Shown here piece by piece: positions 1 to 45,349 of a stretch of DNA of 45,349 nt (position 1 is the stretch's first letter; every line of letters begins with the position of its first letter). The stretch is taken from positions 1-45,349 of the forward strand of contig JBDLKA010000021.1 in NCBI GenBank assembly GCA_039714075.1, in the 5' to 3' direction. The translations under genes were made by a program, and so were the position numbers. Origin of the DNA: Candidatus Krumholzibacteriota bacterium (GTDB lineage: Bacteria > Krumholzibacteriota > Krumholzibacteriia > LZORAL124-64-63). The notes under the pieces are model-generated. The model was not told the origin of the DNA. It made no database searches and saw nothing but the letters and a program-made list of their open reading frames with translations.

Positions 1-3000
1 TGGCGCCGCGCCGGCTTTTCCCCGGCCCGGCCCGCTTCCGGTTTCCTTCTGAGAGTGGGTGCCCTGGCCGCGTCGGTGGTCCTGATGGGGGTGGGGCTGG
101 GCTTCCTGTCCGTACGTGACTCCAAAACCATCCCGGCCGCCTTCCAACCCGATCCTGCCCGCGGTTTGGCCGAAGCCCGCGCCTCTCTCGACGCCCTGAT
201 GCCCGCCCTGGACCGCCTCGACCGGGGATTTCCGGATCTGTTCGCCGCGCCGGAGGATTCCACCGGCTGGACGGCCGTGCAGGGAGGCGACCCGTTCCGG
301 GTCATGCGGGACCTGCCGGGCAGGTGGGAGGACATCTACCGGTTCAGTGATTCCTTTCCCCTGAACGCCGTTCTCTGGGACCAATCGTCGCGGGCCGCCT
401 GGACGGCGGGAGCGGAACCGTTGCCCGCCTGGGATGATTCCCTCCAGCGGGACGGCCAGGGGGTTGGCCGGCGGAGCCTCGTCGATAGCCGCGGCCGCTG
501 GTTTTTGCGGGAAGTGGGGACCGTCCCCGGTGGCTTCGGGCTGGAAATCCAGATCGCCCTGGATCCCCAGGCCGCGTCCGGTTACCAACCCGGAATTTTA
601 TTCGAGGTCCTGGAACCGGGTGCATCCTTTCCTGCCGGTGACCGGGGAAATGGTCCGGGGGCCGATGCGGTCGTGGTTAAAAGCCTGCCCGACCGCGTAT
701 TGGTGCTGACGGCCCTGGACGACGGTTTGTCGGGAGGGTCCGTCCGCTGGAGATCCCGCTTGCTGCTGTCCGGGCTTCTGGCCTGGGTCCTGATCCTGGC
801 TGCGGGAACCCGCCTGGCTGCGGGTCCCATGGTTTTCCTGGCCGTCCTGTGGGTCGGGCGGGCGATGCTGGCCGCCTCGGAACTGCTGCGCTGGATCACC
901 CTTTCTTTTCCCGGCCAGGTTTTTCCCGCCCATCCGGGTTCCCTGTTCAGCCTCGTGGACCCGGCCTATTTCGCCACCCCGTTCGCGTTCGGTTGGTTCG
1001 CCTCGGTGGCGGACGCCCTTCTGACTTCGCTGCTGGTGGCGGTCACCGCCTGGCGTCTGCTGCAACTGCTGGGCGTGGTCCAGGGTGGGGGTCTTTCCCG
1101 TCTCCGCAGTCCCTTGCGGAAACAGGGACTCCTGCAGGGTGCCCTTTTTGGAGTGGTGGTGGGATTGGTTCTGTTGTGGCTGCAGTTCTTCGCCGGTCTG
1201 CTTGCCCAGAACGCCAACGCCCGCCTGATCGGCACGGGAGTTTCCCTGTCGTTTTTGTCCTTCTGGGGGCTGCAGATCTCCCTCATGCTCATGGCTTTCG
1301 GACTCGCCGCTTTGGTCACCGGACTATTGGCGCGGACGTCATGGCCCCGCCGCGGGGAAATGACCGGCTGGGTCGGCGGGGCGCTGGTGGCCGGCGGCGT
1401 CGCCACGCTCGTCCACCTGATCCTGGGGGAAGGCTGGTGGGCAGGTAGGCTGCTGGTGGCCGTGGTCGCGGTCGTTCTGTGGGTCCTGGCTCCCGCGCTT
1501 CTGGCGCGGCCCCATTTCCTGCGCCGATTCGCCTGGCCGGCGATCCTCCTGATCACCGTGGTCTGGAACTACGGGTCCCTGCGCGCGGTCTACGACCAGG
1601 CCGAAAGGTCATGGTTGGAACGCAAGGGGGCCGTCATCACCCAGGCGGATCCGGAATGGACCCGGATCCTGTTGAGCAGCGTCCTGGAGGAAATGGCCGC
1701 ACAGGAAGCCGCTGCGGGAACGCCGACGGTCGCCCGTTCGGATGTCTGGCGTGATGAAGCCGCCTGGGCCCTGTGGCGGGACTCGGCCCTGCGGGATCTG
1801 GGCTATTCCTGCCTGGTGGAGATCGTGGACGAGGACGCCGGCGAGGAGAGCCTGTTCACCCAGGGATTTTTGCGGGACTTCCAGTACGAGGTGGTGTCGC
1901 GGTCGGCCTGGGTGGGAATCAACGGACTTCCGGTGCAGGACAACTGGGACATGATATTCCAGACCGAGCGCCGCATCTATGCCGGCGGCCAGGAGGAGGT
2001 GGTGGCCGCGGAGATCGCCCGCACCGACGGCGGGGGCTGGATCCGGGTGGAGTTGCCGGTCCGTTCCTGGCGCATATCCACCTTGATCCGGGAACTGTGG
2101 AGCAGCCACGACCTGAGATCGAACGGGTACCGGCCGCGGGCCGAAGTGGATCGCCCCATCCTCCTGCTGCGGGCGGATGATACCGGTTGGCTGGAAGCCG
2201 ACGCCCTGGGTTTCCCGGGACCTGCTGCCAACCCATTCGTGGCGGATCTTCGTGCCGGCCTGAAGCCGTTGGCCGTGATCCCGCGCGCGGGACGCTCCTG
2301 GCTGTGCCGGTGGAACCCCTTGCCTCCGGGCGCCGCCCGGGCCGGCGGGGAGGGTTTCCTGCTGGGGCTGCAAAGATCGAATTTCCGGGAGGATCTGCTC
2401 GACCTGTCCCGCTTGATGCTGCTGAACCTTGTCCTGCTGTTCACCCTGTTCGGGTTCATTCAACTCAACCGCTGGGCGACAAGGGGCCGCCTTGCCGGGG
2501 ACGAGATTCCCTGGCGCCCGGGTTTTCAGGAGAGGTTCCTGGCCGGATATCTTTTTCTGGGCCTGGTGTTGCTGCTGGTGGTCGGCACCTCGGTCGACAA
2601 GGTCGGCCATGACCGGGTTCGCAGCGAGGCCAGGGCCCAGACCCGGGCCGGGCTCGCCCTGGCGGTGGAACAGCTGCGCAATCTTCTGGTCGAACAGGCC
2701 CGCTCCCTGGCCGCCAGCGAGTACATCTTCGACCTTTTGGAAGGCCAGCTGGCGGGCACCCGACCGGTCGGTCCGGTGCAAAAACGTCAGGGGATGGTCT
2801 TCGGACCGGACGGGACGCTGCTTCTGGACGAAACCCTGAGCGACCTGGACGATGACCAGGCGCGGGCTCTTTTGAACGCGGGCCGCGAAGCTCCCCTGGT
2901 GGTCATTCGGGATGAGGATGAATATTTCGTCGGCACCGTGATCCCCCTGGATCTGGGGGAATTTTTCACCGCTCCGGAGGACGCCGATGATCTTGGCCAT

Positions 3001-4704
3001 TCGGACAGCGGCAGCCAGGGGTTCTTTTTCTACCGCCAGGCCTTGGACGCCGGCCTGCTGGGAAGTCTGGCGGATCTCGTCGATGGCCAGGCGATGTTGC
3101 GCTTCGACGGTTTGCCGGTGTTCGCCAGCCAATCGGGGGCGGTGTTTTCGGGCGAGGCTCCCCTGCTGGCGGAACCGGCCGCCATGGCCGCAATGCTGGA
3201 TCACCCCAGCGGCCAGGGGGTTTTTGCGGCTCCCGGCCGGCCCTTCGCCTTTACCGGCGCGCAGCCCTTGCCCGCCTTCGGACCGGATGACCAGGGCGAA
3301 TTGCGGGCCCGGCGGCTGCCCGCCATCCTGGCCCTCAACTTCCCGGACCGGGAGCGCGAGTACATCGGCCAGCGGCGCGGGACCGTCCTTTTCCTGACGG
3401 GCCTGGCCAACCTGATCCTGCTGACGGCCCTGGTGCTGGCCCTGCTCATGTCCTGGAACATCTTCCGCCCATTGCGCCTGCTGCTGACGGCGACCCGTTC
3501 GCTGGCCCAGGGGGATTTCGAGGCTCCCCTGCCGGATCCCGGTTCCGATGAAATCGGTCGTCTGGCGGGCGCCTTCAGCCTCATGCGGGATGACCTGCAA
3601 TCGGCCCGGGACGATCTGGCGGCCCGGGAACGGTTCCTGGCCACGGTCCTGAACCGGGTCACCGTCGGGGTGGCGGTGCTGGACAACCAGGGAGAAATCG
3701 TGACCCTGAACCCGGCGGGACGGCAGATCCTGGCTGGGTTCGGGGGCGCGGACGGGGATCAAACCGACGTTTCCCGGTTGCTGGCCGGATTCCGGACCCT
3801 GGCCGCGGGCGAGGACCGCGTGGGCGGGGAACTGGCCAGCGAAGACGGACGCCGGACCCTGCGCGGAGCCATGGCGCCCCTGGATCTGCCCGGCGGGCGC
3901 ACCGACACCATGCTCGTCTTCGAGGACATCACCGAATTCCTCGACCACAAGAAGATGGCCATCAACGCGGAACTCGCCCGGCAGGTGGCCCATGAAATCA
4001 AAAACCCCCTGACGCCCATCCAACTGTCGGTCCAGCTTCTGGGGCAGGCCTGGCAGGACAAACATCCCAACCTGGACCGGATCGTGGCCGAAACGGTGGA
4101 CCGGGTGCTGAACCAGGTGACCCTGCTGCGGAGCATCGCCGGGGAATTCAGCCTGCTGGGACGGCCGGGGGAACTGGAAACCGAGGCTGTGGATCTGGAA
4201 GCCCTGGTGGTCGATGTCCTGGCCGGATACGGCGCCGGGGACGGAGCGCGGGCGACCGGCGGGGAAACGGCGGCCGCGGCGGGGATTGCGGTTCCCGCGG
4301 TGGAATTGGAGCCCGGTCCCGTACCGGCGGTCCTGGCCCACCGCGATTCCCTGCAGAAGATCCTGGGGAATCTCATGCAGAATTCGCTGGATGCGACCCG
4401 CCCGGGACAGCCGCTGTCCATCGGGATTTCCTGGCGCCGGGAAACCGATCATCTGACCCTGGTCTGGGCCGATAATGGCGCCGGTCTGCCCGCCGAGGTG
4501 GCCGATCGCCTGTTCGACCCGTATTTTTCCACCAAGAGCAAGGGCACCGGTCTTGGCCTGGCGATCTGTCGGAATCTGGCCGATCGCATGGGTGGGACCA
4601 TCAGGCTGTACAACCGCAGTGACGGACCCGGAGCCATTGCCGAACTTTCGTTGCCCCTCGGTTGCCCCGACGGCTCTCAGGAAAGGGATTCCGGAAACCA
4701 ATGA
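1..4704 (+). CDS. Very large multi-TM sensor histidine kinase (HAMP-PAS-HisKA-HATPase, NtrY-like); probably 5'-truncated by the window edge
   Basis: H-box LARQVAHEIKNPLTPIQL, N-box NLMQNS, G1 DNGAG, F/G2 LFDPYFSTKSKGTGLGLAI, HAMP (RPLRLL...DEIGRLAGAF) and many hydrophobic segments. The frame is open from base 1 to the ORF-track GTG at 55, so the true start may lie upstream. Confidence 0.9.
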   Translation, partial: WRRAGFSPARPASGFLLRVGALAASVVLMGVGLGFLSVRDSKTIPAAFQPDPARGLAEARASLDALMPALDRLDRGFPDLFAAPEDSTGWTAVQGGDPFRVMRDLPGRWEDIYRFSDSFPLNAVLWDQSSRAAWTAGAEPLPAWDDSLQRDGQGVGRRSLVDSRGRWFLREVGTVPGGFGLEIQIALDPQAASGYQPGILFEVLEPGASFPAGDRGNGPGADAVVVKSLPDRVLVLTALDDGLSGGSVRWRSRLLLSGLLAWVLILAAGTRLAAGPMVFLAVLWVGRAMLAASELLRWITLSFPGQVFPAHPGSLFSLVDPAYFATPFAFGWFASVADALLTSLLVAVTAWRLLQLLGVVQGGGLSRLRSPLRKQGLLQGALFGVVVGLVLLWLQFFAGLLAQNANARLIGTGVSLSFLSFWGLQISLMLMAFGLAALVTGLLARTSWPRRGEMTGWVGGALVAGGVATLVHLILGEGWWAGRLLVAVVAVVLWVLAPALLARPHFLRRFAWPAILLITVVWNYGSLRAVYDQAERSWLERKGAVITQADPEWTRILLSSVLEEMAAQEAAAGTPTVARSDVWRDEAAWALWRDSALRDLGYSCLVEIVDEDAGEESLFTQGFLRDFQYEVVSRSAWVGINGLPVQDNWDMIFQTERRIYAGGQEEVVAAEIARTDGGGWIRVELPVRSWRISTLIRELWSSHDLRSNGYRPRAEVDRPILLLRADDTGWLEADALGFPGPAANPFVADLRAGLKPLAVIPRAGRSWLCRWNPLPPGAARAGGEGFLLGLQRSNFREDLLDLSRLMLLNLVLLFTLFGFIQLNRWATRGRLAGDEIPWRPGFQERFLAGYLFLGLVLLLVVGTSVDKVGHDRVRSEARAQTRAGLALAVEQLRNLLVEQARSLAASEYIFDLLEGQLAGTRPVGPVQKRQGMVFGPDGTLLLDETLSDLDDDQARALLNAGREAPLVVIRDEDEYFVGTVIPLDLGEFFTAPEDADDLGHSDSGSQGFFFYRQALDAGLLGSLADLVDGQAMLRFDGLPVFASQSGAVFSGEAPLLAEPAAMAAMLDHPSGQGVFAAPGRPFAFTGAQPLPAFGPDDQGELRARRLPAILALNFPDREREYIGQRRGTVLFLTGLANLILLTALVLALLMSWNIFRPLRLLLTATRSLAQGDFEAPLPDPGSDEIGRLAGAFSLMRDDLQSARDDLAARERFLATVLNRVTVGVAVLDNQGEIVTLNPAGRQILAGFGGADGDQTDVSRLLAGFRTLAAGEDRVGGELASEDGRRTLRGAMAPLDLPGGRTDTMLVFEDITEFLDHKKMAINAELARQVAHEIKNPLTPIQLSVQLLGQAWQDKHPNLDRIVAETVDRVLNQVTLLRSIAGEFSLLGRPGELETEAVDLEALVVDVLAGYGAGDGARATGGETAAAAGIAVPAVELEPGPVPAVLAHRDSLQKILGNLMQNSLDATRPGQPLSIGISWRRETDHLTLVWADNGAGLPAEVADRLFDPYFSTKSKGTGLGLAICRNLADRMGGTIRLYNRSDGPGAIAELSLPLGCPDGSQERDSGNQ

Positions 4705-5399
4705 CAGCTCAGGTTGATGTTAAAAAGGCTTTTGGTCTTGTTGTGACCGTCCTGGTGATGGCGGCGATGCTGCCCCCGGCGGCCGCGGGCCGGACGGCCA
4801 CCGAGCCGGAAGTGCGCCTGGCCAGACTGCACTATGACGGCGGCGGCGACTGGTACTGCGACCCCAGCAGTCTGCCCAACTGGCTGGCCCTGTTCCGGTC
4901 CCGGACCGGAATACCCACCGCGGATGCCGAAGTCGTCGTCACCCTGGACAGTGAAGATCTGTACAGCTTTCCGTTTTTGTATGTCTCCGGGCACGGCCGC
5001 ATCGCCCTGGAGGCCAAGGACCTGGAGGAACTGCGCCGTTACCTGGACAGCGGGGGATTCCTGTACGCCGACGACAACTACGGGCTGGATCCGTCCTTTC
5101 GGGAAATGGTGGCCCGGTTGTTTCCGGAGAACGAACTGGAGCCGATTTCCGGCAACCATCCCATCTACCATTCGTTTTATGATTTGCCGGGATTGCCGAA
5201 AATCCACCAGCACGACGGGGAACCCGCCCTCGGTTACGGCGTTTTCAGGAACGGGCGGCTGGTCCTTTTCTATTCCTATTCCGCGGACATAGGAGACGGC
5301 CTGGAAGACCCCGACGTGCATGGGGATCCGGCGGAGGTCCGCGAGGCCGCCGCCAAGATGGCCGTCAACATCCTGATGTATGCGTTGACGCATCCCTAG
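4701..5399 (+). CDS. DUF4159 domain-containing exported protein
   Basis: Signal peptide, RLHYDGGGDWY..P.SLPN, YLDSGGFLYADDNYG and HPIYHSFY motifs typical of DUF4159. ATG at 4701 overlaps the kinase stop (ATGA). Confidence 0.8.
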   Translation: MTAQVDVKKAFGLVVTVLVMAAMLPPAAAGRTATEPEVRLARLHYDGGGDWYCDPSSLPNWLALFRSRTGIPTADAEVVVTLDSEDLYSFPFLYVSGHGRIALEAKDLEELRRYLDSGGFLYADDNYGLDPSFREMVARLFPENELEPISGNHPIYHSFYDLPGLPKIHQHDGEPALGYGVFRNGRLVLFYSYSADIGDGLEDPDVHGDPAEVREAAAKMAVNILMYALTHP

Positions 5400-5441
5400 C
5401 ATTGGCCGGACGTTGAACCTTTGAAACCCGAATCGAGCAGC

Positions 5442-8400
5442 ATGGCAACCGCGCAGCCGAAAACCGACTTCCAGACCCGACTCGGGAGCCTCCTGGTCCG
5501 CACCAGGTTGCGCGCCCTGCGGTATGGTCTGCTGCGGACGGTGACCGCCGCCGGCGGGGTCGTCTTGTCGGCGGCCTGGGCGGTGGGGGCGGAAACAGGC
5601 CCGCGGGGATTCATCGCCTGGGGCCTGTCGCTTTCGGTGCTGCTGCTGCTGATCCTGATCGTGCGTGATTTTCTGGTCCGGCCCCTGCGGCCCTGGCGCA
5701 GGAAAAGGAACCTGGTCCGGGTCGTCGAACAGCAGGGGGATTACCACAACGTCCTGGTCTCGGCCGAGGAAGCTGGCCGTGTGCCCGCGCGCTGGGAGGG
5801 CGAGCATCCGGTCCGGGCCGAATTGCGGCGCCGGCTTTTCCAGCGCGCGGACGGAATCCTGGCAGCCCTGAACCCCGCCCATGTTCTCGATCAACCGTTC
5901 ATCCGCTCCTGGACCCTGGGCCTGGTCGCGGTGCTGTGCCTGGGAATCCTGATGGCCGCCTTTGATATGGGTGATCTAAGACGGGGACTGGGGCGCCTGG
6001 CCAAACCCTGGCCCGCAAAAATCATCGTGCCGGTGGGCGGGTTGTACGGCCTGCCTGGTGGGGATTTCGTGATCGCTGGCCGGGATATCGAACTGGCGGC
6101 CTTGGATTTCGCCGGAGGAACCGATGCCGCCGCTTGCGAAATCCGGACCGGCAGCGGGATGTGGCGGCGTATGGAAACCCAGGCCGAGCGGGTCTTCGCG
6201 GGGGCGGCGGGTCTGCCGGCGCCCTACCGGAAATGGACGTCCGTTGTTCCCGAAGTCCGCGAGGATTTTTCCTGGCGCTTCGTCCGCGGCGCCATGGTTA
6301 CCGCCGAAGGCCGGGTGACTGTTCGCCACCATCCCCTGGTGACGGGGCTTTCCGCCCGGGTGACCCCGCCGGCATACACGCGGTTGCCGGCGCGCGACAT
6401 GGCCCGGCTGCCCACCTGGATCGAAGTTCCGGCCGGAAGCTCGGTCCGGTTGACCGGCACGGTGAATCACCCGGTCGCGCGGGCCTGGGTGGTGGCCGAC
6501 CCGGGCGATACGCTGGACCTGGCGGTGGAATCCCTGGAGGTTTCGGGCACCCTGCTCATCGCCGAATCGACCATTTTCACGATGAACCTGGAGGATGGCT
6601 TCGGGCTGCGCAATTTCACGCCCCTGAGGTACGAGGTGGCCGCAGCCGAGGACGCGGTTCCCGCGGTGCGCCTGGAACGGCTGGATGACGACGGGATCCT
6701 GCCCATCTCCGGGGAACTGACCCTCGAACTGGAGGCCGCCGATGATTTCGGACTGGCCGGCTTGGACCTTCTGGTCCGCGCCCAGGTCTCCGGGGAGTCC
6801 GCCTTGAGCGGCAGAAATTCCGGCGAGTGGAGCCGGGGCCGGTTCTGGCCCGGCGCGGAATCCGTCTGGGTCACCGTGGAAACAACGGCGGGTCCCCTGC
6901 GGGTTCGCCAGGGCAACCACGGGGACAGCTTGTCCGAATTGCGGGTCCGCTTCCGGCTGGATGTCCGGGCGGGAGACCTGGACCTCGTGTCCGGTGACGC
7001 GCTCGAACTGGCCGTCGAGGCGGTGGACAACAAGCGCCCGGGTCCCGCCGGCCGCTCCCGTTCGCGCGTGATCCGTCTGGTGCTGCCTTCGGCACAGGAT
7101 GTGCTGGCTTCCCAGGCAGAATCCGGCGAGGACCGCAGGTCCGAGCTGGAGGAGATGCGGCGGCGGAGCAGCGAACTGGACGCCGACCTCGATCGCCTGA
7201 CCCGTGAGTTGATGAAGAACCCCCTGCCGGATTGGGCCCGGCAGCAGGAAATGGAAGCGGCGATCGAGCGCCAGAAGACCCTCCAGGAGGAACTGGCCCG
7301 GGTGGCCCGCGAGCTCCAGGAGGAGTTGGACCATCTGGCCGGCAGCCAGCTGACGTCCGAGGCCCAGCAACAAAAGGCCGACGAGGTGTCGGAGCTGCTT
7401 TCCCAGTCTGGCAGCCAGCGGTTGAACGATCTTCTGGAAAAGATGGAGGAGGCCTCGGGACAGGTTTCCCCCGACGAAGTGGCGCGCGCCATGCAGGAAG
7501 TCGCCCGCAACCAGAAGGACATGGCCCGCAAACTGGACGCGGCCCTGGCCATGCTCAAACGCATGGCCCAGGAGCAGGAACTGGAAGGTTTGGCCTCGCT
7601 GCTGGAAAAGATGATCCAGAAGCAGCAGGAACTCGCGGACCTCAGCCGCCAGTTGGAGCAGGAGAAAGCCGCCGTGGAACGCGAACAGGAAGAAGGCGCA
7701 CAGGAGTCCGAGGGCCAGGAGGGGCAAGAAGGTCAGGAGGGCCAGGAGGGCCAGGAAGGCGAACAGGATCAGACCGGTGAACAGCCCGCCCCCGAGATGC
7801 CGTCGGCCGAAGAACTGGCCCGCCGCCAGGAGGCCCTGGCCCAGGAGCTGGAGCAGCTGACCGAAAAACTGGAAGAGGCCTTGAAAGAGCTCAAGGAACA
7901 GAAGGAGCAGAACCCGGATTCGCCCGGCGAGGACCGGATGGAAACCGCCCTGCAGGAAGCCCTCGACAAGCTGGAAGAGCAGCAGAGTGAAAGCAAGATG
8001 AGCGAGGCCTCCGAGCAATTGATGCAGATGGATCCCGGCCAGGCGGCCGAAATGCAGGAGCAGGCCCTGCGCGATCTGGGCGCATTGTACCATGTCATGA
8101 TCCAGTCCCAGGAAGCCATGCAGATGGCCATGAAAATGGAGCAGGTCTCTTCGCTGCGGGGGTTGGCCGCGGACCTGCTGGCGCTCTCGTCCCGTCAGGA
8201 GGAAATCGCCGCCCTGATTCCCCCGGACCTGAAGGACCTGCGCTCGCTGGACCTGACCAGGTCCCAGCACCGGGTGCAGAAAGCGGCCGTCGGTGTGCGG
8301 GAAAATCTGTCGCAATTGATGGATGAAGCGCCGAACCGCATCATGAAACTGCTCAAGAAACTGGACGACCTGATCGAGGAGATGGGCAGCAGTCTGCGGG

Positions 8401-9146
8401 CCATGGAGGAGAACCGTTCCCAGATCGCCCGGCGCCACGCCCGGGAAAGTCTGGCGGCCTCGAACCGCCTGGTGATCAGCTTGCTGACCGAGGCCCAAAT
8501 GGCCGGGGGTAGCGGCGGCGGCAGTGGCAGCCCCATGCCTTCGATGAGCGAACAGCTGAAACAGATGGCCAAGGAGCAGGCCGGTTTGAACGGCACCACC
8601 GAACAATTGCGGCGCATGCTCGCCGACCGCGGTATGAGCCAGGAGATGCGGTCGCAAATGAAGCGCCTGGGGGAGGAGCAGGCGGGGCTGGCCGGACGCA
8701 TGGGCGAGTTGGCCGAGGAACAGCGTCAGGCCGAACGACAGGACGGTGAACGACCACTGGGGGATCTGGGGCATCTGGGCCGGGACATGGAATCCCTCAG
8801 CCGTGACCTGGACGACGGGCTGGTCAATGAAGAAACCCTCCAGAGGCAGGACCGGATTCTGAGCCGCATGCTGGATGCCCGCAATTCGGTCCGTCGCCGC
8901 GACTACACGACCCGGCGCGAGAGCCGGACCGCGGACCGCTTGTTCGATCTTCAGAACGGCAACGAAGGCGGTGAGGGCGATGCGGGTGATCAGCCTTTCC
9001 GCCTGCGCTATCAGCCCCTGGAAAAAGCGCCCCTGGAGTACCGCGATCTCGTGCGGCGGTATTTCACCGCCCTGGATTCCCTGCGGCGCAACGATGACGC
9101 CCCGCTTCAGGATCCGCCCGCTTCCGCCGGGGAGGACACCCCGTGA
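5442..9146 (+). CDS. DUF4175-like membrane-anchored protein with Ig-like region and long Q/E-rich coiled coil
   Basis: Three N-terminal TM segments, 'PPAYT' and 'AADDFGL' motifs, long QQELA-type coiled coil, C-terminal 'PLEYRDLVRRYF'. Start is ATG 5442 or TTG 5421. Confidence 0.7.
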   Translation: MATAQPKTDFQTRLGSLLVRTRLRALRYGLLRTVTAAGGVVLSAAWAVGAETGPRGFIAWGLSLSVLLLLILIVRDFLVRPLRPWRRKRNLVRVVEQQGDYHNVLVSAEEAGRVPARWEGEHPVRAELRRRLFQRADGILAALNPAHVLDQPFIRSWTLGLVAVLCLGILMAAFDMGDLRRGLGRLAKPWPAKIIVPVGGLYGLPGGDFVIAGRDIELAALDFAGGTDAAACEIRTGSGMWRRMETQAERVFAGAAGLPAPYRKWTSVVPEVREDFSWRFVRGAMVTAEGRVTVRHHPLVTGLSARVTPPAYTRLPARDMARLPTWIEVPAGSSVRLTGTVNHPVARAWVVADPGDTLDLAVESLEVSGTLLIAESTIFTMNLEDGFGLRNFTPLRYEVAAAEDAVPAVRLERLDDDGILPISGELTLELEAADDFGLAGLDLLVRAQVSGESALSGRNSGEWSRGRFWPGAESVWVTVETTAGPLRVRQGNHGDSLSELRVRFRLDVRAGDLDLVSGDALELAVEAVDNKRPGPAGRSRSRVIRLVLPSAQDVLASQAESGEDRRSELEEMRRRSSELDADLDRLTRELMKNPLPDWARQQEMEAAIERQKTLQEELARVARELQEELDHLAGSQLTSEAQQQKADEVSELLSQSGSQRLNDLLEKMEEASGQVSPDEVARAMQEVARNQKDMARKLDAALAMLKRMAQEQELEGLASLLEKMIQKQQELADLSRQLEQEKAAVEREQEEGAQESEGQEGQEGQEGQEGQEGEQDQTGEQPAPEMPSAEELARRQEALAQELEQLTEKLEEALKELKEQKEQNPDSPGEDRMETALQEALDKLEEQQSESKMSEASEQLMQMDPGQAAEMQEQALRDLGALYHVMIQSQEAMQMAMKMEQVSSLRGLAADLLALSSRQEEIAALIPPDLKDLRSLDLTRSQHRVQKAAVGVRENLSQLMDEAPNRIMKLLKKLDDLIEEMGSSLRAMEENRSQIARRHARESLAASNRLVISLLTEAQMAGGSGGGSGSPMPSMSEQLKQMAKEQAGLNGTTEQLRRMLADRGMSQEMRSQMKRLGEEQAGLAGRMGELAEEQRQAERQDGERPLGDLGHLGRDMESLSRDLDDGLVNEETLQRQDRILSRMLDARNSVRRRDYTTRRESRTADRLFDLQNGNEGGEGDAGDQPFRLRYQPLEKAPLEYRDLVRRYFTALDSLRRNDDAPLQDPPASAGEDTP
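7710..7766 (+). repeat. Coding 9-bp tandem repeat, (EGQ)5-EGEQ linker
   Basis: GAGGGCCAG GAGGGGCAA GAAGGTCAG GAGGGCCAG GAGGGCCAG GAAGGCGAACAG, in frame within the DUF4175-like gene. Confidence 0.85.
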
Positions 9147-11128
9147 GGTTTTTCCGGTTCTTGTTGCTGCTGGTTGTTCTCATGGCCTGTTTCCATGGGT
9201 TGGCGGCCGCGCAGTCGCCCCGGGACCCCGCCGGGCGATCCCAGCCGCAGGAACCCGGAGACAGGTTCGAGATCCCCAAGGATCTGAAGCAACCGCCGCC
9301 GCCGATGAACCACCAGACCATGATGGACCTGCGGCGCCGGTTGATCGAACTGGACCGTCTCCTGGTGCTGGGCAGTATCAGCAGGGCGGAATCGTTGGTG
9401 AAGGACCTGGAACAGCACAGCGCCCTGCGACAGGAACTGGTGACCCGCAAGATCAAGCTGGCCCAGCTCAAGGACGATCACACCGAGGCGATCCGGCTTT
9501 GCCGGGGCGCCCTGGCGTCGCGGAACAGGAACCCCGGACTCTGGCGGTCCCTGGCGGAATCCCAGCTGGCGATCGGCCAGCCGGACAGCGCCATGCAGTC
9601 GATCGGCAGCTTCATTTCCACCAATCCCAACGGCCGCAGCGCGACCATGGTGGGGGTGGACCTGTTGCAGAAGGCCGGCAGCCAGGGCATGGCCGTGACC
9701 CTCATCGATTCGATGCGCGTCATCCTGGGCGAGCCGCACCTGCTGGGCCGGCAGCGCGCGGTCAGTCTGCTGCTGTTGGACCGGCAGGAAGAGGCCGCCG
9801 ACGAGGTGGCGGCGGAACTGCGGTCCAATCCCTTCAATATTTCCCTGATAAGGATCGAGCTGCTGGAAGGTCCCTACGATGCCGTCCGGCACGGGGCGTT
9901 CCTGGAACGACTGATTGACAACTCACGGGAACCGGGGGCCCAGGGCGCCGAAGCGCTGCTGGCGGCCAACCTTCTGGTGGCGTCCGGAGAAGTCGACGAA
10001 GCGTTTGCCCTGGTCCAGCCTCTTCTTGCCGGCCGCACATCGATCATGGCGGTGCTGCAGAATTCCATCCTGCTGGTCCGGGAACTGGAACTGATGGAGG
10101 GCACGGACCAGATCCAACCCTCCGTGGATTATCTCCTGGCGGTGCTGGAAATACTGGCGGGGGTCGGGAACCGGGACCTGGTCCTCAGGCAGCGGGCGGC
10201 CGACCAGCTGGCCCAGGTCTGTGAAATCGCCCTGGGCGCGGGCGCCCTGGGAACCGAGCCGCGCCGGGCGGCCGATCGGTTCGGGGAATTGCTGGGCCTG
10301 GTGCGCGACATCCATCCCACCAGCGAATACCTGTATTCCTCGCAGATCAGGCTGGCCGCCTATACCCGGGACGTCCTGCATGAACCGGCGGTGGCGGCCC
10401 GCCGGCTGGAGCGTCTGCTGCTGAACCTGAACCTGCCGACCAGCGGAGTGGCCCTGGTGCGCCTGACCCTGGGAGAGTGCTACCTGGCGGCCGGCGACAC
10501 GGCCCGCGGCCGGGTGGTCCTGGACAACCTCGGCCGCGATCCCCAGTTCCGGCAGGCGGCGGGTCACGCCCATTACCATCTGGCCCGGCTCGACCTGGCC
10601 CAGGGGCATTTCGCCACCTCGCGCGACCGTTTTGCCGTCGTGGCGATGGACAATCCGGGCGCCCCCTACGCCAACGATTCCCTGGATCTGGGCCTGGCCA
10701 TCGCCGAGGAAATGGACAATCCCAGCGGTGGACCGACCATTCTGACCCTCTATGCGGGCAGCGTGTATTTCGACTTGACGAACAAACCGGACCAGCGGAC
10801 CACCGCGTTGGAAGAGTTCGTCGCCCAGGCGGCCACGCAGTTGGATTTGGAGGAACCGCAACATCTGCTGGAGCGGGGGCGGTATGAACTGGCGGTCCTG
10901 TACCGGGACGCCGGCCGGACCGTTGAGGCCCTGGCCCAGTTGGACCAGGTGATTTCCGGTCACCCCGACGGCCGGTATCCCGCGCGGTCCCTGGAGATGC
11001 GCGCGGGCATCCTGCAGGCCGCCGGTCGTCCGGAAGACGCCCGCCGGGCTTTGGAGCGCTTGCTGGCCCAGTATCCCGAATACCTGTTCATCGATGACGT
11101 GCGTGACGAATTGAGGACCCTGCCATGA
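9143..11128 (+). CDS. Exported tetratricopeptide-repeat protein
   Basis: Signal peptide (MRFFRFLLLLVVLMACFHGLAAA) and helical TPR-like repeats (LGECYLAAGD, AHYHLARLDL, YELAVLY...LLAQYP). GTGA overlap with the upstream stop. Confidence 0.8.
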   Translation: MRFFRFLLLLVVLMACFHGLAAAQSPRDPAGRSQPQEPGDRFEIPKDLKQPPPPMNHQTMMDLRRRLIELDRLLVLGSISRAESLVKDLEQHSALRQELVTRKIKLAQLKDDHTEAIRLCRGALASRNRNPGLWRSLAESQLAIGQPDSAMQSIGSFISTNPNGRSATMVGVDLLQKAGSQGMAVTLIDSMRVILGEPHLLGRQRAVSLLLLDRQEEAADEVAAELRSNPFNISLIRIELLEGPYDAVRHGAFLERLIDNSREPGAQGAEALLAANLLVASGEVDEAFALVQPLLAGRTSIMAVLQNSILLVRELELMEGTDQIQPSVDYLLAVLEILAGVGNRDLVLRQRAADQLAQVCEIALGAGALGTEPRRAADRFGELLGLVRDIHPTSEYLYSSQIRLAAYTRDVLHEPAVAARRLERLLLNLNLPTSGVALVRLTLGECYLAAGDTARGRVVLDNLGRDPQFRQAAGHAHYHLARLDLAQGHFATSRDRFAVVAMDNPGAPYANDSLDLGLAIAEEMDNPSGGPTILTLYAGSVYFDLTNKPDQRTTALEEFVAQAATQLDLEEPQHLLERGRYELAVLYRDAGRTVEALAQLDQVISGHPDGRYPARSLEMRAGILQAAGRPEDARRALERLLAQYPEYLFIDDVRDELRTLP

Positions 11129-12390
11129 CCCGTTATCTGTTCCTGTTCATTGCCACGCTTACGATTTTTGCCGCCGGTCCCGCGCGCGCCGAGCGGTACC
11201 TGCTGGTGCCCATGGACCTGACCCAGAGCAACCATCTGCGGGCCTACGGCGTGGCCTTCCACAGCCTGCAGGCCGAGGAAAAAGTGAACTGGCTGCTGAA
11301 CTACCGCGGCGGCAGTTTCCTGATCAAGGACAACCAGCGTCTGCGCCTGGACGCGCGGCTGCTGGGGGTCAGCTTCGAAGAGGTTGGCGAAACCGAGGTG
11401 GCCCGGATCAGGGAGGTCGTGGCCCAGGAGAACATGGACGAGGTCCTGCTGGAAAAGCCGCCCCGCATCGCCGTGTACAGTCCGCCCCACAAACAGCCCT
11501 GGGACGACGCCGTTACCCTGGCCCTGACCTATGCCGAGGTGCCCTACGACATCGTCTATGACGTGGATGTTTTGTCGGGCCAACTGGGCGATTACGACTG
11601 GCTGCATCTGCATCACGAGGATTTCACCGGGCAGTACGGGAAGTTCTACGTCAACTTCGGGCTGGAACCCTGGTACCTGGAGCAGAAGCACTTCCACGAG
11701 GAGCTGGCCCGCGAACTGGGCTACGAAAACGTGTGGCAGTTGAAACACGCGGTGGCTGCAACGATCCAGGAATACGTCGAAGGCGGCGGGTTCCTGTTCG
11801 CCATGTGCTCGGCGACCGACACCATCGACATCGCCCTGGCCTGGCTGCGCACCGACATCGTGCCGGCGCCCTTCGACAACACGCCCTATGATCCGGCCTA
11901 CAAGTCCCAGGCCGACTTCGAACAGACCTTCGCCTTCCGGGATTTCAAGCTGATGACCAACCCCATGGTCTACGAGTTCTCCGATCTGGACACCAGCAAC
12001 TACGCCATGATGCGTGGCGCGATGGCCGACTACTTCACGCTGTTCGCGTTCGCGGCCAAGTACGATCCGGTGCCGGCCATGCTTACGCAGAATCATGTCA
12101 ACGTGGTCAACGGGTTTCTGGGGCAGACCACGGGTTACGGGCGGAAGCATTTGAAAAGGTCGGTGACGGTGCTGGCCGCGGTCGAGGGGACCGAGGAGGT
12201 CAAGTACATCCACGGAAAGCGGGGGATGGGGACCTGGACTTTTCTCGGGGGGCATGATCCGGAGGACTATCAGCACAGGGTGGGGGATCCGCCGACGGAT
12301 CTGGATCTGTATCCGACCTCGCCCGGGTACCGGTTGATTTTGAACAATATCCTTTTTCCTGCGGCACGGAAGAAGCCCCAGAAGACCTGA
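11125..12390 (+). CDS. Conserved secreted FCB-type protein with class-I GATase-like region (family often auto-labelled 'asparagine synthetase B')
   Basis: Signal peptide and motifs HLRAYG, WLLNYRGGSF, QPWDDAVTLALTYAE, WLHLHHEDFTGQYGKFY, FAMCSATD, GHDPEDYQH and SPGYRLILNN. ATGA overlap with the TPR gene. Confidence 0.7.
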   Translation: MTRYLFLFIATLTIFAAGPARAERYLLVPMDLTQSNHLRAYGVAFHSLQAEEKVNWLLNYRGGSFLIKDNQRLRLDARLLGVSFEEVGETEVARIREVVAQENMDEVLLEKPPRIAVYSPPHKQPWDDAVTLALTYAEVPYDIVYDVDVLSGQLGDYDWLHLHHEDFTGQYGKFYVNFGLEPWYLEQKHFHEELARELGYENVWQLKHAVAATIQEYVEGGGFLFAMCSATDTIDIALAWLRTDIVPAPFDNTPYDPAYKSQADFEQTFAFRDFKLMTNPMVYEFSDLDTSNYAMMRGAMADYFTLFAFAAKYDPVPAMLTQNHVNVVNGFLGQTTGYGRKHLKRSVTVLAAVEGTEEVKYIHGKRGMGTWTFLGGHDPEDYQHRVGDPPTDLDLYPTSPGYRLILNNILFPAARKKPQKT

Positions 12391-13983
12391 TCATTGGCCG
12401 GTATTGAGCCGCCAGATCGCCCCCCATCTCGCCCGGCTGAAAAGCGGTCCCCTGGTCACGAGCTGGACATCGTCGTAAAGGCGCCGCAATGCCGGATCGA
12501 CAAGCCGGTTCCTGTCCGCGGCGATGGTGGCTTTGAAACCCTCGGGGAAATCCCGGTAAAAATGGCCGATGCGCCAGCCACTCTTGTATCTGGGGTGCGG
12601 CGTGACCGGAAGACGCGCCAGGAAGGGACTAGCCAGGCCGTAGGGACCCAGCACGTGGATCCAGGGACCGGCCTCGTAGCCGAAGAAACCGATGTTCTGT
12701 ATCAGGCGGTATCCCTGTTGGTTCCTGGCTATGGCCCGGGCACGGGCGCGCCGGCCCTCGAGGGCCCAAACATGCTCTTCGAAGTCGCCGTCGAGGCGGT
12801 GCCAGGCCCCGGTTGTCCGGAAGTAGTAGCCACGTTCGTCGTTGATCCCCGACCACCCCTCCGGTTGACTATAGTCGAAAGAGCAGGTGACCGGATTGCC
12901 GGGCACCAGCAGGGCCAGGCCTAGGCCCGCGGCCAAGGCCCAACGCAGGCGCGGGTCGGGCATCGGCCGCCGCGCCATGAGGCAGACGGTGAAGATGAAC
13001 GGCAGGGTCAGGAAGCGCCCCCCCATGAAGCACCCCCCGATCCACACGACATACAGGAGATGAAGCACCTGTCCGATCAGGAAAGCCAGGTCGGCTCTCG
13101 GCCTGCGCAGCATGACCGCCGCCCCTGCCACGAGCGTCAACCCCAGCACCGGATCGGCCTTCACGGAGTAGTCCAGGTAACGCAATCCCTGGCCCGCCAG
13201 CAGGGTGGCCGACAGGCCGGTGTCGAGCTTGGCATAAGCCGTGTTGGCCACCGGAAAGCCGAACCAGACGACCGAGAAAATCTCCCAGAGGATCAACGGC
13301 AGCATCCCCGTCAACAGGGGGCGCCAGGCCAGCCGGCCCAGCCCCGCCGCCCGCCACATCAGCGGCGGGCCGAACAGAAGCACGCTGTCAGCGCGCGTCA
13401 TGGCTGCCAGGGCGGTGATCAACGTAAGCAGAAGGATATTGTTTTCCGCGCCGGACGACACCCCGGATCCCTTGCGGTTCCGCCGTGACCATACCGCCAC
13501 GAACAGTACCGCAAGCAGGTACAGGAGCGGGTTCTCCAGTCCCGACGTGGCGTAGTCGACCCACCACTTGGACATCGCCAACGCAAGCGCGGCAAGCGCA
13601 GCGGTGGCGGGCGAGGAAGCCAGGCGCCAGAACACCATCGCCAGGGCCGCAAGCGTTGCGACGAGCGAGGCAAGCACCAGGCTCCAGTATCCATCCTGCA
13701 CCACGAACCGCACGCCGGTCACGGCCAGCAACCACAGCGGATGGGTGAATACCTGCACCCGCTCCCCGGCGTTCCAGGTCAGCCCCCTGCCCTCGACCAG
13801 GTTCTCTACGGTGCGCAGGGAGATAAAGGCGTCGTCCCCGACCCAGGCGCACTTGAAGACGACCAAGGCCAACAGGACCAGCAGGCCCGTGCGCAGGAGG
13901 TGGTCGAGGCGACGACCCTGCCGTAAAGAAGCAGCATCCTCCGTTTGGTCAAGTTGTCCTGTGAAGATGATCAAGGCACCCAT
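12391..13983 (-). CDS. Polytopic GT-C glycosyltransferase, arabinofuranosyltransferase AftB-like
   Basis: First-loop motif DDAFISLRTVENLVEGRGLTWNAGERVQVFTHPLW resembles the AftB DD...N.GERVE..T signature. Also TSGLENPL, PNTAYAK-like 'VANTAYAK', GGCFMGGRF, RIGHF and about 10 or more TM segments. Confidence 0.7.
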   Translation of the reverse strand: MGALIIFTGQLDQTEDAASLRQGRRLDHLLRTGLLVLLALVVFKCAWVGDDAFISLRTVENLVEGRGLTWNAGERVQVFTHPLWLLAVTGVRFVVQDGYWSLVLASLVATLAALAMVFWRLASSPATAALAALALAMSKWWVDYATSGLENPLLYLLAVLFVAVWSRRNRKGSGVSSGAENNILLLTLITALAAMTRADSVLLFGPPLMWRAAGLGRLAWRPLLTGMLPLILWEIFSVVWFGFPVANTAYAKLDTGLSATLLAGQGLRYLDYSVKADPVLGLTLVAGAAVMLRRPRADLAFLIGQVLHLLYVVWIGGCFMGGRFLTLPFIFTVCLMARRPMPDPRLRWALAAGLGLALLVPGNPVTCSFDYSQPEGWSGINDERGYYFRTTGAWHRLDGDFEEHVWALEGRRARARAIARNQQGYRLIQNIGFFGYEAGPWIHVLGPYGLASPFLARLPVTPHPRYKSGWRIGHFYRDFPEGFKATIAADRNRLVDPALRRLYDDVQLVTRGPLFSRARWGAIWRLNTGQ

Positions 13984-14135
13984 CCGACATGACTGGAAAC
14001 CGAATTACCTCAGGGAATACTGTGGAACTTGCGGGATGTTGTCAACGCTGCCACCGACCAATCCCACAGCCGCACCCCGCGCTCGAATCCCGACTCCTGG
14101 TGTGGATGTATTATAACTGCTGGTTACTGAAGTGT

Positions 14136-14154
14136 TTGAATGATTTTCATTATA
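14136..14154. promoter_or_regulatory. Fur-box-like site in AT-rich divergent promoter region
   Basis: TTGAATGATTTTCATTATA matches 13/19 of GATAATGATAATCATTATC. The core AATGATTTTCAT recurs at 32670-32681. Confidence 0.35.
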
Positions 14155-14258
14155 TTGCGCCGGCCCAACGATTGTGATTGATTATCCCTATAAAATCGCT
14201 AGGATATACAGGATCCAATTTCAAGTGGGGGGAGGAGGTGCCATCCCTGGAGTTGATC

Positions 14259-14444
14259 ATGGATTTTCCTGCCTGCAAGAAGTGCAACGACGGCCTGCTG
14301 CTGCCCCTGTCCGACTACGGACGGGACGGCGCACCCATCCGCTACAAGGCCTGGGTTTGCCACAACCCGGACTGCGGTTTCAGCATCCGCATCGACAACG
14401 GTGAAATCAGCCTGGGCAAGAGCCTGCGCGAATCGGTCAAGTAG
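14259..14444 (+). CDS. Small (61 aa) Cys-rich zinc-ribbon-like protein
   Basis: GGAG RBS 6 nt before ATG 14259. Sequence MDFPACKKCNDG...WVCHNPDCGF has CxxC and CxxxxC, with GC3-rich codon usage like neighbouring genes. Confidence 0.75.
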   Translation: MDFPACKKCNDGLLLPLSDYGRDGAPIRYKAWVCHNPDCGFSIRIDNGEISLGKSLRESVK

Positions 14445-15270
14445 CCGGCTTCCCCACGGTCCAGAGGAAGCGTCCCACCACCAGCATCCCCAGTATCGAA
14501 CCCGCGGCCAGGCCCCAGTCCTGCATGGTTATGGGCTGCGGTTCGGCCAGGCTGCCCTCGGCGTTCAGCATCGCCCACAGGGAAACGGCGTTGTGCACCG
14601 CGTGCGCCACCCAGCAGGCCGTCACCGACCGCGTGGTTTCGTAGATGAAGGCCAGCATGAAGCCCACCCCGACCAGGCCGAACAGGAACCAGGGTTCCCC
14701 GTGAACGATGGCGAAAACGAGGGCTGAGATCAGCGCTGCGGGCATCGCGCCCCACATGACTGAAGCCAGCCGGTGCAACAAGCCCCGGAAAATGATTTCT
14801 TCGGCGAGCGGCGCCACGAACACGACGGTGAAAACGGCAAACAGGATGCCGGGGCCCGTGGTGGGCATGTTTTCCCGGAAAAAACTTTCCCACTGCGGAT
14901 TGGCCGGGTGCAGGCGCAGGGACAGTTCGGCCAGCAGCGAAGTGGGGACCAGGGAACACAACGCCATCAGCGCGGCGGCGGCCAGGATGAGCGGGTGGAC
15001 GGTGGTCAGGCTGAAGTCCCGGCGGAGGGTGAAATTCCAACGGCGGGCCAGCAGGTACACCGGCAGCAGGACCCCGGCGACCGCCCCGGCCAGCACGGGC
15101 ACGAACAGGTCCGTCCGCACCAGGTAGAACAGGACCTGGAAGAAGAAATTGCCGGCCATCAGGATGGTGGCCAGACCCATGATCCGGCCCCGGCTCCAGG
15201 TTTCCCACAAACCCTGCGGCTGCTGCGGTTCCTGGGGAATGTTGCCGTTATACTGATTCAAGTCGTTCAT
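14437..15270 (-). CDS. CPBP (CAAX/Abi) family intramembrane metalloprotease
   Basis: APLAEEIIFRG (EExxxR), FAIVHG and AHAVHN motifs with multiple TM helices. Start is ATG 15270 or TTG 15279. Confidence 0.9.
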   Translation of the reverse strand: MNDLNQYNGNIPQEPQQPQGLWETWSRGRIMGLATILMAGNFFFQVLFYLVRTDLFVPVLAGAVAGVLLPVYLLARRWNFTLRRDFSLTTVHPLILAAAALMALCSLVPTSLLAELSLRLHPANPQWESFFRENMPTTGPGILFAVFTVVFVAPLAEEIIFRGLLHRLASVMWGAMPAALISALVFAIVHGEPWFLFGLVGVGFMLAFIYETTRSVTACWVAHAVHNAVSLWAMLNAEGSLAEPQPITMQDWGLAAGSILGMLVVGRFLWTVGKPAT

Positions 15271-15373
15271 GTTCTCCAAGATCGGGAATCAGCCGCCGGG
15301 GATCAACCCCGTGCCGGCCAATCTGCTGGGAATCCGCCGCCGATGGGGTTAATATCCATCACCGGGTCGCTAA

Positions 15374-16153
15374 ATGAAAGGTGCCGCCGTGCCGAGTCGG
15401 GAAAATCGTCATATCCAGGCCGTGATCTTCGATCTCGACAATACCCTGACCGATTTCATGAAGGCCAAGGAAAATTCCATCACGGCCGCGGTCGACGCCA
15501 TGATCGACGTGGGTTTGACGCTGTCGCGCGAGGAGGCGACCGAGCGGATCTTCGCCATCTACAAGAAGGAGGGGATAGAGCACCAGCGCGTCTTCAACAT
15601 TTTCCTGGAACAGACGGTCGGCAAGGTTGACTACCGCATGCTGGCCGCCGCGGTGGTGGCCTACCGCCGTGGCAGGGAAGGGTCGCTGGTAACCTATCCC
15701 CACGCCAAGCTCGTGCTCAATCGCCTGCTCAAGGCCGGCTATAAACTGGCGGTGGTCAGCGACGCTCCGGGATTCGAAGCCTGGATGCGGCTGACGGCGG
15801 TGGGTCTGCAGCATACTTTCGATGTCGTGCTCACCTTCGACGACACCGGTTGCCACAAGCCCGACCCGACCGGTTTCCTGATGGCCCTGGACAGGTTGGA
15901 CGTGAAGGCCGAGCGCGCGGTCGTCATCGGGGACTGGAAGGAACGGGACATCCTGGGCGGGCGCAAGGCCGGGCTGCACACGGTTTATGCCCGCTATGGC
16001 GATCAGTATTCCAAGTACGCCGACAAGATGGAGAGCGAACCCACGGAACCGGATTTCGTGGCCGACGATCTGCTGCAACTCCTGGACGTGCTGGATCACC
16101 TGAACGGATCCGAACACTCCAACGACTCCGGACAAGAGGGAAAGGACGCCTGA
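15374..16153 (+). CDS. HAD-superfamily subfamily IA hydrolase (phosphatase)
   Basis: Motif I FDLDNTL, motif II VVSD, motif III KPDP and motif IV IGD..ERDI.G. Confidence 0.9.
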   Translation: MKGAAVPSRENRHIQAVIFDLDNTLTDFMKAKENSITAAVDAMIDVGLTLSREEATERIFAIYKKEGIEHQRVFNIFLEQTVGKVDYRMLAAAVVAYRRGREGSLVTYPHAKLVLNRLLKAGYKLAVVSDAPGFEAWMRLTAVGLQHTFDVVLTFDDTGCHKPDPTGFLMALDRLDVKAERAVVIGDWKERDILGGRKAGLHTVYARYGDQYSKYADKMESEPTEPDFVADDLLQLLDVLDHLNGSEHSNDSGQEGKDA

Positions 16154-16154
16154 G

Positions 16155-17804
16155 ATGCTGGTTTGCACGGCCGCGCAGATGGCCGCCATCGACGCCGAGA
16201 CAATTGGCGGGGGAGTTCCCGGCGAAAAGTTGATGGAGCGGGCGGGACACGCCCTGGCCGGGGCGCTGTTGGAATTCCTGGCCGACGGCAATGAAGGCGG
16301 GCACGATCATCATCACGAATCCTGCGGCGACGAGGGCCCGGGAGTTTTGATCATCTGCGGCAAGGGAAACAATGGTGGCGACGGATTGGTCATGGCCCGG
16401 TTGCTGGCGGCTGAAGGATGCTCCGTCGTGGTGATGCTGCTTGGCCGGTCCGGCGAACTCAGTGCCGACGCCCTGCTCAATTTCGGCCGGTTGCCTCAAA
16501 GTGTCCAGGTGGTCACCCCGGAAGTCGCCCATTGGTCCGCCTCCTTTACCGATTTGTCCGCTGACGCGGATGTCGTGGTGGACGCCATCTTCGGGACGGG
16601 CATCAAGACGCCCCTGCGGGAGCCGTACCCCGCCTTGATTCGCGCCGTCAATGATGCGGGTCTGCCCTGTCTGGCGGTGGATATTCCCTCGGGCGTATCC
16701 GGCGATGACGGCCGGGTGGATCCGGTGGCGGTGGCGGCCGATCTCACGGTGACCATCGGGCTGCCCAAGCTGGGACTGCTGCTCGCCCCGGGCCGGGATT
16801 TCGTCGGCGATATCGAAGTGGCGGACATCGGTTTTCCTGAAGAAACCTGCCGCCGGCATGCGGGCGATCTGCGCTGGCTACGGCGGGAAGATTACCTGGC
16901 CCTTTTGCCGCCGCGTCCCGGGACGGTCCACAAGTATCAATGCGGGCGGCTGCTGGTATTGGCCGGTTCGCGGGATTTCGGCGGCGCCGCCCATCTGGCG
17001 GGCCTGGGCGCCCTGCGGTCGGGTGTGGGTCTGGTGGCCATGGCGGTTCCCTCGTGCCTCGAGACCGCCACCCGGGTGATTCTTCCCGAAGCGGTGACCC
17101 GCGTGGTGGCGGAAACACCGACCGGAACCATTGCTCCATTAATGGCTCCGGAGCTGGACGATTTGCTGGAAAAGAAGGAGGCCCTGGCGGTCGGTCCCGG
17201 CCTGGGGTCCAACCCTGTGACCGATGACTGGGTGGTGGACCTGGTGGCCCAGCGGACTTTGCCCATGGTGGTGGATGCCGATGCCCTGAGCGCCATCGCC
17301 CGCCTGGATCTCAAACCGGTTTTCGGCTCGGACCAGGTTATCCTCACCCCTCACGTGGGGGAACTGGCCCGGATGATCAAAAAGCCCACCGAGGAAGTCG
17401 CGCGCCGCCGCCTGCATCTGGTCGGCGAATTGGCCGCCGAATGGAACGTGGTGCTGATGCTGAAGGGCTCGCCTTCCGTGATCGGGGCGCCCGACGGGCG
17501 GGTGTTCATCAATCCCTCCGGTGACGACGCCCTGGCCCGGGGCGGGAGCGGCGATGTGCTGACCGGTCTGCTGGGCGGACTTCTGGCCCAGGGCCTGAAC
17601 GCCCTGGATGCGGCCCTGCTCGGGGCTTACCTTCACGGCCGGGCCGGCACCGCGGCCGCCCGCGGAATCGGCAACCGGTCGGTGCTGGTCCGGGAGATCG
17701 CCGCGGCCATCGGCCCGGTGTTCGAGGAAATGGAAAAGGAAGCCAGCGCCTCGGCCGCCTTGCGGGAAAGGATCTGGCCCGTCAATCCCGAAGGCTCACC
17801 ATAA
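16155..17804 (+). CDS. nnr: Bifunctional NAD(P)HX epimerase/dehydratase (YjeF-N + YjeF-C)
   Basis: LMERAG, CGKGNNGGDG, VDAIFGTG, AVDIPSG, HKY..G, VGPGLG, VVDADAL, LTPHVGE and GGSGDVLTG. Confidence 0.95.
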   Translation: MLVCTAAQMAAIDAETIGGGVPGEKLMERAGHALAGALLEFLADGNEGGHDHHHESCGDEGPGVLIICGKGNNGGDGLVMARLLAAEGCSVVVMLLGRSGELSADALLNFGRLPQSVQVVTPEVAHWSASFTDLSADADVVVDAIFGTGIKTPLREPYPALIRAVNDAGLPCLAVDIPSGVSGDDGRVDPVAVAADLTVTIGLPKLGLLLAPGRDFVGDIEVADIGFPEETCRRHAGDLRWLRREDYLALLPPRPGTVHKYQCGRLLVLAGSRDFGGAAHLAGLGALRSGVGLVAMAVPSCLETATRVILPEAVTRVVAETPTGTIAPLMAPELDDLLEKKEALAVGPGLGSNPVTDDWVVDLVAQRTLPMVVDADALSAIARLDLKPVFGSDQVILTPHVGELARMIKKPTEEVARRRLHLVGELAAEWNVVLMLKGSPSVIGAPDGRVFINPSGDDALARGGSGDVLTGLLGGLLAQGLNALDAALLGAYLHGRAGTAAARGIGNRSVLVREIAAAIGPVFEEMEKEASASAALRERIWPVNPEGSP

Positions 17805-17817
17805 CCGAAATGGCATC

Positions 17818-18828
17818 ATGAAGATCCTCGGTATCGAAACCTCCTGCGACGACACGAGCGTGGCCCTGTACGACAGCGACCGCGGCGTGGCGGAAAACCT
17901 GGTCTCCTCGCAGGTGGACCTGCACGACCACTTCGGCGGCGTGGTGCCCGAACTGGCCAGCCGCGCCCATCTGGTCAACCTGTTGCCGCTGGTGGACTAT
18001 CTGCTGGAGCGGCAGAAACTGACCCTGAAGGATCTGGACGGGGTGGCGGTCACGGCGGGGCCCGGGTTGATCGGCGCCCTGCTGGTGGGCCTGTCCACCG
18101 GCAAGGCCCTGAGCATGGCGGCCGATTTGCCCCTGGTCGGGATCCATCACATCGAAGGACATATCCTGGCCAACGCGCTGACCGCCGACATGGTTTTGCC
18201 CGCGGTGGTCCTGGTGGTGTCCGGCGGGCATACCGAGGTGGTCTACATGCCCGAGGTCGGCCGTTACGAACTGCTGGGCGGCACCCTTGACGACGCCGCG
18301 GGCGAGGCTTTCGACAAGACCGCCAAGCTTCTGGGCCTGCCCTATCCCGGCGGGCCCCACATCGACCGCATGGCGCGCCAGGGCACCGCCGGCAGCTTCA
18401 AGTTTCCGCGGCCCCTGAAAAACGATCCCCGCACGGTTTTCAGTTTCAGCGGTCTCAAGACAGCCGTCCGCGTGGTGGTCGATGACCTTCCCCGTCCCTT
18501 GTCCGAGCAGACCGTGGCCGACGTCAGCTACGAGGTCCAGGAAGCGATCGTGGACTCCCTTTGCCACCGGCTGTTTCAGGCCGCCCGGCGCAAACACGTT
18601 CCCGCCGTCTATCTGGCCGGCGGCGTCTCGGCCAACGGGCGCCTGCGCGAGCGGGTGGCGGCCGAAGCGGCCGAACGGAACCTCCATTTCCTGCCGCCGG
18701 AGCCCGTCTACTGCACCGATAACGCCGCCATGATCGCCTATGCCGGCTGGTGCCATCTGGAGGCCGGACGCCGCGACGGTCTGGACCTGGACAGCTTTCC
18801 CCGCAAGCCACTGACCTCCTGGCGCTGA
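17818..18828 (+). CDS. tsaD: tRNA N6-adenosine threonylcarbamoyltransferase
   Basis: ILGIETSCDDT, GGVVPELASRAH, GPGLIGAL, HHIEGH, VSGGHT, DDAAGEAFDK, FSFSGLKT and CTDNAAMIA. Confidence 0.97.
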   Translation: MKILGIETSCDDTSVALYDSDRGVAENLVSSQVDLHDHFGGVVPELASRAHLVNLLPLVDYLLERQKLTLKDLDGVAVTAGPGLIGALLVGLSTGKALSMAADLPLVGIHHIEGHILANALTADMVLPAVVLVVSGGHTEVVYMPEVGRYELLGGTLDDAAGEAFDKTAKLLGLPYPGGPHIDRMARQGTAGSFKFPRPLKNDPRTVFSFSGLKTAVRVVVDDLPRPLSEQTVADVSYEVQEAIVDSLCHRLFQAARRKHVPAVYLAGGVSANGRLRERVAAEAAERNLHFLPPEPVYCTDNAAMIAYAGWCHLEAGRRDGLDLDSFPRKPLTSWR

Positions 18829-18863
18829 TATCCCGGAAAATCCTCCCAACGCGAAAAAAGCCA

Positions 18864-18890
18864 TACGGTTTCCCCTCTTCCTGCCGATAC
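18864..18890 (+). promoter_or_regulatory. Putative sigma-28 (FliA/SigD)-type promoter of the c-di-GMP cassette
   Basis: TACGGTTT-N11-GCCGATAC versus consensus TAAAGTTT-N11-GCCGATAA, 55 nt upstream of ATG 18946. Confidence 0.4.
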
Positions 18891-18945
18891 AAGGAACAGA
18901 ATATTGGTGGGACGGTGTGCCCGTATGGCGACAAAGAGGGTGGAT

Positions 18946-19956
18946 ATGACCGCGAAAGCGCGCATTCTGGTGGCGGACGACGAGCCTCATATCAGGCGGA
19001 TCCTGCAATTCCTGCTCGAGGAAGAGGGTTTCGAAGTCCATATGGCCGAAGACGGGGAAGAGGCCTGGAAGGCCGTGGCCAGTTTTCAGCCCGATCTGGT
19101 TCTGTTGGACGTCATGATGCCGCGCATGGACGGCTTTGCCGTCCTGGAGATCATTCGCGCCGGCTTCGAAACGGCCCGGCTACCGGTGATCCTGCTGACG
19201 GCCAAGGGCGAGGAACAGGACAAGGTCAAGGGCCTGGCCGGGGGAGCGAACGACTTCATCGTCAAGCCGTTCAACCACGACGAACTTCTGCTGCGGGTCA
19301 GCAACCTGCTGGAGGCCACGCGGCGGGAACGCGAGGCCAACCCCCTGACGGGACTGCCCGGCAACCGGGCGATCGACCGGGAAATCAAGAACCGCATCAC
19401 CCACGACCAGGATTTCGGTTTCATGTACATCGACATGGACCGCTTCAAGAGCTTCAACGACAAGTACGGCTACTCCCGCGGGGACCGCGCCATTTCCTTC
19501 CTGGCCGGCGTCCTGGCCGGGATCACCCAGAAATACGGCACAGGCCGGGAATTCGTGGGCCATGTCGGCGGGGACGATTTCGTGGTCGTGGCCGGTTCGG
19601 AGGAAGCCGAACGTCTGGCGCACCGCATCATCCGGGAGTTCGACGAAGGCAAGGCCGATCTCCATGATGAAGAAGACTTCAATAACGGTTACCTGGAGAT
19701 CGAAAGCCGCAGCGGCCAGGTGGAACGCTTCCCCCTGATCACCCTGACCCTGGCCCTGGTCCCTGATTGCCGCGGCCGTTTCGCGCATCCGGCCGAATTG
19801 AGCGACACCCTGGTCGAATTGAAGAGATACGGCAAGACCAAGCCCCACAGCGTGGTGGTCCTGGAACGGCGGTCGGCCGAAGACAAGCCGGAAATGATCG
19901 CCGTCGTGGCGGATCAGGAAATGCCCGACGATTCCCCCGGCGAACCCGCCTCCTGA
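18946..19956 (+). CDS. Response regulator with diguanylate cyclase domain (REC-GGDEF, GGDDF variant)
   Basis: REC motifs ADDE, LDVMMP, LTAK and KPF. Cyclase motifs NPLTGLPGN, DMDRFKSFNDKYGY..GD and GHVGGDDF (19567-19581). Confidence 0.9.
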   Translation: MTAKARILVADDEPHIRRILQFLLEEEGFEVHMAEDGEEAWKAVASFQPDLVLLDVMMPRMDGFAVLEIIRAGFETARLPVILLTAKGEEQDKVKGLAGGANDFIVKPFNHDELLLRVSNLLEATRREREANPLTGLPGNRAIDREIKNRITHDQDFGFMYIDMDRFKSFNDKYGYSRGDRAISFLAGVLAGITQKYGTGREFVGHVGGDDFVVVAGSEEAERLAHRIIREFDEGKADLHDEEDFNNGYLEIESRSGQVERFPLITLTLALVPDCRGRFAHPAELSDTLVELKRYGKTKPHSVVVLERRSAEDKPEMIAVVADQEMPDDSPGEPAS

Positions 19957-19960
19957 CCGG

Positions 19961-22381
19961 ATGGTAGTCATGAACGGTTATGCCGACAACGCAACGGCGA
20001 TGTCACCGAGCGCGGATCCGGTCGACCAGGTCATGTCCGCCATCGGATCGGCGGAGGGCCTGCCCGAACTGGGAGATCTGGTCCGGACCTACCTGTCCGC
20101 TTGGACCGCCCTACCCGGGGTGTTGGCTGCCGCCGCTGCCGCGGATCCCCACGGGGCTGTTCCCCTGGACACTTCCACCTGCCGTCACTGCGAATCCTGG
20201 CTGGTCGCCACCCGCCGTCATGCGGGCGAGGATCAACCTTTCGACTGGGTCGATATGGGAGCCGGTTGGACCGGGCTTGCTTCGGCCTGGAGCGGAGGCC
20301 GGAACAACCCTTCCCGAATCATACAGGGCGCCGGCCCGCTGCCCGGCGGGGAACCCTGGTCCGAACCGGGTCACGGTTTCGAACCGGTGGTGTGCTCCGG
20401 TTGGATGATGGCTCCTTTCGAAGTCGGCGGACAGGTGAAATTCGTGTTGGCGGTGGGGTTGGCGGATGATCCGGACGCCGGCAGGGAAGTTCACGGGCAT
20501 TTCGACCGCCTGGTGAAGGCCCTGAAGCCCGTGGTCACCGTCTGGTCCGAGGCCATGGCCCTGGACGCCAGGTTGCGCCGGGCCGATGACAAGAACAAGG
20601 CCCTGACCCGCCTGAACCGGCTGCAGGGGCGGTTCGTGGCCATGGCGAGCCATGAATTCAAGGCGCCCCTGACCTCGATCACGGCCTACACCGATGTTCT
20701 CGACGAACATCTGCAAAGTTCGAATTTCAGTCATGCCGGGGAATTCCTGGGCGTCATCCGCAAAGAAACCGGCCGCCTGCTGCGTATGGTGAACCGGATC
20801 CTCGATTTCACGAAGATGGAACACGGCAGCCTCATGCTGACCCTGCAGCCCGTGAACCTGGAACCCCTGGTCCGGGACACGGTCCGGTCATTGGACCACA
20901 AGATCAGCGCCAAGGATCTGATCGTGGAGGTGGAGGCCCCGCTCGGCCTGCCGCGGGCCATGGTGGATCCAGAACTGATCCGGCAGGTGCTGGTCAATCT
21001 CCTGCACAACGCCGTGAAGTTCACTCCGCCCGGCGGCAGGATCACCGTTTGTCTGCGGGAACAGGAATCGGCCGTGGCCGTCAGTGTGCGCGACAACGGA
21101 CCCGGCATCCCGCAGGAGGACATCCGGCGGATTTTCCGCGAATTCTACCGGGCCGAAAGCGGGACCTCTTCCGAGGACGGAACCGGTCTCGGCCTGACCA
21201 TCGCCCGGCACATCGTGAACCTGCACGGGGGGCACATAGAAGTGGAACGGCGCCCCGGCGGGGGGTCGGATTTCCGGTTCCTGGTGCCCAAGGAAATGGA
21301 CTCCCTGGCTACGCTGGGGGATGTGCTGCGTCTGACCATCGATCCGGAGGAAAGTTACCGGCTGGTGGAGAACCTGTTGTTCCTTCTGGCGGAAATGACG
21401 GGATCGCGCACGGTGATCATGCTTCTGCGGGACGGTGGGGGAGGGCTGGTTCCCGTCGGAGCCCTGGGTCTGGATCTGGATGCCGCCAAGCCCCTGCCCC
21501 TGATCGAGAACCGGGGCTGGACCCGCTTCCTGGAACAAGGCGAAACCGTGACCGATCCGGGTTCCCTGGTCGGTGATCTCGGGTGGTGCCCGAGCAGTGC
21601 GGCCAAGGACGGCTGCCGCATGTACGCGCCGATCGGTGCGGGGGAGTCGGCCCTGGGGTGTGTCATCCTGGGACGGCGCCGCGGACTGGAAAAATACGAC
21701 CAGGCGGACCTGGCCCAGTTGTCGGTCCTGACCGAAATCGTGCGCACGGCCCTGAGCCATCTGGAGACCGGCCTGACGCCGACCACGTCGGCGCTCCGGC
21801 TCCTGTTGCGCATCAGACGCAACGGCGTTCCGACGGCCACGGCGCCGGCCCTGGCCCTGGCCCTGGCCGAAAAGCTGGGCGCCGCGGTGGGCCTGACCAA
21901 ACCGGAGATCAAGCAACTGCAGCTCGCGGCCGTGCTGCACGACGCGGGCATGGCCCAGGTCGAGGAGGAGATCGTCCTCGGCTCGTCGGAACTGAGCATG
22001 GACGAGCGGGATGAAGTCAACCGCCACGTGGATCAGGTGGTGGATATCCTGGGGCCGCTGCTGCTGGATCCGTCAATCGCCCGGATCATTCGTCATCATC
22101 ATGAACGGTTCGACGGAACGGGATATCCGGACGGCCTGGAGGGAGACCGGATTCCCCTGGAATCGCGCCTGCTGGCGGTCATCGACACCTGGTTCTCGCT
22201 GACCAGTGCCCGCCCCTTCCGCGGCGGGTTGTCTCCCGCAGAGGCCCTGGCCGAAATCCGCGCCCACGCCGGCACGCAGCTGGACGGGCGGATCGTCGAG
22301 GAATTCACGCAGGTATTGAACAACCAGGGCGTTTTGACCGACGTTCCTGCGCCCGCCGGACCCACGGGTCCGGGTGTTTGA
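19961..22381 (+). CDS. Hybrid histidine kinase with GAF-like and C-terminal degenerate HD-GYP domain (soluble)
   Basis: SHEFKAPLTSI, NLLHNAVKFT, DNGPGI and GTGLGL, followed by LHDAG...HHHERFDGTGYPDGLEG..IP..SR...D...RPFR. No obvious TM segment. Confidence 0.85.
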   Translation: MVVMNGYADNATAMSPSADPVDQVMSAIGSAEGLPELGDLVRTYLSAWTALPGVLAAAAAADPHGAVPLDTSTCRHCESWLVATRRHAGEDQPFDWVDMGAGWTGLASAWSGGRNNPSRIIQGAGPLPGGEPWSEPGHGFEPVVCSGWMMAPFEVGGQVKFVLAVGLADDPDAGREVHGHFDRLVKALKPVVTVWSEAMALDARLRRADDKNKALTRLNRLQGRFVAMASHEFKAPLTSITAYTDVLDEHLQSSNFSHAGEFLGVIRKETGRLLRMVNRILDFTKMEHGSLMLTLQPVNLEPLVRDTVRSLDHKISAKDLIVEVEAPLGLPRAMVDPELIRQVLVNLLHNAVKFTPPGGRITVCLREQESAVAVSVRDNGPGIPQEDIRRIFREFYRAESGTSSEDGTGLGLTIARHIVNLHGGHIEVERRPGGGSDFRFLVPKEMDSLATLGDVLRLTIDPEESYRLVENLLFLLAEMTGSRTVIMLLRDGGGGLVPVGALGLDLDAAKPLPLIENRGWTRFLEQGETVTDPGSLVGDLGWCPSSAAKDGCRMYAPIGAGESALGCVILGRRRGLEKYDQADLAQLSVLTEIVRTALSHLETGLTPTTSALRLLLRIRRNGVPTATAPALALALAEKLGAAVGLTKPEIKQLQLAAVLHDAGMAQVEEEIVLGSSELSMDERDEVNRHVDQVVDILGPLLLDPSIARIIRHHHERFDGTGYPDGLEGDRIPLESRLLAVIDTWFSLTSARPFRGGLSPAEALAEIRAHAGTQLDGRIVEEFTQVLNNQGVLTDVPAPAGPTGPGV

Positions 22382-22390
22382 GGAGTGGCA

Positions 22391-22780
22391 ATGAACGATT
22401 ATCCCAGGGTTCTGGTCGTGGACGACGAAAAGCCCATCTCCACCCTTCTGGCCCAGACGTTCGAGCAGGAGGGGTACGAGGTCGTCAACGCCTTCGACGG
22501 CATCGACTGCATGAACAAGATGGCCACCTTCCGCCCGGACGTGGTGATCATGGACATCATGATGCCGAAGCTGGACGGGGTCGATACCACCCGTCTCATC
22601 CGGCGGAACCGGAGCTACGAGGACACCATCGTCGTCGCTTTGTCCGCCAAGTCGGACGAGGAGACGCGCCAGCGGATGAAGGACGCGGGCGCCAACCTGT
22701 TCATGAGAAAGCCGTTCGTCATAGCCAAACTGCTGGCCAGGGTTTCCCGGATGCTGGAAATCCAGTCCGGATCGCGTTGA
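22391..22780 (+). CDS. Single-domain response regulator (CheY-like)
   Basis: AGGAG RBS at 22381; VVDDE, MDIMMPKLDG, LSAK and KPF. Confidence 0.93.
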   Translation: MNDYPRVLVVDDEKPISTLLAQTFEQEGYEVVNAFDGIDCMNKMATFRPDVVIMDIMMPKLDGVDTTRLIRRNRSYEDTIVVALSAKSDEETRQRMKDAGANLFMRKPFVIAKLLARVSRMLEIQSGSR

Positions 22781-22790
22781 GGTAAGCGGA

Positions 22791-25400
22791 ATGTTGAAGG
22801 CCCCAGCCATCGGAATGCTGATCGCTCCTGTGACGGGAATCGTTGCCGCGGCCGCGGTGCCGATGCCGGTCGCGGTCGTGCTGGTCATCCTGACGGCGGT
22901 GGGGGTGTGGGGGGCCATGATGGGGTTGCGGATCATGGCGGCCCGGAGGCGTCTGGAAGTCAAAACGGAAGTCCTGCGCGGCCGCACCAGGACACTGGAA
23001 AACATCCTGGCGGTTTCCGCCCGCATCAACGCCACCAGGAACCTGGCGGAACTGGCGGACAAGTTGGCCACGGCGGTGGAGGAAGTAACAGGATTCCGGC
23101 GCGTGATCCTGTATCTGTGGTCCGACGCCACGAAGGCCTTCGAGGCCCGGTCTTTCGCGGGCATCACCCCGGACGAACAGGCCCATCTGGCGGGGGCTCA
23201 GATCCTGCCCTCGGACTATGATGAATTGAGCCGGGAGGAATGCCGGTACTCCAACTGCTATTTCCTGGACCCCCCGGGGACCCGCCGGCAGACCGTGCCC
23301 TGCGTGGATCTGCTGCCGGATTCCCGCAAATGGAAAACGGGCCAGCGCCTGATCGCGCCGTTGGCCTCGTCCGGCGGCGACGTCGTCGGATACCTCGATC
23401 TGGCGGAGCCCGCGTCGGGCCTGGTGCCCGATCCGGCGGCGATCCGCCAGCTGGAGTTCCTGACCCGCCAGGCCACCACCGCGGTCGAGTCCGCGGAAGT
23501 GTACGATCACCTGGCGCGGAAGAACGCCGATCTTTCCGTCGCCTCGGAAAAGCTCAACAGCCTGGCCGAAATGAAAAAGAACTTCGTGGCCAATGTCAGC
23601 CACGAACTGCGCACGCCGCTGACCTCCATTTCCGCCTACACCGAACTGCTGCAGAAGAACCTGAACACCCTGGCGCCCGAATCACTGGACGAGTTCCTGG
23701 AGGTGATCCACGACGAGAGCGTCAAACTGACCGGGATCATCAACGACATCCTGGACCTGAGCCAGATGGAGAACAACCGGCCGTCCATGAAGCAGGTGGA
23801 TACGGACCTGGTCGCCCTGGTGAAGCACCTGGAGGATTCCTGGACCAGCCGCGCCCGCAAGATGAACATCAAGTTCAAACTCGACGCCGGAGCCGAGGTC
23901 ATCCAGCTGGCCCTGGACCCGCTGCTGATCCAGCAGATGCTGACCCATCTGGTGGGCAACGCGTTCAAGTTCACTCCGGCCGGAGGCCAGGTGCGGGTCG
24001 GCTTGCAGGAGACGGGCACCGCGGTTTGCCTGACGGTCCAGGATACGGGGATCGGCATCCCCGCGGACAAGCTGGGCGACATCTTCGAGAGTTTCTACCA
24101 GGTCGATTCCTCCGCCACGCGGAGGCACAATGGGCAGGGGGTGGGCCTGGCCATCTGCAAGGATATCGTCGTTCACCACGACGGCCGGATCTGGGCGGAA
24201 AACGTGGAGCCCCAGGGCGCCCGGATCACCGTTCTGCTGCCGCGGCGGCCGGCCGTCCTGCAGCCGGCGGATCCCGTTTCCCTGACCAGCCTGCCCTTCG
24301 AAGCCGGTGAATTCGTGCAGCGGTTGATGCACTGGGTGAGCGAGAGCCTGGGCATCCAGGTGGCCGCCCTGATGGTGCCGGACCCCACGGGAAACCATCT
24401 GACGATCCGTGCGGCCATCGGGCTGCCGGAATCGGTGGTCCAGAGCGCCCGGGTGCGCCGGGGTGCGGGTTTCGCGGGCCGGGTCTGGGAGTCGGGGGAG
24501 ACCCTCCTGGTGAACGACCTGACACGGGACACCCGGTTCCGCCGCGAACTGAACGAACCCCGCTACTCGACCCCTTCATTGCTGTGCGTTCCGCTGAAGG
24601 ACGGCGACGAGGTCGTGGCCGTCATCTCGGTGAACAACAAGGTCGACCGCACCGCCCTGGACACCGACGACATGGTGTTCCTGGAATCGCTGGCGCCCCG
24701 CCTGACGCGCTTGCTGACCCGCTACGAATCCTGGCAGGACGGAGCGCGCGATTTCGAGGCCATCCGCGATACCCTGCGGTCCACCACCGCGGTGGGACAC
24801 ATGCGCCACGAAAGCCTGCTGGAAGTATGTCAGGAAATCTGTCTGGCTTCCGCCCGCCGGGTCATGCTGCCGGGTGACGAGCTGGAGCATCTGGCCTTTT
24901 CGCTGCAGTTCTACGACGTGGGCCTGGACAGCGTTCCGGCCCAGGTGTTGAGCAAGCCGGGCCGGTTGAATGAAGAGGAACGGCGCCACGTGGAGAAACA
25001 CGTGGACGCGGGTCTGGGCATCCTGGAGTCGCTCCAGCTGAACGCCAAGGTCCGGCAGCTCATTCTGCATCACCACGAGAATTTCGACGGGTCTGGATAT
25101 CCGGTGGGCCTGGCGGGAGAGGCGATCCCTCTCGGTTCGCGCCTGATCCGGCTGGCCGATACCCTCTCGTCGCTTTTGAACCATCGCCCGTGGCGTCCCT
25201 CCATGGGATTGGACGAGGCCATGGACGTGATCCGGGGAGGCATCGGCCGGGAGTACTGCCCGCGCATGTCCGAGGTCTTCCTGGACGAGACCGAGGCGCG
25301 CCGGCAGCGCATAGTCGATCTGCAGGACCGGGAAGGTGCCGGAACCGACCTGAAACGCCTGGCCCTTGACCACGGCGTGCCCGTGCCGGTTGAAGCTTGA
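22791..25400 (+). CDS. Membrane-anchored GAF-HisKA-HATPase-GAF-HD-GYP(degenerate) hybrid kinase
   Basis: N-terminal hydrophobic segment, GAF, SHELRTPLTSI, GNAFKFT, DTGIGI, GVGLAI, a second GAF (GFAGRV...D.RF...SLLCVPL), then FYDVG...HHHENFDGSGYP.GL.GE.IP..SR...D...RPWR. Confidence 0.87.
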   Translation: MLKAPAIGMLIAPVTGIVAAAAVPMPVAVVLVILTAVGVWGAMMGLRIMAARRRLEVKTEVLRGRTRTLENILAVSARINATRNLAELADKLATAVEEVTGFRRVILYLWSDATKAFEARSFAGITPDEQAHLAGAQILPSDYDELSREECRYSNCYFLDPPGTRRQTVPCVDLLPDSRKWKTGQRLIAPLASSGGDVVGYLDLAEPASGLVPDPAAIRQLEFLTRQATTAVESAEVYDHLARKNADLSVASEKLNSLAEMKKNFVANVSHELRTPLTSISAYTELLQKNLNTLAPESLDEFLEVIHDESVKLTGIINDILDLSQMENNRPSMKQVDTDLVALVKHLEDSWTSRARKMNIKFKLDAGAEVIQLALDPLLIQQMLTHLVGNAFKFTPAGGQVRVGLQETGTAVCLTVQDTGIGIPADKLGDIFESFYQVDSSATRRHNGQGVGLAICKDIVVHHDGRIWAENVEPQGARITVLLPRRPAVLQPADPVSLTSLPFEAGEFVQRLMHWVSESLGIQVAALMVPDPTGNHLTIRAAIGLPESVVQSARVRRGAGFAGRVWESGETLLVNDLTRDTRFRRELNEPRYSTPSLLCVPLKDGDEVVAVISVNNKVDRTALDTDDMVFLESLAPRLTRLLTRYESWQDGARDFEAIRDTLRSTTAVGHMRHESLLEVCQEICLASARRVMLPGDELEHLAFSLQFYDVGLDSVPAQVLSKPGRLNEEERRHVEKHVDAGLGILESLQLNAKVRQLILHHHENFDGSGYPVGLAGEAIPLGSRLIRLADTLSSLLNHRPWRPSMGLDEAMDVIRGGIGREYCPRMSEVFLDETEARRQRIVDLQDREGAGTDLKRLALDHGVPVPVEA

Positions 25401-25425
25401 CAAACACACAACGAGAGGATCGGCC

Positions 25426-25800
25426 TTGTACAAGGTTCTGATAGCCGACGACGAACACAACATCCGCAATATCCTCGATTTCAGTCTCCACGCCGAAGGG
25501 TTTCTGGTCGTCTCCGCGTTGAACGGGGAAGACGCCTTCAAACTGGCGGTGGAAACCTCTCCGGACCTGATCATCCTGGACGTGATGATGCCGGGGCAGG
25601 GCGGGGTCGAAACCTGCCGGGCCCTGAAAGGGGACAAGCGCACCACCGCGATCCCCGTCGTCCTGCTGACGGCGCTGGCCGAACAGAAGGACCGGACCGC
25701 CGGCCGCGAGGCCGGGGCCGATGCCTACATCACCAAACCCTTCAGCCCCCAGAAAGTCATCGACACCGTGCTGGACCTGCTCGGCGTGCCCAGCGATTAG
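25426..25800 (+). CDS. Single-domain response regulator (CheY-like)
   Basis: GAGAGG RBS and TTG start; IADDE, LDVMMP, LTA and KPFSP. Confidence 0.92.
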   Translation: MYKVLIADDEHNIRNILDFSLHAEGFLVVSALNGEDAFKLAVETSPDLIILDVMMPGQGGVETCRALKGDKRTTAIPVVLLTALAEQKDRTAGREAGADAYITKPFSPQKVIDTVLDLLGVPSD

Positions 25801-25960
25801 CAGGCTGTTGAAAAACTCCTCCCGGCGTCATGCACGCCTTGCCAAACCGAGCTCGGCGTTGCGAATTCTTGCCGTAGCTATGGCTACGGCGGCGAATCCG
25901 CGCCTTGATCTCGGCTCGGCAAGGCGCACCTGCCACCAGAATGAGTTTTTCAACAGCCTG
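25801..25960. mobile_element. MITE-like non-autonomous element forming a long fold-back
   Basis: Perfect inverted repeat AGCAGGCTGTTGAAAAACTC (25799-25818) / GAGTTTTTCAACAGCCTGCT (25943-25962), nested internal stems, no coding capacity, flanked by TTAG and CTTG. Confidence 0.75.
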
Positions 25961-25994
25961 CTTGGGCCTTCGCCGCGCCGGTCCTTCTCGGACG

Positions 25995-26023
25995 TGGACG
26001 AGGTGACCCGGGCGCGGTAGAAT
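25995..26023 (+). promoter_or_regulatory. Putative sigma-70 promoter for priA
   Basis: TGGACG-N17-TAGAAT about 50 nt upstream of the priA start. Confidence 0.45.
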
Positions 26024-26074
26024 CCGTCCCTGGTTCATCCCGCCGTTCCGGCGGCCACCGGTCGTTTCCGCAGC

Positions 26075-28111
26075 TTGGGGATTGAGGCTTCCTTGTGCCA
26101 CCTGGTTGAAATCGTCCTGCCCGTGCCCCTGGCGCAGGTGTTTTCCTATCGTCTCGGGCCGCAGCCGGAGGCGGAGGATGCTCCCGCCATCCAGGAGGGG
26201 GACCTGGTCGTGGTGCCCTTCGGACGGCGCCGGGAAGTCATCGGCATGGTGGTGGGGGTCGCCGGTCTGGCGGACGACATCCGGGAAATCGACGGGGTCC
26301 GGCTGCGCGATGTCATCCGCCGCCTGCCTCCGGAATACCGTGTCACCGGGGACCGCCTGGGGTTGGCGCGGTGGTTGTCGTCCTACTACGCCCTGCCCCT
26401 GGGTGAGGTGGTGCCCCTGTTCCATCCGCCCGCACCGGGGACCCGCGCGCGCGGCGGAGGTGCGCAGACGCTCCAGCCGGAGTACCCCGCCGTGGATCCC
26501 GAAAACATCTCCCTGACCCGCGCCCAGAAGCGGGCGGTGGCGGCGGCGGCCAAGATCCTGAAGGCCCGTTCGTTCGGGGCCCTGCTGTTGCACGGAGTGA
26601 CCGGCAGCGGCAAGACCGAGGTCTATCTCAACATCATTTCCAAAGCTTTGGCCGCCGGCCGGGGGGCCATCTACCTCCTGCCGGAAATCGCCCTGACCCC
26701 GCAAACCCTGGCCAGGATTTCGGCCCGGTTCGGCGACCGGGTGGCCGCCATCCACAGTGGGCTGTCGGCGGGGCAGCGCTGCCGGGTTCATGAGATGGCT
26801 GCCCGGGGGGAGATCGAGGTGGTCGTGGGGCCCCGCTCGGCCCTGTTCGCCCCGCTCAGGGATCTGGGCGTCATCATCGTTGATGAGGAACATGAAACCT
26901 CCTTCAAGCAGGATGAAAAACCCCGCTACCACGCCCGGCATGCCGCCCTGGTCCGGGGCCGGGAAAACAAGGCCGTGGTGATGCTGGGATCCGCCACTCC
27001 CGATCTGGAATCCATGATCAACGCCCGGGAAGGACGATCCCAGTTGCTGGAACTTCCGGACCGCATGGGCGGAAGCCTGCCTCCGGTCGAAGTGGTGGAC
27101 ATGCGGGGCGGCGGCAACCTGGAAGGGTTCACGCCGGCGCTGACCGAAGCCATGGCCGCAACCCTGGCGGAGGACCGCCAGATCATTCTCTATTACAATC
27201 GCCGGGGGTTCGCCCGGGTCCTGCAGTGTACCGATTGCGGGGAAGTGGTCATGTGCCCCAACTGCGATATCGGGGTGACCTATCACCTGCGGCCCCGACG
27301 GCTTTTGTGCCATTATTGCGATTTCACCCGCCAGGTTCCCGAAGCCTGCCCCGACTGCGGCGGTCAGGATTTTTTGCCGTCCGGGGGCGGAACCGAAAAA
27401 GTGGAGCTGAATCTGCAGGCCCATTTCCCGGAGGCCAGGATCCTGCGCCTGGACCACGACACCACCCGCCGCCGCGGCAGCCACCGCCGCATCCTGACGG
27501 CCTTTGCCCGGGGCGAGGCGGATATCCTGGTGGGCACCCAGATGGTGGCCAAGGGGCACCATTTTCCCCGGGTGGGCCTGGTGGGTGTCCTGGCGGCCGA
27601 CGACGGCCTGGGCCTGCCGGACTACCGGGCCGCCGAACGATCCTTCCAGTTGCTGACCCAGGTGGCCGGCCGGTCCGGACGGACAGATGCCGGGCGGGTC
27701 ATTTTCCAGGCCTGGCGACCCGAGGATCCGGTCATCCTGGCCGCGGCCTCCCATGACTACGCGACGTTCCTCGAAAACGAAATTCCCCTGCGCAAGGCTC
27801 TGGGTTATCCCCCCTTCAAACGTCTGCTCCGGCTGGGGATCAGTGGACGACGCCTGGCCCACACCGAAGAAGGGGCCCGCCAACTCGCCGCGGCCGTCCG
27901 CGCCAGCCTGGCCGGAGCGGGCCGGGAAGTGCTGGGTCCCGCGCCCGCGGTTTTTCCCCGCCTGAAGGACCGGTACCGCTTCCAGATCCTGGTCAAGGGC
28001 CCCCTCGGTAAAAAGGAAAAGGACTGGCTGGCGGATTGCCTGCGCAGTTTCAAGGATGGTTTCCGGGGAGTGGACGTGGTCCATGACGTGGATCCGGTTT
28101 CGATGTATTGA
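26075..28111 (+). CDS. priA: Primosomal protein N' (replication restart helicase)
   Basis: N-terminal 3'-DNA-binding domain (FSY...VVPFGRR), GVTGSGKTEVY, LPEIALTPQ, DEEH, PRYHAR, GSATP, NRRGF, four CxxC pairs, GTQMVAKG, QVAGRSGR and YPPF. Confidence 0.97.
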   Translation: MGIEASLCHLVEIVLPVPLAQVFSYRLGPQPEAEDAPAIQEGDLVVVPFGRRREVIGMVVGVAGLADDIREIDGVRLRDVIRRLPPEYRVTGDRLGLARWLSSYYALPLGEVVPLFHPPAPGTRARGGGAQTLQPEYPAVDPENISLTRAQKRAVAAAAKILKARSFGALLLHGVTGSGKTEVYLNIISKALAAGRGAIYLLPEIALTPQTLARISARFGDRVAAIHSGLSAGQRCRVHEMAARGEIEVVVGPRSALFAPLRDLGVIIVDEEHETSFKQDEKPRYHARHAALVRGRENKAVVMLGSATPDLESMINAREGRSQLLELPDRMGGSLPPVEVVDMRGGGNLEGFTPALTEAMAATLAEDRQIILYYNRRGFARVLQCTDCGEVVMCPNCDIGVTYHLRPRRLLCHYCDFTRQVPEACPDCGGQDFLPSGGGTEKVELNLQAHFPEARILRLDHDTTRRRGSHRRILTAFARGEADILVGTQMVAKGHHFPRVGLVGVLAADDGLGLPDYRAAERSFQLLTQVAGRSGRTDAGRVIFQAWRPEDPVILAAASHDYATFLENEIPLRKALGYPPFKRLLRLGISGRRLAHTEEGARQLAAAVRASLAGAGREVLGPAPAVFPRLKDRYRFQILVKGPLGKKEKDWLADCLRSFKDGFRGVDVVHDVDPVSMY

Positions 28112-28128
28112 TTGATTAATAAATCAGA

Positions 28129-28170
28129 TAAGAACCAAAATTGGAATGCCGATAATCAATGTGGTATATT
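28129..28170 (+). promoter_or_regulatory. Overlapping sigma-28-like and extended -10 promoter elements upstream of the protease
   Basis: TAAG-N15-GCCGATAA (28129-28155), and TTGGAA-N18-TATATT with TGn extension (28141-28170), in an AT-rich intergenic stretch. Confidence 0.45.
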
Positions 28171-28266
28171 CCTGTTGATAGTTGCTCTTCACATCGGAGG
28201 AGAGCCCCTAATCGTCCGTCCAGAAATGGATTCCCGAGTCTGGCCATGAAGTCCGGTTATGAAAGG

Positions 28267-31200
28267 ATGCTGAAGTTGCGATCCATCAATGACACCATAG
28301 GCAAACCGCACCGTCGTTTCCTGTTTTTCTGCGTGGTTCTGGCCGTGGCCGCATCCGTGGCCGTACCCATGGTCGTACCCATGGACGCCCTGGGCCAGGA
28401 CGCTCCCAATATCGCGGATCTTCAGCGGCGGATCGATCGGAACGGATGGGGTTTTCAGGTCGATGACCATTTCACCGCCACCTTGACGGATGATGAGCGG
28501 GCCAATCTGCGCGGCTACAATCCGCCCCCCGGTTACCAGCAGGAACTGGAACAGCATCTGAAGATCTATCCCGTGGACAAGAAAAGCCTGCCGAGCTCGA
28601 TCGACTGGCGGGACAGCGACGGCATCACCCCCGTCAAGAACCAGGGTTCGTGCGGCTCCTGCTGGGCCTTCGCGGCGACGGCCGAGTTGGAAGCCTTCAT
28701 CAAGATCTATTACGGGATCGAGACCGACTTGTCCGAGCAGCAGTCCGTTTCCTGCAACCCCTACGGCGCCGGTTGTGACGGCGGGTGGGCCACGGCTTCA
28801 TACTACGTCTTTCAGAATTACGGCGCCGTCCTGGAAAACTGCGCCCCCTACCTGGGCCTGGACCCTCCGGCCGCGCCCTGCACCCAGGAAGATTTTCTCA
28901 CCTACGGGACCATCACCGGCTACGACCACATCAGCAACGATGTCGCCCAGATCAAGGCGGCCCTGCAGAATGGTCCGGTCTGCACGGCTGTTGACGCCGG
29001 TCCGGAATTCGAGGCCTATTCCGGCGGCTGTTTCGACGTGCCCGGGCAGGGGACGAACCATCTGGTCCTGATCGTGGGCTATGACGACAAGCTTTGCGGC
29101 GGCACCGGCGCATGGATCATCAAGAACAGTTGGGGGAGCGATTTCGGCGTGGGCGGCTACATCACCATCGCCTATGGCGCAGCCTCGACGGGAACGAGTG
29201 TCACTCAGTTGCAGTACGCCCAGCCGCCGGTTTCCGTCGTCCTGAACGAAAGCCTGTATTCGACGCCCCTTTATGGTGATCAGCCGGTGGATGTCCAGTG
29301 GACCACCACGGGCGATCCCGTCAGCACCGTCGATTTCTGGTTGGGGATCGACGGGCACTGCCACGACATCCTGATCGAGGAAAACGTCCCCAACACGGGC
29401 ACCTATTCCTGGATGGTACCCAACCTGGGCACCAATTTCGCGAGTCTGGTGATCATTCCCAGTACCGGCACCGAAACGGGGTACGACTTTACCGAATCCC
29501 CGCTGACCATCATCGGCCACAAGACCCGCTACGTTTCGGCTGCGGGCAGCAACACTGCGCCCTACGAATCGCCGGCGACCGCGGCCCACACCATAGGCGC
29601 CGCGGTGACCGCCTGCACCGGTACGGACACTGTCCTGGTGGTGGGTGGGGATTACGTCGGCAATGTGACCATCAGCACCACGGTGAAGATTCGCGGGTCC
29701 TGGGACCCGACCTTCAGTGTCCAGGATATCCAGAGTCATCCGACCCGGATGCAGGCCGGCGGTTCGTGCCTGAGGTTCTACGGGGGATCGGGAGATTACG
29801 GCAGTGTCGAGGACGTGGTGTTCCACGACTGTTTCGGCGGCAACTCGAGCCAGCCCGAGAACGGTCAGCACGGGGGAGCCATCTACAGCCTGGGCGCTTC
29901 CCCGACCATCCGCAACTGCGTGTTCGAAAACAACCGGGCCGCTTCCGGAACGGGAACGGGGTATGGCGGGGCCATCTGCTTTGTCGATGGGTCTCCCCTG
30001 GTGGAGAATTGCGAGTTCACCGGGAACATCGCCAGCGCCGGGGGCGCCGTGGGGGTGTTCGGGACCGCGGTCGCCACTTTCAACGATTGCACCTTCACCG
30101 CCAACGGGAACAGCGATCTTTTCGAGGGTAATCACGGCGCGGCCCTCTTCGTCGAGGACGGCACCCTGATCCTCAACGGCGGCAGTGTGACCGCCGGAAC
30201 CGACAGCTTCAGGGGCGGCGCCCTGGCCCTGATCCAGGGGCAGGCCGTCCTGGACGGGGTTCTGGTGGAAGGCAACGGGACCGTTGGCGGCGGCGGCGCC
30301 GTCTACGCCGAAGGCGGCATCCTGGAACTGACCAATACCCACCTGGCCAACAATACCAGCGGCAGCGGCAGCGGTGGCGGAATTGAAGCCACCGGCACCC
30401 ACCTGGTCCTGCGCAACACCAGGATCGGCGGGAATATCTCCGGCAATATCGGCGGCGGCATCTATGCCATGTCGGTCACCGGTCTGGTCGAGAATTGCCA
30501 GGCCGACGGCAACCAGGGGGCCAGCGTCGGCGGCATGTTCCTGATGGGGGCCGGGGAACTGATTGTCCGGAACAACATGGTCTTTGCCAATGACAGCGGC
30601 GGATTGTTGGCCACGGGCACCCTGGTGACCGAGGACTGGAACAACGTCTGGAACAATATCGGGGGCGACTACCTGTCCGGGACTCCGGGTGCCCATGACT
30701 TGAGCCGGGATCCCCTGTTCGTGGATGAAGCGGGCGGGGACTTCGGCCTGGGCTGCTATTCCCCCTGCATCGACGGGGGCGAACTCGATCCCATGTGCCT
30801 GGATCCGGACGGTTCGCGGGCGGATATCGGCCTGCTCGGCGGGCCCGGGGCGGATTTTGCGGGTCCCGCCGCGGTCAGCGGCCTGGCTCTCGCGGACCTG
30901 GTCGGCGGCACATTCAGGTTGACCTGGGATCTGGGCCCGGAGCCCGATCTGGACCGCTACGTCATCTACCGGGATTCCGTGGAAGTGTTCATCCCTTCCA
31001 TCGACAAGGCCCTCTCTTCGGTAACCGCTCCCACCGTCACTTTCGACGACACCCCGCCCGTGGGTGATTGGTATTATCTGGTGTCGGCGGTCGATACCGA
31101 CGGCTACGGCGGGGGATACTCTGAAAAGGTTTTCGCTTCCGGGGGTGTGTCGGCGGTTGATGACGCCCTGCCGAAAACCATGGCCATCGCCCGCATTGCC

Positions 31201-31452
31201 CCGAACCCGTTCAACCCGCGGACGACGATCCATTTTGATGTCCCGCGGTCCGGCAACATCAAGCTGGGGATCTACGACGTGCGCGGGCATCTGGTGCGGG
31301 AACTGGTTACCGGTACGCTCGTTCCCGGGCGGCACAGCGAGGTGTGGGACGGTCGCGATCGCAGCGGCCATGCGGCAGCCGCGGGTGTCTACTTCGTCAG
31401 GATGACGGGTGAGGGGAGATCGTTGACCAGGAAGATGGTTCTGGCCAAATAG
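28267..31452 (+). CDS. Secreted papain-family (C1A) cysteine protease with right-handed beta-helix repeats, FN3-like domain and FlgD-Ig/T9SS-like C-terminal domain
   Basis: Signal peptide and catalytic QGSCGSCWAF, NHLVLIVGYD and WIIKNSWG. Repeated GGA(I/V/L) and FxxN motifs. C-terminus PNPFNP...IYDVRG.LV..L...WDGRD..G...AGVYF...KMVLAK. Confidence 0.88.
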   Translation: MLKLRSINDTIGKPHRRFLFFCVVLAVAASVAVPMVVPMDALGQDAPNIADLQRRIDRNGWGFQVDDHFTATLTDDERANLRGYNPPPGYQQELEQHLKIYPVDKKSLPSSIDWRDSDGITPVKNQGSCGSCWAFAATAELEAFIKIYYGIETDLSEQQSVSCNPYGAGCDGGWATASYYVFQNYGAVLENCAPYLGLDPPAAPCTQEDFLTYGTITGYDHISNDVAQIKAALQNGPVCTAVDAGPEFEAYSGGCFDVPGQGTNHLVLIVGYDDKLCGGTGAWIIKNSWGSDFGVGGYITIAYGAASTGTSVTQLQYAQPPVSVVLNESLYSTPLYGDQPVDVQWTTTGDPVSTVDFWLGIDGHCHDILIEENVPNTGTYSWMVPNLGTNFASLVIIPSTGTETGYDFTESPLTIIGHKTRYVSAAGSNTAPYESPATAAHTIGAAVTACTGTDTVLVVGGDYVGNVTISTTVKIRGSWDPTFSVQDIQSHPTRMQAGGSCLRFYGGSGDYGSVEDVVFHDCFGGNSSQPENGQHGGAIYSLGASPTIRNCVFENNRAASGTGTGYGGAICFVDGSPLVENCEFTGNIASAGGAVGVFGTAVATFNDCTFTANGNSDLFEGNHGAALFVEDGTLILNGGSVTAGTDSFRGGALALIQGQAVLDGVLVEGNGTVGGGGAVYAEGGILELTNTHLANNTSGSGSGGGIEATGTHLVLRNTRIGGNISGNIGGGIYAMSVTGLVENCQADGNQGASVGGMFLMGAGELIVRNNMVFANDSGGLLATGTLVTEDWNNVWNNIGGDYLSGTPGAHDLSRDPLFVDEAGGDFGLGCYSPCIDGGELDPMCLDPDGSRADIGLLGGPGADFAGPAAVSGLALADLVGGTFRLTWDLGPEPDLDRYVIYRDSVEVFIPSIDKALSSVTAPTVTFDDTPPVGDWYYLVSAVDTDGYGGGYSEKVFASGGVSAVDDALPKTMAIARIAPNPFNPRTTIHFDVPRSGNIKLGIYDVRGHLVRELVTGTLVPGRHSEVWDGRDRSGHAAAAGVYFVRMTGEGRSLTRKMVLAK

Positions 31453-31473
31453 GGAAACCGGCCGGGTGGAGGA

Positions 31474-32604
31474 TCAGTCCAACCATTTGGCGATTTCCGT
31501 GACGGCCACCTTGCCGTGAATGTCCATTTTACCGATCCGCTCGGGAAGCACCCACCGCAGGCCTTCCCGGGCGGATTGTTTTTTGTCTCCGGCCAGCAGG
31601 CGTTCCAGGACCTCGGTGCCGGGGCAGGCGTAGGAAACGGGCAGCCCGCAGGCTTCCAGCAGTTCGATCACCTGAACGGCCGTCTCCAGGGGGCAGATCC
31701 CTCGTTCGGTGGCGATCCGGAACACCACGGCCATGCCGACGGCCACGGCCTGGCCGTGGCTCAGGGGACTGTCCGTCTCGTGGCTCCAGGCCTCCAGCGC
31801 GTGTCCCAGCGTGTGGCCCAGGTTCAGGGAACGCCGGATGCCCTGCTCCCGAAAATCCTGGTTGACGACGCGCACCTTGACCGTTGCCGCCTGGCCGATC
31901 CATTGCCGCCAGGGCAGGGCGCCGAGAATGCCGTGCACCGCTTCGTCGGCGGGGCCGTCGGCCAGAAGGTCGGCCAGCCGGCCGCGGGTGTGGTGAAGAT
32001 GGGCGAAGAGCCGGGGATCGCCGATGATGGCGGTCTTGACCATTTCGGCGAGTCCGTCCCGCCACATCCCCCGGGGCAGGGTGGCGAGAAAACCGCAATC
32101 GGCCAGGATGCCGGCCGCGGGATGGAACACGCCGACGGGGTTCTTGAGACCGGCCGCGTTGAGGGCCGTCTTGCCCCCGATGGACGCGTCCACCATGGCC
32201 AGCAGAGTGGTGGGGATGGCGACGAAATTCACCCCGCGCCGCCAGGTGGCGGCCGCCAGGCCCGCCAGATCGAGCACCGCCCCGCCGCCGACGCCCACGA
32301 TGGTTCCGTCCCGGGAAATTTCCCGGGATCCGAGCCAGTCGTAGACTTCGGCCAAGCGGCCCAGGGTCTTGGTGGTTTCGCCCCCCGGCACCACCAGGGC
32401 TTCGTGCTTGAAGTGACCGCAGCCTTCCTGGATCTGCTCCAGCCAGCGCGGATGCAACTCCGCCACCGTCGCATCCATGATGTAGACGGGCGGCGGATGG
32501 GCCACGAAACGACCCAGATCCAGGCAGGCCAGCGGACCGAGGACATACCGGCTCGGGTGCCCGTCCAGAATCATGTCGAGGATCAGTGAACCATCCGGCG
32601 TCAA
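31474..32604 (-). CDS. aroB: 3-dehydroquinate synthase
   Basis: GGETTK, GGGAVLDLAG, RRGV, PTTLLAMVDASIGGKT, KNPVGVF, GLAEMVK, LNLGHTLGHALE, HGQAV and DKK. Confidence 0.88.
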   Translation of the reverse strand: MTPDGSLILDMILDGHPSRYVLGPLACLDLGRFVAHPPPVYIMDATVAELHPRWLEQIQEGCGHFKHEALVVPGGETTKTLGRLAEVYDWLGSREISRDGTIVGVGGGAVLDLAGLAAATWRRGVNFVAIPTTLLAMVDASIGGKTALNAAGLKNPVGVFHPAAGILADCGFLATLPRGMWRDGLAEMVKTAIIGDPRLFAHLHHTRGRLADLLADGPADEAVHGILGALPWRQWIGQAATVKVRVVNQDFREQGIRRSLNLGHTLGHALEAWSHETDSPLSHGQAVAVGMAVVFRIATERGICPLETAVQVIELLEACGLPVSYACPGTEVLERLLAGDKKQSAREGLRWVLPERIGKMDIHGKVAVTEIAKWLD

Positions 32605-32649
32605 CGGAATTCCTATCGTTTTTACAGTCGATTACACGTCCGGCGCATC

Positions 32650-32685
32650 ATGTAAATCATTTATGCTACAATGATTTTCATAATC
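32650..32685. promoter_or_regulatory. Palindromic operator / Fur-box-like site between aroB and por
   Basis: ATGTAAATCATT-N8-AATGATTTTCAT is a 12-bp inverted repeat with 1 mismatch. 32667-32685 matches 14/19 of the Fur consensus. Confidence 0.5.
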
Positions 32686-32830
32686 AACAATGCCGGGTTT
32701 TGGTCCGCCGTTTTTCTTGTTTCATCCGGACAAGATAGCTACTTTTCACCCTCCGGGGGGTTTTCATCTTACACCTTCGGAACTTTGATTTCCACCAACG
32801 CCCTGAATTTTCAATACAAGGAGTATTTCC

Positions 32831-33412
32831 ATGGCAGGTCAGATGGTTGAAATCCGCTGGCATGCGAGGGGTGGGCAGGGGGCCAAGACGGCCGCCATGT
32901 TCCTGGCCGAGGCTGTCCTGACCAAGGGCAAGTTTGGCCAGGGATTTCCGGAATACGGTCCCGAACGCCGGGGCGCTCCCATGCGGGGTTTTACGCGTAT
33001 TTCCGATACCCCCATTCGCAGGCATTGCATGATCGAAAAGCCCGGTATCGTGATCGTTCTGGATCCCACCCTGCTTGACAGCCCCGCCGCCGGGGTCACC
33101 GCCGGTACGGACCAGGGTACGGTTTTCATCGTCAACACGACCGAAAACCCGGACTCCATCGGCAAGAAGCTGGGCGTCGACGGCGCCGAGGTTCACACTG
33201 TCGATGCCACCGGCATCGCCCTGGACGCCATCGGCCGACCCATTCCGAACATGCCCATGATCGGCGCCCTGCTGGCCGTCGACGACATGATGACCGTCGA
33301 CGAACTCAAGGGAGCCCTGGTCGAGCAGCTGGGGGCCAAATTTTCCCAGGTCGTCATCGATGGGAACCTGGCCGCCGTGGAGCGCGCCAACAAGGAGCTG
33401 GTGTCCGCATGA
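32831..33412 (+). CDS. porC: Pyruvate/2-oxoacid:ferredoxin oxidoreductase gamma subunit
   Basis: [32 protein letters not shown] and VDATGIA...[17 protein letters not shown]. Confidence 0.93.
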
Positions 33413-33717
33413 GTTTCATCAAGAACGACGACCTGCACGAAGGCGGGATCATTCGGGACGCCGGTAACGCGACGACCTACAAGACGGGGGACTGGCGCAC
33501 CTTCGTGCCCGAGTTCATCGAGGACAACTGCATCCAGTGCATGTTCTGCTGGATCTACTGTCCCGACAGCGCCATCGAGATCGACACCTCGGGTGACAAG
33601 CCCATCATGAAGGGCATCATCCTGGACCACTGCAAGGGGTGCGGTATCTGCGCCCACGAATGTCCTCCCGCCAAGAAGGGCAAGTCCGCCCTCGTCATGG
33701 TCAGGGAAGAGAAATAG
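33409..33717 (+). CDS. porD: Pyruvate/2-oxoacid:ferredoxin oxidoreductase delta subunit (2x[4Fe-4S])
   Basis: [21 protein letters not shown] and [16 protein letters not shown] overlap. Confidence 0.95.
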
Positions 33718-33742
33718 GCTTTTGCCGGAAAGGATCCGAGTC

Positions 33743-34918
33743 ATGGAACAGAAACTCGTGGCACTGTCCGGCAATGAGGCCGTGGCCTACGCTTTCAAGC
33801 AGGCCCAGCCTCATGTCGCGGCAGCCTTCCCCATCACTCCCCAGACGGAGATGATGCACAAATACGCCGAGTTCGTCGCCAACGGCGAATCGAGCACGGA
33901 GATGATCCTGGTCGAGAGCGAACATTCGGCCATGAGCGCCGCGGTGGGCAGCGCCGCCGCCGGCGCGCGTACGTTCACCGCCACCAGCAGCGCCGGGTTC
34001 GCCCTGATGTGGGAAGTGGTGTACATCGCCGCTTCGCTGCGCCTGCCCATCTGCATGGCCCTGGTCAACCGGGCCCTGAGCGGGAACATCAACATCCACT
34101 GCGACCACAGCGATTCGATGGGCGGCCGTGACGCCGGCTGGCTGCACCTGTTCAGCGAAAACGCGCAGGAGAGCTATGACAACTCGATCATGGCCTGGCG
34201 CATCGCCGAGCACATGGACGTCCGTCTGCCGGTGATGGTCAACTACGACGGCTTCATCATCAGTCACACGGCCGACGCCCTGAAGATGCTGCCGGACGAC
34301 GCGGCCTACGACTTCATCGGGAAGTACAAGCCGAACTTCTCCCTGTTGGATGTCGAAAACCCCATCACGGTCGGGCCCCTGGACCTGACGGACTACTACT
34401 TCGAGCACAAGGCCAGCCAGCTGGCCGCCTACGACAAGGCGCCCGGAGTGATCAAGGCCGTCAGCGAGGAATTCGGCGCCCTGACCGGCCGGTACTACGA
34501 CTTCTGCGAAGAGTACAAGATGGACGACGCAGACATGGTGATGGTCATGCTGGGCTCGAGCGCGGGCACGGCCAAGGACGTCATCGACGAGTACCGCGAG
34601 AAGGGCGTGAAGGTCGGTCTGCTGAAGATGCGCACCTTCCGGCCCTTCCCTCACGCGTACATCGCCGAGAAACTGGCCGGCCGCAAGGCCGTCTGCGTGC
34701 TGGACCGCAGCGCCAGCTTCGGCGGCCAAGGCGGTCCGGTGTTCATGGAGATCCGCTCGGCCATGTACGGCCAGCAGGTTCCCATCCATGGGTACATCTA
34801 CGGCCTCGGTGGCCGCGACTTCGATCTGCAGCAGGTCGAGACGGTCATCGAGGATCTGCAGAAGGTCGCCGCCGGCGGCGCGATGAACGACATCAACCTC
34901 CTGGGTATCAGGTCCTAG
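33743..34918 (+). CDS. porA: Pyruvate/2-oxoacid:ferredoxin oxidoreductase alpha subunit
   Basis: GNEAVA, FPITPQT, ESEHSAMSA, TATSSAG, NRALS..NIHCDHSD, DGFIISH, FRPFP and GLGGRD. Confidence 0.95.
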   Translation: MEQKLVALSGNEAVAYAFKQAQPHVAAAFPITPQTEMMHKYAEFVANGESSTEMILVESEHSAMSAAVGSAAAGARTFTATSSAGFALMWEVVYIAASLRLPICMALVNRALSGNINIHCDHSDSMGGRDAGWLHLFSENAQESYDNSIMAWRIAEHMDVRLPVMVNYDGFIISHTADALKMLPDDAAYDFIGKYKPNFSLLDVENPITVGPLDLTDYYFEHKASQLAAYDKAPGVIKAVSEEFGALTGRYYDFCEEYKMDDADMVMVMLGSSAGTAKDVIDEYREKGVKVGLLKMRTFRPFPHAYIAEKLAGRKAVCVLDRSASFGGQGGPVFMEIRSAMYGQQVPIHGYIYGLGGRDFDLQQVETVIEDLQKVAAGGAMNDINLLGIRS

Positions 34919-34934
34919 GAAAGGAGGCACAATC

Positions 34935-35873
34935 ATGGCAACTAATCTCAAACAGTTGACAGGAAACGAAGACCTCCTCGCCGGGGGACACCGCGCCTGC
35001 GCGGGCTGCACGGGGTCCAACATCCTGCGGCAGATCATGCTGACCGCGGGCGCCGACACCGTGGTAGGCGGCGCGACAGGTTGCATGGAAGTGGTCACCA
35101 CCATCTTCCCGTACACGGCCTGGAAGACTTCGTTCATCCACAGCGCGTTCGAGAACTGCGCCGCGACCATCAGCGGGGTGGAGACGGCCTTCCGTTCGCT
35201 CAAGAAGCACGGCGAACTGCCGGTCGAGCGGGATCACATGAACTTCATCGCCTTCGGCGGCGACGGCGGCACCTACGACATCGGTCTGCAGTCCCTGTCC
35301 GGCGCGATGGAACGTGGTCACAACATGCTCTACGTGTGCTACGACAACGAGGCCTACATGAACACCGGGATCCAGCGTTCGAGCGCGACGCCCCTGGGCG
35401 CCCACACCTCGACCGCGCCCGCGGGTTCGGTCAAGCAGGGCAAGGAGCAGAACCGCAAGGACCTGACCAAGATCATGGTCGCGCACAACATTCCCTACGT
35501 GGCCCAGACCACGCCCTTCCACTGGAAGGACCTGGCCATGAAGGTGGAGAAGGCACTGGCGGCCGACGGTCCCGCGTTCCTGAACATCCTGATGCCCTGC
35601 ACCGTGGGTTGGCACTTCGATCCGGCCATCGGGATCGAGCTTTCCAAGGAAGCGGTGGAGACCAACTTCTGGCCCCTGTTCGAGGTCGAGAACGGGGTGT
35701 ACAAGATCAACCAGAAGCCCAAGGAACGGAAACCCATCGTCGACTGGATGAAGAAGCAGGGCCGCTTCAAGCACCTGTTCAAGCCCGGCAACGAGCACAT
35801 CCTCGAGACAAGCCAGCAGTATGTGGATTCCGAGTGGGAGAAGCTGCTCAAGCTGGAGGCGAAGGACGCCTAG
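34935..35873 (+). CDS. porB: Pyruvate/2-oxoacid:ferredoxin oxidoreductase beta subunit (TPP-binding)
   Basis: GHRACAGC, ATGCMEV, GGDGGTYDIG.Q.LSG, YDNEAYMNTGIQRS and PC..GW; AGGAGG RBS. Confidence 0.95.
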   Translation: MATNLKQLTGNEDLLAGGHRACAGCTGSNILRQIMLTAGADTVVGGATGCMEVVTTIFPYTAWKTSFIHSAFENCAATISGVETAFRSLKKHGELPVERDHMNFIAFGGDGGTYDIGLQSLSGAMERGHNMLYVCYDNEAYMNTGIQRSSATPLGAHTSTAPAGSVKQGKEQNRKDLTKIMVAHNIPYVAQTTPFHWKDLAMKVEKALAADGPAFLNILMPCTVGWHFDPAIGIELSKEAVETNFWPLFEVENGVYKINQKPKERKPIVDWMKKQGRFKHLFKPGNEHILETSQQYVDSEWEKLLKLEAKDA

Positions 35874-35895
35874 GTTCCGGCTGCCGCTGTAAAGG

Positions 35896-35930
35896 AAAGG
35901 CCCGTCTCCCGGAGGAGGCGGGCCTTTTTC
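35896..35930 (+). terminator. Intrinsic (probably bidirectional) terminator after porB
   Basis: AAAGGCCCGTCTCC-cgga-GGAGGCGGGCCTTTTT: a GC stem with T-tract and upstream A-tract, between convergent genes. Confidence 0.85.
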
Positions 35931-35970
35931 ACATCACGGTCCATTCCGGACAATTCGGGGCGGCGATTCC

Positions 35971-37077
35971 CTAGAATTCCAGGCTGATCCCGTAGAACAT
36001 GGCCAGGTCGTCCTTCTCGGGCGTGATCCCGTCGGCATTGGTTTTTGGCCGGTCCACGTGGTCCCAGGTGGCGGACATGTCGAAATCGAAGTCGTTCCAG
36101 ATCTCGATTTCGAACAGGATGTAGGTGTGGTGGATGGTGTTCGCCTCGTGCCCCAACCCGATCTGGACTCCGTATTCCGCAGTCAATTCGATCCTCTTGG
36201 TCAGGTCGGTCTCCAGGGTGGTCCTCAAGGGCAGCGACGCGTTGGATTCCTGATCCTCTTCACCTTCCTGAACCGATTCCCACCTGGTGTCCTGGTAGGC
36301 TGCTCCCAGTTCGACGAACCAGTCCGCGGTGCTGTTGCGGCTGAGGTAGTAACCGGCGCCGACCCCGGTGGTGATCCGGCGGTCGATGTTCTGGAACTTG
36401 TCGTCGTAGTATTCGACCTTGACCGGGGAGAGGAAGAATCTCCGGGACAGGAACCACTTCCATTCCGCGTTGCCGCGGTTGTTGCGGATGGTCTGTTCGC
36501 CGTCGGCTTCGCTGAAGTTGCCCTGGTACTTCAGGTCGATCCGGGACCGGGCGCCCTCCCTCTTCAGGAGGACACGCGAGTTGAGATCGTCCTGTTCGGT
36601 GTTGCCGGTCCGGATTCTCAGGTCCAAACCGACCCTGGCCGACCAGAAATTCAATTCGTTCGGCTGGCCCTCGAGGATGGAGTGGACCCGGGCCCGCGGA
36701 AATTCCCTCACGCCGGTGCCTGTGTCGACCTTCAGGAGGTCGTCCCGGAAAACGGCTGTGCCGGTCACCATGGATCCGTTGATCATCACGTAGGTCATCA
36801 TCCGGGCGGACCGGATTTCCGCAATGTCCTCCCAGTCGATGGTGACGTCGTCCAGTTCCTCGCTGTCGAAAAAGAGCTCTTCGTCCCGCATCAGGTCGAT
36901 CGTCCCCCACAACCACTCACCGGACGAAATGCGGATCCAGTCCCGTTCCTGGGCCGAGGGCGGGGGCGGGCCCCAGGTGTCGGTCTGGGCGGAGGCGCCC
37001 CGGGTCGAGGCCACAAGTACCAGGCCCAGAATGGTCAGGGCAAGGGTGAGACTCTTGCCGGATATGCTTCTCATCAT
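35971..37077 (-). CDS. DUF481-like outer-membrane beta-barrel protein
   Basis: GGAGG RBS before ATG 37077, signal peptide, N-terminal 'DWIRI.SGE.L.G.I' domain, GNT, D.FQNID.R...G.G.GY, alternating beta-strands and terminal F (GISLEF). Confidence 0.75.
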   Translation of the reverse strand: MMRSISGKSLTLALTILGLVLVASTRGASAQTDTWGPPPPSAQERDWIRISSGEWLWGTIDLMRDEELFFDSEELDDVTIDWEDIAEIRSARMMTYVMINGSMVTGTAVFRDDLLKVDTGTGVREFPRARVHSILEGQPNELNFWSARVGLDLRIRTGNTEQDDLNSRVLLKREGARSRIDLKYQGNFSEADGEQTIRNNRGNAEWKWFLSRRFFLSPVKVEYYDDKFQNIDRRITTGVGAGYYLSRNSTADWFVELGAAYQDTRWESVQEGEEDQESNASLPLRTTLETDLTKRIELTAEYGVQIGLGHEANTIHHTYILFEIEIWNDFDFDMSATWDHVDRPKTNADGITPEKDDLAMFYGISLEF

Positions 37078-37298
37078 GGTTCCCTCCGGTGATTTCCGGG
37101 AATCGCCCAGCCTCCGCGATTGGATCACATATTGCCCCCACAGTTGGGAAAAGAGGGCAAAGATAAGGTTGGTCGGGGGAAAATGCATCAAAAAAGAGCG
37201 GCCGGTTTTTGCCGGTGAAGGCCGTGGGGGATTCCCAGTCCCGTCCCGATTTGTTATCCTTACCGGTGCATGGGCAATTCACCAACCATTGGAGAACC

Positions 37299-38603
37299 GT
37301 GGTTTCGTACGTCCGCAAGTATCACCTCGCCCGCATGGCCGCCGCCATCGGCACGGCAACCTGTCTGGTGCTCGCGGCGCTGGCCGGCTGCAGCGATGAC
37401 CCGCAGTCCCCCCGGCCGCAAGGAACGGTGGCCGTCGCGGTGACGCCCGATTCCCTGCAGCCGACCTGGACTTTGACCGATCCCGGGGGACACCAGGTCC
37501 AGGGGGCGGGCGCCGACACACTTACCGGCATGACGCCCGGGGCCTATTTCATTTTCTGGGGTTCGGTCGACGGTTGGCTGGATCCGACGCCCAATCCCGC
37601 GGTCGGCGATGTCACCGCCCATGAAACCACCACCTTTACGGGCGAGTACCGGGAAGTCCCTCCCGTATGGGACACGTTCGTGACCGTGCCCGCGGGCACC
37701 TTCATGATGGGAGCTCCCGAGAGTGAACCGGGCAGCGACTGTGACCTGTGCAGCGAGTACCCGCAGCACGAGGTGACCCTGACCCGTTCGTTCCTGATCC
37801 AGGCGACCGAAGTCACCAATCAGCAATACGTCGATCTGGCCAACTGGGCGCTGAACCGGGGTTATGCCCAGGCTGATGAATCAGCCCTCTGGACGACCCT
37901 CGATGGGGCCTCGACCAAACTCATGGACCTGGGCTGTCTGCTCATCTGCGAGATCCAGTTTCTGGGCGGATCGTTGCGCCTGTTCGACGGCGGGGCCGGG
38001 GTGAATCCCGACCATCCGGCGGGCAACATGACCTGGTACGGAGCCGCCGCCTACTGCGACTGGTTGAGTTTGAAGGAGGGTTTGCCACGGGCCTATGACC
38101 ACTCCGACTGGAGTTGCAACGGGGGCGACCCCTACGGTGCGGTTGGCTACCGGCTACCCACCGAAGCGGAATGGGAGTACGCCTGCCGCGCGGGCACGAC
38201 GACCGCCTTCGCCAACGGGGAAATCACCGATCCCTACGGGGACTTCGACCCGGTGCTGGAGGAAATCGGCTGGTACCGGGGCAACTCCGGCACATGGTCT
38301 CATCCCGTGGCCCAGTTGATTCCCAACCCCTGGGGTCTGTACGACATGCACGGGTCGATGCTGGAATGGGTCCAGGGCTATTGGTACCGGTTCCAGGCAG
38401 GTCCGGTGACCGACCCGCTGGGAGGCGGGCGCCCCCTCAATTTCGTGGTCCGCAGCGGGGCCTGGTCCCGGCCGCCATATTTCTCCCGCTCGGCCTTTCG
38501 CCTGCCCCAGGGAACCGATGGCAGCGGGTTGGATTACTTCGGTCCGAAGCAGGGCTTCAGGGCCGCCAGGACAAACCACCCGGATCCCGCCGGAAAGCGG
38601 TGA
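37299..38603 (+). CDS. Lipoprotein with FGE-sulfatase (SUMF1/CLec-fold) domain
   Basis: GGAG RBS before GTG 37299, lipobox LAGC, and motifs F.MG, P.HEV, TEVTNQQY, W..A..YC.WL, YRLPTEAEWEYACRAG, PNPWGLYDMHG and GFR. Confidence 0.85.
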   Translation: MVSYVRKYHLARMAAAIGTATCLVLAALAGCSDDPQSPRPQGTVAVAVTPDSLQPTWTLTDPGGHQVQGAGADTLTGMTPGAYFIFWGSVDGWLDPTPNPAVGDVTAHETTTFTGEYREVPPVWDTFVTVPAGTFMMGAPESEPGSDCDLCSEYPQHEVTLTRSFLIQATEVTNQQYVDLANWALNRGYAQADESALWTTLDGASTKLMDLGCLLICEIQFLGGSLRLFDGGAGVNPDHPAGNMTWYGAAAYCDWLSLKEGLPRAYDHSDWSCNGGDPYGAVGYRLPTEAEWEYACRAGTTTAFANGEITDPYGDFDPVLEEIGWYRGNSGTWSHPVAQLIPNPWGLYDMHGSMLEWVQGYWYRFQAGPVTDPLGGGRPLNFVVRSGAWSRPPYFSRSAFRLPQGTDGSGLDYFGPKQGFRAARTNHPDPAGKR

Positions 38604-38796
38604 GTTGTCCCGTGCCGGGGATTTCCCTATTTTCAAATCAGGCTCATTGATTCCACATCAGGGAACGTCGGGGACGAGGTTCCGGGTCGCGGGCAAAGCC
38701 CAGCCGCGTCGCACCAGGTGAGTACAAGTTATCCGGCTTTGATACGGATCGGATCCGGAATGTTTGCCCGTTTCCCTGGAATGTGGAGATACCGTC

Positions 38797-39393
38797 ATGA
38801 AGACATTCCTCGCTCTGGCCGCCCTGTTGGCCGTTTCCGCGGCGCCCGTCGATGCCACGGCCGCTCTCAGTGAAAACCTCTTCGGCCTGTTCTACGACGA
38901 GGCCGCCACCGTTGACGAAATCGAAATCACGCCGAATTCCCAGCAGGTTCTCTACCTGGTGGTCGTCAATCCGGTCAGCGCCAACGGCAACGTCCAGATG
39001 ATCGGCGGTTTCGAATGTTCCGTTCTGCCTGCCACCGGGGATTACCTTTTGGCGGTTGCCTTTCCCACCACGGCCATCAATGCCTTTGGCAGCCCCGATA
39101 ACCTGATGGTCGGCTTTGCGCAGGCCATGCCCGTGACTTCCGGGAGTGGAGTGACCCTGGCCACGCTTACGGTCCTGACCATGGGCAACAATCCCGAAGG
39201 ATATTTCCTGCAGCCGGCCAGTCCTCCCAGCATCCCCAATACCATGGCCTACCTGGACATGAGTTCTGCGGAAACGCTGGCGGTCAATGCCATGCCGGTA
39301 TCCGGCAGTTTCGACCAACCGGTCTTCACCTTCGGGGATTACACGGTGGAAGAGGACAGGATGTGGGGAGACGTGAAATCCCTCTACCGGTAG
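38797..39393 (+). CDS. Secreted hypothetical protein with C-terminal WGxVKxLY motif
   Basis: GGAG RBS, signal peptide MKTFLALAALLAVSA, beta-rich body, ends TVEEDRMWGDVKSLYR. Confidence 0.8.
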   Translation: MKTFLALAALLAVSAAPVDATAALSENLFGLFYDEAATVDEIEITPNSQQVLYLVVVNPVSANGNVQMIGGFECSVLPATGDYLLAVAFPTTAINAFGSPDNLMVGFAQAMPVTSGSGVTLATLTVLTMGNNPEGYFLQPASPPSIPNTMAYLDMSSAETLAVNAMPVSGSFDQPVFTFGDYTVEEDRMWGDVKSLYR

Positions 39394-39399
39394 GACGGG

Positions 39400-40533
39400 T
39401 CAACGCCGGGAACAAAGCACCACGAATTTGGGGTCCGAGGCGAGGACCTCGCAGTTTCCGAACAGCCGCTTGAGCTTCACGTGGTAACCCAGATGCCGGT
39501 TACCGACCAGGCGCAGCTCGCCCCCTGTTTTCAACGCCCTTTTGGCCTGCTCGAACATGCGCCAGGCGAGGTGGTCGCCCACCGCCTGCGCCTGGTGGAA
39601 GGGTGGGTTGCAGACCACCAGGTCCAGGCTGCCGCCTTCCGTTTCCGCCAGCCCGTCGCCCACCTCGAACCGCAGATCCCTGTTCTCCAGACCCGCGTGT
39701 TGTTGGTTCTGGCGGGCGCTGGCTACCGCCATATGGGATTCGTCGACACCCAGGATCGACGCGGCCGGGCACTGCCGGGCCACGACCAGGGCCAGGACGC
39801 CGTTCCCGCAGCCGAGGTCCGCCACCCGCCAAGGTAGATCCGTAACCGGAAGATGGGCCGCCAGCAGCCTGGTGCCGGGGTCCAGGCCCTGCCCGGCGAA
39901 GACGCCCGGACGATTTGTCAGTGTCAGTTCAAGGTCCGGCAGTTCGTAGCGCCGGGGTTCCAGATGCGGCGGCAGATCCCTGTCGGGATCAAACCCGGCA
40001 AAGGCCAGGCGGGCCTTCTTCCAGCCGAGCCCCGTTCGCGTGGGGCCGATGATTTTCTCCAGCAGACGGTAGGCCCTGGTCGGGGTGTGCTTGATCATGC
40101 CGCCGGCGATCAGGGCGGTTCCGGGTTCCAGTCCGTTTCGAATCCTGAGAAGCATATCTTCAAATAAATCAATTGATTTGGGTATTTTAATGATAACCAG
40201 CTCGAATTTGCCCTTTGGTATCTGGTCAGCCGGGACAACGGTGATTTCGGCGTCCTGTTTCCGGTTGGCCGCCAGGTTGGCGGCCAGGGCCCGCGCGGCA
40301 AGGTGGGAATCGTTCCACCAGGTCAGCGGCCGGTTGGCCAGAGCCACGGCCAGGGCCCCGAAGGAGTCATTGGCAACCAGGATCCGCCCGGCCGGCGTGA
40401 GGGTGTCGTCCGCTTCGAGGTGGCGCAGGATATATTCATCCGCCGCGTCCCAGGCACGTAATGATTTGTCGCGGCTGCGGGGGTAGCGCTGCAACGTTTC
40501 GGCCAGGTCGTTCAGGTCCGGGAATGCCGCCAT
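39400..40533 (-). CDS. rlmG: 23S rRNA m2G1835 methyltransferase RlmG-like
   Basis: L.RYP, AWDAADEY, NDSFGAL, KKARL, VF...LD.GTR, DLGCGNG, DES.MA, CNPPFHQ, VGNRHLGYH.KLKRLFGN and KFVVL. Confidence 0.85.
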   Translation of the reverse strand: MAAFPDLNDLAETLQRYPRSRDKSLRAWDAADEYILRHLEADDTLTPAGRILVANDSFGALAVALANRPLTWWNDSHLAARALAANLAANRKQDAEITVVPADQIPKGKFELVIIKIPKSIDLFEDMLLRIRNGLEPGTALIAGGMIKHTPTRAYRLLEKIIGPTRTGLGWKKARLAFAGFDPDRDLPPHLEPRRYELPDLELTLTNRPGVFAGQGLDPGTRLLAAHLPVTDLPWRVADLGCGNGVLALVVARQCPAASILGVDESHMAVASARQNQQHAGLENRDLRFEVGDGLAETEGGSLDLVVCNPPFHQAQAVGDHLAWRMFEQAKRALKTGGELRLVGNRHLGYHVKLKRLFGNCEVLASDPKFVVLCSRR

Positions 40534-40577
40534 GGAGAACTTCTTCCGGCTGGTTGTGCCGCTGGGAACGATAGGGA

Positions 40578-41090
40578 TCAGAGATTCCGCAGGGCTTCCA
40601 CCGCCAGCGTGCCCAGGTCGTCTTCGTGGTCGTTCGCCTGGGCCTGGAACAGGATCCTTCCCTGGCGGTCGGCGACCACCACGGCGGCCTGGGCATTGGC
40701 GTTCTTGATGTCCAGGGCCGCGAAGACGGATCCGTCCCAGTCGGGCAACAGGACCACGTGGTCGGCCGGATCGTTTCCTTCGGGTACCCGGCCGGCGGCG
40801 TTGTGATAGGCTTTTTCCAGTTCCCCCTTCACCATGCCCCGGAACATGGAGGGGAACGACTGCAGGTCGATCACCGAAGCGACCAGCACCTCGGCGGGGT
40901 CGGGGTGGATTCTGCGGACGGCCTTGTTCACCTCGACGGCGTCCGGCGCCGTGTCCTGGGCGTGGAACACCAGGACCAGGGGAACGCCCTCTTCCCTCAG
41001 GGATATTTCCCGACCCGAAACGACCGCGGTAAGAGTCGCCGCGGGCAGCAACTTTGCCGGGTCCTGGTTCCCTGAATTCGCATCAGCCAT
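40578..41090 (-). CDS. Thioredoxin-like fold protein lacking CxxC (YtfJ/AhpC-TSA-like)
   Basis: LVLVF...VIDL...P...LPDWDG.V...AVVVADRQGRI pattern; no cysteines. Confidence 0.55.
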   Translation of the reverse strand: MADANSGNQDPAKLLPAATLTAVVSGREISLREEGVPLVLVFHAQDTAPDAVEVNKAVRRIHPDPAEVLVASVIDLQSFPSMFRGMVKGELEKAYHNAAGRVPEGNDPADHVVLLPDWDGSVFAALDIKNANAQAAVVVADRQGRILFQAQANDHEDDLGTLAVEALRNL

Positions 41091-41121
41091 GGTGCCGCCT
41101 TTGGATGGGTTGTCGAGCCGA

Positions 41122-41619
41122 TCAGAAATAATAGCCGAACCTGAAGCCTGTCCAGCTGCCGCCTGTCACCGCCTTGACCCGCAGGCTGAATTCCAGCCGG
41201 TCGAAGCGGAGGCCCATTCCCGGCAGGAAGCTGGTATCGTCTACCTCGGTATAATAACCCACTTCGCCGCTCATGAAAAACACGCCCATCACGAACCTCA
41301 TGCCGCCGGCGAATTCCCAGACGTCGACACCGGCGCCGCCGTTCGCCCCTGGAAAATGGTTCCAGCCGATATCCGCCGTGAAGTCGAGCAGGGGGATGAA
41401 GGGATAGTCCATGATCGCATGCAGCCCGTAACCCGTGCTGTTCTCCTTCCCGAAGCTTTCATAGGGATGGTTCACGGAAGCGGCGGCCCCGAAAATATTG
41501 GTCGACCCGGGACGGCCGGCGGTGGCTTCAACCGCAGTCTGGGCCGGGATGATACCGGGCCATAACCAGCAGACCAGCAGGCAGGCCATGCCGGTGGGTC
41601 GTAGTCGGCGATTCAACAC
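41122..41619 (-). CDS. Small outer-membrane beta-barrel protein
   Basis: AAGGAG RBS, signal peptide, alternating strands (GYGLH, DIGWNHF, GGMRF, GEVGYY) and C-terminal GFRFGYYF BAM signal. Confidence 0.7.
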   Translation of the reverse strand: MLNRRLRPTGMACLLVCWLWPGIIPAQTAVEATAGRPGSTNIFGAAASVNHPYESFGKENSTGYGLHAIMDYPFIPLLDFTADIGWNHFPGANGGAGVDVWEFAGGMRFVMGVFFMSGEVGYYTEVDDTSFLPGMGLRFDRLEFSLRVKAVTGGSWTGFRFGYYF

Positions 41620-41697
41620 ATCGGTCTCCTTGGCGATGAACGGTCGGGGGAGGTGCGCGCACCGATCCTATCACAGGGAGTTCCCGCGCCAGGAGTC

Positions 41698-44600
41698 CTA
41701 TTTCAGCAGCAGCATCTTTTTCGTGGCCAGGTGGGGGCCGGCCGCGATCCGGTAGAAATAGACGCCCGCGCTGACGGTGCGGCCCAGGTTGTCCCTGCCG
41801 TCCCACATCCGGGAGTGCCGTCCCGCGGTGTGGGGCGCGTCGATGAGCAACTGCCGGACCAGACGTCCCGCCACGTCGAAGACAGCCAGGTCCACCGACT
41901 GGGGAGCGGCCAGATCGAAGGTGATCCGGGTGAGGGGGTTGAACGGGTTGGGGACGTTGTGATGCAGGGCGAAGGGAATGGCCGCCGGTGGTCCGGCGGG
42001 CGATACGGCGGAAACGGGAGCGCCGGCGGAATAGTTCCTGAACACAACTTCCGGGGACAGGGCGCGGTCGTATACGGCCACCAGGTGGAAGCCGCCCAGC
42101 CAGAACCTGCCGCCGGGCGAACCGACTTCATTGGCCAGGGCCAGCGGATAGGTGGTGACCCAGTTGGACATGACCCCTTCCAGGAGGGTCTCGTTGACGA
42201 GTTGGCCGTCGATGAAAATGCGTGCGGTTCCCCCGCTGTCCCGGGTGTAGGCCACATGGGTCAGGTCGGCGGCCAGGGTGCCCGCGCCGCTGGCCAGCGA
42301 AGGCTGGCCGTTGGTGGAGGTGGTGGAAAGGGTCAGGCGGGCATCGATCTGGTCCCCTGCCTGGCCGTAGACACCCTGGCCCAGGGTGAAATTCCGTGTG
42401 TACTGGTCGCCGGAAACGGTCACGATCCGCGCAGGGCCGTTCAGGGACAGGTCCGTAAAGGTGAGCCAGGTTTCGATGGTGATTTCCCCGGCGGACCGGC
42501 AGTCGGAATTGATTTTACCCGCGGCTCCCGCCGATTGGATGATGGTTTCGGCGACCACATCCAGCCTTCCGTCGGACCAGACCACGGAATTGGAGTCGGC
42601 GATGGTCAGGTCAAGCGGAGGTTCCACGCCGGACCGGTCGTGGACGACGGACCCTTCACCCTCGTCGAATTCATAGAGGGCGACCACACCTTCGTTGGTC
42701 CGGATCCAGGGAAGGTACTTGAAGTATGCCAGCTGATCCGGGGCCATGTCGTTGGGCGGGCAGGCCAGGTCAAGAATCCCCGCCGTCGCCAGGCTGTAAT
42801 CCGACCCCTCGGTCAGGCCGGATACAGTCAGTTCCACGACGGTCGGATCGGTTCCGGGAACGGCCTGGAGAACTTCCCCCGCCGGTCCGAGGAGGTAGTT
42901 GGCCGCATCCGCCACGGTCAGTGAATCCACGGGCTCCGTGAATTGGACGATGAGCCGGTCCGGTACACCAGCCGATTCGACATGGTAGAGCCGCGGTGGG
43001 ATCGGGTCCGGCAAGAAGGAATACAGTCCCTCGGCCACCGGTCCGGGCTGGAAGCCCGAAGCAAAGGCCCGGGCCCGCAGAACGGTCAGCGTGTCCATGG
43101 GGACCGGCACGGTATAGAGGGGAGAGGATTCCGTCGGCGCGCTCCCATCGAGAGTGAACCGTATTCCGGCGGCGCCTTCGGTGCCGAGGGCAACCTCGAC
43201 CGGACAGGAGAATTGTCCGCCGGGCGGGTCCATGGTCACCGCGGGAGACAGGGGCTGCCCCGCCCCGCCGGGCGTGGCCAGGTTTTCGTAGAGGACGACC
43301 TCGGCGTGGTCCCACCCGAACGAGGCGATGTCCAGGTCGCCGTCGTTGTCGGCATCCAGCAGCTGGGTCCCCATGTGATGCTCGTCGCCGGTGTGGATCA
43401 GATGGGGCTGCCAGATGATCCCGTCGGAAATGTTTTCGTAGACGAAGGCCGAGCTCGCGCCGGGATCGGGCAGGTTGTGCTCTCCGACGACGATGTCCAG
43501 GTCGCCGTCCTTGTCCAGGTCGGCGACATCGATGCTCATGGGTCCGTATAGCGTGGCGATGTCGTGGCGGGGCCAGGGTCCCGTCGGGTCGGCGGGTTGC
43601 TCATACCAGACCAGTTCGTCGGGCCATTCCTCGAAACCGACCAGCGCGTCCAGGCGGCCGTCCCGGCTCAGGTCCACCAGCAAAACCCTGTCCGGTTCCT
43701 CGGTGGTGTTCTCGATGGTGAACGTCGTCCAGTCCGGATTGTCGTTCCGCAGCCAGATGTTGCCCAGCAGAAGATCCCTGTCTCCGTCCCGGTCGATGTC
43801 GCCCTGGTGGATGCCTTCGAACTGGGTGGTGGGGGAGATGATTCTCCAGGACCAGGGGCCCGCGGACGGGTCCTCGGGAATGGTCAGCATCTGGATGCCG
43901 CCGCCCCCGTTTTCCCAGGACAGGGCCACCTCGCCGGGATTGAAGGTGAGATTCCGGTCGACGTTGAACACCGCGGTGGTGGTGCCCTGCAGAAAGGAAC
44001 CGCTGCCGTCGGGGATGTTCTCCAGGACGGTGAAGTTCCCGCTGCCGTCGTTGCGGGCCCAGGTGAACTGGGAATTGTGGTCCCAGGGAATGCCCTGGGT
44101 GCCCAGGATGTCGAAGTCCCCGTCCCGGTCGAAGTCCGACACCGCGGCCATGTTCCGCAGGGGCAGCCCCAGGTCGAACCGGCCCCAGGATCCGCCGGGG
44201 ACGCCGGGGTTGCGGTACCACCAGGCCCCGTTGACCACGTCCTCGAATCCGTCCCGGTCGATATCGGCGATGTCGATGAAAACGGCGCGCCAGGGCCGGG
44301 CGGGATCGATCACGTGGCGTTGCCACTGGTCCAGTTCCAGCTTGGGGTCGAGGTCGTTGGTCCACAGCTCAAGCTTCAGGGCGCCGCCGGCGCCGTCGTG
44401 ATTCTTTCCGGCGATGTCCAGGTCGCCGTCCCCGTCCAGATCGGCGACCTTGGCGCGGTGGGAGCCGGTGGCGGGTCCGGGGATTTCCAGCCAGACCGAT
44501 CCGGTGCCCCCGCTGTTTTCAAAAATGACGATCTTGTCGGGGTCCTCTCCGGCGCGGTCTTCACAGGCGAAGATGTCCACATCTCCGTCCGCGTCGAAAT

Positions 44601-45349
44601 CCCCGGTCTGCAGGCCGGCAATCCCCGAAAAGTCGGTTCCGCCCACGGGTGTCGGCGTCCAGGAGCCCCCTTTGGGATCGGGCGGGGCGGCGAACCAGGT
44701 CACGCCTTGTATGCCGGCCGATGAGCCCAGCACGGCATCCAGGCGTCCGTCCCGGTTCAGATCCTGCAACAGGGCCCGGTTCTCGGTGGGCCAGTCCACG
44801 GCCAGGGTGTGATCGGGCCAGGGCGTAACCAGCAGGTCGCCGGGATTCTCCAGCCAACCGTTGCCCCACAAAAGATCGGGATCCCCGTCGCGGTCGATGT
44901 CGCCGGTCGCCAGGCCGGAACGGGAACCGGGGGCCAGTCCCAGTCCCACCAGGGTCCAGGGATCGGCGGGGTTTGTCGGTGCGAGCAGGGAACAGGCTTC
45001 CAGGTCGGCGCACAGCACGAACAGATCGATGCGGCCGTCCCGGTTCAGGTCGTCGGCCAGGATCTCGGTCGGCGTCCCCGGCAATCCCGTCTGGATGGAG
45101 TGCTCGGGCCAATCCGGCAACGTGGGATCGCCGGTGTTTTCCAGCCACACCACGGTGGGTGTACCGGACGTGCGCTCGACGGCAAGGTCCAGGTCGCCGT
45201 CCCCGTCCAGGTCGCACCAGGCGCCCGGGCCGAAGTTGCCCGGGTTGATGGCGAAACGCTGCCAGAAGGGCCCCTTGTACCAGTGCATCTGATAGAGGGT
45301 GTCCTGGCCGGCGCTGCCGGGCAACCACAGATCGGGCCACGAATCACCG
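41698..45349 (-). CDS. Large secreted FG-GAP/VCBS-repeat protein with Fn3-associated, Ig-like, LamG and FlgD-Ig C-terminal domains (5'-truncated)
   Basis: More than 10 D(L/I/F)D.DGD.D repeats, IRFTLDGSAPT..S.LY, LamG-like (ALYEFDEG.G, ITIETW, ARIV, HVAYT, IFIDG, VYDRALS) and PNPFNP...WDGRD..G..VSAGVYFY...KMLLLK. Frame is open to the window end. Confidence 0.88.
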   Translation of the reverse strand, partial: GDSWPDLWLPGSAGQDTLYQMHWYKGPFWQRFAINPGNFGPGAWCDLDGDGDLDLAVERTSGTPTVVWLENTGDPTLPDWPEHSIQTGLPGTPTEILADDLNRDGRIDLFVLCADLEACSLLAPTNPADPWTLVGLGLAPGSRSGLATGDIDRDGDPDLLWGNGWLENPGDLLVTPWPDHTLAVDWPTENRALLQDLNRDGRLDAVLGSSAGIQGVTWFAAPPDPKGGSWTPTPVGGTDFSGIAGLQTGDFDADGDVDIFACEDRAGEDPDKIVIFENSGGTGSVWLEIPGPATGSHRAKVADLDGDGDLDIAGKNHDGAGGALKLELWTNDLDPKLELDQWQRHVIDPARPWRAVFIDIADIDRDGFEDVVNGAWWYRNPGVPGGSWGRFDLGLPLRNMAAVSDFDRDGDFDILGTQGIPWDHNSQFTWARNDGSGNFTVLENIPDGSGSFLQGTTTAVFNVDRNLTFNPGEVALSWENGGGGIQMLTIPEDPSAGPWSWRIISPTTQFEGIHQGDIDRDGDRDLLLGNIWLRNDNPDWTTFTIENTTEEPDRVLLVDLSRDGRLDALVGFEEWPDELVWYEQPADPTGPWPRHDIATLYGPMSIDVADLDKDGDLDIVVGEHNLPDPGASSAFVYENISDGIIWQPHLIHTGDEHHMGTQLLDADNDGDLDIASFGWDHAEVVLYENLATPGGAGQPLSPAVTMDPPGGQFSCPVEVALGTEGAAGIRFTLDGSAPTESSPLYTVPVPMDTLTVLRARAFASGFQPGPVAEGLYSFLPDPIPPRLYHVESAGVPDRLIVQFTEPVDSLTVADAANYLLGPAGEVLQAVPGTDPTVVELTVSGLTEGSDYSLATAGILDLACPPNDMAPDQLAYFKYLPWIRTNEGVVALYEFDEGEGSVVHDRSGVEPPLDLTIADSNSVVWSDGRLDVVAETIIQSAGAAGKINSDCRSAGEITIETWLTFTDLSLNGPARIVTVSGDQYTRNFTLGQGVYGQAGDQIDARLTLSTTSTNGQPSLASGAGTLAADLTHVAYTRDSGGTARIFIDGQLVNETLLEGVMSNWVTTYPLALANEVGSPGGRFWLGGFHLVAVYDRALSPEVVFRNYSAGAPVSAVSPAGPPAAIPFALHHNVPNPFNPLTRITFDLAAPQSVDLAVFDVAGRLVRQLLIDAPHTAGRHSRMWDGRDNLGRTVSAGVYFYRIAAGPHLATKKMLLLK

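Follow-up and report, generated by a model that had tools for sequence, protein, structure and literature searches.

The genome of an uncultured marine Krumholzibacteriota bacterium encodes a five-gene signalling operon, co-oriented between tsaD and priA, in which two histidine kinases carry C-terminal tails related to HD-GYP phosphodiesterases. As judged from alignments, the residues altered in these tails are those required for activity in the Persephonella marina enzyme PmGH, and those retained are the nucleotide contacts and the remaining metal ligands. This pattern of lost and kept residues matches a c-di-GMP sensor more closely than an enzyme. Since the residues needed for hydrolysis have been lost, the tails more likely sense c-di-GMP than destroy it; our preferred reading, at about even odds, is that they sense a nucleotide, are impaired in hydrolysing it and set the output of the kinases.

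The operon lies in a window of 45,349 nucleotides, the whole stretch of DNA analysed, in which features were called from open reading frames and Pfam domains, remote domains by local hhalign and transmembrane segments by Kyte-Doolittle hydropathy; all features described here are on the forward strand. tsaD (17818..18828; Pfam TsaD 4.1e-92), which lies upstream of the cassette in synteny maps, is followed by genes for a receiver-cyclase protein (REC-GGDEF), the kinase HK1, the single-domain receiver REC_A, the kinase HK2 and the single-domain receiver REC_B, separated by gaps of 4, 3, 10 and 25 nt, and then by priA (26075..28111; assigned from PriA domains and synteny). The original prediction had described five tightly spaced same-strand genes in this order between tsaD and priA, and both the spacing and the order are reproduced by the open reading frames and Pfam assignments. 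A promoter-like site is present at 25995-26023, ahead of priA.

HK1 (type A, 806 aa; 19961..22381) and HK2 (type B, 869 aa; 22791..25400) have a common layout of GAF-like, HisKA, HATPase, GAF and HD-GYP domains. Pfam matches in HK1 are HisKA (5e-15), HATPase_c (6e-32), HD_5 (2.6e-33) and a weak GAF_3 (0.0028), and in HK2 HisKA (4e-21), HATPase_c (4.3e-28), GAF (1e-19) and HD_5 (3.8e-30). The HK1 kinase core (20624..21295) comprises HisKA at aa 222-289 and HATPase at aa 336-445; that of HK2 (23571..24248) comprises HisKA at aa 261-328 and HATPase at aa 376-486. The H-box histidines (His231 in HK1, His271 in HK2) and the N, G1, F and G2 boxes can be read from the sequence. In the AF2 model of HK1 (pLDDT 85.2, pTM 0.70), the CA domain matches those of ThkA, HK853 and others with VIA-align Z-scores of about 20-21.6. 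The central GAF domain of HK2 (aa 507-638; 24309..24704) is recognized by Pfam (GAF 9.6e-20, GAF_2 4.3e-20), and that of HK1 (aa 462-599; 21344..21757), placed by hhalign and by alignment of PmGH to the model, matches it at 99.8%. The N-terminal GAF of HK2 (aa about 63-240; 22977..23510) had no match in the Pfam scan and was seen through hhalign, in which region 55-250 matches the central GAF of HK2 at 97.3% (E 1.7e-11). HK1 also has an N-terminal alpha/beta, GAF-like domain (aa about 20-170; 20018..20470), supported by AF2 secondary structure; residues 1-215 match HK1's own GAF at 90.8% in hhalign but that of HK2 at only 10.5%. The domain lists proposed earlier for the kinases are confirmed, except that they omitted this HK1 domain. 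Hydropathy agrees with the proposal of one soluble and one membrane-anchored kinase, with no transmembrane segments in HK1 and one or two within residues 7-35 of HK2 (22809..22895); distant orthologues have multi-TM N-termini on both kinases.

The tails of HK1 (aa 605-790; 21773..22330) and HK2 (aa 680-819; 24828..25247) were delimited by sequence alignment and, for HK1, by VIA-align. In sequence they match the solved HD-GYP enzymes V-cGAP3 (1.6e-23), PA4781 (1.4e-20) and PmGH (1.3e-15; E-values 1e-15 to 5e-20). Residues 460-793 of the HK1 model superimpose on PmGH 4mcw_B across both GAF and HD-GYP domains (Z 19.1, 310/363 residues aligned); the best structural match of the tail is c-di-GMP-bound DvhD 9rbz_D (Z 21.4, 201 aligned), and PA4781 4r8z gives a Z of 18.9. 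PmGH, a GAF-HD-GYP c-di-GMP phosphodiesterase (PDB 4MCW/4MDZ), has the same two-domain module as the kinase tails and shares with them GYP, HHE, H250, D222, D305 and R314. PmGH, however, stands alone and has K225, D183 and D308 in addition to eight metal ligands, whereas the module here follows a complete kinase and is without E185, H189, K225 and D308, and in HK2 also without H221.

Residue roles (nucleotide contacts and metal ligands) are taken from sections 5 and 6 of Galperin and Chou, and positions are given in PmGH numbering, with HK1-type tails termed type A and HK2-type tails type B. The HK1 tail retains H660, D661, H689, H713, H714, Y722, D742, R751 and R754; it has M664 at K225, G674 at K235 and F745 at D308, and the equivalents of E185 and H189 are missing. 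The HK2 tail retains D709, KPG 722-724, H737, H761, H762, Y770, D790, R799 and R802, with Y708 at H221, L712 at K225 and S793 at D308. The earlier description of the tails as degenerate HD-GYP domains is upheld, although HK1 still has HD and GYP and is degenerate at other positions (K225M, D308F, no E185/H189 and loss of KPG). In PmGH, alanine at H189, H221, K225 or D308 is reported to abolish activity, and E185A only to reduce it (PMC4159591). Across the tails, the K225 position is Met in 67/67 type A sequences, Leu (44), Met (15) or Ile (1) in 60 type B sequences, and Met, Leu or Ile in 43/43 fused representatives from a public library at 50% identity. Asp occupies the D308 position in only 6/66 type A and 0/61 type B tails, H221 is replaced by Tyr in 57/60 type B tails (YD for HD), and the helix that bears E185 and H189 has no conserved His or Glu in the aligned tails of either type.

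The nucleotide-contacting positions are among those kept. RxY[K/R] appears as RP[FYW]R, with R314 retained in 64/67 type A and 57/60 type B tails and Arg at position 317 in 64/67 and 54/59, respectively. The GYP position is Tyr in 60/62 type B tails and Tyr (52/67), His (11), Phe (3) or Arg (1) in type A tails; in the PmGH-c-di-GMP crystal complex the sole metal held is described as adjoining this tyrosine (PMC4159591). K235 is Lys or Arg in 57/60 type B tails. The KPG lysine has been lost from HK1 in the source organism's own genus (G674) and its position is Gly in 30/67 type A tails; therefore the ligand-binding argument is weaker for HK1 specifically.

The metal site is far better retained in the kinase tails, which keep D222, H250, HH and D305, than in DvhD, in which HD has become SQ and HH has become MN; this strong retention favors a metal-dependent function, possibly catalysis. 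The tails might then be working phosphodiesterases, perhaps slow or pGpG-preferring, with a reduced metal centre, such that the REC-GGDDF protein makes c-di-GMP, the kinase tails break it, and the sensor and kinase domains gate hydrolysis. HK1-type tails, unlike DvhD, strictly retain HD, H250, HHE and D305, and mostly GYP; PA4781 (with its bimetallic centre) is among the closest solved relatives; and P0368 shows that a fully canonical HD-GYP domain can also be joined to a kinase. Loss of E185 and H189 is also not proof of inactivity, because Xanthomonas RpfG is likewise described as being without their equivalents (PMC4159591) and the very similar Lysobacter RpfG is reported to hydrolyse robustly (Galperin and Chou, section 8). 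We nevertheless consider this reading unlikely: Lys is never found at K225 (0/43 fused representatives and none of the orthologues), H221 is Tyr in nearly all type B tails, and K225A, H189A, H221A and D308A are each reported as abolishing PmGH activity (PMC4159591). In addition, three of the four other HD_5 proteins in the same genome, which stand alone, retain HDxGK, the fourth (C29) having RDxGL; the H189-equivalent His is aligned in two of these three, that of C18 having been gapped by the automated alignment.

Two further readings do not invoke hydrolysis. The GYP-bearing tails could chiefly be docking surfaces for the GGDDF domain, as in RpfG, forming a kinase-cyclase complex rather than sensing free nucleotide; the conserved GYP motif, the cyclase gene, which ends 4 nt before HK1 and accompanies the kinases in every case, and the regulation of HD-GYP proteins, including RpfG and HnoD, described as acting through protein-protein interactions (Galperin and Chou, section 16) are consistent with this. 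Docking alone leaves the conserved RxYR guanine-recognition and KPG motifs unexplained, however, and REC-GGDDF persists in genomes without tail kinases; we judge this reading improbable. The essential invariance of D222, H250, H276, H277 and D305 across orthologues and fused representatives suggests that metal is still bound, and HD-GYP iron centres are described as oxidation-sensitive (Galperin and Chou, section 6), such that the reduced site could report a non-nucleotide cue (Fe2+ availability, O2, NO or redox) to the kinase. The guanine-contacting RxY[K/R] motif and GYP tyrosine are kept, however, and the cyclase gene is always linked to the cassette, which makes a purely metal or redox sensor very improbable.

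Under the nucleotide-sensing reading, the source of the signal is likely the operon's own WspR-like cyclase (336 aa; 18946..19956; Response_reg 2.6e-32, GGDEF 1.7e-16), whose reading frame opens at 18904 and whose start was placed at ATG 18946 from orthologues of 328-336 aa. It has the REC, helical stalk and GGDEF build of WspR (PA3702) and PleD, and its AF2 model (pLDDT 86.3) gives a Z of 22.7 against WspR 3bre_A, with 284 aligned residues between model positions 4 and 309. The GTP-binding residues DxDxFKxxND..GD are retained, and the Asp, Asn and Asp align to PleD. It differs from WspR and PleD in having GGDDF for GG[DE]EF, no RxxD inhibitory site and an insertion of roughly 25 residues after the motif; the Pfam GGDEF match spans profile positions 5-113 of 161 only. 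The REC-GGDEF protein of the original prediction is thus present with its receiver Asp intact, but with GGDDF, found in 21/21 orthologues, as its motif. This non-canonical motif counts against the proposed role, as the GGDDF protein PA3258 is reported inactive, although a GGDDF domain is described as active within a GSU1937 chimera (PMC8835794). The same genome encodes PilZ, EAL and canonical GGEEF genes, and therefore c-di-GMP signalling exists in the source organism.

The phosphoacceptor residues of the cyclase (Asp55), REC_A (Asp57; 22385..22780; Response_reg 1e-27) and REC_B (Asp52; 25426..25800; Response_reg 8.4e-26) are intact, as are the kinase H-boxes, in agreement with the earlier reading, and the DD pair, Thr/Ser and Lys are present in all three receivers. 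REC_B starts at TTG with a GAGAGGA Shine-Dalgarno site upstream. Its helix alpha-1 is similar to that of the REC-GGDDF receiver. REC_A is missing from the cassette in loci L024-L029.

We infer that the operon is a two-component system whose paralogous kinases each end in a PmGH-like GAF and HD-GYP pseudo-enzyme module. The kinases would autophosphorylate at His231 and His271 and pass phosphate to the three receivers; the REC-GGDDF protein, once phosphorylated, would make c-di-GMP; and the altered HD-GYP pocket would bind this nucleotide, or a relative such as pGpG or 3'3'-cGAMP, without efficient turnover. Bound ligand could shift the kinase/phosphatase balance through the GAF domain and helical linkers, closing a loop in which c-di-GMP feeds back on the kinases that phosphorylate the cyclase, with REC_A and REC_B as putative outputs or phosphate sinks.

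Both a dead HD-GYP domain that acts as a c-di-GMP receptor and kinases regulated by c-di-GMP have experimental precedents. DvhD (Desulfovibrio vulgaris; PDB 9RBZ/9RC0) is described as a dCache-PAS-HD-GYP receptor with a non-hydrolysing HD-GYP fold, an R-x-Y-R c-di-GMP site and helical signalling; its dead domain is reported to bind c-di-GMP metal-free through R650, Y652 and R653, with binding moving the stalk helices (PMC13090378), and its output is a periplasmic protease trap rather than a kinase. ShkA is reported as a c-di-GMP-stimulated kinase (PMC7010744), and ShkA and CckA (Caulobacter), SgmT (Myxococcus) and RavS (Xanthomonas) are all described as kinases whose activity is set by c-di-GMP. 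In SgmT, as we propose for the tails here, the receptor is a C-terminal degenerate domain of a c-di-GMP-metabolising type, in its case GGDEF; in ShkA it is a pseudo-receiver. In CckA and RavS the receptor element is the CA domain. In none of the four is it an HD-GYP domain or a homologue of the tail. In the DivJ/PleC - DivK - PleD module of Caulobacter, two kinases serve a receiver-cyclase as well as a single-domain receiver, and the resulting c-di-GMP in turn acts on a kinase. The likeness is one of circuit logic, with no orthology; the operon here, unlike that module, has no CtrA/ChpT branch, and its proposed feedback sensor is part of each kinase.

Conservation of the cassette spans Candidatus Krumholzibacteriota, and Candidatus Eiseniibacteriota has a three-gene form. 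The cassette is syntenic in 20/20 fetched relatives, which bears out the expected conservation across related MAGs, and all five reading frames are intact in 45/73 species loci. The cassette is real and unstudied but less novel than first thought: the claim of an unusual architecture was overstated, as the kinase-HD-GYP fusion is found in >120 clusters at 90% identity and 43 fused representatives at 50% identity, and both of its ingredients have experimental precedents. The tail kinase was not found in 7/41 relatives (families f2 and f5), and REC-GGDDF is retained in all five searched relatives without it, beside plain kinase and receiver matches in f2 and receiver matches in f5; the core circuit can therefore do without the tail. 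In the tree, types A and B separate cleanly into two clades (SH-aLRT 100) that branch in parallel.

The five genes of the operon lie in close order on the forward strand between tsaD (17818-18828) and priA (26075-28111, also forward), and the open reading frames, read together with their Pfam matches, bear out the original prediction of a tightly packed, co-oriented group, with gaps of 3-25 nt (4, 3, 10 and 25 nt in order). They encode a receiver-cyclase, REC-GGDEF (18946-19956), the histidine kinase HK1 (19961-22381; 806 aa), the single-domain receiver REC_A (22385-22780), a second histidine kinase, HK2 (22791-25400; 869 aa), and the single-domain receiver REC_B (25426-25800), which has a TTG start with a GAGAGGA ribosome-binding site ahead of it. 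The frame of REC-GGDEF opens at 18904; its start was placed at the ATG at 18946 because the orthologues measure 328-336 aa. The spacing is 117 nt from tsaD to REC-GGDEF and 274 nt from REC_B to priA. A promoter/terminator scan found the only promoter-like match of the region just 5' of priA and no convincing terminator on the forward strand inside or shortly past the operon. At 25872-25891, 72 nt past the stop codon of REC_B, lies a perfect hairpin (8-bp stem, 4-nt loop) that lacks a T tract and was unlisted by the pattern scan; the operon may end here.

This cassette is real, strongly conserved and unstudied. Its relatives are found, to judge by record titles, in Candidatus Krumholzibacteriota and mostly in the class Krumholzibacteriia, and the order tsaD, REC-GGDDF (the same receiver-cyclase, named after its motif), kinase A, (REC_A), kinase B, REC_B, priA is observed in 20/20 neighbourhoods, so that the synteny proposed as a check on the cluster held. 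REC_A is missing from six of these neighbourhoods (L024-L029; families f3, f4 and f7), and in five of them (L024-L028) an additional kinase of ~276 aa, composed of just HisKA and HATPase, lies between REC-GGDDF and the first kinase with an HD-GYP-like tail. Among 73 loci, each from the genome of a separate species, 45 have all five ORFs intact. The other 28 comprise, in a tblastn map, three unrelated kinases and one form from Eiseniibacteriota; the rest reflect contig-end cuts, frame shifts (L045, L065 and L087) and kinases split or mis-assigned among ORFs. In the three frame-shifted loci the cassette lies in many pieces and the adjoining housekeeping genes are equally broken, which suggests misassembly more than decaying genes. 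The Eiseniibacteriota locus (L103) consists of three genes, REC-GGDDF, one tail kinase and one receiver; the motifs of its kinase tail read RD..GM, HHE, GYP and RPYK.

At least one full-length tail kinase is present in 34 of the 41 related genomes, and two adjacent ones in at least 24; five f1 genomes (G014, G017, G019, G020 and G021) have one full-length match listed each. HK1-like (type A) and HK2-like (type B) kinases separate with an SH-aLRT of 100 in a quick maximum-likelihood tree, with the families in a like order in both halves and the Eiseniibacteriota kinase grouping on the type B side; as the tree is unrooted, it places the A/B duplication before the sampled families and shows no more than that. 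In families f2 and f5 (seven genomes), the best match spans the kinase core only. All five of those searched (G025, G028, G033, G035 and G038) contain full-length REC-GGDDF matches and, in the match lists, no tail kinase. Match coordinates place a receiver match after REC-GGDDF in f5, and kinase-core and receiver matches beside it in f2. Should this reading of the coordinates be correct, cyclase and receiver would form a core that predates the tails or is more stable than they are.

Pfam assigns HisKA, HATPase_c and HD_5/HD to HK1 and HK2 alike, the first two over their cut-offs, and a strong GAF domain to HK2, with only a sub-threshold GAF_3 match in HK1. Profile-profile comparison of orthologue alignments identifies the middle region of HK1 as a GAF domain (99.8% to the HK2 GAF) and adds a second, N-terminal GAF domain in HK2 (97.3%). 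Residues 1-215 of HK1 are also GAF-like by this method, at 90.8% to its own GAF domain; as they score only 10.5% against that of HK2, this call is weaker. In an AlphaFold2 model of HK1 built with 80 sequences (pLDDT 85.2, pTM 0.70), an alpha/beta domain at ~20-170 is joined through a long helix to the DHp domain. Taken together, the Pfam, profile-profile and model domains give both kinases the architecture (TM)-GAF-HisKA-HATPase-GAF-HD-GYP. The predicted order of kinase, central GAF and HD-GYP is thus correct for both proteins, but it had omitted the GAF-like domain at the N-terminus of HK1. One kinase had been expected to be soluble and the other membrane-anchored, in agreement with the hydrophobic-segment scan, which detects no segment in HK1 and one or two in HK2 at residues 7-35. 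Both kinases of distant relatives have about four to seven predicted transmembrane segments; the sensors have therefore been trimmed in the genus of the window.

Both proteins are HisKA-class sensor histidine kinases. The H-box histidines (H231 in HK1 and H271 in HK2) are invariant in the alignments, the N, G1, F and G2 boxes for ATP binding are present in each, and the CA domain aligns with Z scores of 20-21.6 (VIA-align). In the receivers, Asp, Thr/Ser and Lys are likewise all in place, as had been noted at the outset for the H-boxes and receiver aspartates.

The HD-GYP-like tails are clear members of the family, with HD_5 E-values of 2.6e-33 in HK1 and 3.8e-30 in HK2 and PDB sequence matches for both. 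When the whole HK1 model was searched with Foldseek, kinase cores filled the matches; those of the tail surfaced only with VIA-align, in which the HD-GYP fold gives Z scores of 18.9-21.4. Residues 460-793 of HK1 superpose on both domains of PmGH, the Persephonella marina GAF-HD-GYP phosphodiesterase (PDB ID: 4MCW), over 310 residues with Z 19.1, so that the module is PmGH-like in build; the same residues align to the c-di-GMP-bound form of DvhD, the non-hydrolysing HD-GYP receptor of Desulfovibrio vulgaris, with Z 21.4, and to PA4781 with Z 18.9. Residue roles were transferred from PmGH by alignment, the 4MCW chain index being the published residue number plus six. The PmGH study lists E185 (optional), H189, H221, D222, H250, H276, H277 and D305 as metal ligands, and reports that alanine substitution of H189, H221, K225 or D308 abolishes activity, that activity survives in R314A, K317A and the GYP mutants, and that the sole metal site occupied in the c-di-GMP complex is the one beside the GYP tyrosine (PMC4159591). 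Further residue roles are discussed in sections 5 and 6 of the bioRxiv survey by Galperin and Chou.

Counted over 76 sequences of type A and 65 of type B, some being truncated, these positions fall into two groups (PmGH numbering is used throughout). The conserved His/Glu of the E185/H189 helix is absent from both types, with G-[VI]-P-T-[AS]-T there in type A. K225 is replaced by Met in 67/67 type A tails, and by Leu (44), Met (15) or Ile (1) in 60 of type B; D308 survives in 6 of 66 type A tails (Phe in 42) and 0 of 61 of type B; HK1 has Phe here, and HK2 has Ser. H221 is His in all 67 type A tails and Tyr in 57 of 60 type B tails (His in two, Arg in one). Neither tail in the window thus has the full metal-ligand set of the PmGH/TM0186 type, HK1 lacking E185 and H189 and HK2 lacking H221 (Tyr) as well, and both lack the supporting residues K225 and D308. 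The lost residues are catalytic ones, since the PmGH mutants H189A, H221A, K225A and D308A are inactive, and the degeneracy anticipated for these tails is confirmed. Retained are D222 (67/67 in type A; 60/60 in type B), H250 (67/68; 60/60), H276 and H277 (66/66; 60/60), D305 (66/66; 58/61) and R314 (64/67; 57/60), with Arg at K317 (64/67; 54/59). Y285 is Tyr in 52 of 67 type A tails (His 11, Phe 3, Arg 1) and 60 of 62 type B tails, and K235 varies, with Lys in 32 and Gly in 30 of 67 type A sequences (Gly in the window) and Lys in 45 and Arg in 12 of 60 type B sequences. The motif HHExxDGxGYP is intact in both proteins (HK1 713-723; HK2 761-771), and the R-x-Y-R position of the canonical site reads RPFR in HK1 and RPWR in HK2. 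The sequences therefore point to tails that have kept the nucleotide contacts and part of the metal site. Among the four other HD_5 proteins of the same genome, three keep HDxGK; the N-terminal His aligns in two of these three and is gapped by the automated alignment in the third (C18).

To gauge how general this residue pattern is, we searched 1.84 billion sequence representatives (50% identity) with a kinase-to-tail profile and inspected the best 150 matches. An H-box lies upstream of an HHE..GYP tail in 43 of these; most of the rest are very large multi-GAF kinases or GAF-HD-GYP proteins devoid of a kinase. In all 43 fused representatives the K225 position is Met, Leu or Ile, and H250, H276, H277, Y285 and D305 are invariant; H221 is Tyr in 22, His in 18, Arg in two and Phe in one. 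Outside this set, one protein of the search (P0368; 1018 aa) combines a kinase, PocR and two GAF domains with a fully canonical HD-GYP domain that retains the N-terminal His, HDxGK, HHE, GYP and RPYRK. Joining a kinase to an HD-GYP domain thus does not in itself entail an altered site. The original interpretation, which called the tails degenerate, is supported in part. The search for related loci relied on type A-specific DHp patterns and so is no gauge of spread outside the lineage. Beyond Krumholzibacteriota and Eiseniibacteriota, the reach of the fusion is suggested by a single row of the ESM Atlas: a HisKA/GAF cluster (755 aa), part of which aligns to HD_5 and which is commonest in Thermodesulfobacteriota; we treat this as a lead only. 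We found no description of a HisKA-HATPase-HD-GYP fusion in the literature searched. Sections 5, 6 and 8 and passages of section 16 of Galperin and Chou name REC, GAF, PAS, GGDEF and membrane sensors as HD-GYP partners and do not mention a kinase, and Table 3 or the supplements of that survey may list it. The literature searched also held nothing on Krumholzibacteria and c-di-GMP. One paper retrieved on HD-GYP and kinase domains, PMC9756655, concerns EAL.

The best supported reading of these residue patterns, to which we give about an even chance, is that the tails act as c-di-GMP sensors. DvhD binds guanine through R650, Y652 and R653, as described in PMC13090378, and the tails have a matching RPFR or RPWR. 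The same source gives SQ for HD and MN for HH in DvhD, whose binding is metal-free, whereas the tails keep HD (or YD) and HH and with them most of the metal ligands. The main rival reading takes the tails to be slow phosphodiesterases. Ligands of this kind, together with an intact HHExxDGxGYP, are what an enzyme would retain, and each of the positions lost in both types other than the optional E185 is one at which a single substitution inactivates PmGH; we consider slow hydrolysis unlikely. Were the tails enzymes after all, they would mark the smallest set of residues with which HD-GYP catalysis is possible. As sensors, they would resemble ShkA, CckA, SgmT and RavS, which are described as kinases under c-di-GMP control, but in all known c-di-GMP-regulated kinases the receptor domain differs from the HD-GYP domain of the tails. 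Sensing by the tails would add a third route to the control of histidine kinases by c-di-GMP, alongside pseudo-receiver or CA-domain binding and degenerate GGDEF domains, and would carry the idea of HD-GYP as a sensor, newly established with DvhD, over to proteins in which the metal site is partly preserved. Because this large and strictly conserved family occurs in phyla without cultured members or signalling biochemistry, hundreds of genes would be annotated by a single set of in vitro assays.

The cyclase assigned to the operon has Response_reg and GGDEF domains (Pfam), and its receiver residues D11, D12, D55, T85 and K107 show no variation across 65 sequences. Its signature departs from [G/A/S]G[D/E]E[F/Y], reading GGDDF in 21/21 orthologues, and the stretch at ~199-207 before it holds no RxxD inhibitory site five residues ahead of the motif. 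The pattern DxDxFKxxND..GD (D163, D165, N171 and D180 in the window) is conserved and aligns to the GTP/metal residues of PleD, with the equivalents of D327, N335 and D344 present. The Pfam match stops after two thirds of the GGDEF profile; in the AlphaFold2 model (pLDDT 86.3) the GGDEF fold is nevertheless complete, full-length WspR (3bre_A) aligning over model residues 4-309 with Z 22.7 and 284 residues. PMC8835794 describes an active GGDDF domain in a GSU1937-GacA chimera and reports the GGDDF protein PA3258 as inactive; given the active chimera, the missing canonical motif does not exclude activity, and the invariance of GGDDF argues for a selected activity. A Hypr-type cGAMP synthase was considered and rejected, the selectivity position being Asp and not the Ser of cGAMP-making Hypr enzymes. 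The genome, which is 92% complete, encodes four GGDEF-type genes, one EAL, six HD_5 and three PilZ. The GGDEF-type genes are a canonical GGEEF with RxxD, a GGDEF-EAL, the operon gene and a REC-GGDDF paralogue on contig C74 (13863-14975) with the GGDDF motif and the GTP-binding pattern. The family of variant cyclases thus extends beyond the operon.

REC_A and REC_B are plain receivers in Pfam. Helix alpha-1 of a receiver is the main kinase-contact helix, as in HK853-RR468. Its pattern, I-R-x-I-L-x-F-x-L, is common to REC-GGDDF and REC_B and different from the P-I-A-x-L-L-x-Q-T-F of REC_A, and this likeness hints that the cyclase and REC_B may share one kinase, with a separate one for REC_A. A wider and more tentative proposal, which we think rather less probable than sensing by the tails, is that the cassette forms a self-contained, lineage-wide c-di-GMP feedback switch, a core Krumholzibacteriota circuit beside priA and tsaD. 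Two ancient paralogous kinases would phosphorylate the GGDDF cyclase and decoy receivers, and the cyclase product would be read back directly by the metal-retaining pseudo-HD-GYP receptor fused to each kinase. Tails of this kind would bring a new class of receptor to the control of kinases, in a logic like that of Caulobacter DivJ/PleC-DivK-PleD-CckA built from different parts.

The remaining genes of the window encode housekeeping or secreted proteins and indicate no particular output, and its G+C content is ~65% throughout. Two sequencing runs contain this DNA, both of DNA and from one marine metagenome study, with no RNA run among those listed. A 1549-aa HAMP-HisKA-HATPase kinase at 55-4704, whose first ~1100 residues lack a Pfam match, is followed by DUF4159, DUF4175 and TPR genes (4662-11128). 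Five ORFs with high third-position G+C have no Pfam match at E 1e-5: 11125-12390 and 38764-39393, and 12391-13983, 40578-41090 and 41122-41619 on the reverse strand. Downstream of the operon, two large secreted-type proteins, a papain-family peptidase (28159-31452) and an FG-GAP/LamG protein (41698-45324, reverse strand), each have a C-terminal FlgD_ig domain, perhaps a common sorting or anchoring tag.
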